Notes under the pieces: generated by a model | Seen by the model: the letters and a program-made list of their open reading frames with translations, nothing else | Told to the model about the DNA's origin: nothing | Databases searched by the model: none | Assembly: GCA_052033585.1 (NCBI GenBank) | Contig: JBPOJM010000007.1 | Location: forward strand, 9,187 to 73,186 | DNA: 64,000 nt | Direction: 5' to 3' | Origin: Patescibacteria group bacterium | GTDB taxonomy: Bacteria; Patescibacteriota; Patescibacteriia; 2-12-FULL-60-25 | Shown: in pieces, positions 1 through 64,000 of the stretch | Numbering within the stretch: the first letter of the stretch is position 1 | Layout: each line of letters begins with the position of its first letter | Made by a program: the position numbers and the translations under genes

Positions 1-3000
1 TGTGAACGACGCATGCGATACGGCTCTGACCCACATTCCTCTGGCACAATCCCGACATCCCACAAAAACTTGTGCCAAAAACGCGAATACAATAAGTGAA
101 GGGTCGTATGCTCCATCCCCCCGTTATACAAATCCACGGGCATCCAATATTTCAATGCCTCCGATGAAGCCAACTCTTTGTCATTATGTGGATCACAGTA
201 TCGCAAGAAATACCAACTCGACCCGGCCCAATTCGGCATGGTATCCGTTTCACGCATCGCGGGGCCTCCGCACTCCGGACACGTTGTCTCAACCCAGTCG
301 CGAATCTTCGCAAGTGGTGACTCCCCCGTATCGGTCGGCTCATACGCCTCAACCTCCGGCAACTTCAAAGGAAGCTGATTCTCTGGTACAGGAATCCAGC
401 CCGTGTTTTTACTCGTAAGGACTTCACGAATAATCTCAGGATGATCACTCAAAAGAAAATGCCCCTTCGCTCCAAGAGATTTTATGTACCAACCATTCGG
501 AATAAAGGCGTGCGATTGTTTTGGAATACGTGAATCATCGTCAGAAACCAAAACCACTCCACTACCAACGAGCGAATCAATTCGTTTCCAATCAATCGGT
601 CGATCCCAGATTTCACGGAGACATCTATAATCACGATCCGGACGAACCGCCTGCTTCTCTGCCCAGTCTTCATCAGAAATAGGTCCAATCAAAGGGGCGA
701 CCAAATACACATGTCCAATCTTACGACCAAGGTCTTGCACCAGATTAACAGCCACTAGTCCGCCAAGACTATGCCCAACAATCACATCGTCTTCGCCAAA
801 TCCCTCGGCCAATGGTCGCAAAACACTCATCCACTCGTCATACTTTGGAGCTTTCGGATTCGGCAAGCTTGGAACAAACACCTCAAACCCTTGTTTTTCC
901 AAGGCGCACTTTAAAGCAGGAAGCCAATTCTTATTAGCATTCGCGCCTGTTCCATGAATAAGCAAAGCCTTCTGCTTTTTCTTGGCACACGCCCCGCAAT
1001 GCACCAGCGGAATCGGTTCTCCCCAATAGCGTTGACGAGAAAACACCCAATCACGCAAACGATACGTCGACATACCTTTCCCGCTCCCACGCTCTTCCAA
1101 CCAAGACACGACTTCCTCTTTCGCTTTCCAGGTCGGCGCTCCATCCAAAAATCCAGAGTTCATGGCATGCCCCTCTCCTGTCCAGCACGCATGCACAACA
1201 TCAACGCCAAGATGGCCATAGGCTCCCGCACTCGCACCGGCTGCTTCCATCGGACTCCGTTCGACAACAGGGGGACCCTGCACAACAGGTCGAATCGGTA
1301 ACCCAAACGTCTTCGCAAACGCATAATCACGTTCATCATGAGCGGGCACCGCCATCACTGCCCCCGTTCCATACCCCGCCAACACATAATCCGAAATCCA
1401 AACTGGCACGCGCTCCCCATTCACGGGATTCACTGCAAACACCCCCGGCAAGCGCACCCCCGTCTTCTCCCCTTCCCCCGTCCGTTCCTCCTCAGATTTC
1501 TTACTTACTTTTTCAATATACCCTTGTACATTTTCCCACCCCTCTTGAACTTTAAGCTTTTGTACAAGCTCATGTTCCGGCGCGAGTGTCACATACGTCA
1601 CCCCAAAAATCGTATCAGGACGCGTCGTAAACACCTTCAGCTCATAGGAACACAACTCGGTCAGAGTACGCGTAAGCGGTCCCAATTCAACATGAACGGA
1701 TTCTTCCTCCGTCTGATCAACAACGTATTTATTATTGGCCGCGACTCGATACAATCCACGTACCGGAAAATAGATATCCATCTCCCCCTTGCGCTCAGTC
1801 GTCAAAACGATCTGGCGTTTATTCTCTGCCATCTCTTCGGTTCCATCTGGCAAGCGCAACGCCGTCACATCCAACCAATGGCCTGTAACCTCCCCACCAT
1901 GCTTTTCAGCAATCCCACGATAAAACGCATCCATCGCTTTTGCCTTCTCTTCCTGCGTCATCGACGCCTCATCACGTCCCCCCAGAGCATTACGTTTTGG
2001 CGTCGCAACATTCAACTTCTCTCCTGCGATAAACAACCCCGTATCCATACCCAAAATGGGCAGATCTACCATCTGGGCATAGGCAGCCGCTTTAGCACGC
2101 GCATTTTCACGCATGTCATCTCCTTCTTTCACGTCTTGCTCCTCTAAACCAAGATCCGCAGGAGACAACACCTCAAGTCCAGGCAACGTTGCTCCCAGCA
2201 GCTTCTTCACACGTGCAAGTTTGCTTTTATTATTGGTCGCGACCAACACCCGCTCAAACTTTGGAATCCGAAACACAATCTCCGCGCCTTCACTTTTCCC
2301 AATCCAATTCACCTGCTGCGACTTAATCTTGTCGAGATAATCAACCTTATCTAAATCCGTTAACAACCGTTGCGCATAATCCGTGATCCGAATCATCCAT
2401 TGCTCTTTCTCACGCTTCTCAACCTCCGTTCCACAGCGTTCACATACACCTCCCTGTGCCTCTTCATTTGCAAGTCCAATCTTATCTTTCGGACACCAAT
2501 TAATCGTCGATGACGCCTTATACGCCATCCCGTATTTAAAAAATTGCAAGAACTGCCACTGCGTCCATTTAAAATAGGCCGGATCCGTTGTATTAATTTC
2601 CCTCGACCAATCAAACCCGAACCCCAACGATTTTATCTGCCGCGTAAAATTCCCTACATTCTTCGCCGTGGCATCCACCGGCTTCACCTTGTTCTTGATC
2701 GCATAATTCTCCGTTGGCAACCCAAACGCATCCCATCCAATTGGGTAAAGAACATTCTTCCCCTCCATACGCTGCTTGCGCGTCGCAATATCAATGGCCG
2801 TATACGATCGCGGATGCCCCACATGCAACCCATCCCCCGACGGATACGGAAATTCAATAAGTCCGTAAAACTTAGTATCGCGTATCGAGTATCCAGTATC
2901 ACGTATGGAAGCGGCTTCAGCTCCAGCCTCGTTCTGACGCTGGATACTCTCCGTCTCCGGCTGCTTTGCCGAATAGGTTCCTTCTTCTTGCCAAGCTTTC

Positions 3001-3041
3001 TGCCATTTAGCCTCCATGTCATGAATTGGGCGCGGTTGCAT
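1..3041 (-). CDS. leuS: leucyl-tRNA synthetase, 3'-truncated by window edge, with two extra inserted modules
   Basis: Absent from the ORF track because it has no in-window stop. My reverse-strand translation from ATG 3041-3039 gives MQPRPIHDMEAKWQKAWQEEGTY... It contains 'PYPSGDGLHVGHP' (HIGH region), 'VFTTRPDTIFGVTYVTLAPEH' (CP1 editing domain), 'AVPAHDERDYAFA', 'RQRYWGEPIP', 'CPECGG' and 'NGGMEHTTLHLLYSRFWHKF'. The frame stays open to position 1. Confidence 0.9.
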   Translation of the reverse strand, partial: MQPRPIHDMEAKWQKAWQEEGTYSAKQPETESIQRQNEAGAEAASIRDTGYSIRDTKFYGLIEFPYPSGDGLHVGHPRSYTAIDIATRKQRMEGKNVLYPIGWDAFGLPTENYAIKNKVKPVDATAKNVGNFTRQIKSLGFGFDWSREINTTDPAYFKWTQWQFLQFFKYGMAYKASSTINWCPKDKIGLANEEAQGGVCERCGTEVEKREKEQWMIRITDYAQRLLTDLDKVDYLDKIKSQQVNWIGKSEGAEIVFRIPKFERVLVATNNKSKLARVKKLLGATLPGLEVLSPADLGLEEQDVKEGDDMRENARAKAAAYAQMVDLPILGMDTGLFIAGEKLNVATPKRNALGGRDEASMTQEEKAKAMDAFYRGIAEKHGGEVTGHWLDVTALRLPDGTEEMAENKRQIVLTTERKGEMDIYFPVRGLYRVAANNKYVVDQTEEESVHVELGPLTRTLTELCSYELKVFTTRPDTIFGVTYVTLAPEHELVQKLKVQEGWENVQGYIEKVSKKSEEERTGEGEKTGVRLPGVFAVNPVNGERVPVWISDYVLAGYGTGAVMAVPAHDERDYAFAKTFGLPIRPVVQGPPVVERSPMEAAGASAGAYGHLGVDVVHACWTGEGHAMNSGFLDGAPTWKAKEEVVSWLEERGSGKGMSTYRLRDWVFSRQRYWGEPIPLVHCGACAKKKQKALLIHGTGANANKNWLPALKCALEKQGFEVFVPSLPNPKAPKYDEWMSVLRPLAEGFGEDDVIVGHSLGGLVAVNLVQDLGRKIGHVYLVAPLIGPISDEDWAEKQAVRPDRDYRCLREIWDRPIDWKRIDSLVGSGVVLVSDDDSRIPKQSHAFIPNGWYIKSLGAKGHFLLSDHPEIIREVLTSKNTGWIPVPENQLPLKLPEVEAYEPTDTGESPLAKIRDWVETTCPECGGPAMRETDTMPNWAGSSWYFLRYCDPHNDKELASSEALKYWMPVDLYNGGMEHTTLHLLYSRFWHKFLWDVGIVPEECGSEPYRMRRS

Positions 3042-3098
3042 AATGAAAAGAAGGTATCAATACCAGACAAAAATGGAAAGGCTTAGAAAAAGAAGAAG

Positions 3099-3119
3099 CG
3101 CCTGCTTTCGCAAGACGCT
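3099..3119 (-). terminator. intrinsic terminator hairpin (GAAA loop) upstream of leuS
   Basis: The minus strand reads agcgtcttgc-gaaa-gcaggcgct followed by tcttcttttt. Confidence 0.5.
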
Positions 3120-3145
3120 ATAAAAAGAAGGGTGGGGACTAAGCC

Positions 3146-3370
3146 TCACATCATGATGTCAGGGGTGCTGAGGTTGTACCACCTGCTGAGAGTATCCCCC
3201 AACTTCGCGAACGGATCCGAGCCCGCGAACGGGTCAGGACGAGCCGAAGAAACGGCGGGGGAAGTGGGACGCTGATCAGCCGGGGGATCATCCTTGCGCG
3301 TATCCATGACAGATCCTGTCCGTCGTAACCCATGCGGGGTGAAGTCCCCTAGGGCATCGGTCACGACCAC
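3146..3370 (-). CDS. hypothetical small low-complexity protein (doubtful)
   Basis: Track ORF of 74 aa with a GTG start, bracketed by hairpins at 3377-3408 and 3099-3119. The sequence is Pro/Asp-rich and I recognise no homology. Confidence 0.25.
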   Translation of the reverse strand: MVVTDALGDFTPHGLRRTGSVMDTRKDDPPADQRPTSPAVSSARPDPFAGSDPFAKLGDTLSRWYNLSTPDIMM

Positions 3371-3376
3371 AGAACC

Positions 3377-3408
3377 AAAAACCTCCCGGCGTACACCGGA
3401 AGGTTTTT
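3377..3408. terminator. bidirectional terminator-like hairpin
   Basis: aaaaacctcccgg / ccggaaggttttt form a 13-bp stem with one mismatch, and both strands have flanking A/T runs. Confidence 0.45.
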
Positions 3409-3621
3409 GTCAGGAGTCAGGTCAACTCTCAACAAACCACCGGTGAGGGAGGTCTAATAATGAGAGCAATGACGCGCACCTGCTGCATATAAATCGAGAA
3501 TAGAACGTTTTAAATAAGCCGTCAAATCCGAACACACCCATAAATAAAAGAAGCGCCCGTATAAGCACGAAACGCTAAGAAAATAAGAAGTACGGAAGGA
3601 TGAATAAACGTCACTTGGTGA

Positions 3622-4047
3622 TCAGTGAACCGGAGGTGTCGGAGCGGCCGCGAGGTCGTGGCCACCGCCCTGGTTGGAGCGCGGGAAGGTGCGCACCTCG
3701 ACACGTGCGAGTGCCTCGTGCTGAAAGCCCTGCTGCCCAGCCTTGGCCACGAGGCGTGCGTTCAGCTGCGCCCAGACACTGGTGGGAGCAGGCATCTCGC
3801 AGTCCATCGCCTTGACGATACACAGCGCGAGCCCCCACTGCTCGGGAGAACGTCCAGGGTCCTCCAGATCAGAAAACTGGTAGATCCAGCACATGGCGAA
3901 GAGCTGCGCCCCCAGCTCCCCGGGAGCCAGCAGAGCGTCCTCCACGTCTTTCGGAGGCACCTCGAGGAACGAGGCGTACCCCCAATCACGAAGGCCATTG
4001 CTGAAAAAAAGGTCCGCGAGATCAAGCGTCAACGTCAGACGGTACAT
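3622..4047 (-). CDS. hypothetical protein in G+C-rich islet
   Basis: Track ORF of 141 aa with protein-like composition (MYRLTLTLDLADLFFSNGLRDWGY...). The SD-like gagggtgagg lies just upstream of the ATG. Overlapping ORFs in other frames look like shadows. Confidence 0.55.
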   Translation of the reverse strand: MYRLTLTLDLADLFFSNGLRDWGYASFLEVPPKDVEDALLAPGELGAQLFAMCWIYQFSDLEDPGRSPEQWGLALCIVKAMDCEMPAPTSVWAQLNARLVAKAGQQGFQHEALARVEVRTFPRSNQGGGHDLAAAPTPPVH

Positions 4048-4152
4048 GATGCCTCACCCTCAAACCCAGGCCCGATTGCCGCTGGCTGAGGGTAATTCTT
4101 TGTATCAAATCTACAGCCCTCGTCAAGCACAAAGATTCCCTAAACACTTCTC

Positions 4153-4181
4153 TTGACGCCCGTCTCTACCAAGCTTATTCT
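4153..4181 (+). promoter_or_regulatory. sigma70-like promoter (TTGACG-17-TATTCT)
   Basis: TTGACG at 4153-4158, a 17-nt spacer, then TATTCT at 4176-4181. Confidence 0.35.
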
Positions 4182-4187
4182 TTATAT

Positions 4188-4292
4188 ATGAGATCAAATG
4201 TTTTTATGTTTAGCTTCTTTCCGTCACCCTAGGTGGACGAAGATGAGCGTACATACGTTTGATCTCAAGGCCACCTCCCGGGTGGCCTTTCG
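4188..4292 (+). ncRNA. candidate small structured RNA / attenuator leader
   Basis: gagatcaaa (4190-4198) pairs with tttgatctc (4258-4266) as a closing stem. It is immediately followed by the hairpin aaggccacc-tcccg-ggtggcctt (4267-4289) and lies downstream of the 4153 promoter. Confidence 0.3.
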
Positions 4293-4380
4293 TATATCCA
4301 ATGGTGTCCTGTCTCGAGGTGAGAGGTCAGCCCCTCTCCTCGTTCAGGACAGCATCCTGGACACAAGCTGAGTAAATACC

Positions 4381-4584
4381 ATGACAGCAGACGCCGTAGA
4401 TCCGTTCGAGCTTCCGGCCCTCCCTCCTGATGCAGCACCCTCTCCTCCTGACGAACCCGCAGCAAAGAAGGATGATGGGACGCTGACCTCTCTCGCCGAA
4501 CTTCCTCCCCCGGATCCGAACTCACCGCCTCGCGCACGCGGAAGCTGGTTGAACGGATCCACAAACGGAGGCTTCGGCTTCTAA
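4381..4584 (+). CDS. hypothetical Pro-rich small protein (doubtful)
   Basis: Track ORF of 67 aa, followed by the hairpin ccgcga-ttcc-tcgcgg and a T-rich tract at 4613-4640. An antisense 138-aa ORF overlaps it, so the strand choice is uncertain. Confidence 0.3.
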   Translation: MTADAVDPFELPALPPDAAPSPPDEPAAKKDDGTLTSLAELPPPDPNSPPRARGSWLNGSTNGGFGF

Positions 4585-4612
4585 CACGACCCGCCCATTT
4601 CGTCCTCTCTTT

Positions 4613-4640
4613 CCGCGATTCCTCGCGGCTCTCCTTTTCT
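4613..4640 (+). terminator. intrinsic terminator
   Basis: The stem ccgcga/tcgcgg is followed by ctctccttttcttc. Confidence 0.4.
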
Positions 4641-4687
4641 TCAGAACCCCGTTCCGAGAAAAAGCAGGGACTTTTCCACAATCACAT

Positions 4688-4718
4688 TTGACACCTTTTT
4701 TTACCTCATGCACATTAA
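4688..4718 (+). promoter_or_regulatory. sigma70-like promoter (TTGACA, weak -10 CATTAA)
   Basis: TTGACA at 4688-4693 with an A/T-rich -10 candidate 17-19 nt downstream. Confidence 0.3.
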
Positions 4719-4721
4719 AGC

Positions 4722-4921
4722 TAGGTATGAGTCACCGCGCGTATCGTAACCTCAATGCCATCCGCTTTATCAACAAGTGGATGGATCTTTGTGTTACGAC
4801 ACTTCTCGTCATTAAGACGACCTCCTCACGCGGTGGATTTTCCATGGCTACCTAGATACCTACACATCTACGTAACCTATCTAAGAAAACTCCTCCCGCA
4901 CCCCGGGAGGAGTTTTCTTAG
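4722..4921 (+). ncRNA. candidate ~200-nt structured leader ending in a long terminator hairpin
   Basis: Long-range pairs are aggtat...atacct and caccgcgcg...cgcggtgg. A perfect 18-bp hairpin, ctaagaaaactcctcccg / cgggaggagttttcttag, lies at 4881-4921, just upstream of the SD and ATG of the 5001 ORF. Confidence 0.35.
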
Positions 4922-5000
4922 ATCCAACACAACAATCTCATGACCTCGATCGACTCGCGGAGACTTCCCTCCAAGAGTCAGAGAGGTCAGGAGAAGGGTG

Positions 5001-5420
5001 ATGAACGAGAGGAACAATGTAGAAGTGCTCATTCTCGATCCGACCACAAGAGAAAAGGAGCGCAGAGCCGAGATCGGCAGAGGCTTCATCCCACTGAGCT
5101 GCATTACAGGTGCCCTTACCTCTCGCGAAAAGGTAGAGGTACTCAGGGCGCTAAAAAGAAATGGGGCAAATCAAAGCGTCATGGTTCACCCAAGACGTCG
5201 AGGAGCTTCGCCCCACCAGGTAAAGCTGGCAGACCTCGTCATCGACCCAGACGATGAGTTTACCTCCACCCCCTGCCCGATTCCCTACGAAGTCGTGGTA
5301 ACAGGATGCCAAGACATGAGAAAAAATGAATTTCGGGACAGCTATCCCGAACTCGATACCTGTCTTGTTGTTCTCACAGTTCCTGAACCGCCCGTAAGAA
5401 TCCGCTCACACAACTTCTAG
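5001..5420 (+). CDS. hypothetical protein in G+C-rich islet
   Basis: Track ORF 4998..5420. The ATG at 5001 is preceded by aggagaagggtg, and a terminator lies directly downstream. Confidence 0.55.
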   Translation: MNERNNVEVLILDPTTREKERRAEIGRGFIPLSCITGALTSREKVEVLRALKRNGANQSVMVHPRRRGASPHQVKLADLVIDPDDEFTSTPCPIPYEVVVTGCQDMRKNEFRDSYPELDTCLVVLTVPEPPVRIRSHNF

Positions 5421-5432
5421 CACTCCCTGCTT

Positions 5433-5461
5433 CAGAACCCACCCGGGTTCTGCTTCTTTTA
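5433..5461 (+). terminator. intrinsic terminator
   Basis: cagaaccc-accc-gggttctg followed by cttctttta. Confidence 0.55.
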
Positions 5462-5507
5462 TTGACGTTCACTCTCGCAGCGCGCACGATAGAAAAAGGA
5501 AGGAGGA

Positions 5508-5797
5508 ATATGAGCGTTCGACTCGCAAGAGACCCAGGCCGCAGACGTCGACCTCTCACCGCTCGACGCATCGGAAAGGAGAAAGCCCTCCAACTCCTCG
5601 AGGAGGGATTCGAAGTACACATTCAAGATGGAAGACTGGTAGGAGATAGCGGAGGGAAGGAAGACACCCACCCCACCGCCTACCCTCTGCGTGGAGCCAT
5701 TCTCCGCTGGAGAACCGTCACGGACCTTCCCAGAAGCGATGCCACGATCGTCCTCCTCAACGAGCGATCACACCGTTTCTACCTGATGGCCGCCTGA
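5508..5797 (+). CDS. hypothetical basic small protein in G+C-rich islet
   Basis: Inside track ORF 5462..5797. The internal ATG at 5508 has the strong SD aaggaaggagga, and TTGACG lies at about 5463 upstream. Confidence 0.5.
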
Positions 5798-5837
5798 ACG
5801 ATTTCACTCTTTTTCTTCCAACTGAACCCACCCTCCC

Positions 5838-5867
5838 GCGTCCGCCCTCCGGACGCTTGCTTTTTTC
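5838..5867 (+). terminator. intrinsic terminator
   Basis: The stem gcgtccg/cggacgc is followed by ttgctttttt. Confidence 0.6.
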
Positions 5868-6021
5868 TTAAGAATTTGCTAGGGTTATCCACGAAAACTT
5901 CGTGTTTTCCCTTATTCTTACGCCTCGTCGGACATCCTGACGAACGCGCTTACCCGACGATGCCGTCCTGACCAGGATTCCCAAGGATCCGATCCGCACG
6001 CTAACGTCGTTGAACGCTTCT

Positions 6022-6282
6022 ATGTTAGACCCACAAAAGAAGAAGAAAATCATCGAGAAATTCAAGACCCATGCCACCGATACCGGTTCCCCTCAAGTCC
6101 AAATCGCCATCTTGAGCGAAGAGGTCAAAGAGTTGACCGACCACTTGAAGACCCACAAGAAGGACTTCTCTTCCCGCCGTGGTCTCATCAAAAAGGTTGG
6201 CGAACGCCGCCGCTTGATGCGCTACTTGAAACGCACCGACAACAAGGCCTACGACGAATTGATGGCCAAGCTCAAGATCTAA
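6022..6282 (+). CDS. rpsO: 30S ribosomal protein S15
   Basis: Track ORF 6010..6282. 'DTGSPQVQIAILSEEVKELTDHLKTHKKDFSSRRGLIKKVGERRRLMRYLKR' is a classic S15 sequence. The ATG at 6022 gives the usual length. Confidence 0.95.
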   Translation: MLDPQKKKKIIEKFKTHATDTGSPQVQIAILSEEVKELTDHLKTHKKDFSSRRGLIKKVGERRRLMRYLKRTDNKAYDELMAKLKI

Positions 6283-6284
6283 AC

Positions 6285-6316
6285 AAAAAGACTCCTCGTA
6301 TGGAGTCTTTTTGTTT
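6285..6316 (+). terminator. rpsO intrinsic terminator
   Basis: aaaaagactcc-tcgtat-ggagtcttttt. Confidence 0.75.
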
Positions 6317-6511
6317 CCCACTCTCCCCATAAAGAGAAAACTGGACAAAAGTGAAAAAATCTAGTATTATTTTATTGATCTTGAGTCTTTTTGATAAAAC
6401 TCCTTATCTTTGCGAGAGGCTATCTTTTACCCTCTCCTTAATTTAACTCTTTCAGACATTTTTACAGAGCCCTTTCTCGCCTCTCAAGCCAAGAAGACCC
6501 TCTTGCGCTCG

Positions 6512-7294
6512 ATGCCCGATACTGGATACTCAATTACTTTTATCAATATGTTACAACGCCCTTCACAACGTGTCGCGGTCTTTATCGACACACAAAACAT
6601 GTACCACTCCGCAAAGCATCTCTATGGCTCTCGCGTAAACTTCCCGGCTCTCGTTCAAGCTGCTGTTGGCAACCGCGAACTCGTGCGCGCCATCGCCTAT
6701 GTCGCCAAATCCAAAACCGGCGAAGAAACAGCGTTCTTTGAAGCCCTCACCTCCAACGGCATCGAACTCAAAGTCAAAGATGTGCAAGAATTTGCCAGCG
6801 GCGAGAAAAAAGCCGACTGGGACGTTGGGATGGCCGTTGATGCCATGGCCATTTCACCACGCGTAGACGTCATCGTACTTGTTACCGGTGATGGCGACTT
6901 CATCCCCCTCGTAAACTACCTCAAAGCCATGGGCATTGTCTGCGAGGCTGTTGCCTTTGGCCCTTCCACCAACAACCATTTCCGCGAAGCGGTCAACAGC
7001 TTTATCGATCTCAACGAAAACCCCGAGCAATTTCTTCTCCATAACCGACACCACTCCAACGCCACCCTCAAAAGCAAAAAAACCACCCCGTCCCTGGAAT
7101 CGGTCTTCGAACCCCTCCAGCTCGATGGAATCCCCTCCCTTCCTCCGTCGGATCTAATGCCTGATCCCGCAAATCTGACACCTCTTAAGTCCGCCCGTGG
7201 ACGAAAACCCATTCGCTCGTCTACTCTATCGTCAGACGAAGAACCCCCAACCCCTTCTTCTCCTACAGGCCGCAACATTCGCGTGACGTTCTAA
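6512..7294 (+). CDS. NYN-domain (LabA/DUF88-like) protein with Pro/Ser-rich tail
   Basis: 'RVAVFIDTQNMYHSAK...ADWDVGMAVDAM...VLVTGDGDFIPLVNYLKAMG' matches the NYN/LabA-like core. The start is either 6512 or 6548. Confidence 0.75.
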   Translation: MPDTGYSITFINMLQRPSQRVAVFIDTQNMYHSAKHLYGSRVNFPALVQAAVGNRELVRAIAYVAKSKTGEETAFFEALTSNGIELKVKDVQEFASGEKKADWDVGMAVDAMAISPRVDVIVLVTGDGDFIPLVNYLKAMGIVCEAVAFGPSTNNHFREAVNSFIDLNENPEQFLLHNRHHSNATLKSKKTTPSLESVFEPLQLDGIPSLPPSDLMPDPANLTPLKSARGRKPIRSSTLSSDEEPPTPSSPTGRNIRVTF

Positions 7295-7306
7295 GCCATA
7301 CTTTCC

Positions 7307-7499
7307 CCGTCATTCCGAAAGAGGAGTCCGACGACGACGGAGGAATCTCGACCGGAAACAGGTAGCCAGCGAACCCAACCCCTCCAACTCCCCCCGCATA
7401 ATGGTGCTGGGCAGGCTCTTGTCAGGGGAGAGCATAAAAAGAGGATACCTGCTTCGCTGCGAGATCCCTCACTGCGTATGACTCCGTTCGGGATGACGG
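7307..7499. repeat. MITE/REP-like element bounded by inverted CCGTCATYCCGAA ends
   Basis: ccgtcattccgaa (7307-7319) is the inverted match of ttcgggatgacgg (7487-7499). The right part (7452-7499) belongs to the repeat family also seen at 42494-42577 and 45793-45902. Confidence 0.5.
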
Positions 7500-7616
7500 A
7501 AAAGAAAAAACAACGTACTGTTAAGTTTGTTCGCCCCGAGACGCTGAGCTGAGCCCTCTCACCTTTCGTCTCCGGGCGACCACCCTCATTCATACACGAT
7601 TCTCGATATTTTCTTT

Positions 7617-9899
7617 ATGATCACTGCTCCCAAAGAATTCTCCATCGATCTCGCTGGTCGCAAACTTTCCATTAGTGTCGGACAACTCGCCCAACAAGCC
7701 AATGGCTCATGTGTGGTTCGCTATGGTGATACTGTCGCGCTGTGTACCGCCACCCTCGGTGAAGCTCGCGAAGACGCCGGCTTTTTTCCGTTAAGCGTTG
7801 ACTTCGAAGAGCGTTTATACGCCGCTGGTCGCATTAAAGGCTCCCGCTTCATCAAACGCGAAGGTCGCCCCACCGACGAAGCAATTCTTTCAGGGCGCTT
7901 AATTGACCGCGCGATCCGTCCACTCTTTCCCAACAATCTTCGTAATGAAGTGGCAGTCGTGACAACCGTCTTATCTCATGACCAAGAAAACGATGCCGAT
8001 ATTCCAGGACTCATCGGCTCTGCCTGTGCCCTCGCTATCTCTGATATTCCATGGAACGGACCGATCGCCGCTGTCCGCATCGGTCGCAAAGAGGGAAACC
8101 TCATAGTCATGCCGACGTACACGGACATCGACACGGGTGATCTTGATCTTGTCGTGGCGGGAACATCGGAAAAAACCATCATGGTCGAAGCCGGTGCCAA
8201 TATCGTGCCCGAAACCGTCGCCCTCGAAGCTATCAAGCTCGCTCTCACACACCTAAATCCCATCATCGATCTCATCAATCAAGTACAAAAAGCGGTCGGA
8301 AAAAGCAAAATCGATCTCGACACCCCCAAGACCGAAGAAGAAGCCGCTAAGCGTGCCGAACTTCAAGCCTTGCATGATAAAGTCACGGCCTTTTTGTCGA
8401 CAAAAACCGGTATCGTCTTTACCGAGCCTTTAAAAACCAAAGCCGACCGCAAAGTCTGTGTTGGCCGGTTAAAAAAAGAAGTGGATACCTACCTCACCGC
8501 CGAAGGCATCGGCAAAGACATGCGCAAAAAAGCCGATGTCGCGATCAACGACTTTGTCGAAAGCGAAATCACCAAACAAATTTTAGACACCAAACGTCGC
8601 GCCGATGGTCGCAGCGTGACCGAAATCCGTAGCCTTGGAGCTCTCGTCGCCTTCGTTCCTCGCACTCACGGTTCCGGTTTATTCGAACGTGGCTCAACCC
8701 AAGTCCTCACAAGCGTTACGCTTGGCGCCCCTGGCATGGAACAGACACTCGACACCATGGAATACCAAGCCAAAAAGCGCTACTTCCACCACTACAACTT
8801 TCCAAGCTTCTCTGTCGGCGAAACAAAGCCCAACCGCGGCCCTGGTCGTCGAGAAATCGGTCACGGCGCCCTCGCAGAACGCGCCCTCATGCCCGTCCTC
8901 CCAAATAAAGAATCGTTCCCTTACACCATTCGCGTTGTCTCCGAAGTCTTAGGCTCGAACGGCTCAAGCTCCATGGGTGCCACCTGTGGCTCAACTCTCG
9001 CCCTCATGGACGCCGGTGTACCTATCTCCGCACCCGTTGCCGGGATCGCCATGGGTCTTGCAAGCGACGAAAAAAATAACCGGTACCAAGTCATCACTGA
9101 TCTGCAAGATCTTGAGGACGGTGAAGGCGGCATGGATTTCAAAATCGCCGGGACACGCGAAGGGATCACCGCCATCCAAATGGACACCAAAACATCTGGT
9201 CTCCCCTGGCACGTCGTCGAACAAACCTTTGCTCAAGCCAAAGACGCGCGCAACCAGATCCTCGACCTCATCGAACAAACCATTCCTGCCCCTCGCGCAG
9301 AATTATCCAAATATGCGCCTCGCATCATCTCCTTCATGATCAATCCAGATCGCATCCGCGATGTGATTGGTCCGGGCGGCAAAATGATCAACGAAATCAT
9401 CGCCACCCATAAAGTTGAGATCGATATCGAAGACAACGGCCTCGTGATGGTCACAAGCTCAAACCCAGAATCCCTCGAAGCCGCCGTCAACTGGATCAAG
9501 CAACTCACCCGCGAGGTTAAAGTCGGTGAAACCTTCCGCGGTGTCGTCACACGCCTCATGGACTTCGGTGCCTTCGTCGAAATTCTTCCTAAGGTTGAAG
9601 GTCTCGTACACATCTCTGAGATGGCGCCCTATCGTGTCGCGAAAGTGGGAGATATCGTAAAAGTCGGCGACATGGTCAACGTCATCGTCCACGAAATCGA
9701 CTCCCTCGGCCGCGTAAATCTCTCCATGAAACGCGCCGAAGGCAACACCTACCCACCCGCCCCCAAGACCGATGATCGTGCCCCCGGCAGCAAACCTCCA
9801 AGCCCGCGCCCCTCGCCTCCAAAACCAAGCTCATCGTCCCCCTTCGGCGGTGGCAAACCCTTCAAAGCTCCCACAAGCCCAGACGCATCACTTGTTTAA
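7617..9899 (+). CDS. pnp: polyribonucleotide nucleotidyltransferase (PNPase)
   Basis: 760 aa with two RNase PH-like halves, then KH ('IRDVIGPGGKMINEI') and S1 ('GETFRGVVTRLMDFGAFVEILP...GLVHISE') domains. It lies two genes downstream of rpsO, with an NYN gene between them. Confidence 0.97.
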   Translation: MITAPKEFSIDLAGRKLSISVGQLAQQANGSCVVRYGDTVALCTATLGEAREDAGFFPLSVDFEERLYAAGRIKGSRFIKREGRPTDEAILSGRLIDRAIRPLFPNNLRNEVAVVTTVLSHDQENDADIPGLIGSACALAISDIPWNGPIAAVRIGRKEGNLIVMPTYTDIDTGDLDLVVAGTSEKTIMVEAGANIVPETVALEAIKLALTHLNPIIDLINQVQKAVGKSKIDLDTPKTEEEAAKRAELQALHDKVTAFLSTKTGIVFTEPLKTKADRKVCVGRLKKEVDTYLTAEGIGKDMRKKADVAINDFVESEITKQILDTKRRADGRSVTEIRSLGALVAFVPRTHGSGLFERGSTQVLTSVTLGAPGMEQTLDTMEYQAKKRYFHHYNFPSFSVGETKPNRGPGRREIGHGALAERALMPVLPNKESFPYTIRVVSEVLGSNGSSSMGATCGSTLALMDAGVPISAPVAGIAMGLASDEKNNRYQVITDLQDLEDGEGGMDFKIAGTREGITAIQMDTKTSGLPWHVVEQTFAQAKDARNQILDLIEQTIPAPRAELSKYAPRIISFMINPDRIRDVIGPGGKMINEIIATHKVEIDIEDNGLVMVTSSNPESLEAAVNWIKQLTREVKVGETFRGVVTRLMDFGAFVEILPKVEGLVHISEMAPYRVAKVGDIVKVGDMVNVIVHEIDSLGRVNLSMKRAEGNTYPPAPKTDDRAPGSKPPSPRPSPPKPSSSSPFGGGKPFKAPTSPDASLV

Positions 9900-9901
9900 A
9901 C

Positions 9902-9944
9902 ACAAGATAAAAGACCCTGCATGAAGCGGGGTCTTTTATCTTGT
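9902..9944 (+). terminator. pnp intrinsic terminator
   Basis: acaagataaaagaccc / gggtcttttatcttgt form a 16-bp stem. Confidence 0.7.
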
Positions 9945-10104
9945 CCCAAAAAACTGTCCGGAAGAATAAAGAAGCATTCAAAAAGGACACCTTATGCCCA
10001 TGGCTACATGCTGAAAATTTGTATATTAAGACATCAAGCAATCGTGTAATGACTGTAGCTGAATAAAAGAGAATGTGCTATCCTTCCAAAGAAGATACCA
10101 CCAT

Positions 10105-10812
10105 ATGAATGACTCCTCAGCAAAGATCGTTTCTGCGTCCATAATATTTTCCGCCCTTCTTGTTGTAGCAGCTGTATGGCACACATCCAGTAAAAAAAAT
10201 CCAGACCTCGACGCAGCCCTAAAAAGCATTGCTGAATCTCAACTAAAAATCAATGATCGATTACTAAGAATCGAGCAGGAGCGCACAGACAAAATCCAGA
10301 TTCCAACTCCTGCGATGCCTGAAAAAAACCCCCAAGAAACACCTATTAAAAACAATGCCACGAGCAGTTCTCCCACCACCGGTACCCTGCCCAACCCACC
10401 TATAACGTTCACTTGGAATGAATTCGAAGCAGAGTACCCATCCACTTTCAAACTTGAACAGACGCAGACCGGGTGGCAGTTAAATGGTAGCTCTCTCGTA
10501 AATATTTCTATTGAATGCCCGACAAGCAAGCTGACATCTTATCCTAGCTGGAATTTCACAGAAAAAGCTCATCGAAGTTATAACCGAAGAAATGGAAGGG
10601 CATGGGATGCCGTACTTTACGAAGGGACAGAAAAAAGCCGCTACGAAGGAGAACCAGAATACAGATTATACATTATCCAAGGCGCATGGGATCAAGCTAG
10701 TGCAGGAAAAAACGGTTGTAGCATTGCACTTACCGCGAATAATAAAACTTCTAAACAAGCATTTACGGAAGCATACGCCCTTGCCCAGCAGATATACCAA
10801 TCTATAAAGTAG
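10105..10812 (+). CDS. hypothetical membrane-anchored protein (A+T-richer than its neighbours)
   Basis: Track ORF 10075..10812. The ATG at 10105 gives 'MNDSSAKIVSASIIFSALLVVAAVW', an N-terminal TM segment. Confidence 0.6.
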   Translation: MNDSSAKIVSASIIFSALLVVAAVWHTSSKKNPDLDAALKSIAESQLKINDRLLRIEQERTDKIQIPTPAMPEKNPQETPIKNNATSSSPTTGTLPNPPITFTWNEFEAEYPSTFKLEQTQTGWQLNGSSLVNISIECPTSKLTSYPSWNFTEKAHRSYNRRNGRAWDAVLYEGTEKSRYEGEPEYRLYIIQGAWDQASAGKNGCSIALTANNKTSKQAFTEAYALAQQIYQSIK

Positions 10813-10852
10813 CACAAAACCCCCTGCTCCCTGCAGGGTCTTTTGTTAGATA

Positions 10853-10880
10853 TTGACACAAAACGCGCCCTGAGACAGGA
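10853..10880 (+). promoter_or_regulatory. TTGACA-type promoter candidate for the 10989 ORF
   Basis: TTGACA at 10853-10858. The roughly 110-nt leader contains ggctacc...ggtagc pairing. Confidence 0.25.
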
Positions 10881-10988
10881 TAGGCTACCGTTTCCAACGC
10901 CCGGAGATCCTCGAAGGGATAGGAAAATAAAAGGGTAGCTCCCTCGACAGGTCGTCAAAATAGCTAAGCAAGGAAGAGGCATAGCCAC

Positions 10989-11297
10989 ATGGCAAAACCA
11001 TGGCTCACCTTCAGCGAGAATCCTCCAACCCCCACACGCAAGCGGATCACCCTCGAAGAAGTACGCCGACACCTCACCCAGACCGGCGTGCGTACGGCCG
11101 CGAAAGACTACTCGCTGACCTGCGCACTGCTCATCCGCCTCAAGCTGGCGTGGAACAAGGTCCGGCACGTCTACGCTCCCATCGGAGAGAACCCGGGGGA
11201 GAACGACGGCATCATCACCGTACACGGCGACCCCGCAACCGGAGATCTCTGGTTCAGCACGGCAAACATCGAAGCAGACATTGGCGTCGCGATCTGA
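10989..11297 (+). CDS. hypothetical small protein in G+C-rich islet
   Basis: Track ORF of 102 aa with SD-like aaggaagagg upstream. The 204-aa antisense ORF 10692..11306 looks like a shadow. Confidence 0.45.
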   Translation: MAKPWLTFSENPPTPTRKRITLEEVRRHLTQTGVRTAAKDYSLTCALLIRLKLAWNKVRHVYAPIGENPGENDGIITVHGDPATGDLWFSTANIEADIGVAI

Positions 11298-11388
11298 ACC
11301 ACGCACCTTCCGTCATCTACCCCCCCCCCTACGGGCACCCCCGCCCACTTCCCTTTAAGAGACGAACCCCCTGTTCATCTCCTGAAGC

Positions 11389-11426
11389 AAACATAAAAGA
11401 GACCCTCACCGGTCTCTTTTATGTTT
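11389..11426. terminator. bidirectional intrinsic terminator
   Basis: aaacataaaagagacc-ctcacc-ggtctcttttatgttt. Confidence 0.7.
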
Positions 11427-11504
11427 AAAAGCGCATCAAACACAACTTCAAATTCCCATCAAAACGCTTTTCTAAAACTTGAGGTCATAGCTTGTGACCT
11501 TCAA

Positions 11505-12020
11505 CTACTCCAACACTCCGTTCCTCACAAACCCCTCCCATATCTCCGGTGCCCACACCTTCCAACTCTCCATGCATTCCTCTCGCAACACACCTTCAAC
11601 CACTTCCGGCGGCGCTCCAAAATATCCCAGCACCTTATCCGAGATCCCCGTATCCTGTAGGACACCAAATCGGGTATAGCCACCCATCACGGGGGAACGC
11701 AACCCAGATACCACACGCGAAACATGTAACTCACGAATCGGAAACGAACACATCGGACATGGCTCAACCGTCGTGTACACGGTACATCCTTTCAAAACGC
11801 GGCTCTGCAACCGCTCTTGCGCCTGTAACAGGGCGATGCGTTCTGCATGTCGATCTATCTGCTTTGTTTGCTGCAAAAGATTACTCCCCTCTCCCAAAAT
11901 CTCCCCATCCAAAACCACAATCGACCCAAACGGCAAATCCCCCGCTTTACCCGCTTCATTCGCAAGCTCAATACAACGACGCATGAACCGTTCATCTTGT
12001 TGGATATCCATAGAAGACAT
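11505..12020 (-). CDS. CMP/dCMP-type zinc deaminase (TadA/guanine-deaminase-like)
   Basis: Has the zinc-binding motifs 'HAERIAL' and 'EPCPMCSFPI' (H-A-E ... P-C-x2-C). Confidence 0.85.
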   Translation of the reverse strand: MSSMDIQQDERFMRRCIELANEAGKAGDLPFGSIVVLDGEILGEGSNLLQQTKQIDRHAERIALLQAQERLQSRVLKGCTVYTTVEPCPMCSFPIRELHVSRVVSGLRSPVMGGYTRFGVLQDTGISDKVLGYFGAPPEVVEGVLREECMESWKVWAPEIWEGFVRNGVLE

Positions 12021-12031
12021 TAATTTGAAAA

Positions 12032-12850
12032 CTACATAACCCGATCTATGTCGCCCACGATAATACTCCGATGATCGCTTTCTCCTTGTTCCTTCATAAC
12101 CTCCAAACTCCTAACATGAAGAGCACGTAAAGCGTCTTCTGCAGACTTCCCAACCGTAAGCTTCATCACTTCTTCGTTAGATAAACACTTCCAAAGCCCA
12201 TCAGATGCAAGCACAAACCGCCAATTCATCCGCAACGGCAATTTCCAATGCGTCACCGTTCCTTTACCGTTTCTCGAAATAGAATTCGTAACCCCAGCCG
12301 AACTTCCCTCATCCTCGGTAGAAATGGGAATCTCATGTCCATTTTTCTTAAAAAACAACAGACGCACATCTCCCGCCATGCAGTATTCTAGTTCTTTATT
12401 CATCAGTCTCATAGCTAAATATACCGCACCTCCATAATTTTTGGAGAGGAATTCACAATAGGCCGACTCATGGACACCATAAAAAAGATCCTTCCAAGGC
12501 ACTTGCCGTCTTGGACCCAAAGAAGAACGAAATCTGTCTTGAAATGTTCCTTCAAATACTGCGCCGATTCTCTCCGCGAGCGCATCAGCCGCTTCAGCCG
12601 CTCGCCCCATTCCCCCCATCCCATCAATAACCGCAAAGGAATTTGCCGCCGGGGCAATGACAATCCTATCTTCAATCTTCTCCTGACGTAAACCAGCATC
12701 AATAGCTGCAGCAACACGCCCATAAGTAGTCTCAAAAATGCGAGGATGTTCAAAATCAATGAAAGATAAGATCTCAGCAGATACAAAGCCCTCTTTTCGC
12801 TCTGCATACTCTCTTGGCTTTGGCTCTTTAAACATAATAAATGGTAACAA
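12032..12850 (-). CDS. PP2C-family Ser/Thr protein phosphatase
   Basis: 'FAVIDGMGGMGRAAEAA' and 'VLASDGLWKCLSNEEV' are PPM/PP2C motifs. Confidence 0.75.
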   Translation of the reverse strand: MLPFIMFKEPKPREYAERKEGFVSAEILSFIDFEHPRIFETTYGRVAAAIDAGLRQEKIEDRIVIAPAANSFAVIDGMGGMGRAAEAADALAERIGAVFEGTFQDRFRSSLGPRRQVPWKDLFYGVHESAYCEFLSKNYGGAVYLAMRLMNKELEYCMAGDVRLLFFKKNGHEIPISTEDEGSSAGVTNSISRNGKGTVTHWKLPLRMNWRFVLASDGLWKCLSNEEVMKLTVGKSAEDALRALHVRSLEVMKEQGESDHRSIIVGDIDRVM

Positions 12851-13015
12851 ATGAGAGGTGTCCTACAGATAAGAATAGGCAGACAAATAGTAAACGCGTT
12901 GCACTTCTCTGTTTAAGACTATATCTTTTGATTCCTTTTATAACTGCTGGAAGATTAAATACAAATCCATTGTAACATAAGACAAAATCCCCGCCATTAA
13001 AGCGGAGATTTTGCG

Positions 13016-13091
13016 TGGTGGACCCTAGCGGGATCGAACCGCTGACCTCTTCCATGCCATGGAAGCGCTCTACCAGCTGAGCTAAGAGCCC
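13016..13091 (-). tRNA. tRNA-Ala (anticodon GGC), CCA encoded
   Basis: The reverse complement GGGCTCTTAGCTCAGCTGGTAGAGCGCTTCCATGGCATGGAAGAGGTCAGCGGTTCGATCCCGCTAGGGTCCACCA folds as a cloverleaf, has the G3:U70 pair and an ATGGCAT anticodon loop. Confidence 0.9.
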
Positions 13092-13201
13092 AATATGAAC
13101 GGTCAGAGTGTGCCAAATTCATGCTTGTCCGTCAACCCTTGACAGATCACTCTAAATATGGAACGGAGTATAGGAATAAACTATCCTTAGTCGACCTTTT
13201 T

Positions 13202-13567
13202 ATGACCCTCCCCGAACCTACCCTCCGCGATATCATGAACGCAATTAACGCTCATGACCAAAGATTTGAAAAGATGGATAAACGCTTCGACGATATTATT
13301 GAAGTCATGCAAGAATCCTTTGCTCATGTAGACGCAGATTTTAGAGACATTCGTTCTAAAATGGTAACAAAAGAAGATTTAGAGCAAAGCAAGCAAGAAT
13401 TACGTCAGGAAATACAAGAAACAAAAAAGGAATTGCACCAAGAACTCCAAGACGTAAAACTAGAGTTGAAAACCGACATCAAACAACTCGGTCACCGACA
13501 GAAAATGGCAGACCGAGACCTTGAAACCATCCGTCTCCGCCTCAAACATCTCCAAACCAACCCTTAA
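13202..13567 (+). CDS. hypothetical coiled-coil protein
   Basis: Inside track ORF 13121..13567. From the ATG at 13202 the sequence has a heptad-like, charged E/K/Q-rich pattern. Confidence 0.55.
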   Translation: MTLPEPTLRDIMNAINAHDQRFEKMDKRFDDIIEVMQESFAHVDADFRDIRSKMVTKEDLEQSKQELRQEIQETKKELHQELQDVKLELKTDIKQLGHRQKMADRDLETIRLRLKHLQTNP

Positions 13568-14226
13568 CCCATCCCTTCCTGCATTTTCTTCCATATTTTG
13601 GCATGCCCATGCGCCTCGCGCATGCGTTTCACCGCCCGCTGCATCATCTCATGCGTCTCTCCTCGTTCCCCCAATTCCTCCACACGCTTCTGCCAAAATA
13701 CTGCACTCTGCGGCAATCGTTCTCCTAAATACTGATCCCATTCCCCAAACGCATCCTCCATCTCCTGCTGCTTATTCAGAACATTTGTCTTTGCTTCTGT
13801 CGATCCTGCTCCATTTTCTACTCGCTCATCCATAATCACCCCACGCACCCACAACTCTGAACGCACCAATTCCGCGCGTTCTACATCGGTCACCACTTCC
13901 TGACGCACCGCCCGCAACCAATCCCGCCATTCGCGTAATAATTCCGTTGTCGGTGTTTGTACAATGGTGCACCGTTCCACCAATCGCCCCAAGATCATTT
14001 GCTCCATCTCAAGCTCACGTTCCACAACCGCACTTCCATCAAAACGACGAATCCGATCCACCATCGAAAGCAGTTGTTTCTCCGCCTGTCGCATCACCTC
14101 TTCCATGCGCTGAGCTAATGCACGCTGTGCGCTCGCAAGCGCTGCACGACGCGCTTCCACCTTATACGCTGGCACCCCGACGTTCGTCGAGGATGTTTTG
14201 CCTTTAATCCAAGAAAATAAACGCAT
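13564..14226 (-). CDS. hypothetical helical/coiled-coil protein
   Basis: Track ORF 13564..14400. Its first 58 codons overlap the upstream gene out of frame, so the ATG at 14226 ('MRLFSWIKGK'), 4 nt after the upstream stop, is more likely. Confidence 0.55.
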   Translation of the reverse strand: MRLFSWIKGKTSSTNVGVPAYKVEARRAALASAQRALAQRMEEVMRQAEKQLLSMVDRIRRFDGSAVVERELEMEQMILGRLVERCTIVQTPTTELLREWRDWLRAVRQEVVTDVERAELVRSELWVRGVIMDERVENGAGSTEAKTNVLNKQQEMEDAFGEWDQYLGERLPQSAVFWQKRVEELGERGETHEMMQRAVKRMREAHGHAKIWKKMQEGMG

Positions 14227-14230
14227 AAAA

Positions 14231-16606
14231 TTAGCGGACAGCTCCAATACGCTCTTCCAAAACTTGCAAACGCTTCTGAACCGCCGTATTCGTCGGCACA
14301 CTCGCTGCCACCAGACGTAGTTGCGCCAACGCATCCGATAAACGTCCGGATTCCTCATATAAAGATGCAAGCTGCCAACGTGCACGCACCTGGGTTGCAT
14401 CCAATGCTAACACCTTTTCAAACGCCGCGATCGCCCGCGCTGACTGATTGATCTGCATCGCTAAAATCCCCAGCTCAAAAATCCGGTCAGCCGTAGGCTC
14501 CTGCGCTGCAACAGACTCCAAGGCTCGAAAGGCCTCCTCCCCCTTCCCTTGCCGATGGAAGATGACCGCTTCTTGGTACCGAGCAGGCACATAATCAGGC
14601 TTTAACCTCAAGGATGCCTGTGTCCAACGTGCCGCATCTTCCAATGCTTGACGCTCTTGCTGCATCGCTTGCTCTCGCACGCTCGCTTCTTTTGCCTCAA
14701 ACAACACATGAAGTTGCTGCGCACGCAATAAGAACAGTCCTCCAATTTGATACGGATAATCGGGATGCTGTGGATCACGCTGCATCGCTTCTTGATACTG
14801 CTTGATCGAAAATCCATCTGCCCCCTGAGTAAATGAGGCGATTCCGCCATAAATCATCCCCGCGTTTGCCCAACTATCTGAGTTGGCCGGAGCTAAGCGA
14901 GTCGCCTCTAGAGCTACATCCACCATCGCCGTCACTTGTTCACCCACCATCTGCGACCGTTCACTCGTTGAAGCATCTTTCACGCGCTGTAAAACCTGCA
15001 CTAAGTACGCCTGCGCCAATGCACGAGCAGACATATCATCCCAAGGATGAATGGCTCGCACAGCCCGCAAAGCTTCTACGACCTCCTGGGAAGACATCTC
15101 TCCACGTTGATAGGCAGAGACAATCCGCTCCGTCTTTGCCTGCGCCCACCACGTCTGACCACCCAGTACCAGCACCACTAATACTGCAATTGTTATTCCA
15201 AGCGCCTTCATAGGCAAAAGCCATTTCCAAGGTCGACGCATCCCATCCACCATTAAACGCATCTGCGCGGAGAAGCCCATGAGACACCCCGTCAGCGTCC
15301 AAAATATAATTTGGTGTGATAAGTTCATGTTATAGAAAAACAGCCCGACGCTCATCGCAGTCCAACCGCTAAACACAATGATCTGCAAAGGCAACCCTTC
15401 TTCAAATACATCATGTGTATGATGGCCACGTCGTGCCTTGAGAAACCGATACACACCCACCCCAAACACCGCCGCCAAAAAGAGGATGAATAGTCCGCTC
15501 ACTACCATTCCCGTCGTCGCAAACAACGTGAGAAACTGTGAACTAGCACGGTCAAACCGATTCGCCCAAAAGGCGGTGGAATTAAATTGCGGCGCACGAT
15601 ACAAGGCATAATCATAGGCCCATGTCCCTGGTCCCGTTCCCAACCAAGGGTGTGCTGCCACGGTCTGCTGCGTAATCTGCCATGAAGCAGACGTGGACAA
15701 TCCCACCTCTCCTGCCACCGGCGTTTCCCAAGTCATCGGCTTAATCAAATTCACCATCGCCATGACCATAGTCAAAAGGAACCATATTCCCCGCTTTGTT
15801 TTCTTAAAAAGATCTTGTTTTCCAAGCACCATGAAGACCGTAAGACACACAATACCTACAAGCACCATCATCCAGGCCACCCAAAACTGCACGCGCCATA
15901 AAATAACCAGGGAAGCGAGCCATAGAACCCACGCACTGCCTCGCGCCACCATTCCAGGCCAGGCGGTTAAAGAAAACACGCCTTCAAGGCGACGGCCGAA
16001 CATCATCACTCCCAGCGACACAACACTTGCCACACTCGCACACAACGACAAGGCATAAATACTTCCAGCCACCGTCACCACCTCTCCCGAAAACACCGAC
16101 CACATACCCGCTCCAACCACCCCCAAAGATCCGAGTAACAACAAAAATAATAAGGCCGAATATGAAAGGAGCATTCGGACCCGCTGCGCGACCAACCATG
16201 CAAAAATGAGGAGCGCCGCAATACTCGAAAACGTCCAGGCACGTTGACTAAATTGTCCTACCAACGATAAATACGGGTGAGCAGAAAAGATCGTCGCCAA
16301 AAAAATCCCAATACCAAATAATGCGAGAGGAATACTTGTCCATCCCATGCGAACTTCGGAACGACGCTCAAACGCACTCCGTAGTGTTCTAGCCACAAGC
16401 GCAATCCCAACAAGACCAATCAAAACCCCATGCTTAAACAATTCTGCTCGCTCAAAACTCGTAGCCGCCAACCCAGGCACAATCACAATCAGTAACGCCA
16501 AACAAATATCGGTGATAAACGACATCCATCCTCCAATCCGGGTACGCTGGACATTATCCATAAAGAGCAGAAGACCTAGACATAGATACATGCCAGTATA
16601 ACACAA
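14231..16606 (-). CDS. O-antigen ligase/polymerase-like polytopic membrane protein with C-terminal TPR repeats
   Basis: 791 aa with many TM segments, the motif 'AAHPWLGTGPGTWAY' typical of Wzy_C/O-antigen-ligase family proteins, and a TPR-like C-terminal half. Confidence 0.65.
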   Translation of the reverse strand: MCYTGMYLCLGLLLFMDNVQRTRIGGWMSFITDICLALLIVIVPGLAATSFERAELFKHGVLIGLVGIALVARTLRSAFERRSEVRMGWTSIPLALFGIGIFLATIFSAHPYLSLVGQFSQRAWTFSSIAALLIFAWLVAQRVRMLLSYSALLFLLLLGSLGVVGAGMWSVFSGEVVTVAGSIYALSLCASVASVVSLGVMMFGRRLEGVFSLTAWPGMVARGSAWVLWLASLVILWRVQFWVAWMMVLVGIVCLTVFMVLGKQDLFKKTKRGIWFLLTMVMAMVNLIKPMTWETPVAGEVGLSTSASWQITQQTVAAHPWLGTGPGTWAYDYALYRAPQFNSTAFWANRFDRASSQFLTLFATTGMVVSGLFILFLAAVFGVGVYRFLKARRGHHTHDVFEEGLPLQIIVFSGWTAMSVGLFFYNMNLSHQIIFWTLTGCLMGFSAQMRLMVDGMRRPWKWLLPMKALGITIAVLVVLVLGGQTWWAQAKTERIVSAYQRGEMSSQEVVEALRAVRAIHPWDDMSARALAQAYLVQVLQRVKDASTSERSQMVGEQVTAMVDVALEATRLAPANSDSWANAGMIYGGIASFTQGADGFSIKQYQEAMQRDPQHPDYPYQIGGLFLLRAQQLHVLFEAKEASVREQAMQQERQALEDAARWTQASLRLKPDYVPARYQEAVIFHRQGKGEEAFRALESVAAQEPTADRIFELGILAMQINQSARAIAAFEKVLALDATQVRARWQLASLYEESGRLSDALAQLRLVAASVPTNTAVQKRLQVLEERIGAVR

Positions 16607-16632
16607 AGCAGCGTGCTTCTTAGGGCATCCTC

Positions 16633-19600
16633 TTATTCTCCCTCCGTCGCCCTCTGTGCCACCTCCGCATTCTCTATTATTACGTCCTGAGAAAGCTCAC
16701 GCTGCTCGGTAGCCAAAGGCGCGGGCTCCACAACCACAGGCACTGTCTCCTCGGGGGCGGGCGCAACAACCGGCTCCGTGCTCGAAACGACAGACTCAAT
16801 CGGCGCAACAACCGGTTGTGTACTCGTAGAAACCTCTTGCGCCACTGAAGGCGATGTCGGGTGTTGCTCCTCAGGCTCTGGTACCGTCGGCTGTGTACTT
16901 GTCGCCAACGTCTGAATCAAAGCTTCTCCCGTCGTCGTATTTACAAGCGCATAGGTTCCATCTGAACGATACACGCGTGCACCCGTCGGCGTCCCTTGCA
17001 CACTCCACGCGAACGTTACATCACGCATCTGTTTATCATGTAAGAAGATATCAAATCCAGTATCTGTATAGTTATCCGTCCACCAGCCTCCATTTACTTG
17101 TCCACGTGGTGTCACTTGAATATTCGGATAACTCAAGACCGAATCATACGCGACATGCACCCGTTTCGATCCAGCCTCCACATACGCAAACCCACGATAC
17201 GAAACCTCCTTCGCCATATCCTCCGTTTTCACCTCTTCGCTCGATACTCGATTCTCGATACTCGATACTGCTTCCTTGCCTCCCCACCACCCAGGATTCA
17301 CAAACACCTCAATCTTGCCCACACTCGATCCGTCATACGCCTCCAAAGCTAACCCTACAATTGGACCTGCTTTCGTCGCTTTTACAGCCGTTCCAGGAAT
17401 GGTAGAGGGGCCAAGCGGATCACCAATCTTAATCGCTCCATTCATAGCTGAAACTTTCGTAGGCACACGACCAGCCAGCGCAATCGGATAGGTATCCGGG
17501 TCAGGACGCCCCGCGATAAACGCAGGCTTCGTCGACACAATCCCCATAAGCAATCCCGTCTCACTCAAAGAACGTTGTACATGAAATCGTCCACGCTCAC
17601 TCGCCACCACCAAATCTCCATGCTCTAACTTATCGGGCGAATAATAGCGCTCGGCAAAGTCATACGAATCATTTGCCTGCCATCCATCTGCATTCGTCGC
17701 GATATATTGCGTCGAAGTGCTTGTATCATCGAGAAAAATATACTTCTCTTGCTGCACTCCCTGACGACCAGCAGGATACAACCGACCTCCGAGAACCATA
17801 TCCCCCGCGATAGTGGCCTTTCCCAATTGAGTAATCGCAAACACGTTAGAGGATGAGGTGTTGCGGATCACAAAGGAAGATGACGTCGGCGTTGTGACTT
17901 CCGTCAGGAGCCCAAAACTCGTTTTATTGGCCTGCATGCCATCCCAAGCACTGCCACGAAATGTAAGTCCCCAAGAATTCATCGTCGGAACTCCTGGCGT
18001 CGCGTCTGCACGCGCTTCGATAACCAAATCATCCGTTAAACGCGCCACTCGTCCATCCGTATTCAAAATAGCTCCCGCGGAGTACCCCGTCTTCACAAAC
18101 ACCTCGATCGTAGACGTGGTATTCGTTGCCTCCAAGGCATAGCCCAAAATCATCCCTGGCTTCGTTGCCTTCATAGCAACACCAGGATACTCAGATGTTG
18201 TAAGGGCATCACCAATAGCAATGGCTCCGTTCACAGGGGAAACCTTGGTCGGCACACGTCCAGTAAGAGCAACCGGCACCCCATCAGGAAGCATCCCGAG
18301 CAAGAACCCTGGCTTTGTGGAATACACGCCCGCAATCCGCGGGTCATAAGCAACCCCCGAGCTTTGCTGCATGCTCACCGGATCACTTCCAAACACCAAT
18401 ACATCCGTAGTCGTAGCATACCCTTGAAGACGATAGGATTCAGCCAAGTCAAAGGCATCACTAGAAGAAATGGTATCGTCCGCAATCAAACTATAGTGAG
18501 TTCCGGTATACCCGGGACAAGAGTTCCGATAATCCTGAGCCAAACACAATCCACTCAAACCATAGTTGAGCACCATCGAGTAAACTTTTGTCCCCGTCGC
18601 AGCAGCATTGGGACCAACCAACAACCGATCCACATACGCACCCCAAGCAGCATGTTGAACATTATAATCTGCACTGTTGGTAAAGCGCGCAACCGCAGCA
18701 GAACTAGACGTATTCACAAGTAACTGGACGGATGTTCCGGAAATTTTCGTGACACCTAATTGGGTTGTCCCAGACACGTAAAGATTACCCGTAAACGTTG
18801 AGGTCGAATAAGAGGCAACATTCAATATACCGTCCGAGTAAATCCCTCCTTGCCCAACCGTTAACCCCTGATCAACCATCAAACGACTAGAAGATACGTT
18901 CCCAAGAACGCTCAGTGACCCACTCAACGTCGACGTCCCGCTCCCACTAAAATAGAACAGCCCTGAACCCGTCACCGAACCCTGCCTATTTAAAGAAAAA
19001 ACTGTTTCGTCTTGATCGTTCACACCCCGAAGCAAGAAATCATATTGGTTCGACGTGCCACTTGATCGAACCAACAACGCGGTACGTGAACTCGTCGCCG
19101 CATTATTCTCTGTTTGATTAACCGTAAACAAATCCTGTCCTCCGCTTGCGGTGCTCGAAGCATACATCCCCTGGAGTTGTTCCGCATTAAATGCCTGCGG
19201 CACCGCACCCAATCGTTTCCGCGGACTCATTTCACTATCAGACCCAATCGTGACCCCCAAATAAATAGTATCTGTATTCCAATTCACACTATCCAACGTG
19301 TTTTGCCAAAATCCCGCCGCTGATGAGTCACCCAACAACAAACTAAACAATCCATTTTGAACCGCTACCGGTATCGCAGTCGGTAATGCCGTCGTTCCGG
19401 ACGCAGTCCATAAGGTCGTTCCCCCAGAAGCTGCAGAATATAAACTAAATTTCATTTGGTAGGTTCCATCCGTCACCGCCACTCCCGATGCATTCAAAAG
19501 CTTTCCTTGATAGCTAATCTGCCGATTAATTCCAGGTGCGGCCTGAACAAATGAGCCTTCAACAAAAATAAACAGAGCAGCAATAAAACAAAAAACCGCC

Positions 19601-19653
19601 AACCTGAATACTCGGGTAAGCCACAAAGAGCTGAAACGTCCATACACCAACAT
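16633..19653 (-). CDS. large secreted surface protein with an internally duplicated module
   Basis: 1006 aa with an N-terminal TM/signal segment. The N-terminal block 'ISYQGKLLNASGVAVTDGTYQMKFSLYSAASGGTTLW' looks tail-fibre-like. There are two copies of a 'D(L/F)AE.Y...STKP.F..G....P.AL.GRVPTKVS..NGAI.IGD.L..S..PG.A.KATK.G...G.ALEA...IEVFV' module. Confidence 0.7.
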   Translation of the reverse strand: MLVYGRFSSLWLTRVFRLAVFCFIAALFIFVEGSFVQAAPGINRQISYQGKLLNASGVAVTDGTYQMKFSLYSAASGGTTLWTASGTTALPTAIPVAVQNGLFSLLLGDSSAAGFWQNTLDSVNWNTDTIYLGVTIGSDSEMSPRKRLGAVPQAFNAEQLQGMYASSTASGGQDLFTVNQTENNAATSSRTALLVRSSGTSNQYDFLLRGVNDQDETVFSLNRQGSVTGSGLFYFSGSGTSTLSGSLSVLGNVSSSRLMVDQGLTVGQGGIYSDGILNVASYSTSTFTGNLYVSGTTQLGVTKISGTSVQLLVNTSSSAAVARFTNSADYNVQHAAWGAYVDRLLVGPNAAATGTKVYSMVLNYGLSGLCLAQDYRNSCPGYTGTHYSLIADDTISSSDAFDLAESYRLQGYATTTDVLVFGSDPVSMQQSSGVAYDPRIAGVYSTKPGFLLGMLPDGVPVALTGRVPTKVSPVNGAIAIGDALTTSEYPGVAMKATKPGMILGYALEATNTTSTIEVFVKTGYSAGAILNTDGRVARLTDDLVIEARADATPGVPTMNSWGLTFRGSAWDGMQANKTSFGLLTEVTTPTSSSFVIRNTSSSNVFAITQLGKATIAGDMVLGGRLYPAGRQGVQQEKYIFLDDTSTSTQYIATNADGWQANDSYDFAERYYSPDKLEHGDLVVASERGRFHVQRSLSETGLLMGIVSTKPAFIAGRPDPDTYPIALAGRVPTKVSAMNGAIKIGDPLGPSTIPGTAVKATKAGPIVGLALEAYDGSSVGKIEVFVNPGWWGGKEAVSSIENRVSSEEVKTEDMAKEVSYRGFAYVEAGSKRVHVAYDSVLSYPNIQVTPRGQVNGGWWTDNYTDTGFDIFLHDKQMRDVTFAWSVQGTPTGARVYRSDGTYALVNTTTGEALIQTLATSTQPTVPEPEEQHPTSPSVAQEVSTSTQPVVAPIESVVSSTEPVVAPAPEETVPVVVEPAPLATEQRELSQDVIIENAEVAQRATEGE

Positions 19654-19766
19654 ATCTTGTTTAAGTATAGACGTTTTTTCACTCTATTGTTTTTTGGCTT
19701 AGATTAAACGCTATCTATATGTACAAGAAAAACACCAGCTGTGTATATACTGTGGATAATATGTGA

Positions 19767-22700
19767 TTATCCCTTCTTTGGCTGCAAAATAATCTTTTCT
19801 GATATCACAGGATTTTTGGCTTGGGTAAGATCAAGATCAGGTGAATGATACGCCTCGTATCCGGCTTTATCCGCCATTAGCATATACACGTTAGGACCGG
19901 CAAAAAACGCATACTTGCCGTCCTTGTCTGTAATCTGGGTCTCCAGTAGTTTATGAAACCGTTTATCAAAAATACGCACCACTGTTTGACCCAGACCTCG
20001 CTTCGAGGAACCATCATAGACAATCCCCCAGTCCTTTGGTTTGGATGCCGCAGCTAAACGATAAAACAACGCAAAAGTAACGACTTGTAGAAGAAAAAAG
20101 CCCCCTGTTAACCATCCAGGCGATAAGATGAGCGACCCCAACGAAGCGACCAAGCCCACACTTGCTCCCACGCGTTGAAAGACACGAAAGCGTTTTTCCG
20201 CCGCCATCTTCTTGGGCGTTTTCTCTACAACTTCATCCGGATCCACCGGAATATTGGCGGCAACGAGCGCTCCACTCTCTTTCACCTCAATTAACTCTCC
20301 ATGATACAGGTCGATAAGCGCACCATCTTCACGGTCATTGGCTAAATACTGAGTCGGAAAACGAAATCCTTGCTTCACCACCTGCAGGCGACATGTCCCT
20401 GGCTTCACAAAAAACGAATACCGTCCCTGTGCATCCGTAATCCGTGTCTGAACCACCCGTCCCGTTCCCGCTTCTACCAAACGAACGATTGCCAAATCAA
20501 CGGGGCGTTTAGACAACGCATTGTAAACCGTTCCCCACTGCGTTCGCTTCCGTCGTCGTAATAAAAGTAATGGTTGCGTAAACAAGAAATACAAATAACG
20601 AAACACACTGGTCGCCGAGGCGGCCGTTGCCAAATTTGTGACGGCAACCGCCACAACGGCAGGCGCAACAACCTGCGTATTCGCCTCTTGCACCGCCGGC
20701 GACTCCAGAATCTCGCGCGCCGCTGCGAGCACCTGCTCAATAGGGGTAGCGACACGAAGCGAAAGTGGAACACCAAGAATATTCCCCTTCACAACAACCT
20801 CCTGATCAAAGGACAGAAATCCTTCTTTACGAACAAATAAACGATACTTCCCAGGCTCCACAAAAAACCCATATTCCCCATCTATGCCCGTAAAAAATGG
20901 ATTCGCCTGTAAAGATGTTTTTACATCCCAGGTAATAAGCCCCTCTGGTGTCTGCCGCATCACCCGAATTTCCGTCCCAGAGGCTGCCTGCTGGCCAGCT
21001 TCCTCCACTACACGAGCGCGCTGCACAAGAGAAAAAGCAGCCTTCGTTCGTGCTCGTGAACCATCCTCCAACCAAGCCTCCACTTGAACTTCTACCCTTC
21101 CCTGAGATGGCAACCGTACCGTCGTTGACCATGCTCCTGTCGCATCCTTCACGAATTGGTAGCGCGTTTCTGCCAATCGCATTTCTACTCGCTCTACACG
21201 CCGCGCTTCAATACGCTCCGGTACAACAACCTTAATAGCCTGCTGAGAAAACGCCTCAAATATTCCATTCACCGACTGAAAGACAAACGAACCACTTTCA
21301 TCCGACCAGATCGGACGCACCTCACGGATGACGCCAAAAAACGGTTCTTCAACGGGTAGTGGCAGTCCTGGCAAAGTAGTCGTCACTCCACTAGGAATCG
21401 ATGGAATGAGTGACTCCCAAGTCTGCGCAGACGCAATTGCTCCACTCGACACATTCCCATTTTGATCACGGGCAAATAGCGCGTAGTAATACGTCTGGCG
21501 CGCTAAAAGCCCGCTATCCACCACCGATTGTGCGGTTCCACGATACACTTCTCTTCCATCAGAGGGACTGGTCGCAAAACGATCATCGCGCGCGATCACA
21601 ATCACCTCAGCAAAGTCCTCTGAGACAGGATTCACCCATTCGAGAGTAACTTGCCCTTCCTGACCAATCGCACGTAAGTCAGATGGATTGGTCGGCGCCG
21701 TGACATCCGACAAGGTGCGTGCCATGATACGACGACTAACCACCTGACTCCCGGCACGAGCTGTAATGCGAAATTGATACAAGGTATCCGGCTGAAGTCC
21801 GTTTACACGCAACGTATGCGTCCGCAAAAGCGTTTCTTCCGACACACGCCAAGGATAATCATCTATCCCATACTCAAGCAGCCCAGAAGCAACACGATCC
21901 GTCTCCCAGGTTAAAACAACTGATCTCTCCTCTAAAGAGACAACGCGCGCTTCACGAAACATGAGCGTCGCGAGCCCCGATCCAGCCGTCGCCCCACCTG
22001 CTCCAGTTCCCCCACTCGTTCCGCCTACTCCACCCGCCACAGCTCCAGCTGATCCCTCTCCTGCCCCAGCCGATGGACCGACTGAAGGAACTGATGGTTC
22101 CGCAGGCGGGGTAACGGGTGGAGGAACAATGGGTGGAGGCGCAGGCTCAGACACCGGCGGAGCCGGTGGCGCAGGAGGTGGCGGCGGTCCAGCCGTCGCC
22201 CCACCTCCACCTGTATCCCCGCCTCCAGTGCTACCTCCACCTGAAGAGGTCGGTGGAACCGTGGCACTCACTGTAAGGACATCATCCGCGATGATGGGAA
22301 TAAGAACGTCTCCCGTATCACCAAATCCTCCGGCAACTGTGACAGCATACGTCGCCACCGTCGAAGGGTTGGTAATTTGCGAAACCCCTCCCGCCGACGT
22401 CCCAATCCGAACAACAACACGATGCCCCGCGACAATCTCACCCGTGGACACATCAGTTGGTGGCGTAAGCGTGATCGTTTGACCGGATATAGCAACTCCC
22501 CACACTCCCGCCGCAGCGCTTGTAGAAAGTATCTCTTGAGTCTCAAAACCTGTCGTGACCCCATGAGTTAGAGCAATATCCGCAACACTAATTGAAGACA
22601 GCGTAAACCCCGCTTCAAAAACAAGCGTCATCGTATCCGAAAGGGACTCTACTCCGGAAACAGTCACGAATTGGATCTCATGGTTAGACGGTAAACCGAT

Positions 22701-22850
22701 CTTTTGACGGGTCATGATATCTTTCACATGTGTCAAAGACGCAGCTTGCACGGATACACCCAAAAAATACAAACAACCGATGCCAAAAAAAATCACCGTC
22801 CGCAAAAAAAGAGACAACCGTAACGTCATCGAAAAGAGATGTGATATCAC
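19767..22850 (-). CDS. large surface protein: signal peptide, Ig/FN3-like regions, Pro/Gly-rich linker, TM segments and CarboxypepD_reg-like domains
   Basis: 1027 aa. It has a 'GGGSTGGGDTGGGGATAGPPPPPAPPAPP' linker, an FN3-like 'VVLTWETD...YQFRITA' and two 'ITDAQGRYSFFVKPG'/'ITDKDGKYAFFAGPN' beta-sandwich motifs separated by hydrophobic helices. Confidence 0.7.
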   Translation of the reverse strand: MISHLFSMTLRLSLFLRTVIFFGIGCLYFLGVSVQAASLTHVKDIMTRQKIGLPSNHEIQFVTVSGVESLSDTMTLVFEAGFTLSSISVADIALTHGVTTGFETQEILSTSAAAGVWGVAISGQTITLTPPTDVSTGEIVAGHRVVVRIGTSAGGVSQITNPSTVATYAVTVAGGFGDTGDVLIPIIADDVLTVSATVPPTSSGGGSTGGGDTGGGGATAGPPPPPAPPAPPVSEPAPPPIVPPPVTPPAEPSVPSVGPSAGAGEGSAGAVAGGVGGTSGGTGAGGATAGSGLATLMFREARVVSLEERSVVLTWETDRVASGLLEYGIDDYPWRVSEETLLRTHTLRVNGLQPDTLYQFRITARAGSQVVSRRIMARTLSDVTAPTNPSDLRAIGQEGQVTLEWVNPVSEDFAEVIVIARDDRFATSPSDGREVYRGTAQSVVDSGLLARQTYYYALFARDQNGNVSSGAIASAQTWESLIPSIPSGVTTTLPGLPLPVEEPFFGVIREVRPIWSDESGSFVFQSVNGIFEAFSQQAIKVVVPERIEARRVERVEMRLAETRYQFVKDATGAWSTTVRLPSQGRVEVQVEAWLEDGSRARTKAAFSLVQRARVVEEAGQQAASGTEIRVMRQTPEGLITWDVKTSLQANPFFTGIDGEYGFFVEPGKYRLFVRKEGFLSFDQEVVVKGNILGVPLSLRVATPIEQVLAAAREILESPAVQEANTQVVAPAVVAVAVTNLATAASATSVFRYLYFLFTQPLLLLRRRKRTQWGTVYNALSKRPVDLAIVRLVEAGTGRVVQTRITDAQGRYSFFVKPGTCRLQVVKQGFRFPTQYLANDREDGALIDLYHGELIEVKESGALVAANIPVDPDEVVEKTPKKMAAEKRFRVFQRVGASVGLVASLGSLILSPGWLTGGFFLLQVVTFALFYRLAAASKPKDWGIVYDGSSKRGLGQTVVRIFDKRFHKLLETQITDKDGKYAFFAGPNVYMLMADKAGYEAYHSPDLDLTQAKNPVISEKIILQPKKG

Positions 22851-22865
22851 CTCTTTTCCAAAACA

Positions 22866-23759
22866 CTACCTTCGCCGCTTTCGTATGAAGATACCCAGAA
22901 AAATAATCCCTCCTAAAACGCCTGCCGACTTCCATGGTAACACAAAAAACCAACCTGCGTCTGCTCTGGCAATAAATGGCTCATCCAGTAAAAGCTCCGC
23001 TCTATACCACCCCACCCCCCAACCATCAATCCAAGCATGTCGCCTAGTGGAAGCGAGAAAAAAACGCCGTTCTGATCGAGGCAAAATACGCGCTACCCGC
23101 TCTGCTGACTGCAGCGAAAAAGACTCTTTAATTTGTCCAAACACATTCTTAATCATTACGCGTCCGCTAGGCACCTCATGCGCCTCACCCCCATTACGCA
23201 ACACAGCCTCAAAACGCGGAGAAAAAGACGCACTCCATCTTGGGGACACACGCTGAAAAGAAGAGATTAGGAGGGATCGCCTTACATCTCCCTCGACAGT
23301 CGCAAACACCAGCACCCCAATCCGACGTCCCAACACCACCCCCTCCATCTGACGAGGATTCACGGGTTCAACAAAGATCACCGCCTGATAGCCTCCCGCC
23401 CCAACCCCTTGTGGCGGACGAAACAAAAACGGCACCGCAACCGTTGCACCAGGCGCTAATGTGACACGCGGAGTCCGTAAATATAACCAACTAGGTAAAC
23501 CCTGCGTGTCGGTCGGCGGTAAAAATACCTGCTGCCCCTGATCCCCTTGGGGCACAAACCCCTGAATACGAAAAACGTACGTCTTTTCCACTAATTCAGT
23601 ATTTTTTAAGAGAAAAACTCCACCCGTTGACTCACCGGCTCGCGCGCTCACTTCTAAAATGGGCGGACGCACTTCCATCGCCTGCGCACTTCTTCCAAGC
23701 AAGACAAAAACGGCGATACCCAGAACCAAAACAATTCTACGCCACCATACAAAGTACAT
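22866..23759 (-). CDS. cell-surface protein resembling DUF916/DUF3324 (CscA-like), C-terminal TM anchor plus KRRR
   Basis: 297 aa with a signal peptide, two beta-rich halves and the C-terminal anchor 'AGVLGGIIFLGIFIRKRRR'. The architecture matches the partner protein of Gram-positive WxL clusters. This is inference. Confidence 0.55.
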   Translation of the reverse strand: MYFVWWRRIVLVLGIAVFVLLGRSAQAMEVRPPILEVSARAGESTGGVFLLKNTELVEKTYVFRIQGFVPQGDQGQQVFLPPTDTQGLPSWLYLRTPRVTLAPGATVAVPFLFRPPQGVGAGGYQAVIFVEPVNPRQMEGVVLGRRIGVLVFATVEGDVRRSLLISSFQRVSPRWSASFSPRFEAVLRNGGEAHEVPSGRVMIKNVFGQIKESFSLQSAERVARILPRSERRFFLASTRRHAWIDGWGVGWYRAELLLDEPFIARADAGWFFVLPWKSAGVLGGIIFLGIFIRKRRR

Positions 23760-23761
23760 AC

Positions 23762-24712
23762 CTAATAGTTCGCCGTTAGGGTGTAATAAAGCGTTTGACT
23801 ATATGATCCGGCCACCGTTGAAGCGGTTGTAGATAGTTTGAACGTCATTCCCACTCTATCCCCCTCATCAGCAGACACCGCTGCACTCTGCCCCACCACA
23901 CGCTGACTAGAAGTCACCGCTATATCCACTCCTGGAGAGAACGCGTGGGTCCCTGTCACACTCATTCCATATTCTTCACTTCCCACCGAGACGGCGCCAT
24001 CAGACACGGAAGCAATCGATGCGCTACCGGAACGAAGAGATCCATCCCCTTGAAGATAGACTGTGTATCCATTTGTCGCACTAGAATCTACAGACACGGC
24101 TGCTAAAGACACATTTTGCGCCCCAGCTGTCACCGTGCCAAACGCAAGCGCAGAACTCTCTAATCGATACACAAAGTCATCCCCGCCCGACGGACTACTA
24201 CTCATACTTGCCTGATCCCCACTCCATCCATCAACAATGATGACATTACTCACGACACTTGTAACACGACCAATCGCAATCAGTTGAGAAAATCCAGCAT
24301 TTTCAACGACACCAATATAGTCACCCGTGGTCACATATCCCGCGGATGACACAGTTACCGTGCGTGCGACGGAGGAAAAACTAGAATAGGTCACCTGCGT
24401 CGCCGATTCTTGAGCACCCAATTGAAAACTCAATCGCTCCGTGGTTGATTCTGCGGCGCGATACCCTGCTCGTAACGCATACAATGCTCCTGTGCTTGTG
24501 CCATCTCCAATACCCCCCAGCGAATCATTAAGTTGATAATTCAAACTAGAGGCAAAATCATCACCGCCAATATTAATCGCATCCCAATTGATTTGGTACG
24601 TGACACTCGACATTCCGAAACCCGGCTGCACTAACAGCAAGAACAACAAAAGGACAAAAGAAACAAATCTCATCATCCTAATCATAACACATACGGACAC
24701 ATGCAACAGCAT
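23762..24712 (-). CDS. secreted protein with WxL-like C-terminus
   Basis: 316 aa with a signal peptide. The C-terminal 'AGSYSQTLYYTLTANY' resembles the terminal G.Y..TL.W.L motif of WxL domains. It lies 2 nt upstream of the DUF916-like gene. Confidence 0.5.
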   Translation of the reverse strand: MLLHVSVCVMIRMMRFVSFVLLLFLLLVQPGFGMSSVTYQINWDAINIGGDDFASSLNYQLNDSLGGIGDGTSTGALYALRAGYRAAESTTERLSFQLGAQESATQVTYSSFSSVARTVTVSSAGYVTTGDYIGVVENAGFSQLIAIGRVTSVVSNVIIVDGWSGDQASMSSSPSGGDDFVYRLESSALAFGTVTAGAQNVSLAAVSVDSSATNGYTVYLQGDGSLRSGSASIASVSDGAVSVGSEEYGMSVTGTHAFSPGVDIAVTSSQRVVGQSAAVSADEGDRVGMTFKLSTTASTVAGSYSQTLYYTLTANY

Positions 24713-24762
24713 CTAACCAAATAGAAGAAAACTATTTGCACAACCATATTCGAGAACACAAG

Positions 24763-24782
24763 ATGTGTCGTAAAATATATAA
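24763..24782 (-). promoter_or_regulatory. conserved promoter-like motif TATATATTTTACGACACAT (copy 1)
   Basis: The minus strand has TTGCAG-17-TATATT followed by a conserved TTACGACACAT, about 50-70 nt upstream of the start of the surface-protein operon (24712). Confidence 0.45.
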
Positions 24783-25788
24783 TGCTGACTAGCATTCTGC
24801 AAACAGTAAACAAAATCAACCCATAATGGGTCGCACAATAATGTTTCACGTGAAACATTCCATCAAAATTCATCCAGAAAAAAGTAAAAAGATCGAACAC
24901 GGCACGAATCCGTTGACAGCAAACACAAACATAAAAAGTACGGCTAAACGTGGTAATGAACTAGAAGAAAATGTTTCACGTGAAACAATACTCAAACTAT
25001 TCTTGAAACAAAGCCACCACTCTCAGGAAGAAGTACGGCAAGCGTCGTATAATAATGTTTCACGTGAAACATTAAGCAGAATCACACGCCTCAGAAATTC
25101 AACCAAGAAGTCGGTAGATACTTCATGTGAAACATCTATCGACAGCCCAAACCGCCAAAATCACTGATATAAACAGATCAAATTAAAGTACGAAAGTAGG
25201 CTGTGTAATGTTTCACGTGAAACATTACACGTCGCAGCACTCAAACAATAGAACAGACGCACTGCCTTAACTGACAAGCGTCGCATAATAATGTTTCACG
25301 TGAAACATTGCGCAAAATGTCGTGCCACAGAAAGTGGGCAAGGAAATCAATGAATGTTTCACGTGAAACATACATTGATAATCTGAGGCATATGAAGCAC
25401 AGAGAAAGACGGATCGATCATATATAAAAAAGAAATAACGTAATGTTTCACGTGAAACATTACGTTACCTAAAATAAGTGATAAATTCAGATCAAAAAAT
25501 TAAATAAACTTTGAGATGAGAAAAATTCATTGTATGGAATGTCAAAAATGTTTCACGTGAAACATTGCTCCATTCTATAAACCTTGTAACTGTAATGTTT
25601 CACGTGAAACATTACAGTTACAAGAAATTACAAGCTACTTAGTATAATCAATCCATTGATTGATATCGCTCAGCTATGCCTCATGCTAGAAAATTCATCA
25701 TATGAGACTCCTTAAGTACTAAAATAATAGAAATGCGGTCAATTGTTTTAGCCATAAACGGATTGCTCTACCATGCAAACATTACATA

Positions 25789-25821
25789 CAAAAAAACAAC
25801 GGCTATTGCGTTGTTTTTTTG
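25789..25821. terminator. terminator hairpin downstream of tRNA-Ala(CGC)
   Basis: caaaaaaacaac-ggctattgc-gttgtttttttg. Confidence 0.6.
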
Positions 25822-25823
25822 TA

Positions 25824-25899
25824 TGGTGGACCGAAGGAGAGTCGAACTCCTGACCTCTGCAATGCGAATGCAGCGCTCTACCAACTGAGCTATCGGCCC
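25824..25899 (-). tRNA. tRNA-Ala (anticodon CGC), CCA encoded
   Basis: The reverse complement GGGCCGATAGCTCAGTTGGTAGAGCGCTGCATTCGCATTGCAGAGGTCAGGAGTTCGACTCTCCTTCGGTCCACCA has the G3:U70 pair and a TTCGCAT anticodon loop. Confidence 0.9.
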
Positions 25900-26120
25900 A
25901 AAATTTTTCAAAATGTTTCACGTGAAACATTGCTCAACTTATAGCACTCGACAGGGGATCTAAGCTAATGTTTCACGTGAAACATTAGCTTATGTACTGT
26001 ATAACACTTTATTCTGAGAATTTGCTGCATTTGCTCAAAAAATCTGACTACCACCATCGACGCATGAGCAATGTTTCACGTGAAACATTAACAAGAATAT
26101 CCCATGAATACCACCAAAAT

Positions 26121-26140
26121 ATGCGTCGTAAAATATATAT
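26121..26140 (-). promoter_or_regulatory. conserved promoter-like motif (copy 2)
   Basis: The minus strand reads TATATATTTTACGACGCAT. It points through three parS sites toward tRNA-Ala(CGC). Confidence 0.4.
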
Positions 26141-26166
26141 CCTTGCCTGAAATGACTGAGGTAGCA

Positions 26167-26241
26167 TGGCGTTCCCAAGTGGAATCGAACCACTATTTAG
26201 GGCTTAGGAGTCCCTCGTTCTATCCATTGAACTATGGGAAC
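26167..26241 (-). tRNA. tRNA-Arg (anticodon CCU), CCA encoded
   Basis: The reverse complement GTTCCCATAGTTCAATGGATAGAACGAGGGACTCCTAAGCCCTAAATAGTGGTTCGATTCCACTTGGGAACGCCA has a CTCCTAA anticodon loop. There is one A.G mismatch at the 31-39 pair. Confidence 0.8.
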
Positions 26242-26260
26242 ATGTGTCGCAAAATATATA
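26242..26260 (-). promoter_or_regulatory. conserved promoter-like motif (copy 3)
   Basis: The minus strand reads TATATATTTTGCGACACAT and ends 1 nt before the mature 5' end of tRNA-Arg. Confidence 0.45.
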
Positions 26261-26569
26261 CGTATGTCTGATGTCAAATCGAGTATAGAGGAGAGAAATC
26301 GCTACGTCAACGAATATGATATATAGAAAACCATTTTCAGCTCAAGATAACCCATCCATTTCGCCAGACATCTTCATAGGAGAAAGCGTGACAACCATCT
26401 ATCATGATTGCGGGCGTTAGGCGCAAGTTTCGATGCATAACCACGATTGAGAACGAAACCTGTACTGCATAGCAAGAGAAATAATCGATTCTTCTCAAAT
26501 AACAGAAGAAACCATCCAACCGCTGTATTGACATTCTTTTCAAAAAACCGTACTCTTGAGGCCAATCCT

Positions 26570-26839
26570 ATGCCAAACAAGCATGCCGCCATTAAAGATT
26601 TGCGTAAGAACAAGCGCCGCGCTGAACGCAACAGCCTTTTGAAGACCCACGTCAAAGCTCTTACCAAGCAAATGAACGAATTGGTCAAAGAAGGTAAGAA
26701 AACAGAAGCCGTTGCTTTAAGCAGCAAATTGCAGCAAATCATTGCGAAAGCCTCAAAGAACAACATCCTCCACGCGAACAAAGCAGGCCGCAAGACATCT
26801 TCCCTTCATCGCAAGCTTAACAAAATGGAAGCAAAATAA
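26570..26839 (+). CDS. rpsT: 30S ribosomal protein S20
   Basis: Inside track ORF 26447..26839. 'MPNKHAAIKDLRKNKRRAERNSLLKTHVKAL...ILHANKAGRKTSSL' is typical of S20. TTGACA-17-TACTCT lies at 26528-26556. Confidence 0.92.
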   Translation: MPNKHAAIKDLRKNKRRAERNSLLKTHVKALTKQMNELVKEGKKTEAVALSSKLQQIIAKASKNNILHANKAGRKTSSLHRKLNKMEAK

Positions 26840-26858
26840 GCTCACCTCTATTTTGCAT

Positions 26859-26888
26859 AAAAAGATCTCCCGCACAGGAGATCTTTTT
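26859..26888. terminator. bidirectional terminator between rpsT and holA
   Basis: aaaaagatctcc-cgcaca-ggagatcttttt. Confidence 0.75.
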
Positions 26889-26906
26889 ATGATACATTTC
26901 TGTAAA

Positions 26907-27749
26907 TCACAAAATCCCCAGCGCATCTTTCTCATCCCCATATCCCGCTCTCTGCACAAAAAACCCTTCGATCAGTTTTGCCAGCGCATCATCCGCGTTT
27001 TCCAAGGGCTGACCCTTCAATTTTCGCACGACAAACGGGTGCAACCCATCGGCCGCTCCGTCTCGCACACGCACTGCCGCACGCGCTTGTGGTAAAAACG
27101 TTGTCAGCACTTGTTTCGTAAGTTCCGACTCTTCCATAATCGCTGCCCAACGGGCATCACCTTTTACATATAACTCCGCAAACGAAAAAATACTTTGTTC
27201 TAATTCAGCATGTATAATGAACTCTCCCTCTGGATACACCGCATATTTCATCAAAGCATAAAAGCAACGCCAGCTATCACCTTCGGTCGCCTCTGAAATC
27301 CGTTTTACGCGGTTAGAATCTTGTATATTTAGCGTCTGTGCCAGTTCTAACGCCCATTCATAAAACGCTTTGCCCTGTAACAACGGGAAATCATAGCGAA
27401 CAATCTTCATCTCCTTTCCTAACTCGTTTAAAACCGTCGCCGTTGGAGGCTCATCCTCAAGCGTTAATAAAATAAACCCCTCTTGATCGCCACTCAACGC
27501 CCGTTTCAAGGTCATTCGCTGTGCTTTAGAAGATTCACCCAACACCTGTGACGTACGCACAAATCTCCGTGGCGCAAACAAACTAACCGCCCCCGCCCGC
27601 GCCGCTACCTCTGTCACCGCCTCTTTCCCGGTCGAAATACGCTCAACCGATATCCCGCTCACATCATACTTCTGCTTAAACGCCACTTCCAACTCGCGCG
27701 CCTTATCAAGCGCCCGAAACGTGTCCGGCCCACTACAAATAATCAACAT
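26907..27749 (-). CDS. holA: DNA polymerase III delta subunit-like protein
   Basis: 280 aa. 'SLFAPRRFV' and 'LHPFVVRKL' resemble conserved HolA motifs. The holA/rpsT neighbourhood matches that in Firmicutes. Confidence 0.6.
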   Translation of the reverse strand: MLIICSGPDTFRALDKARELEVAFKQKYDVSGISVERISTGKEAVTEVAARAGAVSLFAPRRFVRTSQVLGESSKAQRMTLKRALSGDQEGFILLTLEDEPPTATVLNELGKEMKIVRYDFPLLQGKAFYEWALELAQTLNIQDSNRVKRISEATEGDSWRCFYALMKYAVYPEGEFIIHAELEQSIFSFAELYVKGDARWAAIMEESELTKQVLTTFLPQARAAVRVRDGAADGLHPFVVRKLKGQPLENADDALAKLIEGFFVQRAGYGDEKDALGIL

Positions 27750-27820
27750 CGCCCATTACCATAATCTAGAAACGCAAAACGCAAAAGCCCCTGACTCGTA
27801 ACATAAAATCATCTGCCCAG

Positions 27821-28008
27821 CTCCCCTCATCTAAGGCTCGCATGCCTGTGGCTTTTTTATTCCGACAGCTGTCTGAGCAAGGAGATGATGCTGTTGGGGT
27901 CGAGTTGCGGTTGCAGGCTTCGGCTCCGGTCCACCATAAGTACTACAGGTGGAATGCGAGTTCTGTAGGAATAAAAAAGCCACAGGCATGCGAGCCCATC
28001 GCCTAAAT
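27821..28008. repeat. foldback element A1: conserved flanks, 34-bp locus-specific inverted repeats, conserved core
   Basis: IR-left at 27835-27868 (ggctcgcatgcctgtggcttttttattccgacag) pairs with IR-right at 27963-27996 with one mismatch. The core at 27869-27962 is shared with the 33.0 and 42.3 kb copies. The right flank is CATCGCCTA. Confidence 0.8.
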
Positions 28009-28012
28009 AACA

Positions 28013-30709
28013 TTATTCCATCTCCTCCCAATTCAACCCTTTCTTTGTCTCCACCACAATTGGCACCCCCACCTTCTCTACATTCTCCATGGTCTCTTTC
28101 ACAAACTGCGCCACGCGCTCCGCATCTTTCTCAGGGACCTCAAGTACAACTTCATCATGCACCTGCAACAACATCTTCGCCTCTTTACACACCATCGGTA
28201 ATTTTTTATCAATCTCAATCATCGCAAGCTTCATCAAGTCCGCCGCTGTTCCTTGCAGAGGCATATTCACGGCCATACGTTCTGCTTGTGCCCGCAACAT
28301 CGGAATCGAAGACAAAATCTCCGGCATCGGACGCTTTCGTCCAAACAACGTTTCCACGTATCCAAGCTTACGTGCCAACGCTTTCGTCTCTTCAATATAG
28401 GTCCGAAACTGCGCATACACCTGAAAATATTTCTCAATAAAAATCTTCGCTTCCGCGTACGAAATCCCTGCGACACTCGCAAGCCCATGCGCTCCTTGTC
28501 CATACAGAATTCCAAAGTTGATCGTCTTCGCCGTGCGTCGCTGATCACTCGTCACATCTTTCAATGCCACACCCGCAATCTTTGCCGCCGTCGCCCGATG
28601 AATATCCTCACCATGCAAAAACGCATCCGTCATGGCTGGATCTTTAGACAAAGCTGCCGCCAATCGCAATTCAATCTGTGAGTAGTCGCACGAGACCAAG
28701 ACATTTCCCGTGTCCGCAATAAACGCCCGACGAATTCTGCGCCCAGCCCCTGTCTTAATCGGAATATTCTGCAAATTCGGATCCGTAGACGACAACCGTC
28801 CTGTGGCTGCTACCGCTTGGTTATAGGTTGTATGTACGCGCCCCTTTGCATCCGCCAATAATGGCAGCACCTCCACATAAGTCGACAGCAGCTTCGAGAC
28901 TTCGCGGTAGTCCTCAATTTTCTCAATAATCGCATGCTGTCCACGCAGCTTCTCAAGCTCAGAAGCCGCCGTCGAATAGCCGGTTTTCCCTTTCTTTATA
29001 CCCTTCGTCGGCAATGCCAAATCCGTAAAGAGCATTTCCGCAAGTTGCGAAGGAGAAGCGGGATTAAACACACGTCCCACCATCTCCACCATCTCTTTCT
29101 CTAAACGAGATTTATCGGCACTAAATTCCTTCTGCAGAACACCAAGATATTTTCCATCCATCTTAATTCCCACCTCTTCCATCCGCGCCAAGACGGGCAC
29201 AAGCGGCAACTCAAACCGCGCCAAGACGTCCATCAATTGTTGCTTTTCCAGTTCGGCGCGCAGGGGCAGAATCAAGCCCATAACCACCTCTGCCTGCTTG
29301 ATCGGAGCCGCATCCGCCAGTAATGCCGTACCTAAATACCGCTCAGCTAAACTGGCTAAATCATGATTGCGTTCACCCGCTCCTAACAAATACGCCGCCA
29401 ACATCACATCAAACGACCAACGACCCAAATCAAGTTTCAACATCTGCAAACTTTTCACCTGAAGCTTAGCATCATGCGCCAAAAATCCCACCTTCACATC
29501 ATCAAATAGCTGCTGACAGGCATCGTGTATGTTTTTCTCCGCCCGAATCAACGTCGAAGGAATCTCAATCAAACACCCTTCACCTGTCATGAGACCAAAA
29601 ATGACGCTCTCAATGGCCTCTCCAAACAAAGATCCCTGAACCCCACGCGCCACATGCACCATCACCTCTTTTTGCTGATGAAGGCTTTGTAAAAATTCTA
29701 ACGCCTCTTTAGCACGCTCCAAACGTTTCACAGGAACATGCAAAAGAACACCCGTTCGACTACGAGCCGCCTGATGTACATCAGGCTCCATTGGGGATGT
29801 CGGAGACGCATTTTCATCCACGCGCTTGTCTTTTCCTGACATCTGAACCTTACCCACGAGCGACTTAAAGCCCATGCTTCGCAAAAACGTCCGCAACCCT
29901 TCCTGGTCTCGCTCCAATAAGTGCGGTTGCCATACAATCGGCGCATCCGTCACAATCGAAACCAAAGACACAATCGCCGGAATCTCTGATTCCGCTGCTA
30001 ACAACTTCTCGCGTGTAGACTTCGTCAAATCAGACGCTGCATCATGCGCCGCTCGCAAAATACCTTCCATATTCCCAAAGCGCTGCAACAAATCCGTCGC
30101 TCCCTTTTCTCCAATGCCCTTTACTCCTGGAATATTATCCGACGGATCACCACGCATCGCTTTATATTCCAAAAACTGCGCTGGCGTTAACCCAAAGCGC
30201 GCCTTCAACTCAGCTTCGTCATAGGTAAGCGTATCCGACACCCCTTTCTTAAACGTCATCACCGAAATCCCGGGTCGGATAAGCTGAAACGCATCCTTAT
30301 CACCCGTGACAATCACAACCTCCCACCCTTCTGCCTGCGCCCGCACCGCAATCGTCCCCAACAAATCATCCGCTTCATATCCGTCCAGCTCTAACGAATC
30401 CACCCCCAACGTCGCCAATCCCTGCTGAATCAAAGGGATCTGCGCATATAACTCGTCCGGCTGCTCCTCTCGATGTGCCTTATATTCCTTATACGCCTCA
30501 TGCCGAAACGTGGCCGCCTCCGTATCCCAACACGCCACCATCGCTTCAGGCATCTCGTTCTCGAGTAGCTTCATAACGATCATCATCACGCCATACACCG
30601 CATTCACGACCTGCCCCTCCGGATTCGTAAGCGGCGGAAGCGCATGCCAAGCACGATGCAAAAGCGCATTCGCATCCAAAATAAACAAGCGACGAGAAGC
30701 AGAAGACAT
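28013..30709 (-). CDS. polA: DNA polymerase I
   Basis: 898 aa with a 5'-nuclease N-terminus ('LILDANALLHRAWHA') and the family-A polymerase motifs 'DYSQIELRLAA', 'RRTAKTINFGILYG' and 'LLQVHDEVVLE'. Confidence 0.97.
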   Translation of the reverse strand: MSSASRRLFILDANALLHRAWHALPPLTNPEGQVVNAVYGVMMIVMKLLENEMPEAMVACWDTEAATFRHEAYKEYKAHREEQPDELYAQIPLIQQGLATLGVDSLELDGYEADDLLGTIAVRAQAEGWEVVIVTGDKDAFQLIRPGISVMTFKKGVSDTLTYDEAELKARFGLTPAQFLEYKAMRGDPSDNIPGVKGIGEKGATDLLQRFGNMEGILRAAHDAASDLTKSTREKLLAAESEIPAIVSLVSIVTDAPIVWQPHLLERDQEGLRTFLRSMGFKSLVGKVQMSGKDKRVDENASPTSPMEPDVHQAARSRTGVLLHVPVKRLERAKEALEFLQSLHQQKEVMVHVARGVQGSLFGEAIESVIFGLMTGEGCLIEIPSTLIRAEKNIHDACQQLFDDVKVGFLAHDAKLQVKSLQMLKLDLGRWSFDVMLAAYLLGAGERNHDLASLAERYLGTALLADAAPIKQAEVVMGLILPLRAELEKQQLMDVLARFELPLVPVLARMEEVGIKMDGKYLGVLQKEFSADKSRLEKEMVEMVGRVFNPASPSQLAEMLFTDLALPTKGIKKGKTGYSTAASELEKLRGQHAIIEKIEDYREVSKLLSTYVEVLPLLADAKGRVHTTYNQAVAATGRLSSTDPNLQNIPIKTGAGRRIRRAFIADTGNVLVSCDYSQIELRLAAALSKDPAMTDAFLHGEDIHRATAAKIAGVALKDVTSDQRRTAKTINFGILYGQGAHGLASVAGISYAEAKIFIEKYFQVYAQFRTYIEETKALARKLGYVETLFGRKRPMPEILSSIPMLRAQAERMAVNMPLQGTAADLMKLAMIEIDKKLPMVCKEAKMLLQVHDEVVLEVPEKDAERVAQFVKETMENVEKVGVPIVVETKKGLNWEEME

Positions 30710-30770
30710 ATCCCGACAGTATGGAATATCAGCAGAAAAACAACAAACGTATGGGATGAGATGGTCTATG

Positions 30771-30797
30771 GTACATAGTATAGTGTGTACTATGTAC
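30771..30797. other. 10-bp-stem palindrome upstream of polA
   Basis: gtacatagta-tagtgtg-tactatgtac, 62-88 nt upstream of the polA ATG. Confidence 0.4.
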
Positions 30798-30886
30798 GAT
30801 AGAGTCAGAAAAATATCTCAAACACACGAGAAAATAGACCCCCCTCTTTTTGGCTAAAATAAGATACGTTTCAATCCTCTCTTTTA

Positions 30887-30915
30887 TTGACAAAATCGCT
30901 ATATTATGATATAAA
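30887..30915 (+). promoter_or_regulatory. sigma70-like promoter TTGACA-17-TATAAA
   Basis: TTGACA at 30887-30892 and TATAAA at 30910-30915. It is followed by a long imperfect leader hairpin, gtcttttcccctt...aagggcaaaagac, at about 30946-30996. Confidence 0.5.
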
Positions 30916-31029
30916 TACCCGTTCGTACTTTGCAAAAGCATGTCCGTCTTTTCCCCTTCGAGGAGAGAAATCTTGTCTCTTCAAAGGGCAAAAGACGCAC
31001 CACAAACCCCGCGTCGCCCAGGAGAAGCC

Positions 31030-31620
31030 ATGCACTGGCAGGTAGCAATCGCGGTCATCTTCTTTTCCGTATTCACATTCAGCGAGGTCGTCGGGATCGC
31101 ATTCTGCATCTCGATCTTCGGCATGATCATCGGCGGTACCGTCATCACGATCGAAAGCCCGGATCCCATGACCAACCTCACGGTTACCGTAGGAGTTCTG
31201 CACGCGCTCGCGTGCGGCTCGCTCGCCCGGCGCGAGAAGGGCGACCCCCACTACTCCGTCCTGCTGGGATTCGTGGGCGGGAGCCTCTGCCTGGGGATCG
31301 GTTCGTCACTGTGGCCTGCATGCTTGCTCTGGGTACCATGCCTCATCGTGGGGGCATGCCTCACACCCCCCATAGTCGAACACAACAACTATCTGGAGTC
31401 ACAGCACTGCGTCACGCCACAGCGCGCGAGCTGGCTTCGCAAAATTTTCGCCGGCACGCTGGTGTGCTACGGACTCTCTACCGCCGCCTGCTCCCTCGAA
31501 CTCTTCCCGGAAGACTGGTGGAGTACGCAGGGCGGATTCATGATCTGGCTCCCACTCCTCTCCAGCATGATCCTCGCAATTTGCTGGACCAGATGGACAG
31601 AGGCGTACAAGCACACCTAA
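31030..31620 (+). CDS. hypothetical polytopic membrane protein in G+C-rich islet
   Basis: Inside track ORF 30940..31620. The ATG at 31030 is preceded by caggagaagcc, and there are several hydrophobic helices. Confidence 0.5.
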   Translation: MHWQVAIAVIFFSVFTFSEVVGIAFCISIFGMIIGGTVITIESPDPMTNLTVTVGVLHALACGSLARREKGDPHYSVLLGFVGGSLCLGIGSSLWPACLLWVPCLIVGACLTPPIVEHNNYLESQHCVTPQRASWLRKIFAGTLVCYGLSTAACSLELFPEDWWSTQGGFMIWLPLLSSMILAICWTRWTEAYKHT

Positions 31621-31753
31621 CACCCCCACCACAACCCCCGCCCCTTCTTCCCTCCTCAGCGCCCCACGTGCTCCCTTCCTCCCACGCACCCGCGACACCC
31701 GCCTCCTCGAAGGCGCGTCCATCCGGGTGCGCTTTCAATTCCAAAATATTTTT

Positions 31754-32545
31754 TTATTTCCTCTCAACCAACAGCACATTCGGCACCCCACCCAACGTCT
31801 CTTTCAACACATCCCCCTCTTCCCCTTTTACAAATATCCCCGTCGACGGCCCCCCATCCAAATTCACCACCATATCCCACGCAATTCCCATCTCCATCAA
31901 CCGTTTCATGAGCGCATATAAACTCACTTCTCCATCAGATAACACACCTAACCACACCCGCCCGTCCCGATCCGTCCCCACCCAAGAGCGCCGCGCCTCC
32001 TTCCCCGTATCCCGCGTCAGCATATCCGTCCCATCCTTGATCAAAATCGGATACGTCTGCGCACCTCCTTTTATTTGCGCCACGCGCACCCCTGAACTCG
32101 CCGTATCTAAAATGTCCATTTTTTCGTGCACAGAAATCAATCCTGATTTATCCGCATCAAATAATCGAGCTGTCTGTTTCACCCCTTCACCCACAAACAA
32201 TCCTGAGGGCGTCAGATCTTCCATAAAATACACCCCATTAATCCCCGCCACAGTTTGCGGATACAGATCCCTCCACTCACGCATCCGCATCCGTGTCCCC
32301 GTACTCGCAAAGAAAAAACGATACTGATCTTGATCAAACCCAAACAACCACAGCTGCCCCGCCGTACTCGTCGCCATGTTCGCACGCACCAACTCAATCC
32401 CAGACCCAAACGCTTGCCGTGTGACTTCTAAGCTCGGCCCCATCGTCTGCCTCGACTTCACCATCGCCGGCGGCAACGTCAAACACCCAGCTCCCAAAAG
32501 CGAGATCCCCGCCATCAATACCAATCTGATCAATACACGCCTCAT
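31754..32545 (-). CDS. phosphodiester glycosidase family (DUF2233/NAGPA-like) secreted protein
   Basis: 'GINGVYFMEDLTPSGLFV', 'RSWVGTDRDGRVWLGV' and 'VVNLDGGPSTGIFV' match this family. A signal peptide is present. Confidence 0.7.
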   Translation of the reverse strand: MRRVLIRLVLMAGISLLGAGCLTLPPAMVKSRQTMGPSLEVTRQAFGSGIELVRANMATSTAGQLWLFGFDQDQYRFFFASTGTRMRMREWRDLYPQTVAGINGVYFMEDLTPSGLFVGEGVKQTARLFDADKSGLISVHEKMDILDTASSGVRVAQIKGGAQTYPILIKDGTDMLTRDTGKEARRSWVGTDRDGRVWLGVLSDGEVSLYALMKRLMEMGIAWDMVVNLDGGPSTGIFVKGEEGDVLKETLGGVPNVLLVERK

Positions 32546-32686
32546 CCTCCCAGTTTACGCGAACACCCTCGTAACGCAAAACGAACATCCTTCGATGTTC
32601 GTTTTCCTGGAGGCGTGGGTGAGAAGGATTCCCACTTACATAGATAAAATCATCCTCCCATCTATGGTTAAATGAGAGGATATTTT

Positions 32687-32761
<75 letters not shown>

Positions 32762-32828
32762 GACGAGTGAGCGTACAAAAGCCTAAAGCTTTCGGTTCCG
32801 AACGAGGAGGCGCGGCACGAAGTACCAC

Positions 32829-32854
32829 GCCCTGTCGCTCGCGAGCGACAGGGC
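32829..32854. repeat. 26-bp perfect palindrome of the GTCGCTCGCGAGCGAC type
   Basis: gccctgtcgctcgcgagcgacagggc has the same central motif as the hairpins inside the 45793-45902 repeat. Confidence 0.6.
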
Positions 32855-32968
32855 ACGCCACATCGTCCATATACATACGACAGGCAACCCAATCATTCGC
32901 ACATCGAATTGTAAACGTCATGATCCTAACAAACTCCCCCCAATCCGTGAAGCCCCGGCCCATTCCCG

Positions 32969-33163
32969 CCCCCTCCTCCTCACCTAGAGCTCCGTTTGTG
33001 TGTTCTTTTTCCCCGTACTGCTGTCTGAGCAAGGAGACGACACCGCTGCTCTCGATTTGCGGTTGCAGGTGTTGGCTCCGGTCCGCCACAAATAAAGCTC
33101 CTCGGCGGAATGCGAGTTCAGTACGGGGAAAAAGAACAAACAAACGGAGCCCATCGCCTATAT
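32969..33163. repeat. foldback element A2
   Basis: IR-left at 32989-33020 (gctccgtttgtgtgttctttttccccgtactg) pairs with IR-right at 33119-33150 with one mismatch. The core at 33021-33118 is in the same orientation as A1. The flanks are ccccctcctcctcacctaga on the left and ccatcgcctatat on the right. Confidence 0.8.
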
Positions 33164-33196
33164 ATTTTTCCGCCCGAAGGCCATCCGCATCAAACA

Positions 33197-33226
33197 AAAA
33201 CCCCTCCATTTACTAGGAGGGGTTTT
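33197..33226 (-). terminator. intrinsic terminator of the 3D-domain gene
   Basis: aaaacccctcc/ggaggggtttt, with a T-run on the minus strand. Confidence 0.7.
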
Positions 33227-33235
33227 ATGTATTTC

Positions 33236-33883
33236 TTATTTCTGCCCACACTTCGTATCCGTCTTACGGGCAATCTTCATCTCCGGATCATTCCATTTAT
33301 GGGCATTCGTTCCCATTTCAATGATCTCAATTTTTACATTTTTCTTATACCCCCATTGATACATATCTTTGGTGTTATCCATCCAAATATCAATACGGGT
33401 CGTATAACGAGCATTCATACGGTCACGCACTTCGAAAACTTTGTCCCCAAAATAGTCAGGGATACGAAATTTGGTTCCAAATGGAAGGCCGTTTGAGGCC
33501 ACCATTCCATCAAACACAACAGATCCATCTGCAGATACGCAAGGAGAATCATCTGTCTCCTGCGGGCGAGACGTATAGGCCGTCATTTCACGATACAAAA
33601 CCTTGATCGTCTGTGCAGGAGCATCAGAAGGCTCCACAATCGGTTCCTCCATCACCTCAGGCTCATCCGCACTCGCGATATGATCCACCCAGGTACGGCT
33701 AACGACCGCACTTGTAGAGGTATAGGCATTGTCTGCCAAAGCAATCGAAACCGTTTTAGCCGAGGCAACGCTGGACGCAAAGGCGGAAAGCAGCGAGAAT
33801 AGGGCTAAGGCAATCTTGAACGTTTGGAATCCAATGGAAGATAAATTCATGGGGGAAATAAAGAACCTCTGGAGGGCCTGCAA
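33236..33883 (-). CDS. 3D-domain (MltA-like barrel) cell-wall protein
   Basis: 'MTAYTSRPQETDDSPCVSADGS...NGLPFGTKFRIPDYFGDKVFEVRDRMNARYTTRIDIWM' is typical of a 3D domain. An N-terminal signal/TM segment is present. Confidence 0.78.
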   Translation of the reverse strand: MQALQRFFISPMNLSSIGFQTFKIALALFSLLSAFASSVASAKTVSIALADNAYTSTSAVVSRTWVDHIASADEPEVMEEPIVEPSDAPAQTIKVLYREMTAYTSRPQETDDSPCVSADGSVVFDGMVASNGLPFGTKFRIPDYFGDKVFEVRDRMNARYTTRIDIWMDNTKDMYQWGYKKNVKIEIIEMGTNAHKWNDPEMKIARKTDTKCGQK

Positions 33884-33953
33884 AACACAACGTATTAGGC
33901 AGATCTCTCAAAGGTTCGAAGGGATAGAATACTCCATTTTTGCCATTTTGTCA

Positions 33954-36863
33954 ATGGGTAAAGCAAGAAAAAAGCCTTATTTTAGCCAAAAAATTATGCC
34001 ATTTCTCACCAAACGCATAAGCACTTCTAGCTCGGCAAGCTCTCCCAAGCGTCCATCCAGGCTCAAACGCTTCTTTTCCGCTCCCGGACGAGTACGCACC
34101 ATAATCGCCGTCATTTTAAGTCTCGCCGCCGCCGGTGCTCTGAGCTTAACCATCTTCGCCGCCTGGATCAGCCGTGACCTCCCCGACCCAAACACTCTCG
34201 GGAGCCGCCAAATCGCCCAATCCACCAAAATCTACGACCGAACCGGCACCCACCTCCTCTTCGAAGTCCACGGCGATGAAAAGCGCACCCTCGTCACCAT
34301 CGATAAAATTCCAAAGATCATGCAACACGCCACTGTCTCAATAGAAGACAAAGGCTTTTATGAACATCATGGCATTTACTGGAAAGGCTTAATTCGTGCC
34401 GTCGGCATGAGTGTTATCAAACTCCAGCGTCTACAGGGCACCTCAACTCTCACTCAGCAATTTATTAAAAACGCCGTTCTCGATAACAAACGCTCTCCTG
34501 TCCGCAAACTCAAAGAATTCATCCTCTCCCTTCAACTCGAGCGCGCATATACCAAAGATCAAATCCTCCAACTCTACCTCAACGAAATTCCTTACGGCTC
34601 CACCATCTACGGCGTCGAATCTGCTGCTCGCACCTTCTTCGGTAAGAGCGTCCAAGATATTACCCTCGACGAGGCCGCCCTTCTCGCCGCCATCCCACAA
34701 CGCCCAGACTTCTTCTCCCCCTATGGCACGGGCCTAAGTGGCGATAATCGCCCTCGTCTTGTCATACGCCAGCACTACATCCTCGATCTGATGGCCGAAC
34801 AAGGGTACATCACCAAAGAAGAGGCAGAAGCCGCAAAAAAAATAGAAACCTTAAAAAAAATCATCCCAAAAAAAATCAGTAACATCGAAGCGCCTCACTT
34901 CTCCATGTACGTTCGTGGCATCCTAGAAGACAAATACGGCATTAAACAAACAGCAGAAGGTGGCTACAAAGTCATCACCACTCTTGACTACGACAAACAA
35001 AAAGCCGCGGAAGAAGAAATTAAAAAAGGCGTAGAGGCGCGCGGCAAACAATACCAATTCACCAACGCCGCTCTCATCTCTCTTGATCCAAAAACTGGAC
35101 AAATTTTAAGCATGGTCGGCTCCAAGGATTTTTTCAGCGATGAAATCGATGGCGAGTTCAACGTCACCCTAAATCCTCGTCAACCGGGTTCGAGCTTCAA
35201 ACCGATCGTCTATGCGGCCGCCTTCATCAAAGGCTTCCTCCCTCAAACCATATTATGGGATGTAAACACCACCTTCAAAACAGATACCACCCCGTACGAG
35301 CCAAAAAACTATAACCTGAAAGAAAATGGCCCGATATCCATGCGCCAAGCCCTACAGGGGTCACTCAATATTCCCGCGGTAAAAACTCTCTATCTTGTAG
35401 GCATCTCCAGAACACTCGATTTTGCCGAAACACTTGGCTACACCACCTTTAAAAATCGTTCTCGCTTCGGCCTCGCCCTTGTCTTGGGCGGAGGAGAAGT
35501 AAAACCGATAGAGCATGCGTCGGCGTTTGCCGCGTTTGCGAACGAGGGCACACTCTATCCAACCAGTGCGATCTTGAAAGTGGAAGATTCGAATGGAAAC
35601 ATTCTCGAAGAATGGCAAAAACCCCTTGGCACACAAGTCATGGAACCACAGATCACACGCCTCATTTCGAATGTCCTGTCTGACAATGAGGCACGTGCCT
35701 ACATCTTTGGTACCCGCAATAGCCTCACACTCCCGGACAGACCCGTTGCTGCCAAAACTGGCACCACCAATAACTACCATGACGCCTGGACGGTTGGATA
35801 CACCCCGAGCCTTGTCACCGTCGTTTGGGTTGGTAATAACGACAACAAAGAAATGAAGCGCGGCGCTGACAGCTCTGCCGTCGCTGCCCCTATCTGGCAA
35901 GCCTACATGCGTCGCGCGACCCAAAACACACCGGTTGAACGCTTCACACCACCCGATCCAGCCACAACCAACAAAGCTGCACTTCTCGGTTATACAACCT
36001 CAACCACCATCAACATTGATAAAATAAGCGGCAAGCGCGCGACAGATCTCACGCCGCCAGAATTCATCGAAGCCCGCACCTACCGCGAAGCCCACAACAT
36101 CCTCTACTACATCGATAAAGATGATCCACTCGGCCCCACCCCTACCAATCCTGCGAGTGATCCTCAATTCGCAAACTGGGAAGCTGGGGTTCAATCCTGG
36201 GTGACGCGCAACAATTGGAACACCACTTCAACCCCTCCCACCGAATACGATGACATCCACACCCCCTCCAATCGTCCCCAGGTGAGCATCTTACAACCCG
36301 CGAGCGGACAAACGATTTCCTCACGCAGCTTCAGCGTGACACCCGTCGTCAGCAGCATCCGACCCATCATGCGTGTCGAAGCACGTATTGGTGGAACCCT
36401 CCTCGGCGCCTCCGGTGCCGCACCATGGACCATCCAAGCCCGCGTCCCTAATACCATCGACACCGGCACCCATGAACTCACCATCATCGCCTTCGATGAT
36501 GTCGGAAATAGCGGTCAGGCAAATACCCCCATCCAACTTACCGCGGAGCGTGATCCAAGCCTCAACCTCCTCATCACCTCACCAAGCGCCAGCGAAACTT
36601 GGTCACGCACCTCCTTTCCCAAAACCGCTGTCCTCAGCATCACAGAACCAACTCGCTACCGACGACTCGATATAAAATTTGTGGGCACAGACGGAGTCGA
36701 TCGCTTGGCGGGCAGTGAAATTCTTCCAACCGCCACCGAAGTCTCTATCCGCATCCCTCTGGGTCCGCCAGCAGGTGGCTATCAACTCCAAGTCATTGGC
36801 TTCCCCCAAGACGAAAGCGCTTCAACGGACAGCGCATCCATTCCACTTATCATCACAAATTAA
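33954..36863 (+). CDS. class A penicillin-binding protein (transglycosylase/transpeptidase) with C-terminal Ig-like extension
   Basis: Track ORF 33729..36863. GT51 motifs 'SIEDKGFYEHHGI' and 'GTSTLTQQF', and transpeptidase motifs 'PGSSFKP' and 'AAKTGTTN'. A start at 33954 or 33996 avoids overlap with the upstream gene. Confidence 0.9.
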   Translation: MGKARKKPYFSQKIMPFLTKRISTSSSASSPKRPSRLKRFFSAPGRVRTIIAVILSLAAAGALSLTIFAAWISRDLPDPNTLGSRQIAQSTKIYDRTGTHLLFEVHGDEKRTLVTIDKIPKIMQHATVSIEDKGFYEHHGIYWKGLIRAVGMSVIKLQRLQGTSTLTQQFIKNAVLDNKRSPVRKLKEFILSLQLERAYTKDQILQLYLNEIPYGSTIYGVESAARTFFGKSVQDITLDEAALLAAIPQRPDFFSPYGTGLSGDNRPRLVIRQHYILDLMAEQGYITKEEAEAAKKIETLKKIIPKKISNIEAPHFSMYVRGILEDKYGIKQTAEGGYKVITTLDYDKQKAAEEEIKKGVEARGKQYQFTNAALISLDPKTGQILSMVGSKDFFSDEIDGEFNVTLNPRQPGSSFKPIVYAAAFIKGFLPQTILWDVNTTFKTDTTPYEPKNYNLKENGPISMRQALQGSLNIPAVKTLYLVGISRTLDFAETLGYTTFKNRSRFGLALVLGGGEVKPIEHASAFAAFANEGTLYPTSAILKVEDSNGNILEEWQKPLGTQVMEPQITRLISNVLSDNEARAYIFGTRNSLTLPDRPVAAKTGTTNNYHDAWTVGYTPSLVTVVWVGNNDNKEMKRGADSSAVAAPIWQAYMRRATQNTPVERFTPPDPATTNKAALLGYTTSTTINIDKISGKRATDLTPPEFIEARTYREAHNILYYIDKDDPLGPTPTNPASDPQFANWEAGVQSWVTRNNWNTTSTPPTEYDDIHTPSNRPQVSILQPASGQTISSRSFSVTPVVSSIRPIMRVEARIGGTLLGASGAAPWTIQARVPNTIDTGTHELTIIAFDDVGNSGQANTPIQLTAERDPSLNLLITSPSASETWSRTSFPKTAVLSITEPTRYRRLDIKFVGTDGVDRLAGSEILPTATEVSIRIPLGPPAGGYQLQVIGFPQDESASTDSASIPLIITN

Positions 36864-36871
36864 TTCACTCA

Positions 36872-36905
36872 AACAATCCCCAGGTTATACAGCCTGGGGA
36901 TTGTT
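36872..36905. terminator. bidirectional terminator
   Basis: aacaatccccagg-ttatacag-cctggggattgtt. Confidence 0.7.
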
Positions 36906-36908
36906 CTA

Positions 36909-38546
36909 TTATTGCTTTTTCAATACATATAACTTCCCTCGCGTTCTGGAAGTATGCTCGTAAGAATAGGTAGAGATGAGGCGATATCCTTCCAACGCCG
37001 GTGAATACGACAACACATACTTACGAGTCACTTCCGGCACCAGTGTCGTGATATACCACGGCATCTTCGGATCATAATACGGCAAAATCTCTGGATTCCC
37101 TTTCTTGTACCAACGCCACCCGAGCCACTCATACCCCCCATCAATATCAGTAATTGCCACTCCCTGGCGCGCCAACCCATCCGCTGCCAACCACTTCGCT
37201 CTTGTAAGCGAGATATATTCTCGCGTGCCCGTAACTGAAAACAAAGCCAGACAGGCAATCCAACACCCCGCACAGACCATCATCGTTCTGGATGGCGGTG
37301 TCCGTATCCAACAAAAAATCGCGAGAACTAAAGCCGGCACAAAAACACTCAAATAATAACGATCAAAACTTCGAAACAATAAAAGAGCTGCCATCTGAGA
37401 CAAAAGAATGAGCAGCAAAAACCGCTCATACCCACGCACACCCCCCTCAACACGGTCAGACCTGCGTCGCAACGATCGCGCCACACTCTCAACAAGAAAA
37501 AAGACCACTATTCCACTCGCAGCACCTACCAATCCCGTCACACAAAATGACATCCAAGTCGGCCAGACTACCTCTGCCACACCCGATAAAACATCCGTTC
37601 TCACGCCCAATCCATACTTCGTCCAAACATTTCCAAAGAACGGAAAGGCTATTTCATAAACAGAAAAAAGAACAATATTCAACCCAGCCCCCAGCCCAGC
37701 TGCTAAAGACACATACCATCTACACGCTCTCGTTAAAGAAGAAGTTGCGAGGAATAGAACGGGAATCAACAAAAAGGACACGTACTGCCAAATATAGAAG
37801 AACTGAGTTCTCATATGCTCCCAAAGCCCTCCCAAATCATGGAACACATGGAACGAAACAATATTCATGGGCCACCATCCTCGTACCTGCAGAAAAAAAT
37901 ATAAACCGATCGATAAGATCAAACCAGGAAAAACCCCAGCCAACAACCCCAACTTCTTCGCTCGCCGGTCAGGCTGCATCAACAAAAGAAAAAACGAGGC
38001 CACAAACACCGCGGCATAATTCTGCCGAATAGTCGCCGCATAGATAGCAAAAAACTGCGCTAACCATAACCAACTTAAGCGCGGAGAATTCCACCACCGT
38101 CCATAGAATAACAGACTAACCATCACCAAAGATAAGGCCGGCACATCCGTCATAAACGAAAGGCTCAAATTATAAAAAAGGGGCTGAAAAAACAGCGCCA
38201 AACTCCCGATCACCGCCACCCCAACCCCTACACGCCATAAAAATAAACGATACAAAGCCATCACACCCATCACCGCAAAAACAAACGTTGAAACATGTAA
38301 GAGCGTCAGACTAAAACCAAATAAAGATACAAGCCCCTTCGCATACAATAACTGCCCCATAAACACCGGGACAATAAACGAGTCCAACCTGAACGTTTCA
38401 AGAGAAAAATCCTGCACAGCTCGCGCAAAAATCCAGTCATCATTCAAGGCAAACTCCCCGAATGGGCGCGTGAGTGCCGCCGCAAGCCCAACAACCAGCA
38501 AAAGAGCGCAAACACCAAACCAAAAATGTCGTTGAAAAGACGCCAT
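36909..38546 (-). CDS. GT-C fold (ArnT/PMT-like, GT39/83-type) membrane glycosyltransferase
   Basis: Track ORF 36909..38594, with a dozen or more TM helices and a soluble C-terminal domain. The ATG at 38546 is preferred because the 38594 GTG lies inside the dnaN terminator hairpin. The function is inferred from architecture only. Confidence 0.5.
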   Translation of the reverse strand: MASFQRHFWFGVCALLLVVGLAAALTRPFGEFALNDDWIFARAVQDFSLETFRLDSFIVPVFMGQLLYAKGLVSLFGFSLTLLHVSTFVFAVMGVMALYRLFLWRVGVGVAVIGSLALFFQPLFYNLSLSFMTDVPALSLVMVSLLFYGRWWNSPRLSWLWLAQFFAIYAATIRQNYAAVFVASFFLLLMQPDRRAKKLGLLAGVFPGLILSIGLYFFLQVRGWWPMNIVSFHVFHDLGGLWEHMRTQFFYIWQYVSFLLIPVLFLATSSLTRACRWYVSLAAGLGAGLNIVLFSVYEIAFPFFGNVWTKYGLGVRTDVLSGVAEVVWPTWMSFCVTGLVGAASGIVVFFLVESVARSLRRRSDRVEGGVRGYERFLLLILLSQMAALLLFRSFDRYYLSVFVPALVLAIFCWIRTPPSRTMMVCAGCWIACLALFSVTGTREYISLTRAKWLAADGLARQGVAITDIDGGYEWLGWRWYKKGNPEILPYYDPKMPWYITTLVPEVTRKYVLSYSPALEGYRLISTYSYEHTSRTRGKLYVLKKQ

Positions 38547-38586
38547 AAAACATCGCAAGCGTAACAGAAATTCCGCACCTGGAACA

Positions 38587-38615
38587 GAAAACACGTGCTA
38601 TCCGCACGTGTTTTC
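38587..38615 (-). terminator. hairpin downstream of dnaN
   Basis: gaaaacacgtgc-tatcc-gcacgtgttttc. Confidence 0.55.
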
Positions 38616-38654
38616 AACACACTATCCCCACACCCGAGAACGATGTGGAAAATC

Positions 38655-39794
38655 CTACTGACGAATCGGCATCACAATATACTTAAACCCTTCCGCTTTC
38701 TCCGAACTGAGAACCACCGGACTAAATGCGTCAATCATACGAATCGTGACTTGATCCGTCCCAAGCGCCGCTAACCCATCAGACACGTATTTAAAGTTAA
38801 GCGTCACTTTATTCGCTTCTCCTTCCAACTGCCCCTTAAGCACGGTTGTATGCGCCCCCGTCCCAGAATCAGACGAGGAAATACTCAATCCATTCGGGGT
38901 CTTCATTTCAAACAAGACATCATAGATCCCCTGGCGAGCAAACAAGCTTGCGGCTCGAATCGCCTTAGCCAACTCAACACGCTGAACCGTAAACGTCGAC
39001 TTAAACTGTTGTGGAATCAAAGGACGATAATCAGGGAACGACCCCTCGATCAATCGCGACACCAGCTCCACATTCCCATATGAGAATACTAACTGACTCT
39101 CGGTTATCGACCATTCAACAACTTCTGGAACCCCCACATCATCCTTATACGCCGACAGGATGCGCCCAATCTCACCCAGAGCTCTCGCAGGCACAATACA
39201 CCGCGCCGAACGCGTGTTGCCCCCCTGAGACATCGTCACAACGCGCTCAGACAAGCGATATGAATCCGTTGCTGCCATTAAAAGCGTATCCGGACGCTCT
39301 TCGCCATGAAATACGCACGATACACCCGATAATTCCGGTCGCGATTCAGAACTCGACACAGCAAACGCCACCTGCCCAATCGCTTGTTTCAAAAGCTCCG
39401 CCTGAAACCGATACGCACCATCCCGTGCCAATTTTGGGATTAAAGGAAACTCTGTCGCTGGCATCCCTTTAATCGTGGTAACTTTATCATCCGCGCTAAT
39501 TTTAAGCCCCTCTTCTGTAACACTCATCTCAACCTTTCCAGCGGGTAACAAGGATACATAATCCTGTAGCAGCTTGGCTGGCACCGTATACTCCCCGGGC
39601 TGGTCGACACGTCCTCGCACAATCACAGAGACCGCCATTTCCAAATTCGTTGTGCTTAACTTTAAGGTTCCCTCTTCCACCTTCATAAGCACATTTGCCA
39701 AGATTGGAAGGTTGGCGCTCTTCCCCGCAATGTGACCAACTAAAGAAAGGCCTTGCAGAAGATTCTCTTGTGTACAGGCAAAAATCATAATCAT
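38655..39794 (-). CDS. dnaN: DNA polymerase III beta sliding clamp
   Basis: 379 aa. 'LPILANVLMKVEEGTLKLSTTNLEMAV' and the C-terminal '...KYIVMPIRQ' are typical, and it lies directly downstream of dnaA. Confidence 0.95.
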   Translation of the reverse strand: MIMIFACTQENLLQGLSLVGHIAGKSANLPILANVLMKVEEGTLKLSTTNLEMAVSVIVRGRVDQPGEYTVPAKLLQDYVSLLPAGKVEMSVTEEGLKISADDKVTTIKGMPATEFPLIPKLARDGAYRFQAELLKQAIGQVAFAVSSSESRPELSGVSCVFHGEERPDTLLMAATDSYRLSERVVTMSQGGNTRSARCIVPARALGEIGRILSAYKDDVGVPEVVEWSITESQLVFSYGNVELVSRLIEGSFPDYRPLIPQQFKSTFTVQRVELAKAIRAASLFARQGIYDVLFEMKTPNGLSISSSDSGTGAHTTVLKGQLEGEANKVTLNFKYVSDGLAALGTDQVTIRMIDAFSPVVLSSEKAEGFKYIVMPIRQ

Positions 39795-40112
39795 TCAATA
39801 AGATAGATTCGTCTTCATCCTGACCTATAGGCAAGATCCCTTCAAGTCCTGGGCTTTCCACAAGAAGAGGGTGGCTTAGAGATAGGTGAGATAGATGTAT
39901 AAAACGGAAGTAGTAATAGTAAGCCCTGTGGAGATGTGGAGAAGCGGCAAAACCCTACTATTTTAGAGAAGAAAATCCCCGCACGCCTCCACAGTCATCT
40001 GTGCGACACAACGGGATAACAGCGGATATCCTGAGGACAAGATGCCCGCTGCCTCACAGGGTGCTTGTCCCCGCACACCTAGTCCCCAGCTTTCCCGACG
40101 GAACCCACAGAC
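39795..40112. promoter_or_regulatory. dnaA-dnaN intergenic region with imperfect DnaA-box-like 9-mers
   Basis: CTTTCCACA (39854-62), TGTGGAGAT (39927-35) and TGTGGAGAA (39935-43), each 1-2 mismatches from TTATCCACA/TGTGGATAA. Confidence 0.4.
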
Positions 40113-41516
40113 CTAAGCGGTAGTGTTATATAACCGCTCTAAAATGAGCGTGATATCCCGCTTCACCTGTGTATCATCCTGGATAAGCTGTGCAATTTTT
40201 TCACACGCATGCATAGCGGTTGTGTGATCGCGTCCACCTAAATGATCCCCAATGGTGGGGAAAGAACATTTTGTTTCCTCACGCAAAAGATACATCGCGA
40301 TTTGGCGCGGTAAAGCAAACCGTTGTTCGCGACTTTTGCCTACGATCTGCTCATGACTAATGTCGTAGTGTCCACGCACCGCCTCAATGAGTAAGCGTGG
40401 GCTTACCGTTCGTTTAGTGATCGTAGGGGTAAAGCTCTGGAGTAGAGGCTGAATCGAGCTCGCGCTTGGCTGAATATTTTTAAACTGGTGGTAGGCGATA
40501 ATCTTGTTGAGTGCGCCTTCAAGCTCGCGGATATTGGATTGAATGGCTCCCGCCATCATGTGCAGGATCTCGGTCGATAGTGGGTAGTTCTTTTCTCGAG
40601 CCTTTGCCTCTAAAATCGCCACACGTGTCTCAAAATCCGGTTTTGTAATATCAATCATCATGCCCCATTCAAAGCGCGACTGAAGGCGGCTTTCTAGGGT
40701 CTGGATATCTTTAGGTGGGCGGTCAGATGCAATCACGATCTGCTTATTGTTCTGGTGGAGGGTATTAAAGGTGTGAAAAAATTCTTCCTGTGTTCCTTCT
40801 TTTCCAGTTAAAAACTGGATATCATCAATCAAAAGCACGTCAACTGTTCGATAACGATCCTTAAAATCCCCTGCGGCTCCGCTGCGCACCGCTTGGATAA
40901 ACTCATTTGTAAACCGTTCACAGGTTACATACTGTACCTTGGCATTTGTATTATCCCGACACACATGGTGCCCAATCGCCTGGAGTAAGTGCGTCTTTCC
41001 CATCCCCACCCCTCCGTAAATAAACAAGGGGTTATATGCTTGTCCCGGCTTCGCTGACACGGCCATACAGGCCGCATGAGCTAATTCATTATTTTTTCCC
41101 ACAATAAACTGTGGAAAGGTGTAGCGAGGGTTAAGTCCAAGATCTGCCGCCCGCGTCGTCGGCTCAAAAGAAGATCCATCCACGCCAGGCGCTTGAAGAG
41201 GGTCGTGTTCCGAATCGGTGGAGGGAGTTGGTTCAGCTAAATGCTCAATCGGGAGCACGGTGGTGTTCCGTACCTCAACACGATAATGGATTTCTCTGAT
41301 CGGCTGTGAACAGGCGGAGCGCAATGCTTTGGCAATCGCGTCATGGTATTTGCGCTCTAGCCAAGATTTTGTAAACGTATTTGGTACAGCCACCACCACC
41401 CGTCCATTTTCGTAGGAACTGATAAAGGTGTTGCGAAACCAGGTGGTAAAATTGGCCTTGGATAAGGTGAGCTCGATCTCACCGAGGGCGGATTGCCAAA
41501 GTGCTTGCAAGTCCAT
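40113..41516 (-). CDS. dnaA: chromosomal replication initiator DnaA
   Basis: 467 aa with Walker A 'GGVGMGKTHLL', 'LLIDDIQFL', sensor motifs and the C-terminal DNA-binding 'LPRQIAMYLLRE...GGRDHTTAMHA'. Confidence 0.97.
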   Translation of the reverse strand: MDLQALWQSALGEIELTLSKANFTTWFRNTFISSYENGRVVVAVPNTFTKSWLERKYHDAIAKALRSACSQPIREIHYRVEVRNTTVLPIEHLAEPTPSTDSEHDPLQAPGVDGSSFEPTTRAADLGLNPRYTFPQFIVGKNNELAHAACMAVSAKPGQAYNPLFIYGGVGMGKTHLLQAIGHHVCRDNTNAKVQYVTCERFTNEFIQAVRSGAAGDFKDRYRTVDVLLIDDIQFLTGKEGTQEEFFHTFNTLHQNNKQIVIASDRPPKDIQTLESRLQSRFEWGMMIDITKPDFETRVAILEAKAREKNYPLSTEILHMMAGAIQSNIRELEGALNKIIAYHQFKNIQPSASSIQPLLQSFTPTITKRTVSPRLLIEAVRGHYDISHEQIVGKSREQRFALPRQIAMYLLREETKCSFPTIGDHLGGRDHTTAMHACEKIAQLIQDDTQVKRDITLILERLYNTTA

Positions 41517-41563
41517 AGGAGTATATGCTGGATACTTTCAATCCTGCATCACATTGTCAAACA

Positions 41564-41601
41564 TGTGGATAACCCGTGGAAAAACCAACAGTTTATCCAC
41601 A
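41564..41601. promoter_or_regulatory. two perfect DnaA boxes (oriC / dnaA promoter region)
   Basis: TGTGGATAA at 41564-41572 and TTATCCACA at 41593-41601, in the dnaA-rpmH divergent intergenic region. Confidence 0.75.
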
Positions 41602-41680
41602 GCTTATCAAAAACCATGGGGATTTTGCGGGGAGAGACCTTGCCAAAACCAAATAAATATCCTAGAGTACTCCCATTCTT

Positions 41681-41845
41681 ATGGCTACCAAACGAACCTA
41701 CCAGCCCAAAAAGCGTCGACGCGCTCGCGTTCACGGGTTTCGTGCACGCATGCAAACCGCTGACGGTCGCGAAGTTCTCTCTCGCCGTCGCGCCAAAGGC
41801 CGCAAACGCATCGCCATTAAAACGGCCAAGGTCAACAAGCGTTAA
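41681..41845 (+). CDS. rpmH: 50S ribosomal protein L34
   Basis: Too short for the track. My translation is [54 protein letters not shown]. Confidence 0.93.
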
Positions 41846-41849
41846 TCCC

Positions 41850-42260
41850 GTGCTCCCACGCACCGATCGCCTGCGCCGCATGCGCGACTTCGCCCTCCTC
41901 TCCCAGAGGGGGCGCGTTGTTTTTGGCCCATTTTTCACCCTCCGCTTCCGCCCAAGCCAAGAACCTACCAAAATCGGTTTCGTTGCCAGCGCCAAAATCT
42001 TCAAAACCGCCGTCGCTCGCAACCGCGTCAAACGCCGCCTCCGCGAAGCTCTCGGAGTCGTCCGCCCCTTCTGGCCATTAAAGATGGATATCCTCTTTAT
42101 CGCTAAGCCCGAAGCCACGACCACGGAATACCAGGCTCTCGTCGCCTCCGTAAAACGCGCCTTCGAAAAAATCCCCGAAGCCCTCAAAGCACCTCCAACC
42201 CCCCGCAAAAACCCCAAAGCCCGCCGCAAAACGTCGGTTGTATATAAGGGCGGGTCGTGA
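41850..42260 (+). CDS. rnpA: RNase P protein component
   Basis: In frame within track ORF 41493..42260. The GTG at 41850 gives 'LPRTDRLRRMRDFALLSQRGR...AVARNRVKRRLREA', which contains the RNR motif. It follows rpmH. Confidence 0.85.
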   Translation: MLPRTDRLRRMRDFALLSQRGRVVFGPFFTLRFRPSQEPTKIGFVASAKIFKTAVARNRVKRRLREALGVVRPFWPLKMDILFIAKPEATTTEYQALVASVKRAFEKIPEALKAPPTPRKNPKARRKTSVVYKGGS

Positions 42261-42274
42261 TCCCTAATCGTTAC

Positions 42275-42472
42275 CCCCTCCTCGACTCCTCTAGGGCTCC
42301 GACACAAGTGCTATTTTTGATCAACTGAACTCGCATTCCGCCTTTATTGTGCTCTTTGTGACGGACCGGAGCTAAGTCCTGCAACCGCAAATCGAGTGCA
42401 ACGGCCTTAGCTCCTTGCTCGGACAGCAGTTGATCAAAAATAGCACTTGTGTCGGAGCCCATCGCCTATTCC
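42275..42472. repeat. foldback element A3, with core inverted relative to A1/A2
   Basis: IR-left at 42294-42327 (gggctccgacacaagtgctatttttgatcaactg) pairs perfectly with IR-right at 42427-42460. The core at 42328-42426 is the reverse complement of the A1/A2 cores, while the outer flanks (ccccctcctc..ctctag on the left, catcgcctatt on the right) keep the A2 orientation. Confidence 0.8.
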
Positions 42473-42493
42473 TCTTTATTTCCCGAAGGGGCT

Positions 42494-42577
42494 ACCCGTT
42501 CCGCTGCGAGATCTCTCGACTGCGCCACGTCGTTCGCGAATGACGTGGCTGCGTATAACTTCGCTCGAGATGACAGG
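42494..42577. repeat. REP-like repeat family B, copy 2
   Basis: acccgttccgctgcgagatctctcgact-[gccacgtcgttcgcgaatgacgtggc]-tgcgtataacttcgctcgagatgacagg. Confidence 0.7.
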
Positions 42578-42586
42578 CAAAATAGT

Positions 42587-42844
42587 ATGCGCCTCTTTTT
42601 TCAATACCTAATACGTTTGTATCAAAACACCCTGTCTTTAGACCACGGGCCTCTTCGTCGTTTCACGACCCAACCAAGATGCAAATTCCACCCCACCTGC
42701 TCCCAGTACGCCTACGACGCCATTGGTCGTTTTGGAGTATTCAATGGCGTACATCTCGCCATAAAACGTATCTTCCGCTGCCATCCCTGGACGTTAGGAG
42801 GAATTGACCCGATTCCAGAAAAACTTGTAAAAAAATATAAATAA
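42587..42844 (+). CDS. yidD: membrane protein insertion efficiency factor YidD
   Basis: Inside track ORF 42449..42844. 'CKFHPTCSQYAYDAIGRFGVFNGVHLAIKRIFRCHPW..GGIDPIP' is the YidD signature. Confidence 0.9.
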   Translation: MRLFFQYLIRLYQNTLSLDHGPLRRFTTQPRCKFHPTCSQYAYDAIGRFGVFNGVHLAIKRIFRCHPWTLGGIDPIPEKLVKKYK

Positions 42845-43056
42845 TGCACAATGCAGGCAGGAGGAAGTTCCCGATGGAAGAACTGAAAGCCTTCGCGCTC
42901 GCCATAGTGCATACGCTGGACCCTACCCTCAGCGGTGCGAGACTCCAGGAGGCAGCTGATCGCATGGTGCGCCTCTACGGAGCTGATCCGAACAGGTTCA
43001 CGCAGGATGGCAGCTGGCTCGCCACCACCTACACCGCCCCCGCGAACTCCAACTAG
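42844..43056 (+). CDS. hypothetical small protein (G+C-rich), start overlaps the yidD stop (TAATG)
   Basis: Track ORF of 70 aa. The 1-nt stop/start overlap suggests translational coupling. Confidence 0.4.
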   Translation: MHNAGRRKFPMEELKAFALAIVHTLDPTLSGARLQEAADRMVRLYGADPNRFTQDGSWLATTYTAPANSN

Positions 43057-43115
43057 CACAACCTCTCCCTACACCCCTCGTCCCTCCTCACTCTGAGGCA
43101 GCGGACGCTTCTTTT

Positions 43116-43373
43116 TTATATACCCAACCCATTTTTCACGTCCTCCTCAGACATCGGTAAGCAAATCCTTTTTCTCTTGCCACTCATCCCTTTTTCAATC
43201 TCGATCAACGACGGAGCGATGCCTAATGTCTTCGCCAAAAAACGACACAATTCCTCATTCGCTTTTCCATCCACGGGCGGAGCCGCCAATCGAATCTTTA
43301 AAGCCCCCTCGTGCCATCCCACCATCTCCGTCTTACTCGCATTCGGAATAACAATAACGGGCAAACGGTACAT
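43116..43373 (-). CDS. DUF167/YggU family protein
   Basis: 'VIPNASKTEMVGWHEGALKIRLAAPPVDGKANEELCRFLAKTLGI' matches the YggU pattern. Confidence 0.85.
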   Translation of the reverse strand: MYRLPVIVIPNASKTEMVGWHEGALKIRLAAPPVDGKANEELCRFLAKTLGIAPSLIEIEKGMSGKRKRICLPMSEEDVKNGLGI

Positions 43374-43395
43374 AAGGTAGAAAATATTCGTTCTC

Positions 43396-44223
43396 CTACC
43401 CCCTCAACTTTTTCAAAATCTTCAAATCCTCCTGCACCGCATCATGCTCCGTCTCTAGATAGAAGTTCATGTGCTGTAATTTGGGATGCGTAATCATCGC
43501 CTCAAATCCGTCCACGCCAATAAAGCCTTTGCCAAGATGTTCGTGACGATCTTTACGCGCCCCGAGTTCCACTTTTGAATCATTACAATGACTCATCTTC
43601 AATCGTTTCAAGCCAATGACCTCATCAAACAATCGAAACGTCTTATCGACTTCTTGCTTTGTGCGTAAATCATACCCACTCGCAAACGCATGCGCCGTAT
43701 CAAAACACACCCCCATCTGCGGCTGGTCAACACCATCCAAAATCAACGCCACTTCTTCAAACGACGCACCAATCACCGCACCAGCTCCTGCCGAAATCTC
43801 CAAGAGAAGCGTTGCCGCACCCTCATACCCATCATAGATCTTCTTCACCCCTTCAACCGTCCACTTCAGTGCTTGGTCACGATCACCCTTTCCCGCACTC
43901 CCAGGATGAAACATGACATATTTTGCCCCTAGCATCGTCGCCCGTTCCAATTCCTCACGCACAATCCGAATCGAATTCCCACGTGTCTTCTCAAGCTCAC
44001 TCGCAAAATTAATATAGTACGGTGTGTGGATCACCCATTCTTTAAAGCCCCCATCTTTGCAATTCTGCGCAAACGCATCCGTCATCTCCGGCGTAATCTT
44101 AGGCGCCGGTCCACCCTGCGGTGAACGCGAAAAAAACTGAAACACCTCGCATCCTAATGCAGCAGCGTTAATTGGGGCATTCTGCAATCCACCGGCAACA
44201 GACACATGACAGCCAAAATACAT
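43396..44223 (-). CDS. nfo: endonuclease IV (AP endonuclease)
   Basis: Track ORF 43396..44259. 'GCHVSVAGG', 'HTPYYINFAS', 'VMFHPGS', 'CFDTAHAFASGYD' and 'HCNDSK...DRHEHLGKG'. The ATG at 44223 is preferred. Confidence 0.92.
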   Translation of the reverse strand: MYFGCHVSVAGGLQNAPINAAALGCEVFQFFSRSPQGGPAPKITPEMTDAFAQNCKDGGFKEWVIHTPYYINFASELEKTRGNSIRIVREELERATMLGAKYVMFHPGSAGKGDRDQALKWTVEGVKKIYDGYEGAATLLLEISAGAGAVIGASFEEVALILDGVDQPQMGVCFDTAHAFASGYDLRTKQEVDKTFRLFDEVIGLKRLKMSHCNDSKVELGARKDRHEHLGKGFIGVDGFEAMITHPKLQHMNFYLETEHDAVQEDLKILKKLRG

Positions 44224-44307
44224 ACACAAAGACGATAGCAGATCTAAAGAAAATAACAAAAAACACGCAAAGGAAGTCCAAATGCGTGAAGGAAGAGGGA
44301 AAAAGTA

Positions 44308-44673
44308 CTATGCAGAGGGTTCTAGACGATAGCTATCTGCGAGCTGGATAAGGAGGCGATGGATTCCCGCTTTTTCAGGGAAGGTGAGATCCAGGCGTAT
44401 ATCCGGTTCCATAAGAGCCGTTGCGAGGAGGCGGATATAGCGCGCGAAGAGCAGGTTAGGTTTAAAGAAGGTTGGAAATCCATGGATGAGTTGGTCGGGG
44501 GTGCGAGCCTCACAGTTCTCTTTCCAACTAAGAAGGATAGCGTTAAGCGCTTTCTGAGCATTTGCGATGAGTTGAGCCTCATCGTCTTTCATCAGGTCAT
44601 CATCACCCGTGCTAAGAGCGATGACGCGCCACCACAAGGCGAGAGCTTCGTCTTCTGTAAGGTACAGTTTCAT
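44308..44673 (-). CDS. hypothetical helical protein in G+C-rich islet
   Basis: Inside track ORF 44308..44928. The ATG at 44673 is preceded by the strong SD aaaggagggag ('MKLYLTEDEALALWW...'). Confidence 0.55.
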   Translation of the reverse strand: MKLYLTEDEALALWWRVIALSTGDDDLMKDDEAQLIANAQKALNAILLSWKENCEARTPDQLIHGFPTFFKPNLLFARYIRLLATALMEPDIRLDLTFPEKAGIHRLLIQLADSYRLEPSA

Positions 44674-44770
44674 CACTCCCTCCTTTCTTCGACAACGATA
44701 CGAATCGTTAGCAAAGATAGAAGGGAAGAGAGTCCCGAAAGGGAGAGAAGAAAAGATGAATGAGCGACGC

Positions 44771-45673
44771 TCAGGGCGTGTACAGCCCGAGCCCGTGGTA
44801 TAGCTCCCGCATCGAGGCCGCGACGTCAGGGGCGATGATGAGGTTGGAGGAGACGTCAGGGAAACCGCTGCTACGGAAAGCCTGAACCAGATCGCGGTTG
44901 TCATAGCGGAGGTCCTTGAGCACCGCACTCCGGCGAACCCAGGCCATCCGCTTGCCCTTCACTTCCCAGTTGCCCTTGAGCTTGGGCAGTCTGGCAACCT
45001 TGGCGGTTGCGCGCACCGCGAACGTGGTGTTGGGTTCGTCGGCGAACAGCTTCACGCCACACACCTCATCCATGACGAAGGAGATCCCACGAAGTCCCGT
45101 AGTCTCTTCGGTGGATTCACGCCAGGCCGTGTGGAAGGGATCCTCGGCGAGGTTGCAGTATCCGCCGGGAGGCATGCAGTATTTGCTGTCAGAGAAACCA
45201 CCTGCCGTTGCGGTGCAACGGATTCCCATCGGGATGTACACCTCGCCTTCCGCCTCGACCTCGAGCACGGCGCACGCACCGAAGGTGCAGTGGAAGATCT
45301 GGGGGATGAGCCCGAGAAAATCTTGATAGGACAGGCCCTCTTTTTCCAGGGCTTTCATGACGTCCTTGTACACCGAGAACTGAGCCCAGGCCCGCAGGTA
45401 GGGAATCTTACTCAGCTGGAGCAGAAGGGTCGCACGCCTGCCGCCCTGGTACACCGGAACACGCATGATGTGTGGACAGACCTGATTCCTGTCGTCGCCG
45501 TCGACCAGCGTGAAGCTGGTGAACGTAGGACGAAGATGGTTCGAGAGGTGTCTGCCCTTATCCCGTACCTGCTGAATCTGTCCGATGCGAACCCCTGCCG
45601 CTCGTGCCAGCATCTTCTCGACTCTGTCCTGTAGCCCGGGAGGCATGGCAGTCCATTCAATCCCTTGCATCAT
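44771..45673 (-). CDS. hypothetical protein with Nudix-box-like motif
   Basis: 300 aa. 'GGYCNLAEDPFHTAWRESTEETTGL' approximates GX5EX7REUXEEXGU with one extra residue. The SD is taggaggatcag, and there is a promoter upstream. Confidence 0.5.
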   Translation of the reverse strand: MMQGIEWTAMPPGLQDRVEKMLARAAGVRIGQIQQVRDKGRHLSNHLRPTFTSFTLVDGDDRNQVCPHIMRVPVYQGGRRATLLLQLSKIPYLRAWAQFSVYKDVMKALEKEGLSYQDFLGLIPQIFHCTFGACAVLEVEAEGEVYIPMGIRCTATAGGFSDSKYCMPPGGYCNLAEDPFHTAWRESTEETTGLRGISFVMDEVCGVKLFADEPNTTFAVRATAKVARLPKLKGNWEVKGKRMAWVRRSAVLKDLRYDNRDLVQAFRSSGFPDVSSNLIIAPDVAASMRELYHGLGLYTP

Positions 45674-45721
45674 CTGATCCTCCTAACGCGAATATCGCCT
45701 AACCTGTTCAGGCGACGAAAA

Positions 45722-45750
45722 ATCTTAAGCATTCTGACACAAAAAGTCAA
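45722..45750 (-). promoter_or_regulatory. sigma70-like promoter TTGACT-17-TAAGAT
   Basis: On the minus strand, TTGACT is at 45750-45745, followed by a 17-nt spacer and TAAGAT at 45727-45722. Confidence 0.5.
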
Positions 45751-45792
45751 ACACCACCCCTTCCGAGGCGGCGTTTGTTTCTCTCTGATAAT

Positions 45793-45902
45793 ACCCGTTC
45801 CGCTGCGAGATCCCTCACTCCGACACGTCATTCGCGAACGACGTGTCTTCGTATGACTTCGTTCGGGACACGTCGCTCGCGAGCGACGTGTCGGGATGAC
45901 GG
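45793..45902. repeat. REP-like repeat family B, copy 3 (two internal 26-bp palindromes)
   Basis: acccgttccgctgcgagatccctcact... contains gacacgtcattcgcgaacgacgtgtc (45822-47) and gacacgtcgctcgcgagcgacgtgtc (45867-92), and ends in gggatgacgg. Confidence 0.7.
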
Positions 45903-45911
45903 AAAGAGAGT

Positions 45912-47210
45912 TTATTTCTTCTCCTTCACGCATTCCTGCTTCAACCATTCCAACGTCTTCCGATTCCGTAACTGAATCGCAATATATTGGCGATATTCTG
46001 GTGAAGCAATCCGTTCGCGCGTTTCTTTGTCATTCTCACGAATGCGCATCAAGATGTCATCCGTTTCTTTATCAAGTTCATCTTCGCTAATTGCTACTTG
46101 TTGCTGTTTCGCGAACGCTTTCACAAGCACCGCCGTCTTAATGCGACGGATCGCTTGCGTGGTCATGTCCAGGCGCAACTCATCACGCGTTTTCTTGATA
46201 GAAGATAAATAGTCTTCCCACTTCATCCCTTGTTCTTCCACGCCATGTTGCAATTCATCCATCATGCGACGCGTCTCATCCGTCACGAGAACCTCTGGAA
46301 CCTCGGTAAACTTAGTCATGTCTACCAATTTCTCTAACAACTCAATTTCACTCGCCTCATCACGACGGCGCTTCTCTTCAAGTTGCAAATTTTCTTTAAG
46401 CTTACCGCGCAATTCTTCCACGTCTTTCAGTCCAACGCCTTGGGCAAACGCATCGTCCACGGGCGGCAACTGCATTTCGAATACCCCTGTTGCTTTGGCG
46501 GTAAAATCAATCTCTTTCCCTGCCAAATGTTTTTGGTAATGTTCAGTAGGGAAGGGGAGGGTAAAGCTTCGTTCTTCGCCTGCTTTAATCCCAACGAGTT
46601 TTTCCGTAAAGCCAGGAATATAGTGCGGCTCATTCATGTAGATGCGGTAATCGCGTCCTGTGCCACCGTCAACGACCACACCATCCTTCAACATTGAGAC
46701 ATCAATCACGACCAAATCTTCCAAGGTAGCAGGTCGTTCCGCGCGCACCTCTTGACGACGCATCTTACGCATCTCTTCGATGGCTTCATCTACCTCCTTT
46801 TCACCAACTTCTTTTGTCGTTTGCTCGACGGAGCACTTCTTCAGATCAGGTAATTCAATCGCCTTCGGCTCAATGGGAGCCGTGACCGTAAATTTGATCG
46901 GTTGCCCAGGCGTCAATTGGTCGACTTGGATATCAGGCGATCCCACCACATCCAAAGATTCATTTAAAATCGCTTTGGCGTAAAAGGCTCGCACAATGCG
47001 CTCGAGCGATGCTTGCAGAAGCGACATCTCCCCATATGCACGCTTCACTTCATCAAATCCGGCTTTTCCAGGACGAAAGCCCGGCAGCGGTCGCGCAGTA
47101 CTCATTTCGCGAGCCGCCTCTTCCAAATAAGCGCGTACTTCTTCGTACCCAACTTCAAATTCGAGTTTCACTTGGGATTTAGGCAAATCCGTCTTTTGAA
47201 TCGTAGGCAT
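45912..47210 (-). CDS. tig: trigger factor
   Basis: Track ORF 45912..47279. From the ATG at 47210, 'MPTIQKTDLPKSQVKLEFEV...PGFRPGKA' is a trigger-factor N-terminus with an FKBP-like middle domain. Confidence 0.92.
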   Translation of the reverse strand: MPTIQKTDLPKSQVKLEFEVGYEEVRAYLEEAAREMSTARPLPGFRPGKAGFDEVKRAYGEMSLLQASLERIVRAFYAKAILNESLDVVGSPDIQVDQLTPGQPIKFTVTAPIEPKAIELPDLKKCSVEQTTKEVGEKEVDEAIEEMRKMRRQEVRAERPATLEDLVVIDVSMLKDGVVVDGGTGRDYRIYMNEPHYIPGFTEKLVGIKAGEERSFTLPFPTEHYQKHLAGKEIDFTAKATGVFEMQLPPVDDAFAQGVGLKDVEELRGKLKENLQLEEKRRRDEASEIELLEKLVDMTKFTEVPEVLVTDETRRMMDELQHGVEEQGMKWEDYLSSIKKTRDELRLDMTTQAIRRIKTAVLVKAFAKQQQVAISEDELDKETDDILMRIRENDKETRERIASPEYRQYIAIQLRNRKTLEWLKQECVKEKK

Positions 47211-47306
47211 AATAGTAGACGGAGGGTACGAAAAAATAGCTCTCCCGTCAATGATCCGACCCCTTGCCCACATCCTCAAAACCCCTTACCATGCGCCCAC
47301 ATCAAT

Positions 47307-48389
47307 ATGTCTCTCCAAATCGGTATCGTCGGCCTCCCAAACGTAGGTAAATCTACGCTTTTTTCTGCTATCACCAAAAAACAGGTCGACTGCGCCAACT
47401 ATCCGTTTTGTACCATTGACCCGAATGTCGGCGTGGTTGAAGTGCCTGATGAGCGATTGGCTCTCTTAGGCGCGGTCGATAAGACCGAGCGGATCGTCCC
47501 GACCGTTATCGAATTTGTTGATATCGCCGGTCTCGTCAAAGGTGCGTCCGAAGGCCAGGGCTTAGGCAACAAATTTTTAACCAACATCCGCGAAACCGAC
47601 GCCATCGCGCAAGTCGTACGTGCCTTTGATGATACGAATATCTTGCACGTTGATGGTTCCGTGAACCCTGTCCGCGATGCCGATACCATCAATACCGAAC
47701 TCGCCCTCACCGACGTCGAAAGTGTCGGTAAGCGCCTGCAAAACGCCGAAAAACAATCACGCAGTGGCATGACCAAGCCGCTCGAACTTGAAATCGCCGT
47801 GCTCAAAAAAGCTGTCGAGAGCTTAAATAAAGGAGTGATGCTGCGCGACCTTGATTGGACGGACGATGAATTAATCGTTCTACGCCAACTCAATCCGCTT
47901 ACGCTCAAGCCCATGCTCTATGTCGTGAACGTGAACGAAGCTCAGCTCGCCGACGGATCTTGGAAGGAGCGCGTCGAAGGCCTGAAAGGGATGCTCGTCC
48001 CAGTTTGTATCAAAATGGAAGCCGATCTCTCATCCATGGGCCCAGAAGAAAAGAAAGAATACTTGGAACTCGCCGGCCAAACCCAATCCGGTCTCGATCG
48101 CCTCATCCAAGAAGCCTATCGCTTACTTGGTCTTATCACCTTTCTCACAAGCGGTGTGCAAGAAACCCGCGCCTGGACCGTCAAAGAGGGGAGTAAGGCT
48201 CCCGTCGCCGCCGGAAAAATCCACTCGGACTTCGAAAAGAATTTCATCCGTGTCGAAATCACCCCCTGGAAAGATTATGTCGACAATGGGGGAGAGGCCG
48301 CCTGTCGCGCCAAAGGACTCACCCGTGTTGAAGGCAAGGACTATATCGTCAAAGATGGTGACGTTTGTTATTTCCGGATCGGTGCCTAA
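47307..48389 (+). CDS. ychF: ribosome-binding ATPase YchF
   Basis: Inside track ORF 47013..48389. 'MSLQIGIVGLPNVGKSTLFSAIT...ANYPFCTIDPNVGVV', and the C-terminal 'RAWTVKEGSKAPVAAGKIHSDFEKNFIRVE'. Confidence 0.95.
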   Translation: MSLQIGIVGLPNVGKSTLFSAITKKQVDCANYPFCTIDPNVGVVEVPDERLALLGAVDKTERIVPTVIEFVDIAGLVKGASEGQGLGNKFLTNIRETDAIAQVVRAFDDTNILHVDGSVNPVRDADTINTELALTDVESVGKRLQNAEKQSRSGMTKPLELEIAVLKKAVESLNKGVMLRDLDWTDDELIVLRQLNPLTLKPMLYVVNVNEAQLADGSWKERVEGLKGMLVPVCIKMEADLSSMGPEEKKEYLELAGQTQSGLDRLIQEAYRLLGLITFLTSGVQETRAWTVKEGSKAPVAAGKIHSDFEKNFIRVEITPWKDYVDNGGEAACRAKGLTRVEGKDYIVKDGDVCYFRIGA

Positions 48390-48410
48390 AGATTGATCCC
48401 TAAACCGTTG

Positions 48411-48446
48411 ACAACACACCCCGTTCCATGGAACGGGGTGTGTTGT
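48411..48446 (+). terminator. 16-bp-stem hairpin between ychF and comEC
   Basis: acaacacaccccgttc-catg-gaacggggtgtgttgt ends 1 nt before the comEC ATG and has no U-tract. Confidence 0.4.
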
Positions 48447-49715
48447 ATGTCCTTCGCGCGCCACGCGGGCCACTTTGCTGCCGCCTTCCTTGGTGGGGTT
48501 GCTCTGCACAGTATCCGACCATATGTTCCCATCTCACAACTTTGGCTCCTCATCACTATCAGCATAAGTGGAGGAGTTGGCTTTGTTTTATATAAAGAAG
48601 GAGGCTCAGACATACTCCTCACGTTCATATCAAAAATCTGTCTGATTGTCTGTTTTGCCCTACTAGGCGTCTACCGCTTTTCTCTTGCTCAACCTTCGCT
48701 CCCACGCGGTCTCATCTTTGCCGATCCCAAGGGTCTAGCGAGCAGTAGCGCAACGGGACGTATCTCTAACCGTTTGGATCCACGCTACTGGTTAACGCGC
48801 TTACATACTTCCCTCACCAAGCGCGCTCAAGAGCGTTTCGTGCCCGACGAGGCTGCGCTCATCACAGGCATTCTCTACGGCGATCGCAATTTATCCAAAG
48901 CTGCCAAGACCGCTTTCCGTCACGCCGGTCTCACCCACATCATCGCCGTCTCCGGTTCCAATATGACCATCATTGTTGTGGTCGTCGCGCGCTGTCTCGC
49001 GCTCTTCCATCTCTCACGTCGTCAAAGTTTCATCGGTATGGTCATCGGAGTTATCCTCTTCACCGTCTTCGTGGGAGCCTCTGCCGCTGTCGTGCGTGCG
49101 GCCATCATGGGCATCCTCGTACAGTTCGCCCCACTTACCGGTCGTCTCATTCGCCCCAGTCGTCTCCTACTCATTTCCGCTCTCGGCTTCACACTCTGGC
49201 ACCCATGGGCACTCTTATTCGATGCATCGTTCGCTCTCTCCTTTCTCGCCATGACCGGCCTGCTCACCTACGGACGTCTGATAGATACCGCTCTCACAAA
49301 ATACATATCTTCAGACACCCTTCGTGAAATAGTAACGTCCACTCTTGCGGCTACGATATTGACGACGCCCTATGGTGCCTGGGCCTTCGGCTCGTTTACC
49401 TTGTGGGGATTACCGACCGGTCTCATGGTCCTTCCGCTCATTCCGTGGACGATGGCTCTCGGCGCACTTGCGCTCGTTATACCGGCCGTTTCATCCTGGG
49501 GGCAGTTCGTCATTCTGCCCGCGTCTGGATGTTTGTGGGCCATTTTAGCTATTGCGCGTTGGCCAGAAAAAATAAAACTTGGCTATTTAGATAAGACATA
49601 TCTCCCGCTCGCCTGGCTCCTTGTCGCCTATCTCACGATCTGGATGCTGCATAAAATTATCCACAGCATACAAAGTTCAGACAAGGCTGTTATCTGTCGT
49701 GCACAAATAAAATAA
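48447..49715 (+). CDS. comEC: ComEC/Rec2-family DNA uptake channel (short form, no metallo-beta-lactamase domain)
   Basis: Inside track ORF 48393..49715. 'FRHAGLTHIIAVSGSNMTIIVV' is the competence-domain signature. The protein is polytopic. Confidence 0.85.
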   Translation: MSFARHAGHFAAAFLGGVALHSIRPYVPISQLWLLITISISGGVGFVLYKEGGSDILLTFISKICLIVCFALLGVYRFSLAQPSLPRGLIFADPKGLASSSATGRISNRLDPRYWLTRLHTSLTKRAQERFVPDEAALITGILYGDRNLSKAAKTAFRHAGLTHIIAVSGSNMTIIVVVVARCLALFHLSRRQSFIGMVIGVILFTVFVGASAAVVRAAIMGILVQFAPLTGRLIRPSRLLLISALGFTLWHPWALLFDASFALSFLAMTGLLTYGRLIDTALTKYISSDTLREIVTSTLAATILTTPYGAWAFGSFTLWGLPTGLMVLPLIPWTMALGALALVIPAVSSWGQFVILPASGCLWAILAIARWPEKIKLGYLDKTYLPLAWLLVAYLTIWMLHKIIHSIQSSDKAVICRAQIK

Positions 49716-50111
49716 TAAAACACTCACTAATATAGGCGAGAAGATCATATAGCAGCATAACATGTCAGCATGGACTAACGCTTTTTTTGTCACCGTGTCC
49801 TTTCACATTTAGTCTACGGGTGAGGTTCGCATCGGCAAGGAACTCTACAGGAAAGAATACGTTTACGGCCTGTACGTGTTCCACGCTCTGGCTTCGGCTC
49901 GAGCGTTCTTGCGCGCACCTCTTCTCGTCACGGATGAATGCCTACATTCACCTTGGACAGGCTATCACTGTGTTACCGCCCGCAGGGGAATAGCTTCACA
50001 AGCTTTGTCAAAGCGAGAGCTTTGCCTCTCTTACGTCATGCATAGCGTAAGAGAGGAGGAAGCCCTCGCGTGATAGGCACGTGAATATTCCTCGGAAACA
50101 AAGGCGCTATC

Positions 50112-50972
50112 ATGCGTACGGTTATTCAGTTCATCCGTCTCGGTTCACCGGCGCGTCCTCTCCTCCTGCTCGTCCTCTTCTGCGTCTTCTTCCTCTCCTC
50201 CTGCGCCGCCGGTGACGACCTGGATGCCATCTCGGATGCTGGCTCTCGTCCCGATCGTCCGCTCGATAGCAAGGTCGACGCCGACAACACCGTCCCGATG
50301 TTCGACCAACTGCCGCGCGCGGATGCCTCCACGAGCCAGGTGGATGTCATCCGGAGCAACGACATCTCGGCCAACATGCCCAGGCGTGATGCCAGTATGA
50401 CATCCACCTCGGACGCTGAGCTGTCCCAATTCCCGCTCGACGCAGCGGCAGACTCAGAGCTGTCATTCCCGCCGCCTCGTGATGTCACACATACCTCCGA
50501 TGCGGTTCCCTTCGAGGATGTGTTCACTCCTCCGTCTTCCGATGTGAGTCCATCTCCTCCGGATATCATGGAGCCTCCTGACGTCATGTCGATGCCGATC
50601 GAATGTCACACGCTCATCGTGCGCCTCGATCCGGCCACGATGCCGCGCTGCACGACGGGCTGGTCGACGATCCTCTACGATTTCGACGGTCACCCGCACG
50701 AAAGCACGCCCGGCGGCACCTTGAGTTACTCCATCTGTGGACGCCTGCAAGGACAACTCGTCCTCTCCGCCCACTGCGGGGGTGTGTACCTGCTCGACTG
50801 GCCAGGGAGTAGGGGAGCACCCGCCAATCGTGGTGGAGTCGCCTCCATCATGCTCGACAGCAACGAGCTGGCCGACGCCGAAGCGCTCTTCTGCCTCGAT
50901 CGCTGGAGTCGAACGCCCGGTGTGCGCCCGTTCATCCCGCTTGAACCGTACTTTTACGGACGTTGCCCGTAA
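50112..50972 (+). CDS. hypothetical lipoprotein, Asp/Ser/Pro-rich (G+C-rich islet)
   Basis: 286 aa with the lipobox-like 'FFLSSCAAGDD'. Antisense track ORFs overlap it. Confidence 0.55.
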   Translation: MRTVIQFIRLGSPARPLLLLVLFCVFFLSSCAAGDDLDAISDAGSRPDRPLDSKVDADNTVPMFDQLPRADASTSQVDVIRSNDISANMPRRDASMTSTSDAELSQFPLDAAADSELSFPPPRDVTHTSDAVPFEDVFTPPSSDVSPSPPDIMEPPDVMSMPIECHTLIVRLDPATMPRCTTGWSTILYDFDGHPHESTPGGTLSYSICGRLQGQLVLSAHCGGVYLLDWPGSRGAPANRGGVASIMLDSNELADAEALFCLDRWSRTPGVRPFIPLEPYFYGRCP

Positions 50973-51131
50973 CGAAATGATCTTTCCGAATAAATAATAA
51001 ATTATTTCCTCTTCTTGCCTCGTTTCTACGAGGCTTGATCCCTTGACACTGTCTTCACACGCGGGCGGTCGAGTGATATGGTGCGTATAGAACGGAAATA
51101 GAACACTTATTCACCCCGAACCTTTCTACCT

Positions 51132-52208
51132 ATGGCAAAAAAATCAGAACAAGACGGCCGCTCTTTGGCCGTCAAAACCGCAATCGATCAAATCAAGGAA
51201 AAATTTGGTGATGGCTCCATCATGCGTCTTGGTGAAGCTCGTAAGATGCAGGTCGAAGCCATACCAACTGGTTGCTTCTCTCTGGATATGGCACTCGGCG
51301 TCCTCGGATTCCCTCGTGGCCGTATTATCGAAGTCTACGGTCCGGAAGCCTCCGGAAAAACCACCCTTGCCCAACACGTTATTGCTGAAGCGCAAAAAGC
51401 CGGTGGCGTCGCCGCCTTCGTCGATGCCGAACACGCTCTCGACCCAGACTACGCCCGCAAAATCGGGGTAAATATAGACGAGCTTCTCATTTCTCAGCCA
51501 GACACCGGTGAACAGGCTCTCGATATCGTCGAAACCTTAGTTCGTTCCAATGCCGTTGACGTCGTCGTGGTCGACTCTGTCGCGGCGCTGACGCCTAAGG
51601 CAGAAATCGAAGGCGATATGGGAGATCAGCATATGGGACTTCAAGCCCGTCTCATGTCCCAAGCTCTGCGCAAGCTCACGGCCATTATTTCCCGTTCCAA
51701 AACCACTGTTATCTTCATCAACCAAATTCGCCAAAAGATCGGTATTGTCTTCGGTAATCCAGAGACCACGCCTGGTGGCAATGCGCTCAAGTTCTACTGT
51801 TCCGTGCGTGTCGAAGTCCGTCGCTCTGCTCAAATAAAAATGGGGGAAAAGATCATCGGGAACCGAGTCAAGGTAAAGATCGTAAAAAACAAAGTAGCTG
51901 CCCCCTTTCGCACCTGTGAATTTGACATCATGTATAACGAAGGGATCTCCGTATCTGGTGACTTGTTGGATGCCGGAGTCGAGCTAGGTGTGATCGCAAA
52001 GAGCGGAAATACGTACAGTTTTGAATCAGAAAAACTGGGTGTCGGTCGCGAAGCGGCAAAGAGCACGCTGCGCGAACGTCCAGATCTTCTTAAGCAAATC
52101 CGTGAAAAATGTATTGCAACCTATCAAGCCCGTGAAGCCTCAGAAGGTGGATTATCCGTCGCTCCACGTCCTCCCGCAGAGGACGATGAAGCCCCTCCAG
52201 AAGAGTAG
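51132..52208 (+). CDS. recA: recombinase RecA
   Basis: '[16 protein letters not shown]', '[10 protein letters not shown]' and 'VVVDSVAAL' are canonical RecA motifs. Confidence 0.97.
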
Positions 52209-52222
52209 AAGACAAAAAAGTA

Positions 52223-52276
52223 GAAAACGTCCTCGCCTTGTACCTGATAGAGGGCGGCGAGGACGTTTTCTTTTTG
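52223..52276 (+). terminator. recA intrinsic terminator
   Basis: The stem gaaaacgtcctcgcc ... ggcgaggacgttttc is followed by tttttgg. Confidence 0.75.
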
Positions 52277-52332
52277 GAAACAACCATCTTCTTCTCGCCA
52301 TCTTGCGTGTAACACGCTAAACTACCTGCATC

Positions 52333-54594
52333 ATGGGACGCCGACGAAAACAACCTGTTATTGATCTCACTCTGGATCCCGAAACACGTCGTGGTCTTGC
52401 GGTGGTTGGATTATTTGCCTTCGCAATTATTCTCTTGCTGGGCTATTTCGATTTAGCCGGTTCTTTGGGGCAAGCTTTGGACGAAGGGATCTCTCATGTC
52501 TTTGGGTGGGATAAGATTGTTCTCCCGTTTATTTTTATGGCCTGGGGCTACTCCGTTCTCGCTCCTGACCGTTTTTCGCTCCGTCTCACGAATGCCATTG
52601 GTATTTTTCTCTTTTTTCTCACACTCAATCCGCTTGTTCATGCCGTTAGCTTTGAATCTACGGCCCCAGTCGCAGACACCGCCCTGGCCGTCGCTGGGGG
52701 AAAACTAGGGGAAATGATCGCAAATCCTCTCATCCAGCTCCTTGGCTCCGCCGGAGCCATAACGCTCACCACCGCCGGTCTTATTGTGGCCTTCATTTTA
52801 ATGTTCAATGCCACATTGTCAGAGGTGCTCTTCCTCTTTCGGTGGGTGATAAAGGGATTAGGGATGGTCTATGTCGGTCTTCAGGCCGCTTGGCAGAAAT
52901 GGAGTGATGCACGTGCTCGTCGCGCTCTTGCGATGGCTGAATCCTCGAATCTACCATCAAGTACGATGTCGGTTCCCGCAGAGATGTCTGACACGGTAGC
53001 GGGATCAGAAGACGAAGAGATTGAAGGAGAGGCGGAAGAAGAAGGGGAGGAAGCACAGGATGATTCAGGCGAAGAAGGGGAGGAGGAAGGGGAGTCAGAC
53101 GAGGAGATTTCGATCCCAACAAAACCAAAGAAGCGCTATCCTCGCGTCGAAATACCACTAGAATTATTAGAGCGTCGCGATCAGCGCCCTACTTCTGGCG
53201 ATATTGGTCATAATCGCGAAGTCATTCGCCGTACCCTTGAGACCTTCGGAATTCCTGTCGAGATGGGCGAGGTTTCCGTTGGGCCAACCGTCACCCAGTT
53301 CACGTTCAAGCCCTCTGAGGGTGTGAAATTAGCGCGCATTATTGGTCTGCATAATGATCTTGCCCTGTCACTCGCGGCACACCCTATCCGCATCGAAGCT
53401 CCCATTCCTGGCAAGTCCCTCGTCGGCGTCGAAGTTCCGAATCAATCAGTTGCAACCGTCGGGATTCGAGAAATTATTGATTCCAAGGAATTCCGCGAAC
53501 GCAAAAGTCCCATCACCTTCGTCCTCGGCAAAGATGTATCCGGCAAACCCTGGGTGGCAGATCTTGCACGCATGCCACATTTACTGGTTGCTGGTGCCAC
53601 GGGTTCCGGAAAGTCTGTGTGTTTGAATGCGATCATCATGTCGATTTTGTATACGACGGGCCCTGATGACGTAAAATTTATCATGGTTGATCCAAAACGT
53701 GTTGAGCTCCAAATCTATAACGGCATTCCCCATCTCATCACCCCTGTCATTACCCGAGTTCCAGAAACGGTGAATGCCCTTAAATGGGCATTGCGTGAGA
53801 TGGATCGTCGTTACGACATGCTTGCCAAGTTCGGCGCACGTAACATTATTGATTACAATACACGCGTACAAGAGAAATTACCTTATCTCGTTGTCATTAT
53901 CGATGAGTTAGCTGATCTGATGGTGACCTCAGCTTCCGATATCGAGGGTCCCATTGTCCGTCTCGCACAAATGTCTCGCGCCGTTGGAATTCATCTCATT
54001 CTCGCTACCCAGCGTCCCTCTGTAAATGTCATTACGGGTCTCATCAAGGCGAATGTACCAGGTCGCATCGCCTTCGCAGTCGCCTCGGCGATTGATTCTC
54101 GCACAATTTTAGACCAACAAGGTGCGGAAAAGCTTTTAGGTCGTGGGGATATGCTATTCTCGACCGCGGAAATAGCTACTCCTAAGCGTGTACAAGGCGC
54201 GTTCTTATCTGATTTAGAAATTGGCCGAGTTGTTGAATTTATCAAATCAAAATACGATCCAGCGGATTACGATCTATCCGTCACTGAACGCTCCGGCGCA
54301 GGGGGAACCGTGTTGAATGGAGGGAGTGATGATGATGGAGATAGTGATGAGCTGATACCCGCCGCCAAAGATGAAATCTTACGTGCGGGCAAAGCCTCCG
54401 CTTCTCTTTTGCAACGTCGCCTCAAAGTCGGTTATGCTCGTGCTGCCCGTCTTCTGGATCTCCTTGAGCAAGAAGGGTTTATTGGCCCAGCCGATGGAGC
54501 CAAGCCTCGGGAGATTCTGAAAGCAGATCTCGGCTCCGATGAACCACCGCCAACAGAAGATGAGAATACTTCCCCAGAAACACAGGAGGAGTAA
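52333..54594 (+). CDS. ftsK: DNA translocase FtsK/SpoIIIE
   Basis: 753 aa with N-terminal TM helices, an acidic linker, 'LLVAGATGSGKSVCLN', 'VVIIDELADLM' and a C-terminal gamma winged helix 'ASLLQRRLKVGYARAARLLDLLE'. Confidence 0.95.
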   Translation: MGRRRKQPVIDLTLDPETRRGLAVVGLFAFAIILLLGYFDLAGSLGQALDEGISHVFGWDKIVLPFIFMAWGYSVLAPDRFSLRLTNAIGIFLFFLTLNPLVHAVSFESTAPVADTALAVAGGKLGEMIANPLIQLLGSAGAITLTTAGLIVAFILMFNATLSEVLFLFRWVIKGLGMVYVGLQAAWQKWSDARARRALAMAESSNLPSSTMSVPAEMSDTVAGSEDEEIEGEAEEEGEEAQDDSGEEGEEEGESDEEISIPTKPKKRYPRVEIPLELLERRDQRPTSGDIGHNREVIRRTLETFGIPVEMGEVSVGPTVTQFTFKPSEGVKLARIIGLHNDLALSLAAHPIRIEAPIPGKSLVGVEVPNQSVATVGIREIIDSKEFRERKSPITFVLGKDVSGKPWVADLARMPHLLVAGATGSGKSVCLNAIIMSILYTTGPDDVKFIMVDPKRVELQIYNGIPHLITPVITRVPETVNALKWALREMDRRYDMLAKFGARNIIDYNTRVQEKLPYLVVIIDELADLMVTSASDIEGPIVRLAQMSRAVGIHLILATQRPSVNVITGLIKANVPGRIAFAVASAIDSRTILDQQGAEKLLGRGDMLFSTAEIATPKRVQGAFLSDLEIGRVVEFIKSKYDPADYDLSVTERSGAGGTVLNGGSDDDGDSDELIPAAKDEILRAGKASASLLQRRLKVGYARAARLLDLLEQEGFIGPADGAKPREILKADLGSDEPPPTEDENTSPETQEE

Positions 54595-54617
54595 CAGTGT
54601 GACCATACCCTCTTCCC

Positions 54618-55376
54618 ATGGCCTTCATTCAAAAATCGATCAATACATCCGGACGAATTGGACAAGATTTAGTGGAATGGCGTGAACGCGCGGGGCTCAC
54701 GCGGCTTCAGGCTGCCGCTCAGACTAAAATCAACGAATCACTGATCCGACTCTGGGAAGAAGAGCGCTGGCTAGAGATAGATGATGTCGTCTACGGCGAG
54801 CGCATGCTACGCGCATATGTCACCTTTTTAGGGGGGAGCGTACCCTACACCCTCCAAAAATATCATGAAGGAATAGACGCCAATCGTTTTAAGCGCCGTA
54901 CCGAAGATTTATTGCCACGCACCCGCAAAATCCATCTCACGGACTTTCTTGTCGGTTATAAACTCGTAGCTGCTGCCGGCTTTATCCTCTTCGCCATTGG
55001 TCTTGGAGGCTACGTCTTTCTACAAGGCCATCGTATTTCGAAGCCTCCGACCCTCTCCATTTCCGAACCAAAAGATGGTACGCGTCTAGACGCGCCAAGT
55101 GTCGTCATCCGTGGAAATACCGAGCCAGACGCGAGTGTAAACATAAACGGACGCCAAGCCTATGTTGAGCCAGATGGTGCTTTCCAATTCTCTTTAGATA
55201 TTCCACGTGGCACTACCCTCGTTGTTGTCCACGCGCGCAAACGCTACGGCCGTGAAACCACCGATGTCCGCCGCGTAGTCTACGATAGTCCTTTACCGGT
55301 TTGGAATGAGCGTTCACAAGGAGCGAGTTCTACCCCCGACGTTCCAATAGCGCCTACAAGCAGCATGCCCAAGTAA
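54618..55376 (+). CDS. HTH-domain membrane protein (RodZ-like architecture)
   Basis: N-terminal XRE-type HTH 'LVEWRERAGLTRLQAAAQTKI', a single TM segment and an extracytoplasmic beta-rich C-terminus. Confidence 0.5.
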   Translation: MAFIQKSINTSGRIGQDLVEWRERAGLTRLQAAAQTKINESLIRLWEEERWLEIDDVVYGERMLRAYVTFLGGSVPYTLQKYHEGIDANRFKRRTEDLLPRTRKIHLTDFLVGYKLVAAAGFILFAIGLGGYVFLQGHRISKPPTLSISEPKDGTRLDAPSVVIRGNTEPDASVNINGRQAYVEPDGAFQFSLDIPRGTTLVVVHARKRYGRETTDVRRVVYDSPLPVWNERSQGASSTPDVPIAPTSSMPK

Positions 55377-55650
55377 CCTGCAACAACTACCCGTCTCTCA
55401 CCTCTTCGTCAGCCGGCGACCTCCACTCGGGTGATTCCTAAAAAACCATCTGCCCCTTCCCCAACCTCCACACAGCTTTTGCCATAAAACAAAAAAACCT
55501 CCCCCAACGCCCGCAAAACATCGCCAGTGAATAAGAGTCTCCAAACGTTGGGAGGAGAGAGTTTGCGGAGTGCCACAAACGCACCAATGTTAGGAAATAG
55601 TCACTGCGAGCTTTGCGGAAGTTGAGGGAGGTACTTCCTATAATAACCAA

Positions 55651-56103
55651 TTAGACAAGTTCGTCAACCTTTTTATTGCGGTAGGTAAAGAGAAGACCGA
55701 GCCCAGCTGCAATCGTAACATCGGCTACATTAAAAGCAGAGCGTCCAAACGCTAAGATCCAATCCCGCACATATCCGAACACGACCCGATCGTAACCATT
55801 CCCCAGAGCGCCACCAATGAGAAGTCCAAGCCCGACTGCGAGCGGCCATGACCAAAGCTTTTGAGCAAATAAAACGACCACCGTGACGAGTACAATTCCG
55901 GATACAGCCACAATCAACCATGTTGGCGCGGGGAGGTTAAAGATGAGTCCGAAATTACGATGATGGACTGTTTGCAGGAGCGGGGCGAAGCTCGTCCACA
56001 TGATCTCACGACCAAACCAAAATCCTTTGCTCCATAGATCCAAAATCACGACCCCAAAGGCCGTGATGGTGCAAAGACAAATGTTCTGGATCAAACGACG
56101 CAT
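55651..56103 (-). CDS. lspA: lipoprotein signal peptidase II
   Basis: 'NFGLIFNL', 'GGALGNGYDRVVFGYVRDW' and 'FNVADVTIAAG'. Confidence 0.9.
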   Translation of the reverse strand: MRRLIQNICLCTITAFGVVILDLWSKGFWFGREIMWTSFAPLLQTVHHRNFGLIFNLPAPTWLIVAVSGIVLVTVVVLFAQKLWSWPLAVGLGLLIGGALGNGYDRVVFGYVRDWILAFGRSAFNVADVTIAAGLGLLFTYRNKKVDELV

Positions 56104-56135
56104 AAAAACGCCTCTTTATACGCTCTTTAGGGGGC

Positions 56136-56498
56136 TTATATCTCTTGCGTCAAGCTCTTTTTGCAATCAATACAGCTTGAAGAGGTTGGGCGGGCTTCCA
56201 ATCGTTTGAGATCGATATCTTTTTTGCAATAACGACAAATACCATAGGTGCCCTTTGTCACGGCTTCCAACGCTTTAAGAGTGTCTTTAAGCTCACTACG
56301 CAAACGATCGGCAAGCGAAACCTCGTCCGCATACTCGGTAATTTCTGCGGCGTTGTCGTCTTCTGAATTTCCTCCTGTTTCCGGGTACGCCACTTCATCA
56401 GTTTTTGATGCACCAAACGCTTCCAGCTCTTTTTCCAAGCGGATTTTTTCTTGCTCGAGCAAGCCTTTCATTTCATTCAAGGCAGTAGAGGACAACAT
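56136..56498 (-). CDS. DksA/TraR-family C4 zinc-finger protein
   Basis: The C-terminal 120 aa of track ORF 56136..56963 form a coiled-coil N-terminus followed by 'CRYCKKDI...SSCIDCK'. The upstream 155 codons of the track ORF are not protein-like. Confidence 0.78.
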   Translation of the reverse strand: MLSSTALNEMKGLLEQEKIRLEKELEAFGASKTDEVAYPETGGNSEDDNAAEITEYADEVSLADRLRSELKDTLKALEAVTKGTYGICRYCKKDIDLKRLEARPTSSSCIDCKKSLTQEI

Positions 56499-57340
56499 AT
56501 ATTTATCAAAGGATATCGGAAAAATATGAAAAAAGCAATAGAGGAGTTTGGATCCAAAATAGAAAAAAGTGTAAAAAGAATAGAGCCGCTCGCAGGCTCT
56601 CAATTTCTTGAGGGGCGCGAACGGCTCCGCAGGGTCATTTGGATTTGATCCGATCTCGTTCTGCGCAGAAGGGCGCAAACGATAGGGATACATCCTGAGA
56701 CCACGATAGGGCTGCTCCGTCCACTGTCCCGCCGCGGTCGCCGAGGTGCATAGTACGTCAGAGACGTCTAACGCGGTTACGGCCCGCTTGCTGTTAGTTT
56801 TTGTATTGATTTTCCGCACTCGCAGAGGTGATGCGACGAGAAGGTTCATCACATCGCTTCTGCGAATGCTAAATACAACGGGAAAGTTAACGGATTGATC
56901 GGTTTCCGTCGAAGACAGAAACCAGTCTTTCTTGGCAGTAAAAAGAGCGTGGGAGATAATCACTCGTGGTTCACGAGTTCCAACGGATAGATCCTTCCAT
57001 CAAGCACGGCTGTGTTTGATCGACGAATATATCAGTTCTGAGAGAGGTTGGACATACCTTCCTCTTAACAAGGTGCGAAAAAGAACAACGAACATAACTC
57101 CTAACACATGTGACTGAACTCACGAACACTTTCTAACAAAGAACGAAACCCACATGGAAAGAACGAAAGCCATCGCCTACGATGACTGTGAGGTCTGCTG
57201 CTCAGAACCTTACACACACATAATACAATATTTTTTCCTTCTGATCAAACCTCGCTTGTGGATAGCTCAATATTTTATTACAACCCAGCCCCAGAATATC
57301 TTTCTCCACACCCTGTGGAAAAGAAATATTTTTTTATCAC

Positions 57341-58504
57341 TTACCATTCTTTGCATAAAATCATGTTGCCGTCCTCGTCTTCCCCTAACTGCCAACCGGT
57401 AATCGACGAGACGTCAAACACAAGCCCGATTCCCTGCACGAGTTTTTGTAAGGCGCGTGCCGAAACTCTGCCGACAACGGGCTGTTTACCGCAGGCGGGC
57501 GTCATCACAGAAAATGGCTCCGTGCTACTTCCATAGCGAATGTCACGGTCTTCGATAAAAAGAAGTTCTCCGGTACGTAAGCGAACAGGAGAGGCCATGT
57601 CTCCATCTCCACTAGTAAGCTCCGTTGCAAGCGTTCCATCCGCAAGTTGAATCACGCGCTTGGTTGTCACTCCAAAACCGGCTAACACCGCCTTCACTCG
57701 TTCTTTAGATACCGGTTCACTCTGCACGAGTTGGATGGAGTGCGGCGCTCCTGCCGCTCCAAACATGAAATGAGCTTCTTGTACATCCGGCAGAACCGCA
57801 AACTGAGGGATGGGCAGCTCCCGCAAAAGTTCATCACGCGTAATCCCACTAAGCTCAGACAAGTTGACGCTTATGTCAGCCATGCGCGGCATGAATCCGT
57901 GCACACGATGTTCAAACGGCAAAGAGGTTCGCACAGTATTCTTGTCATAAGTAAACGTGGCAACCGTAGAGGAAGTGCTGACATCGCCAAGGGCGAAAGA
58001 TCCGCTTGCCTGCTGGAGAGGGTGACGAAGCCACGTTTTTATCCCATCGAGATAACGGATCGTTCCAGCTTCTCCCGTCGGCATCTGGTCATACAAAATG
58101 CGACCTAGTCCCGCTTGTGCTTGGGGAAGTCCGGCTGATCCTCCCACCCATCTTGGCATAATAGCGAACCAGGTCCATCCATTCGGTCCCAAGCCTCCTC
58201 CCAAAACAACCGGCCAATGCGACCCGCTCTTGAGGGCGATGCGCCATGGTCCGGGCAACTGATCCTGAATCCTCGCAGGAACTTCTTCTTGTGCTGCGAA
58301 TGGACGGGTAACGATGGTGAGTGTCTGTGCACTCATCACGAACGATCGCGACAAACCCCACCAAAAAACACCCCCAAGAATTATGATACTGACCGCAACC
58401 AACGCCCAAACGAGGACACGTCGATACGCAAAACCAGGCGCCGTCCCATAGGCGAGGATCGTCGAATCTTTTGGAGTCTCAACCGTGATAAAAGATTGTT
58501 CCAC
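57341..58504 (-). CDS. hypothetical membrane-anchored protein
   Basis: 387 aa with a single N-terminal TM segment ('VLVWALVAVSIIILGGVFWW'). I recognise no motif. Confidence 0.55.
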   Translation of the reverse strand: MEQSFITVETPKDSTILAYGTAPGFAYRRVLVWALVAVSIIILGGVFWWGLSRSFVMSAQTLTIVTRPFAAQEEVPARIQDQLPGPWRIALKSGSHWPVVLGGGLGPNGWTWFAIMPRWVGGSAGLPQAQAGLGRILYDQMPTGEAGTIRYLDGIKTWLRHPLQQASGSFALGDVSTSSTVATFTYDKNTVRTSLPFEHRVHGFMPRMADISVNLSELSGITRDELLRELPIPQFAVLPDVQEAHFMFGAAGAPHSIQLVQSEPVSKERVKAVLAGFGVTTKRVIQLADGTLATELTSGDGDMASPVRLRTGELLFIEDRDIRYGSSTEPFSVMTPACGKQPVVGRVSARALQKLVQGIGLVFDVSSITGWQLGEDEDGNMILCKEW

Positions 58505-58610
58505 AACGCAAACACAATAACGGATTTTTATTCTTCTAACCAGCGATGGGTAAGCTATCTTTCCTATCCGAAGTCGTCAAATCTGGTAGCGCTGACGATC
58601 TTTGGCTGTT

Positions 58611-60089
58611 TTATTTAATATACTTCAAAGGATTTTGGCGCTTACCATTCAAATAGACTTCGTAGTGGAGGTGTGTACCCGTTGAGCGTCCGGTCGTACC
58701 CACCATCGCAATCACCTGCCCTTTCTTTACCCGATCACCAGCTTTGACAAACATCTTTGAAGCATGAGCATAGCGCGTCTTCATCCCGTTTTGATGATCA
58801 ATAAAAATCATAAGGCCGTACCCTCCACTATTCCAGCCAGCGGTTTCCACGACGCCATCGGCAGACGCATAGATGGCATCGACATAATCTCCATCAAGAT
58901 CAACACCTGTGTGGTTCCAGCCGTAATATTGTGTAATGGAGTGCTGAGTGGTTGGCCAAAGAAGTTTGGTAAGAGGAGCGGTGTTCACATTAATGTCTGC
59001 GGGCTTCGTCCGGGTATCTCCGCGCACATCAATTAATTCCTGATATTTATCAAGAGATTTATTTTTTATATTCGTTGTAGGAATGTTGGGACGCACGGCC
59101 GTATTCAACGGTCGTGTCACCACAACGACGGGAGACACGCCATCTGGAATAACGATTTCTTCCCCGGGGGTAAGAGCACGGTCGGCAAGATTGTTTATGG
59201 TAATAATTTTATCCGCCTCGGCTCTATAAGTCTGCGCCAACTTTGTAACCGTATCGCCCTTTTTTACGACATGGAGTACTCCCGAGGTAGCAGGGATCTT
59301 AAGGGTGTCTCCGGGTCTGATGGAGGCTTGTTTTGTTAGACGGTTTGCACTAATGATGGTTTCAATCGTAATCCCAAACCGGCGCGCAATCGTTCCCACC
59401 ACATCGCCTTCACGCACTGTATACAGTTCCGTTTGTGTGCGCTGGACAATGACGTCTGGCTGGGTCGATGCGCCGTCGGGAGAAGAGGGGAGACCTGGTT
59501 GCTGAGCAATGCTCCCCGGTACGGTCAAATCAGCCGCAATACCGGGTTCATAATCGAAATCAATATCAGGCACCGCCTCAATGGTGTCATCTCCGAAATA
59601 GCTCACGCGCGGAGCGGGAGCATCTAGATAAATCTCTTCTTGGATAACCTCATCTTGTCCTTCGCTCACGAGCGCATACAAAATACTCCCTTGCCCAGGA
59701 TCGTGTGCTGTCGCATCGCGTCCTTGGAATTGGGAGAAGACGGTAAAAAGAACGATTCCTAGCAAGACCGCATGCAAAACGTATTTATTGGTAAATAGGA
59801 GGAAGAAAAAACCACGCGCCGAGGTCATGACGCTCGCCATCCGCAACCGCCCAAGCAGAACGGTTTTATAGAAAGGCAGAACAATCCAACGCAGCATGAT
59901 TCCAGACAGTGGCTGCAAGACGGGTAACAAAAACAACCAAATTTTTCCCAAAATTCGTCCAAGAAGCTGGAGGAGACGTAGCCCTGCCAGCAAAACTCTC
60001 GCGACCATTGTTTTAAGGGGAGTAGGAATAGAGATGATAAGGATAAAAAGGCCAACCTCCCACAACCACCAGATCCCCAAGTAGTCCAT
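58611..60089 (-). CDS. LysM-domain M23 family metallopeptidase
   Basis: Two LysM repeats ('YTVREGDVVGTIARRFG', 'HVVKKGDTVTKLAQTY') and the M23 motifs 'HTGVDL' and 'GRSTGTHLHYEV'. Confidence 0.92.
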   Translation of the reverse strand: MDYLGIWWLWEVGLFILIISIPTPLKTMVARVLLAGLRLLQLLGRILGKIWLFLLPVLQPLSGIMLRWIVLPFYKTVLLGRLRMASVMTSARGFFFLLFTNKYVLHAVLLGIVLFTVFSQFQGRDATAHDPGQGSILYALVSEGQDEVIQEEIYLDAPAPRVSYFGDDTIEAVPDIDFDYEPGIAADLTVPGSIAQQPGLPSSPDGASTQPDVIVQRTQTELYTVREGDVVGTIARRFGITIETIISANRLTKQASIRPGDTLKIPATSGVLHVVKKGDTVTKLAQTYRAEADKIITINNLADRALTPGEEIVIPDGVSPVVVVTRPLNTAVRPNIPTTNIKNKSLDKYQELIDVRGDTRTKPADINVNTAPLTKLLWPTTQHSITQYYGWNHTGVDLDGDYVDAIYASADGVVETAGWNSGGYGLMIFIDHQNGMKTRYAHASKMFVKAGDRVKKGQVIAMVGTTGRSTGTHLHYEVYLNGKRQNPLKYIK

Positions 60090-60164
60090 CCACCATAACG
60101 TTCCTCTCCGCCTCCGTCAACCAGAAAATCAATAAAAGAGGCTAAGATAAAAGAAAAACATTCC

Positions 60165-61682
60165 CTACACATGTTCCTGCTGGCGGTACTGAAGCGCCTC
60201 CGCCATATGAGCCGTCTCTATCTGCGCCGCCCCAGCCAAATCTGCAATGGTCTGTGCAACCTTTATCGTACGAAAATACGCACGCGCTGATAACTTAAAC
60301 CGATCCGTCGCATGACGGAGCAATGTCTTGGCTTCCGGGAGGATGGTAAGAAGGGAGCGGACCTGATGGCTCCCAAGTTCACTATTCGCCGTTAACCCAG
60401 CTGCACCATAGCGCTCCAACTGTCGTTGCCGCGCCGCTTCCACGCGGGCGCGGATCGCGCCACTCGATTCCGCGAGTGCAACATCCGAAAGCTCTTGCGT
60501 TTTTACCTTTGGCACCTCCAAAAACAAATCAATCCGATCCAAAAGCGGTCCACTCAAGCGCTTGCGATACTTATTAATCTGAATCGGTGTACATTCGCAG
60601 CGTCGATCCGTATCTGTCATAAACCCACACGGGCAAGGATTAAGCGCCCCCACAAACATCATTCGCGCCGGAAAATGCAAACTCCCTTGCGCGCGACTGA
60701 CGGTCACCGTTCCATCTTCCAAGGGCTGTCGTAAACTCTCAAGTACGGTCCGTGGAAACTCCAACATTTCATCTAAAAACAGGACGCCACGATGCGCGAG
60801 CGAAATCTCTCCCGGTCGTGGCATCGCACCACCTCCAATCAACGACACCATGCTCGCACTATGGTGCGGCGCACGAAACGGCCGCTCAATCATAAGTCCA
60901 CGCTTTGGCAAAATTCCGGCAATCGAATGAATGCGTGTCACGTCGAGCGCTTCCTCCAAGGTCATGTTCGGCAAGATCGAAGGAAAGCTCCTCGCGAGCA
61001 ACGTCTTCCCCGATCCAGGCGGTCCCTGCATCACCAGGTTGTGCGCGCCCGCCGCCGCAATCTCAAGTGCCCGTCGCGCCTGGGCTTGTCCACGAATCGC
61101 GGCAAAGTCATACGCATACGTTGTATGACGATCTAGGCACGGTGCTTGCCACGGTTCTTCTGGGAGCGGCTCGCGCCCGAGTAAATGCTCCATGATCTGT
61201 CGCAATGTCGCGGCCCGCCGCACCTTCACCGGTTCCCCAATCAAGGCCGCCTCCGCCGCGTTCTCGGCGGGGACAATTAGCTCCTCAATCCCTTCTCGCT
61301 TCGCGAGCGCGGCCACCGCCAATACACCATGAATTGGCCGCACCGATCCATCCAATCCCAACTCTCCCACCACCATCACTTTCGGTAGATGTGCCGGTAA
61401 ATCTCCCTGCGCCACCATAATCGCGAGCGCCATCGCCACATCAAACGGCGTCCCACTCTTCTTCACATCCGCCGGCGCCAAATTCACCGCTACCCGCGTG
61501 CGCGGAAACAACACCTCACTTTGTTTGAGTGCGCTGCGCACCCGCTCCCGCGCCTCCTGCACCGCCGCATCCGGCAACCCCACCACAATAAAGGCAGACA
61601 ACCCAGATGTAATATCCGCCTCCACCCGCACCGGATACGCATCTAGCCCCACAATCGAAGCCGTCAAAATCGAATCAGACAT
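60165..61682 (-). CDS. YifB/ComM family Mg-chelatase-like AAA+ ATPase
   Basis: 505 aa with a Lon-like N-terminus, 'LVMQGPPGSGKTLLAR', 'GVLFLDEMLEF' and 'MFVGALNPCPCG'. Confidence 0.93.
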   Translation of the reverse strand: MSDSILTASIVGLDAYPVRVEADITSGLSAFIVVGLPDAAVQEARERVRSALKQSEVLFPRTRVAVNLAPADVKKSGTPFDVAMALAIMVAQGDLPAHLPKVMVVGELGLDGSVRPIHGVLAVAALAKREGIEELIVPAENAAEAALIGEPVKVRRAATLRQIMEHLLGREPLPEEPWQAPCLDRHTTYAYDFAAIRGQAQARRALEIAAAGAHNLVMQGPPGSGKTLLARSFPSILPNMTLEEALDVTRIHSIAGILPKRGLMIERPFRAPHHSASMVSLIGGGAMPRPGEISLAHRGVLFLDEMLEFPRTVLESLRQPLEDGTVTVSRAQGSLHFPARMMFVGALNPCPCGFMTDTDRRCECTPIQINKYRKRLSGPLLDRIDLFLEVPKVKTQELSDVALAESSGAIRARVEAARQRQLERYGAAGLTANSELGSHQVRSLLTILPEAKTLLRHATDRFKLSARAYFRTIKVAQTIADLAGAAQIETAHMAEALQYRQQEHV

Positions 61683-61763
61683 ATCTCACCCCGTTCCATA
61701 GATAGGAGGAGTTGTCAAGACGTTGATAGGGAGAGAAGATATGTGTTAGGGTAAAAACAACCT

Positions 61764-61934
61764 ATGTCCATTGCTCGCGAAAAAACACGACCAAAAACAG
61801 TCGTCAAAAAAAGCACTTCTTCTGCCACGAGCTATTGGGAAAAGATTCGCGGACTCTGGAAAACGAATCCGGTAAATGGTCTCGTCTACCAAAAAAAGAT
61901 CCGTTCCCAATCGGACCAACGGCTAAAAATATGA
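61764..61934 (+). CDS. VapB-like antitoxin (small, basic)
   Basis: My translation is MSIAREKTRPKTVVKKSTSSATSYWEKIRGLWKTNPVNGLVYQKKIRSQSDQRLKI. Its stop overlaps the PIN gene start (ATGA). Confidence 0.6.
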   Translation: MSIAREKTRPKTVVKKSTSSATSYWEKIRGLWKTNPVNGLVYQKKIRSQSDQRLKI

Positions 61935-62299
61935 TCGTACTCGATACGAATATTTTAATCGCCTACCTTAAAGGAGAAAAAACTGTAACGGACTTTATCG
62001 ACTTGGCTCGTCTGCAAGAAGAGCGTTTTTGTGTTTCCGCGGTGAGTGCTGTTGAACTTCTCGCATTTCCAAAATTACCACCAAGCCAAGGCCTCCTCAT
62101 AAGAAAATGGCTACAAGAAAATATGTTGATAGTTGACCTAAATACGTCACTCGCCCTTGAGGCGGCAGAGGTATGTCGCGCCTATCGTTTAAAAACAGCC
62201 GACGGAATCATCGCTGCCACAGCTCTTAGCCTACGCGCTTCACTCATGACACGCGACAAAGATTTTCGACGGGTAAAAGGATTGAAAATAATTCAGTAG
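61931..62299 (+). CDS. vapC: PIN-domain toxin (VapC-like)
   Basis: Inside track ORF 61835..62299. 'MIVLDTNILIAYL', '...SAVSAVELL...', 'ADGIIAATAL' and 'LMTRDKDF' carry the PIN acidic residues. Confidence 0.85.
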   Translation: MIVLDTNILIAYLKGEKTVTDFIDLARLQEERFCVSAVSAVELLAFPKLPPSQGLLIRKWLQENMLIVDLNTSLALEAAEVCRAYRLKTADGIIAATALSLRASLMTRDKDFRRVKGLKIIQ

Positions 62300-62427
62300 C
62301 AAGGAGCGTTTAGCTAAAACGTCAAAACCCCGCGCCAGGTCGTACACGTTTCAGTGTGTACACCCAGCGCGAGGCCAGTCAGTTCCGAGTGAGAAGATGC
62401 AGCTCAGGATTAGCTCTGTGCAGCGTT

Positions 62428-62509
62428 CTCCCCTTCACATTCCTCTTTCGAGAAACACGCAGGGGGGAGAAGGACAGTCAAACGGACACGTCCTTGTCAG
62501 AGGTGGGGG
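62428..62509 (-). promoter_or_regulatory. cassette leader copy L1 (no intact ORF follows)
   Basis: The minus strand reads ...ctgacaaggacgtgtccgtttgactgtccttctcccccctgcgtgtttctcgaaagaggaatgtgaaggggagaa. It is homologous to L2 and L3 and starts right after the stop of the 62510 gene. Confidence 0.6.
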
Positions 62510-63037
62510 TCAGTTGGGGAAGGGGGTGTCGGCGTTCGGCTGGGGCCAGTCGAGCTCACCCAGGATGATCTCGTCGCCGAGCAGGCTCGAACGCAGCTTG
62601 AAGATCACGCCCATGGCCTGCATGTCCAGGCCGAAGGTCAGGACTTCGCAGTACGCCGGCGACGGCGTGTCTCTGAGATCCTGCGTGTGGTCCGAGGTCT
62701 CCTTCTGGAACGCGCCTGCGACGAAGTTCGCGAAGGCGAGGAGTTCGACCGCGTCGTCGCTGTAGATGAGTAGATCGCACGCGGTCTCCCGCGTCACGAT
62801 TTCCTCCATCCTGGCGAGACGGGAGGCATCATCACCCCCCATCCCCTCCAGGCCGTAGGGCTGCAGGGGAGACACTCGCTCGAGGTCGCCTCCGGCCGCC
62901 ACCATGGCCTTCGCCCCATCTTCAGCGAGAACGAAGTGGATGTCCTTCAGGTGGAGGGTGAGAAAATCGACAATTTTCGGAATCAAGGCGGTCTCCTTTG
63001 TGATGGCCACATTGGCCGTTGAAGCACGTGAGCTCAT
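62510..63037 (-). CDS. cassette protein P2 (paralog of P1 and probably P3), function unknown
   Basis: Track ORF 62510..63043. The ATG at 63037 corresponds to the conserved leader ATG. 'ACDLLIYSDDAVELLAFANFVAGAF' aligns with P1 'ACVVIYDTHLVKLAEFAQYVAAS'. Confidence 0.65.
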   Translation of the reverse strand: MSSRASTANVAITKETALIPKIVDFLTLHLKDIHFVLAEDGAKAMVAAGGDLERVSPLQPYGLEGMGGDDASRLARMEEIVTRETACDLLIYSDDAVELLAFANFVAGAFQKETSDHTQDLRDTPSPAYCEVLTFGLDMQAMGVIFKLRSSLLGDEIILGELDWPQPNADTPFPN

Positions 63038-63133
63038 GCTCACCCCTTCACATTCCTCTTTCGAGAAACACGCAGGGGAGAGAAGGACAGCGTAACAGCA
63101 TGTCCTTGAGAGAGGTGAGGCAGGTCGTATGCA
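63038..63133 (-). promoter_or_regulatory. cassette leader copy L2
   Basis: The minus strand reads ...caaggacatgctgttacgctgtccttctctcccctgcgtgtttctcgaaagaggaatgtgaaggggtgagcATG. It fills the whole gap between the P1 stop and the P2 start. Confidence 0.65.
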
Positions 63134-63520
63134 TCATTCTGATAAGATAGCGGTCTCGATTTGGAGCTTCGCCTGGCCATCGCAGAGCATCAGCGCGAGC
63201 ACGCTGAACGGCCCCAGCTCCAGCGGCTGCCCCGTACTGTCCGACGCGCAGCAGCTCGCGGCCACGTACTGCGCGAATTCTGCGAGCTTCACGAGGTGCG
63301 TATCGTAGATCACGACACAGGCCCCGTCAGAAGCGGGGAGCAGCCGCTCCAACTCCATCAGGGCGGCGGCGTGATCAGCCCCCATGCGGGTCAGCGGATA
63401 AGGCCGCACCTCCCAGAGATTTTGCTCGTGCCACCAGAGTACTTCCATGACCTGATCGGCGGTATCGACCGCCAAGAACCAGAGCCCGGGGCCTTTGGCA
63501 AGATAGTCGCGGATGTTCAT
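63134..63520 (-). CDS. cassette protein P1, function unknown
   Basis: Track ORF of 128 aa with SD ggaggaagggg. It aligns with P2 over about 90 aa (NIRDYL/KIVDFL ... LWEVRPYPL/LERVSPLQP ...). Confidence 0.65.
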   Translation of the reverse strand: MNIRDYLAKGPGLWFLAVDTADQVMEVLWWHEQNLWEVRPYPLTRMGADHAAALMELERLLPASDGACVVIYDTHLVKLAEFAQYVAASCCASDSTGQPLELGPFSVLALMLCDGQAKLQIETAILSE

Positions 63521-63665
63521 GATCCCCTTCCTCCATTGTTGTGGCCACGTAGGCCGTTGATGTTGGTAAGCTCATGCTCACCCCTTCATATTCCTCTTTC
63601 GAGAAACACGCAGGGGAGAGAAGGACAGCGTAACAGCATGTCCTTGTCAGAGGGGAGGAAGTCGG
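63521..63665 (-). promoter_or_regulatory. cassette leader copy L3 plus out-of-frame remnant of the conserved N-terminal codons
   Basis: Same leader as L2. The conserved ATG (63578-63576) opens 'MSLPTSTAYVATTMEEGD', homologous to the P2 N-terminus 'MSSRASTANVAITKE' but in a different frame from P1. Confidence 0.6.
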
Positions 63666-64000
63666 TCACCGGGAGCTGAGCTCGAGGGCGCCGTCCTTGA
63701 GGCGCAGGTACCACGCCTGACCCCGGCGCATCGGCTCCTCGCGCGTGGGGCTGTTCGCGGTCATGTCGTAGCCGAACGTCTTGGCCATGTCAGCGATGGC
63801 CCAGATCAGCTCGTGGAGCTGCTTGGGATCGCTGTGGTACACGAGGGTGCGTTCGTGCAGCGAGCTTGCTGCCGGTGCACGTGCAGTGAGCGTTCCGGCC
63901 AGCCCCTCCGTTCCGAGGAACGCGACTGTGCAGCTCTGCGGCGTGCCCGTTACCGCGATGAAGGTGCTGAGGGCGCGGCCAAGCGGGTCGGTCACGAGGA
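63666..64000 (-). CDS. cassette protein P3 (5' end possibly beyond the window)
   Basis: Track ORF 63666..63995 with a GTG start. 'RTLVYHSDPKQLHELIWAIADMA' resembles the P1/P2 'C..IY....V.L.EF..YVA' block. The frame is open to the window edge. Confidence 0.5.
   Translation of the reverse strand, partial: LVTDPLGRALSTFIAVTGTPQSCTVAFLGTEGLAGTLTARAPAASSLHERTLVYHSDPKQLHELIWAIADMAKTFGYDMTANSPTREEPMRRGQAWYLRLKDGALELSSR

What the first reader, a model, noticed from the sequence alone, without database searches (positions are those of the whole stretch)
400..985. Alpha/beta-hydrolase (YdeN/RBBP9-type serine hydrolase-like) module inserted in frame inside LeuRS
In bacterial LeuRS, the first zinc knuckle after 'YWGEPIP..HC..C' is followed within a few residues by '.VPVPE.QLP..LPE'. 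Here about 190 extra residues lie between 'PLVHCGAC' and 'GWIPVPENQLPLKLPE'. They read 'KALLIHGTGANANKNWLPALKCALEKQGFEVFVPSLPNPKAPKYDEWMSVL...DDVIVGHSLGGLVAVNLV...VVLVSDDDSRIP...GAKGHFLLSDHP'. This gives an HG oxyanion motif, a GHSLGG nucleophile elbow and later Asp and His candidates, which together make a complete small esterase fold. I do not know of a synthetase body hosting a separate hydrolase fold. It suggests an additional trans-editing, deacylase or moonlighting activity.
Basis: partly seen in the sequence, partly recalled or inferred. Interest (0 to 1): 0.7.

Follow-up and report, generated by a model that had tools for sequence, protein, structure and literature searches.

The report
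Esterase domain nested inside leucyl-tRNA synthetase
The enzyme that loads leucine onto tRNA in this ultra-small (CPR/Patescibacteria) bacterium carries a complete serine esterase, apparently active, spliced in frame into one of its zinc knuckles; hundreds of related genomes have the same thing, no paper I could find describes it, and its job is untested.

Summary
On the minus strand, window 3041→1 encodes a bacterial-type LeuRS whose C-terminus runs off the window. Window 402-986 (aa 686-880) is a 195-residue in-frame insert between the two Cys pairs of the ZN-2 zinc module.

- **Identity:** the insert is a YdeN/RBBP9-family α/β serine hydrolase. It passes Pfam PF06821, and a profile of it matches PDB 1UXO at E 6.5e-34. 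The AlphaFold2 model has pLDDT 96.7 and aligns to 1UXO at TM 0.80.
- **Not a chimera:** 96 of the 120 best LeuRS homologues, from independent assemblies, carry the insert at the same site.
- **Catalytic residues:** His696, Ser758 and His861 are invariant (96/96) and Asp836 nearly so (95/96), although the inserts are only 25-66% identical.
the same protein holds a second nested enzyme, a Ham1/ITPase fold at aa 258-465. This LeuRS clade has at least three insertion hot spots, filled in varying combinations by Ham1, NUDIX, HAD or YdeN-like modules.
- **Host enzyme:** LeuRS keeps its HIGH motif, CP1 editing residues and ZN-2 cysteines.

Function is inferred only. It is probably a soluble-ester hydrolase, most likely an aminoacyl-ester hydrolase coupled to tRNA charging. 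The main rival is a hitch-hiking house-cleaning enzyme.

The parts
1..3041 (-). leuS, bacterial-type leucyl-tRNA synthetase. The start codon ATG is at 3041. 1013 codons are visible and the C-terminal ~220 aa, including KMSKS, lie beyond the window start.
   Evidence: Continuous frame. TIGR00396 leuS_bact scores 697.8 bits against a cut-off of 548.4. The closest homologue, P0004, is 1236 aa with KMSKS at aa 1010, about 12 residues past the window edge.
402..986 (-). Nested YdeN/RBBP9-family α/β serine hydrolase domain (aa 686-880, 195 aa). This is the finding.
   Evidence: Pfam PF06821 33.5 bits. Profile vs 1UXO E 6.5e-34. AF2 pLDDT 96.7, pTM 0.93. Foldseek 1UXO TM 0.80 and RBBP9 TM 0.74. Same site in 96 homologues.
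954..956 (-). His696 of the HG oxyanion-hole motif (LLIHGTG)
   Evidence: His in 96/96 homologous inserts.
759..776 (-). Nucleophile elbow GHSLGG (aa 756-761). Ser758, the predicted nucleophile, is codon 768-770.
   Evidence: Ser758 96/96, Gly760 96/96, His757 93/96. It aligns with the GHS motif that holds Ser75 of RBBP9, and with the HSLG motif of YdeN.
534..536 (-). Asp836, predicted triad acid (VSDDDSRIP)
   Evidence: Asp in 95/96 inserts. Aligns with the SxDD motif of YdeN and RBBP9.
459..461 (-). His861, predicted triad base (KGHF)
   Evidence: His in 96/96 inserts. Aligns with the GHF motif of YdeN and RBBP9.
987..998 (-). First Cys pair of the ZN-2 zinc module (Cys682, Cys685), immediately N-terminal to the insert
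   Evidence: Aligns to T. thermophilus Cys439/Cys442. Conserved 121/121 and 116/121. ZN-2 Cys pairs are essential for aminoacylation in another bacterial-type LeuRS (PMC4005665).
270..281 (-). Second Cys pair of ZN-2 (Cys921, Cys924; TTCPECGG), C-terminal to the insert
   Evidence: Aligns to T. thermophilus Cys484/Cys487. Conserved 121/121 each.
1647..2270 (-). Second nested enzyme: a Ham1/RdgB (ITPase) fold domain, aa 258-465, inserted just before the TTRPDT motif of the CP1 editing domain
   Evidence: Pfam PF01725 31.9 bits against a cut-off of 22.5. Profile vs PDB 3TQU E 9.8e-12. AF2 pLDDT 95.5. Foldseek to RdgB/Ham1 TM 0.62-0.74.
987..1646 (-). CP1 editing domain and return to the catalytic core (aa 466-685), with intact editing residues TTRPDT (472-477), Asp569 and Asp572
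   Evidence: Pfam PF13603 E 1.5e-54. The editing residues are conserved in 117-121 of the 121 homologues aligned.
2814..2825 (-). HIGH signature (HVGH, aa 73-76) of the class I catalytic site
   Evidence: 121/121 at the three positions counted: His73, Gly75, His76.

Best explanation
SHOWN: this is a functional-looking bacterial-type LeuRS of a Patescibacteria (CPR) bacterium. A complete, lid-less YdeN/RBBP9-family α/β serine hydrolase is nested in frame inside the ZN-2 zinc module, between the Cys682/685 and Cys921/924 pairs. The Ser758-Asp836-His861 triad and the His696-Gly oxyanion motif are under strict purifying selection across the clade, while the rest of the domain evolves much faster than the synthetase. 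LeuRS keeps its own synthetic, CP1-editing and zinc residues. The module is one of several interchangeable hydrolase cassettes (Ham1/ITPase, NUDIX, HAD, YdeN-like) that occupy at least three insertion hot spots in this LeuRS clade. INFERRED: the domain is an active esterase for a small water-soluble acyl ester. The most likely substrate class is α-aminoacyl esters: the 3'-aminoacyl end of a charged or mischarged tRNA, or a related aminoacyl ester produced at the synthetase. The proposed mechanism is that Ser758 attacks the ester carbonyl, the His696-Gly backbone stabilises the oxyanion, His861/Asp836 act as the relay, and water releases the amino acid. This would give LeuRS a second hydrolytic clearing site in cis, in addition to CP1. 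My confidence in the shown part is about 0.95. My confidence in the aminoacyl-ester/tRNA-linked function is about 0.4-0.45; the confidence score given for this explanation refers to that inferred function.
For: - **Domain identity and fold:**
- **Triad conservation:** His696, Ser758, Gly760 and His861 are 96/96 and Asp836 is 95/96, although the inserts are only 25-66% identical to this one.
- **Purifying selection:** ω = 0.24 for the insert in the comparison with P0004.
- **Host intact:** the HIGH positions, TTRPDT, Asp569/572 and the ZN-2 cysteines are conserved in 116-121 of 121 homologues.
- **Repeated capture by editing synthetases:** the same hydrolase family sits at site C in 96 proteins, at site B in P0142, P0169, P0137 and P0139, at site A in P0133 (two in tandem) and P0141, and at a fourth site in P0190. 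It also occurs inside an IleRS-like protein, P0177.
- **Fusion to a tRNA-binding domain:** P0002 is Ser_hydrolase + tRNA_bind (PF01588).
- **Neighbourhood of free-standing relatives:** P0135 lies 126 bp upstream, on the same strand, of an insert-less LeuRS. P0145 overlaps by 4 bp the end of a genuine D-aminoacyl-tRNA deacylase gene (TIGR00256, 202.7 bits).
- **Chemistry of the family:** human RBBP9 is an aminopeptidase that requires a free α-amine, and it forms aminoacyl-enzyme adducts (PMC8866121). It is also reported to activate valacyclovir (Shenoy 2020, known here only as a title cited in PMC7730578); from my own knowledge valacyclovir is an L-valyl ester of a nucleoside analogue. YdeN lacks a lid and was predicted to act on soluble esters or thioesters (Janda 2004, as cited in PMC6119806).
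Against: - No activity has been measured.
- CP1 editing is fully intact, so a second deacylase for the same errors would be redundant.
- The module sits at different places in different LeuRS, which argues against a precise geometric coupling to the CCA end.
- It co-occurs with Ham1, NUDIX, HAD and His_Phos modules, and exists as free NUDIX-hydrolase and hydrolase-IMPase fusions. These are nucleotide or sugar-phosphate house-cleaning families, not tRNA enzymes.
- In the 12 genomic look-ups, most of the other free-standing relatives sit next to unrelated genes: β-eliminating lyases, a glycine decarboxylase P-protein (GDC-P) gene, a downstream ORF I read as SHMT-like, Mur ligase, DUF1761, and a HIT-family gene.
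- RBBP9's α-amine ligands are not clearly conserved. Ser76 is Leu here, and the Glu108 equivalent is ambiguous: Asp804 is Asp in 73/96 inserts, and position 806 is acidic in 56/96 but Arg here.
- No coordinates were available, so the distance from Ser758 to the tRNA 3' end is unknown.
Confidence: 0.45

Rival explanations
1. Hitch-hiking house-cleaning enzyme. The hydrolase is active, but its substrate has nothing to do with tRNA charging; it could be a damaged metabolite or a salvage ester. Surface hairpins of LeuRS (the start of CP1, a CP1 loop, and ZN-2) are simply permissive sites. In gene-poor CPR genomes with little regulation, small housekeeping hydrolases (ITPase, NUDIX, HAD, YdeN-like) become fixed there and ride on a constitutively expressed essential gene.
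For: - The co-inserted modules belong to classic house-cleaning families, in every combination including none, and the combinations are patchy on the LeuRS tree.
- The hydrolase is found at several different sites.
- Free-standing NUDIX-hydrolase and hydrolase-inositol-monophosphatase fusions exist.
- P0002 lies next to an inorganic pyrophosphatase gene.
- The insert evolves much faster than the host: aa identity 0.65 against 0.95, and ω 0.24 against 0.007.
- The free-standing subfamily is abundant in reduced-genome CPR bacteria and DPANN archaea.
Against: It does not explain why the same family was captured repeatedly by LeuRS and IleRS in particular, why one relative is fused to a tRNA-binding domain, or why others sit in operon-like arrangements with dtd and leuS. 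I did not survey other essential proteins, so I cannot say whether LeuRS is unusually favoured as a host.
Confidence: 0.35
2. Selfish or neutral domain-level insertion. The cassette spreads among LeuRS genes by recombination through the highly conserved flanks and persists because excising it would damage an essential gene, without benefit to the cell.
For: - The gene is a mosaic when compared with P0004. dS is 0.32 in the N-terminal core, 0.79 in CP1 and 1.49 in the insert, followed at once by 57 codons of 100% nucleotide identity.
- 82 discordant pairs were flagged, and all 60 that were printed combine ≥88% core identity with <70% insert identity.
- GC3 of the insert is lower than that of the host gene: 0.395 against 0.51-0.59.
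- The linkers are conserved (AKKKQK... ...SKNT).
Against: The catalytic triad is invariant and ω is 0.24, so enzymatic function is under selection. There are no Hint/intein or endonuclease families in the protein, and the insert starts with Ala and is followed by Gly, so self-splicing is excluded. 90 of the 96 inserts form one block on a rough neighbour-joining tree, consistent with mostly vertical descent. The lower GC3 is also seen in P0004, so it is not evidence of a recent import.
Confidence: 0.07
3. Non-catalytic module. The fold is kept only as a structural spacer, a tRNA- or protein-binding surface, or an allosteric sensor of LeuRS.
For: α/β-hydrolase folds are sometimes reused as binding modules (my own knowledge). 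No activity data exist for this protein.
Against: Ser, Asp, His and the oxyanion His-Gly are invariant across inserts that are otherwise as little as 25% identical. That pattern is the signature of catalysis, not of a scaffold.
Confidence: 0.04
4. Assembly or gene-calling artefact: a chimeric contig joining a hydrolase gene into leuS.
For: Read mapping across the junctions (~402 and ~986) could not be done here.
Against: The frame is continuous, with no stop or frameshift. The same junctions, to the residue, occur in 96 of 120 homologues from four independent data sources, some on contigs up to 0.9 Mb. The flanking ZN-2 halves are complete.
Confidence: 0.01

Closest known systems
YdeN (B. subtilis, PDB 1UXO) and RBBP9 (human, PDB 2QS9/7OEX): Pfam Ser_hydrolase PF06821
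   Same: Same family by sequence profile (E 6.5e-34 and 1e-21) and by predicted fold (TM 0.80 and 0.74). It has the same ~190-residue lid-less α/β-hydrolase architecture, the same HG, GHSxG, SxDD and GHF motifs, and a Ser-Asp-His triad.
   Different: YdeN and RBBP9 are free-standing proteins. Here the whole domain is nested inside another enzyme. RBBP9's α-amine ligands (Ser76, Tyr99, Glu108) are not clearly conserved. The region after β6 is about 13 residues longer and forms three helices.
CP1 editing domain of LeuRS/IleRS/ValRS, and other aaRS editing modules (ProRS INS/YbaK, AlaX, DTD)
   Same: A hydrolytic domain inserted into, or associated with, a synthetase body. CP1 is itself an insertion-only module (PMC13114784). 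A relative of the present hydrolase is operon-linked to DTD.
   Different: The fold and chemistry are unrelated: this is a covalent Ser-nucleophile α/β hydrolase, whereas (from my own knowledge) CP1 and DTD hydrolyse the ester without a covalent acyl-enzyme intermediate. It is added on top of an intact CP1. No deacylase activity has been shown. The domain table of AARS Online, as described in PMC11580382, lists no hydrolase of this kind.
Synthetases carrying extra enzymatic or accessory domains, e.g. NCBIfam NF040702 'isoleucine--tRNA ligase, N-acetyltransferase domain-containing', and the eukaryotic GST, WHEP and EMAPII appendages
   Same: An aaRS that has acquired an unrelated domain.
   Different: To my knowledge, the eukaryotic GST, WHEP and EMAPII domains are terminal appendages. 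Here up to three or four catalytic domains are nested within the catalytic and editing body at recurrent internal hot spots, and they vary between close relatives.
Inteins in essential proteins
   Same: A large in-frame insertion at a conserved site of an essential housekeeping protein. It is patchily distributed and shows signs of recombinational mosaicism.
   Different: There is no Hint domain, no splice-junction residues and no homing endonuclease. The insert is an ordinary enzyme fold that must remain in the mature protein.

Membership tests
Bacterial-type leucyl-tRNA synthetase (TIGR00396 leuS_bact) | Whole-protein score above the curated equivalog cut-off | tested here: met
   697.8 bits against a cut-off of 548.4, despite two inserts and a missing C-terminus.
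Bacterial-type leucyl-tRNA synthetase (TIGR00396 leuS_bact) | Class I HIGH signature | tested here: met
   HVGH at aa 73-76. His73, Gly75 and His76 are each 121/121 in homologues.
Bacterial-type leucyl-tRNA synthetase (TIGR00396 leuS_bact) | KMSKS loop | not testable with these tools
   It lies about 12 residues beyond the window start. It is present at aa 1010 of the closest homologue, P0004 (85% identical overall).
Bacterial-type leucyl-tRNA synthetase (TIGR00396 leuS_bact) | CP1 editing domain with the T-rich motif and the conserved Asp residues | tested here: met
   PF13603 E 1.5e-54. TTRPDT at 472-477, Asp569 and Asp572 are conserved in 117-121 of 121.
Bacterial-type leucyl-tRNA synthetase (TIGR00396 leuS_bact) | ZN-2 four-Cys module (specific to bacterial and mitochondrial LeuRS) | tested here: met
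   Cys682, 685, 921 and 924 align with T. thermophilus Cys439, 442, 484 and 487. Conserved in 116-121 of 121. The role of ZN-2 is taken from PMC4005665.
YdeN/RBBP9 serine hydrolases (Pfam PF06821) | Profile match above the Pfam gathering score | tested here: met
   33.5 bits against 22, covering 153 of 172 model positions. Profile-to-PDB match to 1UXO at 6.5e-34.
YdeN/RBBP9 serine hydrolases (Pfam PF06821) | Compact lid-less α/β-hydrolase fold | tested here: met
   AF2 pLDDT 96.7. The top Foldseek hits are 1UXO (TM 0.80, rmsd 2.5) and RBBP9 (TM 0.74).
YdeN/RBBP9 serine hydrolases (Pfam PF06821) | GxSxG nucleophile elbow with a Ser-Asp-His triad | tested here: met
   GHS758LGG, Asp836 and His861. 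Conserved 96/96, 95/96 and 96/96 in homologous inserts.
YdeN/RBBP9 serine hydrolases (Pfam PF06821) | Hydrolytic activity dependent on the Ser nucleophile | not testable with these tools
   Requires protein biochemistry.
RBBP9-type α-aminoacyl hydrolase specificity | Residues that anchor a free α-amine (RBBP9 Glu108, Ser76, Tyr99) | tested here: inconclusive
   Ser76 corresponds to Leu759. An acidic residue occurs nearby (Asp804 is Asp in 73/96 inserts; position 806 is Asp or Glu in 56/96 but Arg here). The loop alignment contains a 13-residue gap.
aaRS editing / aminoacyl-tRNA deacylase domains (CP1, YbaK/INS, AlaX, DTD) | Homology to a known editing fold | tested here: not met
   The only Pfam, PDB and Foldseek matches for the insert are α/β hydrolases. 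I therefore do not file it as a member. 'Works like a deacylase' remains a hypothesis.
aaRS editing / aminoacyl-tRNA deacylase domains (CP1, YbaK/INS, AlaX, DTD) | Deacylation of aminoacyl-tRNA | not testable with these tools
   There is only association evidence: the dtd operon, leuS adjacency and the tRNA_bind fusion.
Inteins | Hint domain and splice-junction residues (Cys/Ser/Thr at position 1 and +1, terminal His-Asn) | tested here: not met
   No Hint or intein family in the Pfam scan. The insert starts AKKKQK, ends SKNT, and is followed by Gly.
Ham1/RdgB ITPases (PF01725), for the second insert | Profile match, fold, and the N-terminal catalytic Asn/Lys/Glu/Lys/Asp residues | tested here: met
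   31.9 bits against 22.5. TM 0.62-0.74 to RdgB/Ham1 structures. N14, K17, N56, K60, D76 and R93 are invariant and E49 is ≥90% conserved in 18 homologues. The C-terminal half is divergent in sequence, and I did not check it for the motifs I recall from RdgB.

The most novel reading that the evidence does not exclude
LeuRS, and at least one IleRS-like protein, of CPR bacteria act as a modular multi-enzyme chassis. Recurrent internal hot spots host interchangeable, catalytically intact hydrolase cassettes. The YdeN-like cassette would be a previously unrecognised class of cis-acting aminoacyl-ester hydrolase: a covalent Ser-nucleophile α/β-hydrolase proofreading or deacylation site that works alongside CP1. 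The Ham1, NUDIX and HAD cassettes would sanitise the nucleotide substrates or by-products of the same enzyme. That would add a new fold to the short list of aaRS editing domains and would assign a first physiological role to the bacterial YdeN family.
Probability: 0.3. Interest if true: 0.85.

Novelty: new variant of a known kind. Interest (0 to 1): 0.66.

Why it matters
Aminoacyl-tRNA synthetases are among the most intensively studied enzymes, and the known repertoire of hydrolytic quality-control domains is small and structurally well defined. A covalent-catalysis α/β-hydrolase nested in the body of LeuRS is not in that repertoire. It is conserved across a large radiation of uncultured bacteria, has an invariant triad, and sits beside nested ITPase, NUDIX or HAD domains.

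If it acts on aminoacyl esters, it is a new kind of editing or deacylation site, and it would give the uncharacterised bacterial YdeN family a function. If it does not, it is still a clear natural example of repeated domain-in-domain insertion into an essential enzyme in minimal genomes. That bears on how reduced genomes package housekeeping chemistry, and on engineering permissive insertion sites in synthetases.

Either way it can be tested directly with one recombinant protein and an S758A mutant.

Tried and rejected
- **Word-indexed homology search, insert alone:** only 3 hits, missing even the closest homologue (85% identical overall). This is a limit of the index, not evidence of rarity. 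The full-length query and the exhaustive HMMER search corrected it.
- **The search for related loci:** The single-protein scan of GTDB genomes found only 7 loci, several titled 'uncultured Gammaproteobacteria' (a label I suspect is wrong) and one 'Candidatus Magasanikiibacteriota'. It is too thin for a taxonomic census.
- **Cassette-swap hypothesis:** I first read the drop to ~60% nucleotide identity exactly over the insert as replacement of the cassette. Four-fold-site identity is only modestly lower there (0.54, against 0.57-0.77 elsewhere), the nearest inserts still belong to the nearest LeuRS bodies, and the low GC3 is shared with P0004. I therefore keep only 'mosaic gene with a fast-evolving insert' and do not claim a swap.
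- **Last homology search, profile of free-standing relatives:** meant as a census of fusion partners, it returned only ~190-aa stand-alone proteins. It gave taxonomy (CPR and DPANN names) but no census.
- **Non-hydrolase parts of other fusion proteins (P0199, P0200, P0240, P0151):** as I read them, low-complexity, membrane or coiled-coil sequence, and uninformative.
- **Intein reading:** rejected.
- **Literature:** six full-text searches on LeuRS/aaRS with hydrolase, Nudix, Ham1, YdeN, PF06821 or CPR terms found no description of the architecture.
- **Geometry:** I could not obtain model coordinates, so I did not test how the hydrolase sits relative to the synthetic and editing sites.
Full report
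**1. What is in the sequence**

The minus strand of window 1-3041 is a single open frame of 1013 codons. It starts at the ATG at 3041 and runs off the window start. It is a bacterial-type leucyl-tRNA synthetase:
- It scores 697.8 bits against NCBIfam TIGR00396, above the cut-off of 548.4.
- Pfam finds tRNA-synt_1 and the LeuRS editing domain PF13603 at E 1.5e-54.

Aligned to T. thermophilus LeuRS (PDB 1H3N), the match stops at 'MVHCEACG' (Tt 443) and resumes at 'GVVPVPEEELP' (Tt 443). WIN aa 686-880 (window 402-986, 195 residues) is therefore a clean insertion with nothing deleted. ('WIN' denotes the protein encoded in this window.)

The insertion point lies between the two Cys pairs of the ZN-2 zinc module: Cys682/685 before it and Cys921/924 after it, equivalent to Tt Cys439/442 and Cys484/487. 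ZN-2 is specific to bacterial and mitochondrial LeuRS, and mutating either Cys pair abolished aminoacylation in another bacterial-type LeuRS (PMC4005665).

**2. What the insert is**

- Pfam gives Ser_hydrolase PF06821 (33.5 bits, cut-off 22), plus Abhydrolase_6 and Abhydrolase_1.
- A profile built from 29 such domains (26 LeuRS inserts and three other relatives) matches B. subtilis YdeN (1UXO) at E 6.5e-34 and human RBBP9 at 1e-21.
- AlphaFold2 on that alignment gives pLDDT 96.7 and pTM 0.93.
- Foldseek against the PDB ranks 1UXO first (TM 0.80, rmsd 2.5 Å). RBBP9 entries follow at TM 0.74, including 7OEX, which is RBBP9 bound to phenylalanine.

**3. It is not an artefact and not unique**

A search with the whole protein returned a dense set of LeuRS from Patescibacteria. 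Source names include Patescibacteria group, Uhrbacteria, Falkowbacteria and Magasanikiibacteriota. In a MAFFT alignment of the best 120, 96 carry a ~195-residue insert at exactly this position.

JGI's pipeline already names some of them 'leucyl-tRNA synthetase/predicted alpha/beta hydrolase family esterase'. The closest relative, P0004, is 85% identical overall, is 1236 aa long, and has KMSKS about 12 residues beyond the point where the window ends.

Across the 96 inserts, which are 25-66% identical to this one, the catalytic residues are conserved as follows:

| Residue | Role | Conservation |
|---|---|---|
| His696 | HG oxyanion motif | 96/96 |
| Ser758 | nucleophile | 96/96 |
| Gly760 | nucleophile elbow | 96/96 |
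| Asp836 | triad acid | 95/96 |
| His861 | triad base | 96/96 |

The linkers (AKKKQK... ...SKNT) are also conserved. In the codon comparison with P0004, ω for the insert is 0.24. This pattern indicates a working enzyme rather than a spacer.

**4. The host enzyme is intact**

The conserved HIGH positions (His73, Gly75, His76), the CP1 editing motif TTRPDT, Asp569 and Asp572, and the four ZN-2 cysteines are conserved in 116-121 of the 121 aligned sequences, whether or not they carry inserts. The hydrolase is therefore an addition to CP1, not a replacement for it.

**5.

The same protein has a second nested enzyme. Between 'KSEGAEIVF' and 'YELKVFTTRPDT' (aa 258-465, window 1647-2270) lies a Ham1/RdgB ITPase-fold domain:
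- Pfam PF01725 scores 31.9 bits.
- A profile of it matches PDB 3TQU at E 9.8e-12.
- The AF2 model has pLDDT 95.5.
- Foldseek gives TM 0.62-0.74 to RdgB/Ham1 structures.
- The N-terminal catalytic residues are conserved.

Across the clade there are three main hot spots:
- **Site A**, at the start of CP1: Ham1.
- **Site B**, a CP1 loop: NUDIX (~150 aa) or HAD (~178 aa).
- **Site C**, in ZN-2: the YdeN-like hydrolase.

Every combination occurs, including none (P0122 and P0077, ~796 aa). Close relatives differ in architecture on a rough neighbour-joining tree.

The YdeN-like module itself is not tied to site C:
- It occupies site B in P0142, P0169, P0137 and P0139.
- It occupies site A in P0133 (two in tandem) and P0141.
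- It occupies a fourth site in P0190.
- It also occurs in an IleRS-like protein (P0177) that carries a histidine-phosphatase domain as well.

**6. How it evolves**

Compared with P0004, the LeuRS core is 95% identical, the Ham1 insert 95%, and the hydrolase insert only 65%. Nei-Gojobori estimates are as follows:

| Region | dS | ω |
|---|---|---|
| N-terminal core | 0.32 | 0.007 |
| Ham1 insert | 0.39 | 0.06 |
| CP1 | 0.79 | 0.11 |
| Hydrolase insert | 1.49 | 0.24 |

A tract of 57 codons with 100% nucleotide identity follows directly. The gene is therefore a recombinational mosaic, and the hydrolase is its fastest-evolving part.

The discordance is general. Eighty-two discordant pairs were flagged, and all 60 that were printed combine ≥88% core identity with <70% insert identity. 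On a rough tree, 90 of the 96 inserts form one block next to free-standing relatives, and six fall elsewhere. That is compatible with one main ancient capture plus a few independent ones.

**7. What it probably does**

This section is inference. Three lines of evidence bear on it.

*Family chemistry.*
- RBBP9 is an aminopeptidase that needs a free α-amine and forms aminoacyl-enzyme adducts (PMC8866121).
- RBBP9 is also reported to activate valacyclovir. I know this only from a title, Shenoy 2020, cited in PMC7730578. From my own knowledge, valacyclovir is an L-valyl ester of a nucleoside analogue.
- YdeN has no lid and was predicted to act on soluble esters or thioesters (Janda 2004, via PMC6119806).

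*Associations pointing to aminoacyl-tRNA.*
- The family has been captured repeatedly by LeuRS and IleRS (section 5).
- One relative is fused to a tRNA_bind domain (P0002).
- The best free-standing match, P0135, lies 126 bp upstream, on the same strand, of an insert-less LeuRS.
- Another free-standing relative, P0145, overlaps by 4 bp the end of a genuine D-aminoacyl-tRNA deacylase gene (TIGR00256, 202.7 bits).

*Associations pointing the other way.*
- The companion inserts are nucleotide or sugar-phosphate house-cleaning families.
- Free NUDIX-hydrolase and hydrolase-IMPase fusions exist.
- Most of the other free-standing relatives I looked up have unrelated neighbours.
- The module's position in LeuRS is not fixed.
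- CP1 is intact.
- RBBP9's α-amine ligands are not clearly conserved.

I therefore commit to 'an active soluble-ester hydrolase, most likely acting on α-aminoacyl esters linked to tRNA charging' at about 0.4-0.45. 'An unrelated house-cleaning enzyme riding on LeuRS' is a close rival at about 0.35.

**8. Comparison with what is known**

The insert is a member of PF06821. It is not a member of any known aaRS editing fold. It is not an intein.

The paper describing AARS Online and its domain table does not contain the word 'hydrolase' (PMC11580382). A 2026 survey of domain-insertion architectures mentions LeuRS only for the CP1 module (PMC13114784). Six full-text searches found no paper on this architecture. 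NCBIfam does recognise an IleRS with a GNAT domain, so synthetases with extra enzymes are a known kind.

I rate this a new variant of a known kind. It is visible in databases but apparently undescribed and uncharacterised.

**9. Context**

The window is ordinary chromosomal DNA near the replication origin. It holds dnaA and dnaN at 38.6-41.5 kb, along with polA, a class A PBP, recA, ftsK, trigger factor and PNPase. It has four tRNA genes. Nothing suggests a mobile element around leuS.

**10. Limits**

- No read data were available.
- No model coordinates were available, so there is no geometry of the hydrolase relative to the tRNA path.
- There is no genome-wide census of architecture against free-standing genes.
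- The trees are rough neighbour-joining trees.
- The neighbourhood sample is 12 look-ups.

Noticed in passing
window 1647-2270 (-), LeuRS aa 258-465: A second complete enzyme is nested in the same LeuRS. It is a Ham1/RdgB (ITPase) fold inserted just before the TTRPDT motif of CP1, with conserved N-terminal catalytic residues and a C-terminal half that is divergent in sequence. It is 95% identical to the copy in P0004.
   Followed up: yes
homologues P0005-P0123 (alignment); not in this window: Relatives of this LeuRS carry NUDIX (~150 aa) or HAD (~178 aa) domains at a third hot spot inside CP1, in every combination with the Ham1 and hydrolase inserts. The window's own protein has only a ~48-aa expansion there (aa ~586-630, window ~1150-1285).
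   Followed up: partly
L015 3570-4004 and 4001-4567; L011 5001-5588 and 5714-8212: Free-standing relatives of the insert sit in operon-like arrangements. One overlaps by 4 bp a genuine D-aminoacyl-tRNA deacylase gene. Another lies 126 bp upstream of an insert-less leuS.
   Followed up: partly
P0177 (1394 aa): An IleRS-like class I synthetase (it has the DUF5915 C-terminal domain) carries a YdeN-like hydrolase before the KMSKS loop and a histidine-phosphatase domain after it. Nested hydrolases are therefore not confined to LeuRS.
   Followed up: partly
window 276-446 (-), LeuRS aa 866-922: A tract of 57 codons is 100% identical at the nucleotide level to the homologue in L008. It directly abuts the hydrolase insert, whose dS is ~1.5. 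This looks like a recent recombination or gene-conversion tract in a mosaic gene.
   Followed up: partly
window ~2874-2960 (-), LeuRS aa ~28-56: The LeuRS N-terminus has about 23 extra residues compared with T. thermophilus. The stretch looks low-complexity and is only 17% identical to P0004, although the flanking sequence is nearly identical.
   Followed up: no
window 402-986 vs rest of leuS: GC3 of the hydrolase insert is 0.395, against 0.51-0.59 in the rest of the gene. The same trend appears in P0004 (0.451 against 0.54-0.57). The cause is unresolved; weaker codon selection or a different origin are both possible.
   Followed up: partly
one search hit list (P0273-P0392): The free-standing ~190-aa subfamily closest to the insert carries source names mostly from reduced-genome lineages: CPR bacteria (Levybacteria, Parcubacteria) and DPANN archaea (Woesearchaeota, Nanoarchaeota, Aenigmatarchaeota).
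   Followed up: no
window 3100-6400: About 3.3 kb directly upstream of leuS has no ORF longer than 154 aa, and GC reaches 0.59 at 3501-4000. The homologous locus L008 has several small unannotated genes in the same position. I did not examine this region.
   Followed up: no
window 16633-19653 (-), 22866-24712 (-), 13564-14400 (-): One large ORF (1006 aa) and three medium ORFs (297, 316 and 278 aa) have no Pfam match at E ≤ 1e-5. They lie next to a 1027-aa protein with fn3 and CarboxypepD_reg domains and a TPR protein, so they may be cell-surface proteins.
   Followed up: no
window 38655-41516 (-): dnaN and dnaA are adjacent, so the window lies at or near the chromosomal replication origin.
   Followed up: no

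Follow-up and report, generated by a model that had tools for sequence, protein, structure and literature searches.

The 64-kb window, by which we mean the whole stretch of DNA analysed, contains 12 exact copies of a 16-bp palindrome, TGTTTCACGTGAAACA, in about 1.25 kb, and all 12 fit the chromosomal parS consensus tGTTNCACGTGAAACa without a mismatch. Judging from the sequence, we consider it very probable that together they constitute an origin-proximal chromosomal centromere of a bacterium of the Patescibacteria (CPR), which make up a very large share of bacterial diversity and are mostly uncultured, and that ParB is loaded there. As to the taxon, members of the same 90% protein clusters bear the name '[Patescibacteria group bacterium]'. 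Arrays are present at this tRNA locus in related CPR genomes too, and we therefore take this one to be real, unusually dense and otherwise an ordinary centromere. The array and its one decayed member are as follows.

24842–26087, no strand assigned: parS array, 12 exact matches to TGTTTCACGTGAAACA
25119–25134, no strand assigned: decayed 13th parS, TACTTCATGTGAAACA, with three mismatches, within the array, in one of the two copies of a 104-nt unit with two sites

The 12 copies start at positions 24842, 24972, 25056, 25209, 25292, 25355, 25444, 25549, 25596, 25914, 25969 and 26072, irregularly spaced at 47–318 bp from start to start (31–302 bp between the conserved units), and the 20-mer AATGTTTCACGTGAAACATT is present at 11 of them. 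By chance 0.02 matches would be expected in 64 kb, and none of 100 shuffles reached 12. A search allowing up to two mismatches found no further match in the window, and a search allowing three added only the decayed copy within it; the half-site GTTTCAC occurs eight times outside the array compared to about 9.4 expected for the whole window, which is chance level. Open reading frames between 24713 and 26569 do not exceed 113 aa. The number of perfect copies and their spacing are as reported in the initial annotation, which had also seen no credible CDS here, only short frames reading the repeat as MFHVKH, and had proposed a genome-wide count at zero to two mismatches, made here across the 64 kb. 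In an independent JGI metagenome assembly (L157) the 12 sites recur at identical spacing with zero differences across the array, which is therefore not an assembly artefact. The population is present in JGI samples 3300045347, 3300045350, 3300045352 and 3300045354 and in SRR34217543.

The array lies between a secreted-protein operon and a group of core genes, with dnaA and dnaN beyond.

23762–24712, minus strand: first gene of a secreted/surface-protein operon, with a signal peptide and no Pfam hit, directly downstream of the array
25785–25825, minus strand: intrinsic-terminator-like hairpin directly after tRNA-Ala (-20.5 kcal/mol, z = -7.8)
25824–25899, minus strand: tRNA-Ala(CGC) (ARAGORN; Rfam 69.3 bits), the only gene inside the array
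25914–26087, no strand assigned: three parS sites (25914, 25969, 26072) in the tRNA-Arg/tRNA-Ala spacer
26167–26241, minus strand: tRNA-Arg(CCU) (ARAGORN and Rfam)
26570–26839, plus strand: rpsT, ribosomal protein S20 (PF01649, E = 1e-15), divergent from tRNA-Arg; syntenic flank, arranged likewise in L097
26907–27749, minus strand: 280-aa gene with no Pfam hit, putatively holA-like from a reading of its N-terminus only; syntenic flank with a homologue in L097
28013–30709, minus strand: polA, syntenic flank, 49% identical to its L097 homologue
38655–39794, minus strand: dnaN
40113–41516, minus strand: dnaA
41564–41572, minus strand, and 41593–41601, plus strand: two perfect DnaA boxes just upstream of dnaA

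The last parS site is 14.0 kb from dnaA, in agreement with the initial annotation, and the neighbouring dnaA–dnaN pair with its two DnaA boxes places the array in the origin domain. GC skew keeps the same sign throughout the 64-kb window, and origin proximity is therefore read from dnaA–dnaN and the two boxes only. Both tRNA genes had been placed inside the array; this holds for tRNA-Ala(CGC), which lies between sites, but tRNA-Arg(CCU) lies 80 bp outside the outermost one. The three spacer sites probably lie within the tRNA primary transcript. The overlap of a ParB zone with transcription units, to which the initial annotation had pointed, is normal for chromosomal parS.

The comparison with related genomes suggested in the initial annotation showed that diverged CPR lineages have an array around these tRNA genes as well. 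The 316-aa product of the gene at 23762–24712 served as the homology anchor, so that the 31 loci gathered constitute a sample unbiased toward parS. About 12 of the roughly 20 loci with enough upstream DNA combine tRNA-Arg(CCU), tRNA-Ala(CGC) and 1–11 perfect parS sites, in the shared order holA-like gene, rpsT, tRNA-Arg(CCU), parS, tRNA-Ala(CGC), parS array, secreted-protein operon. The same architecture is seen in Uhrbacteria (L097), Magasanikbacteria (L026), Parcubacteria (L044) and Peregrinibacteria (L033 and L040), one to three sites occupy the tRNA-Arg/tRNA-Ala spacer in L097, L126, L128, L129, L132, L134, L145, L146 and L147, and in Paceibacterota (L048) about 2.6 kb separate a parS cluster from dnaA. 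Perfect 16-mers are kept at the orthologous locus where the 316-aa protein or PolA is only 40–67% identical, and the spacers between sites cannot be aligned among relatives, the pattern of purifying selection on parS relative to its flanks; perfect sites amid fully diverged spacers argue that the selecting protein has canonical ParB specificity. The ParB-binding centromere first proposed in the initial annotation is thus supported, as a prediction, by everything that could be tested (consensus match, confinement, proximity to dnaA–dnaN and conservation of the 16-mer). A tRNA locus conserved among several CPR lineages harbours a canonical and very dense parS array, which could serve as a sequence-only marker for finding the centromere and origin region when a CPR genome is fragmented.

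Within the window the spacers show no similarity to each other beyond the 20-mer. The sole recognisable duplication is the 104-nt two-site unit (25039–25142 and 25275–25378), whose copies are 75% identical, and the duplicate still has one parS perfect. Arrays of this kind may evolve by gain of sites through local segmental duplication and loss through decay, and we propose that this accounts for the range of 1–12 copies among relatives.

The protein expected to bind these sites is not encoded nearby. Pfam scans of the larger ORFs, a search for the GERRxRA motif and tblastn with seven ParB sequences found neither ParA nor ParB in the window, as the initial annotation had stated, so that 24 kb on one flank of the array and 38 kb on the opposite flank are free of ParB genes. 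No ParA, ParB or SMC was found in the window or at any CPR locus examined, tblastn with ParBs included. Contigs sharing identical proteins with the window all came from metagenomes, were at most 44 kb long and in no case reached usefully past its ends. A search of 5.8 billion proteins with a ParB profile gave, among the 120 matches listed, relatives of the query ParBs only and no CPR-labelled protein, and a full-text literature search returned no relevant paper on parS or ParB in CPR. Outside CPR, a GERRxRA ParB is encoded within the same 8 kb at 47 of 108 loci with dense parS arrays, one such array-adjacent ParB being confirmed by PF02195, PF17762 and PF23552, and arrays as dense as ours adjoin parB genes in other phyla. 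In the supplement of PMC10633639, the cultured CPR bacterium Southlakia epibionticum is reported to encode ParA (SEML1_0183) and ParB (SEML1_0184), both growth-defect or essential genes by Tn-seq, so CPR bacteria are able to encode ParAB.

We infer that ParB binds the array and is loaded there as a clamp, with roles in segregation and SMC loading. Every parS site should load one ParB dimer; once CTP is bound, the dimer would shut as a clamp and move by sliding onto the DNA alongside. A single partition complex, some 14 kb from dnaA, would be assembled from the 12 sites together and serve ParA-driven segregation and, probably, SMC loading. The array would occupy an ancestral CPR locus around tRNA-Arg(CCU)/tRNA-Ala(CGC), upstream of the secreted-protein operon and away from parAB, and its presence predicts that CPR cells rely on a canonical ParB.

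The closest parallel is chromosomal ParABS (Spo0J sites of B. subtilis, C. crescentus, parS1–4 of P. aeruginosa, C. glutamicum, M. xanthus, S. coelicolor), with which the array shares a 16-bp palindrome identical to the consensus, a position in the origin domain near dnaA and sites that overlap transcribed DNA. In characterised chromosomal systems the sites are spread over kilobases to hundreds of kilobases. The array differs in having about one site per 104 bp, all 12 of them perfect, and in being wrapped round a tRNA-Arg/tRNA-Ala unit at a CPR-conserved locus instead of adjoining parAB. It is like those systems in that multiple parS sites occur where one would suffice (reviewed in PMC7022226). 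Another comparison is with plasmids. In the sopC centromere of the F plasmid a 43-bp unit that includes a SopB-binding inverted repeat occurs 12 times in tandem, and the array resembles sopC in offering about a dozen candidate sites for a ParB-family protein in roughly 1 kb or less; with so many sites packed so closely, a partition complex could form largely by direct multi-site occupancy. Unlike sopC, the array is irregularly spaced with no tandem period, has the chromosomal consensus sequence, and lies in a chromosome amid core-gene synteny with no neighbouring partition operon.

Two or three of the 12 sites directly abut a putative, conserved -10-like promoter motif, which also occurs on its own at three positions around the array.

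24763–24779, minus strand: third motif copy, TATATTTTACGACACAT, upstream of the secreted-protein operon and at the same position in L097, L128 and L126
24828–24857, minus strand: degenerate composite of parS and TATTGTGCGACCC, overlapping a terminator-like hairpin at 24817–24833
25042–25071, minus strand: composite of parS and TATTATACGACGC, duplicate of the unit at 25278–25307
25278–25307, minus strand: composite of parS, one base, and a -10-like box with the motif core (TGTTTCACGTGAAACA-T-TATTATGCGACGC)
26121–26137, minus strand: second motif copy, TATATTTTACGACGCAT, just past tRNA-Arg, with the three spacer parS sites and tRNA-Ala following it downstream
26242–26258, minus strand: promoter-like motif, TATATTTTGCGACACAT, running up to the mature 5' end of tRNA-Arg

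The motif lies 2–5 nt before tRNA-Arg in L097, L126, L128, L129, L132, L145 and L147, and the core of the composites, GCGACGC, otherwise precedes tRNA-Arg and the secreted-protein operon. The -10-like boxes, TATTTT or TATTAT, are at 26256, 26135, 25290, 25054 and 24777 on the minus strand. A sigma-70 consensus scan gave five promoter-like matches compared to 6.6 in shuffles; with no -35/-10 match above shuffles, the assignment of TATTTTACGACrC as a promoter follows from its conserved position.

The promoter-abutting sites, and the long hairpins described below, hint at additional or alternative roles. One elaboration, which we regard as doubtful, is that the Patescibacteria centromere is a plasmid-like multi-site array uncoupled from parAB and built into a tRNA unit, with ParB occupancy coupled to transcription. 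Such coupling might come from promoters gated by ParB, or from RNA polymerase that clears or drives ParB clamps; one to three sites would always lie in the tRNA-Arg(CCU)/tRNA-Ala(CGC) spacer, with some fused to -10 elements or in hairpins, and ultrasmall, low-protein cells would form the partition complex mostly by direct multi-site occupancy and not by long-range spreading.

It is also conceivable, if unlikely, that the array is mainly regulatory, an array of operators at which a KorB-like protein of the ParB family gates nearby transcription, with segregation secondary or absent; the targets might be the tRNA-Arg/tRNA-Ala unit, short non-coding transcripts inside the array, or the downstream secreted-protein operon. 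KorB of plasmid RK2 is a ParB-family CTPase that acts as a repressor at promoter-proximal OB sites, and the two or three sites abutting a -10-like element have a geometry expected to occlude RNA polymerase. Two strict composites and a degenerate one place parS one base upstream of the -10-like box and GCGACGC, and the composite recurs three times in L040, where two of the copies are enclosed by parS sites spaced 41 bp apart. A precedent exists in P. aeruginosa, whose chromosomal ParB is reported to repress genes beside intergenic parS (reviewed in PMC7022226). However, composites are seen only in the window and L040, being absent from L126, L128, L097 and the other relatives; two of the three in the window derive from one duplication, so that their number may reflect duplication and not selection; nine or ten of the 12 sites have no adjacent promoter motif; the promoter role of the motif is itself read from its position; and the site sequence differs from OB. 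Regulation by these sites is compatible with a centromere, and the two are not exclusive.

Several of the palindromes extend beyond the parS core. Four of the 12 sites lie inside perfect palindromes of 28–42 nt that fold at -16 to -29 kcal/mol, one of them with a U-tract, and two are listed here.

25433–25470, minus strand: parS within a perfect palindrome of 32 nt with a U-tract after it, terminator-like (-19.2 kcal/mol, z = -6.8)
25583–25624, no strand assigned: parS in a 42-nt perfect palindrome (extension 13 bp; -29.2 kcal/mol)

At least five extra palindromic base pairs are found at 21 of 111 syntenic CPR parS sites compared to 1.8 expected, an enrichment of about ten-fold. The palindromes could therefore be thought to act as nucleic acid (REP-like elements, terminators, pre-tRNA processing hairpins or cruciforms), the match to parS being coincidental or secondary, and the three sites in the tRNA-Arg/tRNA-Ala spacer would suit such a role. 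We consider this very improbable: the other eight sites have a stem of only 6–9 bp (one 8-bp example folds at -7 kcal/mol, z = -1.8), the extensions vary in sequence from copy to copy while the invariant part is exactly the 16-bp ParB site, and the identical 16-mer is common to many phyla and lies beside parB genes elsewhere. Extended palindromes are likewise enriched in parS arrays outside CPR, so that they accompany parS and do not replace it. The array resembles REP and BIME elements as short palindromes repeated in non-coding DNA, some forming stable hairpins, but those are dispersed and lineage-specific, whereas these are confined to 1.25 kb of the 64 kb; the generic REP that the initial annotation had named as the reading that would overturn its own thus fails within the window, where there are no dispersed copies.

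Least credible of all is that the array belongs to an integrated plasmid or other mobile element as its centromere, or arose in assembly. Twelve iterated sites in about 1 kb do recall sopC, and repeats can mislead assemblers, but the array is flanked by core genes (polA, rpsT, tRNAs) whose order is kept from one CPR lineage to another, Pfam scans found no integrase or partition genes nearby, there is no regular tandem period, and a second assembly is identical. Other identities were rejected in turn: a plasmid-type iterated centromere (TRF finds no array period, there is no adjacent partition operon, and synteny is conserved), a CRISPR array (no period, a conserved unit of 16–20 nt where CRISPR repeats have 23–47 nt, and no cas-like genes in Pfam scans), a REP/MITE repeat (copies confined to one region of the 64 kb, and a 16-mer found across phyla), known RNA families (nothing but the two tRNAs passes an Rfam threshold, and the miRNA-type matches below threshold are those of generic hairpins) and a coding region (only short ORFs that translate the repeat).

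Returning to the array as a centromere, its density had been called exceptional, which stands against model organisms but not more widely. Scanning 185,579 species genomes for three perfect parS sites within about 190 bp, we found at least 120 such stretches in many phyla, and dense perfect arrays therefore seem to be common in a range of phyla that includes uncultured Firmicutes and CPR. Among the matches listed, 5 of 120 loci have at least 10 sites per 1.25 kb, and one has 35 in 3.2 kb. Some are regular, with a tandem period of 41–42 bp in L031 and a 185-bp unit in L117. Such dense perfect arrays qualify the textbook picture of a few scattered parS sites, and provide natural material for asking why chromosomes keep many of them. 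Cultured representatives (Southlakia epibionticum and Minisyncoccus archaeiphilus) make CPR parS experimentally testable, and the latter has a tandem array of 35 sites.

The 16-mer TGTTTCACGTGAAACA occurs in 12 exact copies in the 64-kb window, all within 24842–26087, compared to a chance expectation of 0.02 from dinucleotide-preserving shuffles of the window, and no further copy was found outside the array when up to two mismatches were allowed. The initial annotation had described 12 mismatch-free parS sites in about 1.25 kb, 47–318 bp apart and with no credible CDS in the region, and had asked for a count at 0–2 mismatches; run on the 64-kb window, this count confines the sites to the array and recovers all 12. 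Their start-to-start spacings are 130, 84, 153, 83, 63, 89, 105, 47, 318, 55 and 103 bp, with no tandem period found in the array, and 24713–26569 holds only short ORFs that translate the repeat as MFHVKH. The 20-mer AATGTTTCACGTGAAACATT is present in 11 of the 12 copies, while the half-site GTTTCAC occurs outside the array at chance frequency. An assembly artefact can be dismissed and the array taken as real, since an independent JGI assembly of the same population (L157, a 44-kb contig) carries 12 parS sites identical in number and spacing and shows zero differences across window positions 23200–29500. The array lies among the following features (window coordinates).

25119–25134, decayed parS copy inside the array, which appears when three mismatches are allowed
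25824–25899, minus strand, tRNA-Ala(CGC), between parS sites (ARAGORN and Rfam)
26167–26241, minus strand, tRNA-Arg(CCU), 80 bp past the last parS site (ARAGORN and Rfam)
40113–41516, minus strand, dnaA, 14 kb from the array, as is dnaN

The estimate of about 14 kb to dnaA thus holds for both dnaA and dnaN, and two perfect DnaA boxes lie directly upstream of dnaA. Of the two tRNA genes said to be interleaved with parS, only tRNA-Ala(CGC) is inside the array, because tRNA-Arg(CCU) lies 80 bp beyond it. Followed away from dnaA on the minus strand, the strand of the tRNA genes, the locus begins with polA, a 280-aa gene (holA-like in looks by eye, with no Pfam match) and rpsT on the opposite strand. 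It continues with a promoter-like motif, tRNA-Arg(CCU), a second motif copy, three parS sites, tRNA-Ala(CGC), a strong terminator hairpin, about 170 nt free of sites, nine parS sites with the decayed copy, a third motif copy and finally an operon encoding signal-peptide and surface proteins, in which fn3 and CarboxypepD_reg domains occur. No terminator was found between tRNA-Arg and tRNA-Ala, which suggests that the three parS sites in this spacer are probably transcribed within the tRNA precursor; their placement there is conserved in relatives.

Comparison of the window proteins by tblastn with loci from a parS pattern scan identified five CPR loci that share this architecture: L097 (Candidatus Uhrbacteria; polA, 280-aa homologue, rpsT, tRNA-Arg, two parS, tRNA-Ala, six parS, 316-aa homologue), L026 (Magasanikbacteria), L044 (Parcubacteria group), L033 (Peregrinibacteria) and L040 (CAZLPD010000014.1). 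The last is labelled 'uncultured Gammaproteobacteria bacterium' and is probably mis-binned or mislabelled, given its synteny with the CPR window and proteins up to 70% identical across the array-flanking operon. As the scan loci had been chosen for having parS, we drew an unbiased sample by searching metagenome contigs for homologues of the 316-aa protein that heads the operon. This gave 31 loci, about 20 of which had at least 1.3 kb of DNA upstream of the homologue. tRNA-Arg(CCU), tRNA-Ala(CGC) and perfect parS sites were present in about 12 of these roughly 20 (perfect plus near-perfect counts 10+1, 8, 7, 6+2, 6, 5+1, 5+1, 4, 3, 2+2 and 1+1), so that the array recurs at the same tRNA locus, the remainder being paralogous contexts without the two tRNAs. 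Every array-bearing relative has 1–3 sites in the tRNA-Arg/tRNA-Ala spacer, and the 12 sites of the window are the highest count among syntenic CPR relatives.

The spacers between sites are unalignable across lineages, and within the array they are alike only in AATGTTTCACGTGAAACATT. The sole recognisable internal duplication (25039–25142 versus 25275–25378, 75% identity) has kept one parS perfect while the other has decayed to 13/16 positions; a neutral 16-mer would have about a 1% chance of remaining intact after 25% divergence. The diverged spacers and this retained site point to a history of local duplication births, with some copies decaying, and to the exact ParB recognition sequence being held by strong purifying selection.

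The density of the array had also been called exceptional. This is only partly right: the sites are packed far more closely here than in the model organisms reviewed in PMC7022226, but comparable and larger arrays exist in other genomes. Scanning one genome per species (185,579 species) for three perfect parS with gaps of 45–75 bp gave at least 120 loci, so dense arrays turn out to be widespread among uncultured bacteria; the matches listed span Clostridia, Bacilli, Actinomycetota, Alphaproteobacteria, Planctomycetota, Chloroflexota, Acidobacteriota and many CPR groups. Five loci among the 120 matches listed have at least 10 perfect sites per 1.25 kb. A Clostridiales array (L031, 2092–2564) packs 12 parS into 0.47 kb at a pitch of 41–42 bp, and the cultured CPR bacterium Minisyncoccus archaeiphilus PMX.108 (L117; NZ_AP038758.1, ~1.49 Mb) carries 35 perfect parS in 3.2 kb, as a tandem 185-bp unit, 99% identical, within a 3.8-kb non-coding stretch. 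Beyond the latter array comes a cluster of (A/T)(C/G)TGGACA repeats resembling DnaA boxes (TGTGGATAA), so that this array may adjoin oriC (features at L117 2739–5934 and 6183–6320). The window array is thus in the upper tail of density, not unique. In one syntenic relative (L147, 3881–3946) the tRNA-Arg/tRNA-Ala spacer holds three perfect parS at 25-bp pitch, with 9 bp between sites; adjacent ParB dimers there and at L031 would nearly touch. We found no description of parS in CPR/Patescibacteria in the literature.

No parA or parB had been visible in the window, and Pfam scans of the larger ORFs, a GERRxRA motif search and tblastn with seven ParBs all agree. Among the matches listed, 47/108 non-CPR loci have a GERRxRA-motif (ParB) protein within the same 8-kb block, one of which is an exact database match carrying PF02195, PF17762 and PF23552, compared to 0/12 CPR loci (L003, L011, L026, L033, L040, L044, L048, L053, L096, L097, L108, L117; Fisher p = 0.003). 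The dense TGTTTCACGTGAAACA arrays outside CPR are therefore real ParB-associated centromeres. No ParB gene was found in the syntenic metagenome loci either, and the CPR array thus appears uncoupled from parAB. CPR bacteria can encode ParB, as the cultured saccharibacterium Southlakia epibionticum has a ParA-type ATPase (SEML1_0183, K03496) and a ParB/RepB/Spo0J protein (SEML1_0184, K03497, PF02195 and PF17762), both classed by Tn-seq as growth-defect or essential (PMC10633639 supplement). With exact parS conserved at a CPR tRNA locus and ParB-linked dense arrays in other phyla, the centromere interpretation is well supported, and the window array is very probably a canonical chromosomal parS cluster and predicted centromere. 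Its notable traits are plasmid-like density, a conserved tRNA-associated Patescibacteria locus away from parAB, and birth-and-death dynamics.

A minority reading, not exclusive of a centromere, is that some sites act in transcription regulation. The motif TATTTTACGAC(G/A)C has five copies in the window, all on the minus strand and in the array's intergenic region (0.18 expected), and parS lies one base upstream of a -10-like box in three composites.

24763–24779, 26121–26137 and 26242–26258, minus strand, motif TATTTTACGAC(G/A)C
L097 5112 and 6112, L126 4487, L128 4649, L145 4791, L147 3718 and L033 1493, the same motif in relatives
25042–25071 and 25278–25307, parS-promoter composites
24828–24857, degenerate parS-promoter composite

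The motif is highly conserved: across many CPR lineages its end lies 2–5 nt 5' of mature tRNA-Arg(CCU), and a copy also stands upstream of the secreted-protein operon. It is probably a CPR promoter, comprising a -10 box and initial transcribed sequence, and would then give a nearly leaderless tRNA-Arg precursor; this reading follows from position, since a sigma-70 scan of promoter-like sequences was not above background, and no conserved -35 element was found beside the motif. ParB bound at the composites should occlude RNA polymerase, and L040 has three, two of them flanked on both sides by parS sites 41 bp apart. However, composites were found only in the window and L040 lineages and are in part duplication products.

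Perfect palindromes of 28–42 nt (folding at -16 to -29 kcal/mol) enclose 4 of the 12 window sites, one followed by a U-tract. At least five extra palindromic bp surround 21/111 sites in 16 syntenic CPR loci (1.8 expected) and 55/550 sites in non-CPR arrays among the matches listed (4.4 expected). Such extension past the 16-bp parS, about 10-fold commoner than expected and varying in sequence between copies, looks like a general property of dense parS arrays, and could reflect inverted duplication at site birth, extended ParB contacts or a hairpin/cruciform function.

Exact database copies exist of the window's DnaN, DnaA, RecA, PolA and PNPase, and proteins sharing their 90% clusters carry the name 'Patescibacteria group bacterium'. 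The window population was found again in several JGI and Logan metagenomes. Compared to L157, 6 kb including the array are identical; 17 SNPs at 23015–23199, within the 297-aa gene, account for all differences in 23000–28000, with additional SNPs in the 1027-aa surface-protein gene (20997–23199 compared). Variability in this population resides in the surface-protein operon. In L122 (13682–14851), downstream of the PBP gene and a few kb from dnaN, a phage-integrase gene and ABC transporter replace the NAGPA-domain gene region of L121 and L124, which is strain-level variation via an integrated element. GC skew across the window (1–64000) is strongly negative (-0.2 to -0.3) to ~39 kb and then at or below zero, without a sign change at dnaA, yet gene orientation turns from minus to plus around 42–47 kb. 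The gene with an RNase P protein match (PF00825; 41549–42307, minus strand) encodes 231 aa, about twice the usual bacterial RnpA, and has a counterpart in L121 at 7535–8230.

Follow-up and report, generated by a model that had tools for sequence, protein, structure and literature searches.

Strand-oriented hairpin repeats with exchangeable cores inserted between genes in a small group of Patescibacteria

Background

The genomes of Patescibacteria are tiny and are generally regarded as poor in repeats. In other small genomes, the BOX elements of pneumococci and the Correia elements of Neisseria have conserved end modules, in the form of conserved inverted repeats, around a variable or exchangeable middle; they fold into a stem, lie between genes, are co-transcribed and have no obvious dedicated transposase. 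The attC sites of integrons are recognised by their shape, hold a variable self-complementary sequence between short conserved ends, and are found at the 3' ends of genes in a fixed orientation to replication. Quasipalindrome correction, described in Escherichia coli, is an intramolecular template switching that perfects an imperfect inverted repeat from one of its arms and can invert the spacer. REPINs are doublets of REP sequences that form hairpins and are mobilised by RAYT transposases; compensatory changes are common in these hairpins, and a single-stranded DNA intermediate that is read by a trans-acting enzyme has been proposed (Bertels and Rainey 2011, PMC3116915).

In the present study, we analysed a 64 kb stretch of Patescibacteria DNA (hereafter the window) that contains three loci with long, nearly perfect inverted repeats. 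The loci are copies of a hairpin repeat, inserted and strand-oriented, whose family has not been described before and occurs in a small Patescibacteria group. Like REPINs, the element is intergenic, non-coding and multi-copy, has conserved ends, forms a long hairpin that may act as single-stranded DNA, and has a paired region that tolerates change when both sides change. However, the inverted repeat of a REPIN consists of the conserved 16-25-mers, and conservation is lowest in its middle, whereas the element varies in the stem and is most conserved in the middle. Furthermore, its end motifs are asymmetric, no RAYT gene was found in the DNA sampled, and there are about 10 copies rather than hundreds; in contrast to the REP-RAYT system, it lacks two inverted copies of one REP, and its arms differ between loci, with nothing but GCTC, a T run and CTG in common. 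Presence/absence polymorphism at orthologous sites (polA/280-aa gene and rnpA/yidD) is a likeness to MITEs, but the terminal inverted repeats are not conserved among copies (the variable arm columns are 56% identical). The uniform orientation to the replication strand, as deduced from skew (20/20), recalls PATEs of the IS200/IS605 type, from which the element differs in having one large hairpin, no separate subterminal hairpins and no fixed target word that we could recognise.

The element shares with BOX and Correia the conserved end modules, the variable or exchangeable middle, the stem fold, the position between genes, co-transcription, the small genomes and the lack of an obvious dedicated transposase, but it has no sequence similarity to either. 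To our knowledge, locus-specific perfect arms, a flipped middle and a uniform orientation to skew are not known for BOX or Correia. As in attC, recognition would be by shape rather than sequence, and there is a variable self-complementary sequence between short conserved ends, with a central structure of variable size, at gene 3' ends and in a fixed orientation to replication. However, the R''/R' boxes (RYYYAAC/GTTRRRY), an array and an intI gene are absent, the copies are dispersed by housekeeping genes, and the arms are far longer and have no extrahelical bases. Both behaviours of quasipalindrome correction, which is a process and not a family, appear in the element, to judge from sequence patterns.

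Results and Discussion

Anatomy of the three loci

Among all close inverted repeats of the window, those formed by the arms of the three loci rank as the longest three. They are 34, 32 and 34 nt long, 97, 97 and 100% complementary, and spaced by 94, 98 and 99 nt, in agreement with the near-perfect arms described in an earlier note on this DNA. The features are as follows.

27815..27834, + strand: locus 1 left flank, the end of a C/T-rich tract and the conserved CATCTAAG, just outside the stem; sequence CCCCTCATCTAAGGCTC
27835..27868, no strand: locus 1 left arm, 34 nt (GGCTC, 13 nt, T6, 10 nt), 97% complementary to 27963-27996
27869..27962, + strand: locus 1 A-type core, 94 nt, predicted three-way junction with helices P3 and P4
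27963..27996, no strand: locus 1 right arm, inverted-repeat partner of 27835-27868
27997..28005, + strand: locus 1 right flank, last part of GAGCCCATCGCCTA (27992-28005)
32970..32988, + strand: locus 2 C/T-rich tract and left flank, CCCCTCCTCCTCACCTAGA
32989..33020, no strand: locus 2 left arm, 32 nt, 97% complementary, arm subfamily 2
33021..33118, + strand: locus 2 A-type core, 98 nt
33119..33150, no strand: locus 2 right arm, inverted-repeat partner of 32989-33020
33151..33160, + strand: locus 2 right flank, end of GAGCCCATCGCCTA (33147-33160)
42274..42293, + strand: locus 3 C/T-rich tract and left flank, CCCCCTCCTCGACTCCTCTA
42294..42327, no strand: locus 3 left arm, 34 nt, 100% complementary, arm subfamily 3
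42328..42426, - strand: locus 3 A-type core, 99 nt, reversed relative to the flanks
42427..42460, no strand: locus 3 right arm, inverted-repeat partner of 42294-42327
42461..42468, + strand: locus 3 right flank, end of GAGCCCATCGCCTA (42455-42468)

The copies are dispersed, with polA, the gene of a 280-aa protein, tRNA-Cys, rnpA and yidD as neighbours. The stop codon of polA lies at 28013-28015, after the right flank of locus 1. The rnpA reading frame ends at 42260, upstream of the left flank of locus 3, and 3' of the right flank of this locus are a CCCGAAGGGG mini-hairpin, a D-type repeat and then yidD (start 42587).

The element has three layers: asymmetric short flank motifs (a C/T-rich tract and CATCTARG to the left, CCATCGCCTA to the right); a stem of 32-35 bp, of free sequence but with strictly Watson-Crick halves; and an exchangeable structured core, of type A in the window and of types B and C elsewhere. 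Along the C-rich strand, the order is the C/T-rich tract (20-35 nt), CATCTARG, the stem (GCTC, 13-14 nt, T5-6, 9-10 nt), the core, the complementary stem half and CCATCGCCTA, after which TATATCACAATCCAA or a CCCGAAGGG mini-hairpin is often found. CATCTARG is not the reverse complement of CCATCGCCTA. The shared flanks reported before were found again: GAGCCCATCGCCTA has exactly three exact occurrences in the window, all on the + strand (three matches were reached in 0/100 shuffles), and a left motif like CTAGGGCTC, preceded by a C/T-rich run, is present at the window loci. The three cores have a mean identity of 86% with long invariant blocks and are thus conserved as described, although the inversion of the core in locus 3 had gone unnoticed.

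The arms of the three window copies have little in common beyond GCTC, the T5-6 run and CTG/CAG at the inner end. The view that arms are locus-specific goes too far: the window copies are drawn from three different arm subfamilies, and across genomes arms form subfamilies common to several loci. Subfamily 1, to which locus 1 belongs, is common to L003, L004, L005, L007 and L013, and several loci of one genome may share a subfamily (for example, L003, L004 and L007, at 10-14% apart).

Copies and lineage

Wider searches found 15 further copies beyond the window, in three Patescibacteria MAGs and one metagenome contig, to give a total of 16 complete and two truncated A-type copies, with 5-7 or more per MAG. 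All of the sequences are metagenome assemblies, and the sample amounts to a few hundred kb from five or six genomes. The MAGs, which were matched by the core pattern, are Patescibacteria Gw_Eff_bin_533 and two assemblies labelled 'uncultured Gammaproteobacteria' with the same genes. Elements occur in the window genome and in JAGOUY01, CAZTQP01, CAZIQG01 and CAZLRU01, and the close MAG CAYTIN01 has none at either of the two sites compared. Wastewater and groundwater runs are the source of L014-L023 and JAGOUY01. A first scan of metagenomes with the core pattern gave zero matches; a scan with the two-flank pattern gave an A-type element (L038), a B-type element (L039) and one chance match (L037). 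As a weak hint of lineage, a YidD homolog with 75% identity is named Candidatus Uhrbacteria by NCBI. An exact-protein look-up of the 215-aa neighbour of locus 2 returned no record.

Insertion sites and the shared carrier

The same genes are separated by empty sites of 2-8 nt in relatives, and thus the elements are insertions. At the junction of polA and the 280-aa gene, the spacer with the element is 263-268 nt (window, L013 and L014). The window and L013 have an A-type element there, and ten samples, all identical (L014-L023), have the same flanks with an unrelated B-type core of about 140 nt. A degenerate remnant and another repeat occupy this junction in L035 and L036; it is 57 nt in L031 and empty, with 2-4 nt, in L030 and L024-L029. 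At the rnpA/yidD junction, the window and L001 have the element (spacer of about 325 nt), and L042 lacks it and has a D-type repeat only; in L044-L053 the junction is 2-8 nt. Approximately 80 nt on the left of the element are also missing from empty sites, and in the paralogs L004 and L007 similarity runs more than 50 nt past the right flank. No direct repeat that would mark a target-site duplication was evident between filled and empty sites, where the empty-site genomes are very diverged and the limits of the element are unsharp. Even genomes with saturated synonymous sites have the elements in the same positions; thus, any movement would be rare.

B-type cores were found in L006, L014 and L039 between the same flank motifs, and L014 also has a C-type core of about 68 nt between ATCTAAGGTCT and AGACCCATCGCCTA. 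In one sample (L017), a recombinant deletion has occurred between two tandem C cores. Elements of all three types (A, B and C) have CATCTARG, and the base of the stem covaries (GGGCTC/GAGCCC, GGACTC/GAGTCC and GGTCT/AGACC) while CATCTARG and CCATCGCCTA remain constant. The flanks are thus a general carrier for three unrelated cores. Together with the inversion of the core and the absence of the elements from relatives, this use of one set of flanks by several unrelated cores is what the earlier note missed.

Mirrored change in the arms

In 15 aligned copies, 470 of the 478 arm cells (98.3%) are Watson-Crick pairs, as against 56% identity between copies in the variable arm columns. The exceptions, read on the core-sense strand, are five C-A and three other cells, with no G-T. 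Both sides have changed in 22 of the 32 arm pairs, and the covariation score is 0.671, compared with 0.143 in shuffles (reached by 0/500) and at most 0.11 in slid-partner controls. The 15 additional copies have only 0-2 arm mismatches each.

These results bear out the earlier proposal that the two arms of a locus evolve in concert, whether by gene conversion or recombination from one arm to the other or by very strong selection on the duplex; the pattern can also be followed between orthologs. Locus 1 and L013 are both downstream of the same polA, with 65.5% identity at third codon positions; their arms are 76-79% identical, a divergence of 21-24%, yet each copy is complementary at 33-34 of 34 positions. 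Locus 2 and L011, and locus 3 and L001, have the same pattern. Over the orthologous loci, at approximately 35% divergence at third codon positions, 3-7 of 29 arm positions differ with 33-34/34 complementarity kept. Between locus 2 and L011 there are several differences in the arms, and each is matched in the other arm. The arms thus change no faster than silent sites, with every change mirrored in the other arm.

Within subfamilies, the mirrored arm changes comprise 15 of transition type and 18 of transversion type; since arm and core sequences are related by descent, such counts are of non-independent events. The lack of G-T wobble on the core-sense strand and the similar numbers of transversion- and transition-type double changes favour copying between the arms at the DNA level over stepwise compensation of the kind seen in RNA. 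The difference between the core helices, which have G-U, and the arms of the same sequences, which have none, is significant (Fisher p = 0.004). This reading is limited by the choice of strand, in that an RNA stem transcribed as the G-rich strand would have G-U pairs at the five C-A cells of the arms. However, the skew also predicts G-to-A mutations on the C-rich strand, and these fit the C-A arm cells.

The G-rich strand is the gene-sense strand in most copies, and a non-mobile cis-acting hairpin in the mRNA could protect the upstream message or separate cistrons, as REP/BIME sequences and the RNase III sites of phage T7 do. In most copies a gene ends directly at the right flank, which sometimes provides the TAG stop of this gene, and all five transition-type arm mismatches would be G-U on the gene-sense strand. 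On the same strand, a mini-hairpin of the cUUCGg type is often found ahead of the element, and G-rich runs like Shine-Dalgarno sequences follow it. However, relatives have spacers of 2-8 nt at the same junctions, the flanks at rnpA-yidD are oriented oppositely relative to the genes, and there is no U-tract after the stem. Furthermore, such a hairpin leaves unexplained the conserved core of about 95 nt, the covariation on the opposite strand and the three alternative cores. We consider this explanation quite unlikely. An intrinsic terminator was rejected, as no T run follows the stem on either strand and the T run sits inside the arm. As for arms serving as guides or antisense sequences, there is no external match of at least 12 nt in the window.

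Inversion of the core and exchange between loci

Locus 3 has both of its flanks on the + strand but its core motifs on the - strand. In its ortholog L001, which has the same rnpA and yidD neighbours and three arm differences, the core has the standard orientation. In total, 16 of 17 cores have the same orientation and only that of locus 3 is inverted. Assembly with short k-mers can go wrong at a perfect repeat of 34 bp, and an independent Logan contig (L040, k=31) ends 4 nt inside the right arm of locus 3; the uniform orientation of the other 16 cores argues against random orientation calls by assembly. In these metagenome assemblies, the inversion has the form that would be expected from a crossover between the arms.

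An inverted segment of about 95 bp between perfect inverted repeats of 32-35 bp could also belong to a programmed switch, in which the arms are recombination sites and the orientation of the core toggles something. The two orientations at orthologous loci (locus 3 and L001) and the presence of recA in the window are in line with such an inverton. However, only 1/17 cores is inverted, ten samples of the B-type locus are identical, the arms differ between loci without a common recombinase site beyond 6 bp, the core contains no promoter-like site, and no invertase gene is nearby. A programmed switch therefore seems very improbable to us.

Cores and arms have separate histories in some copies. L011 and L005 have cores only 2% apart and arms 64% apart, whereas between L011 and its ortholog, locus 2, the arms are 21% and the cores 17% apart. 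Similarly, L001 and L010 differ by 3% in the core and by 37% in the arms. The similarity switches at the boundary between arm and core. Because the histories of core and arm disagree, cores have probably moved or been converted between loci without their arms.

One extension of these observations is that the flank motifs and the self-correcting stem would form a generic docking hairpin, with A, B and C modules inserted at the tip, swapped and flipped by a dedicated mechanism that targets hairpins. The logic would be comparable to that of integron cassettes or of the hairpin-targeting IS110/IS1111 elements, but without any known enzyme, and we hold it to be rather improbable. If it were true, Patescibacteria would have a cassette system for non-coding structured modules of RNA or single-stranded DNA, in which the orientation of the core sets the strand whose fold is expressed.

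Predicted fold of the core

The consensus structure predicted by RNAalifold is a three-way junction closed by the arms. The predicted helix P3 (GGAG.CGAUGCC / GGCAUCG.CUCC) has a conserved apical part, and the predicted P4 (UCCGCC / GGCGGA) has a variable loop. Six core pairs in these helices have changed on both sides, with a covariation score of 0.198, compared with 0.104 in shuffles (reached by 0/500) and at most 0.07 in slid controls. On the core-sense strand, the helices have seven variable G-U pairs and one invariant U-G pair, as against one C-A. Given the mutational bias, the 7:1 ratio of G-U to C-A suggests that this strand is under selection in the form of RNA or single-stranded DNA. 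The covariation indicates that the core is probably more than filler. Folded alone, the core is about as stable as shuffled sequence (z from -1.3 to +0.3).

A protein-coding reading was rejected, as open reading frames from the ATG of the flank are 4-63 aa long, with differing frames and stops and no conserved frame; variation in the core tracks helix pairing, not codon position. Over the window, the only matches to Rfam 15 that reach a family's gathering threshold are four tRNAs. For locus 1, the best Rfam match is a plant miRNA model (21.6 bits against a threshold of 80), and for the B-type element nothing matched. Known RNA families were thus ruled out by searches with the gathering threshold and with E-values, in accordance with the earlier view that the element belongs to no familiar family. 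Resemblances of the cores to hammerhead, twister, SRP, ykkC and ZTP-like RNAs, seen by eye, have no Rfam support and were dropped. A retron non-coding RNA was rejected as well, because there is no reverse transcriptase among the neighbours (polA, 280-aa protein, tRNA-Cys, rnpA and yidD) and a genome contains several copies. The resemblance of the left flank to an anticodon/variable-loop part of tRNA-Arg(CCT), about 10 nt, and that of upstream motifs to the 3' end of 16S rRNA are too short to mean anything.

In an alternative explanation, the flanks and stem would be a cassette for the expression and processing of small RNA, releasing core A, B or C as a stable structured sRNA, and the copies would be paralogous RNA genes. 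Stems that are substrates of RNase III flank the rRNAs and are a model for such a stem. The covariation of P3 and P4, the tolerance of G-U on one strand, the long invariant single-stranded and apical blocks of the core and the presence of three different structured cores within the same context of stem and flanks all agree with this explanation. However, no sigma-70-like promoter was found at a fixed offset on either side of the element or inside the core, no terminator follows the stem, and the core-sense strand is antisense to the flanking genes in most copies. Furthermore, the arms on the core-sense strand show C-A but never G-U, one copy has its core flipped relative to the supposed processing flanks, and the core has neither an Rfam match nor a fold of its own better than that of shuffled sequence. 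We regard the cassette as somewhat unlikely, but as the main alternative. It and a mobile hairpin are not mutually exclusive. Should the core turn out to be expressed as RNA, no fewer than two unclassified folds (A and B) would be added to those known.

Orientation, spread and the surrounding repeats

In 20 of 20 elements (16 A, 3 B and 1 C, at about 15 independent loci), the strand that runs from the left to the right flank is the C-rich strand, and the sequence is C-rich on both sides of all 20. The GC skew of the window is negative, i.e. the + strand is C-rich, regardless of gene strand, so that the skew has a replication component; the direction of replication is deduced from the skew only. 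Most loci have a gene on the opposite strand whose 3' end lies directly at the right flank. The rnpA and yidD genes, in contrast, share the + strand with the flanks of their element, which keep to the skew all the same; at this one independent locus, orientation seems to follow skew rather than transcription.

Our tentative reading, which falls somewhat short of even confidence, is that the element is a lineage-specific modular foldback repeat in the intergenic DNA of one Patescibacteria clade, similar to a REPIN or MITE and with a structured module. The uniform orientation, the asymmetric ends around unrelated cores, the empty sites and the mosaic of hairpin repeats together suggest spread through a single-stranded DNA intermediate. 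In this foldback repeat, the DNA would fold as a hairpin or cruciform, and a change in one arm would be copied to the other by intramolecular conversion, whether through template switching, repair of the heteroduplex in a hairpin or exchange of one arm with the other by RecA; the core could be flipped by a crossover that accompanies the conversion. For spread to new sites, the flank motifs and the stem would form a fork that is recognised by an enzyme acting in trans. If this enzyme acts on single-stranded DNA at the replication fork, the uniform strand orientation would follow. The core would be a separately selected folded module, read from the C-rich strand as RNA or single-stranded DNA, and could pass from one carrier to another through short-tract recombination or by entering the tip of the hairpin.

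Several points speak against a foldback repeat of this kind, among them the lack of an evident target-site duplication, the unsharp outer limits and the stable positions. The covariation of the core, with G-U on one strand, points to a function that a purely selfish element would not need. In addition, the copy number is low for an element like a REPIN, and the flank motifs are not inverted repeats of each other. As for possible partners, the 39 ORFs of the window include recA, comEC and an NYN nuclease, with no transposase or recombinase and no Y1 transposase domain among them. A tblastn search of 318 kb with approximate sequences of the IS200 and IS608 TnpA proteins gave no match, which is a weak negative, and a parent insertion sequence with the same ends was not found in the 318 kb of the window and loci. 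A plasmid, phage or viral origin was rejected for want of a blastn match; three viral scans gave one chance match only (L041). If spread uses single-stranded DNA, the enzyme that reads the shape of fork and stem remains to be found.

The element separates two constraints that are usually confounded, as its stem is apparently kept perfect by copying at the DNA level and its core carries covariation of the RNA type on one strand. It may thus serve as a natural system for the homogenisation of inverted repeats, the flipping of spacers and the movement of short structured modules. Other hairpin repeats, namely D-type repeats with nested 22-nt palindromes, cluster beside the elements, and the D-type repeats obey the same strand rule beside genes of either direction. 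Several nested families of strand-oriented hairpin repeats have turned junctions of 2-8 nt into mosaics of 260-330 nt.

Repeats adjoining the foldback elements

A second repeat family, here called D, consists of RGGATACCYGTTCCGCTGCGAGATCCCTCAC, a variable loop and CGTTCGGGATGACGG, and frequently adjoins the foldback elements. Besides the copies in the window, D repeats were found at the ortholog of locus 3 (L001) and in six further related loci or contigs from MAGs and metagenomes (L005, L008, L013, L039, L042 and L044). In every case the repeat lies on the C-rich strand, that is, the strand reading from the left to the right flank of the foldback elements, independent of gene direction. D repeats also occur in a MAG that has no foldback elements at the tested sites. 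The GGGAU/AUCCC/GGGAU segments of the repeat allow two mutually exclusive pairings, and an Rfam search with the copy at 42.5 kb gave no match.

Repeats and neighbouring features in the window
7445-7499, C-rich (+) strand: D repeat, uninterrupted
42492-42577, C-rich (+) strand: D repeat
45791-45902, C-rich (+) strand: D repeat
42526-42547, 45824-45845 and 45869-45890: 22-nt palindrome CACGTCNNTCGCGANNGACGTG, within D-repeat loops
33172-33182 and 42481-42490: mini-hairpin like GCCCGAAGGGC, 10-20 nt beyond the right flank
27800-27830 and 32950-32985: C/T-rich tracts, left of foldback elements

When the uninterrupted D copy is taken as the reference, the junctions of CACGTCNNTCGCGANNGACGTG show short direct repeats, CGGG and CTYCG. 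CACGTCNNTCGCGANNGACGTG looks like a tiny mobile hairpin, the target of which would be other hairpins.

The mini-hairpin like GCCCGAAGGGC was also found to the right of the flank in the related loci L001, L006, L011, L014 and L039; its opposite, gene-sense strand reads C(UUCG)G, a very stable RNA tetraloop. On the other side, a C/T-rich tract stands to the left of every foldback element (outside the window, for example, in L002, L005, L007 and L010), and its complement contains runs of G3-6. In several copies these runs match a four-run G-quadruplex pattern and include repeated GGAGG. Farther left than this tract, a motif resembling ACGYAACATCAAATCAYC is common to many copies.

The complement of the left flank matches tRNA-Arg(CCT) over about 10 nt (AGCCCTARAT, in the anticodon-stem/variable-loop part; window 26200-26215, and L014 and L035), and the remnant TATCTAAGGCTTAGG in L035 is closer still to this tRNA. 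This likeness is probably due to chance.

Rearrangements and assembly

On the - strand of L014 (about 3000-3380), two C-type cores stand in tandem, and the first of them lacks a right arm to match. L017 comes from a different sample of this species; there the stretch separating the cores is deleted, leaving a single chimeric element with non-complementary arms. L022 (JGI 3300045388, a 3.2 kb contig) shares its B-type element and downstream gene with L014, and about 35 nt past the right flank the polA 3' end gives way to a different gene with a weak match to sigma-70 region 2; either the DNA was rearranged beside the element or the contig is chimeric.

For the same strain, an independent assembly (L040, Logan SRR34217543), which matches the window from 42431 onward, stops 4 nt into the right arm of locus 3. 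Such a break is expected when k, here 31, falls short of the repeat length of 34 bp; thus, short-k assemblies cannot report the orientation of the core.

The dnaA region and parS-type array

At 40113-42844, dnaA on the - strand diverges from rpmH-rnpA-yidD on the + strand, an arrangement typical of an origin. However, the GC skew changes sign neither here nor at any other point of the window; therefore, the replication origin probably lies elsewhere, or skew indicates it poorly in this genome.

The parS-type palindrome TGTTTCACGTGAAACA has 12 exact copies within 1.25 kb (24842-26087), where the local G+C is 40%. This array, in a stretch that surrounds tRNA-Ala and lies just upstream of tRNA-Arg, is centromere-like and of unusual density; parS-type palindromes also occur in the syntenic region of L017.
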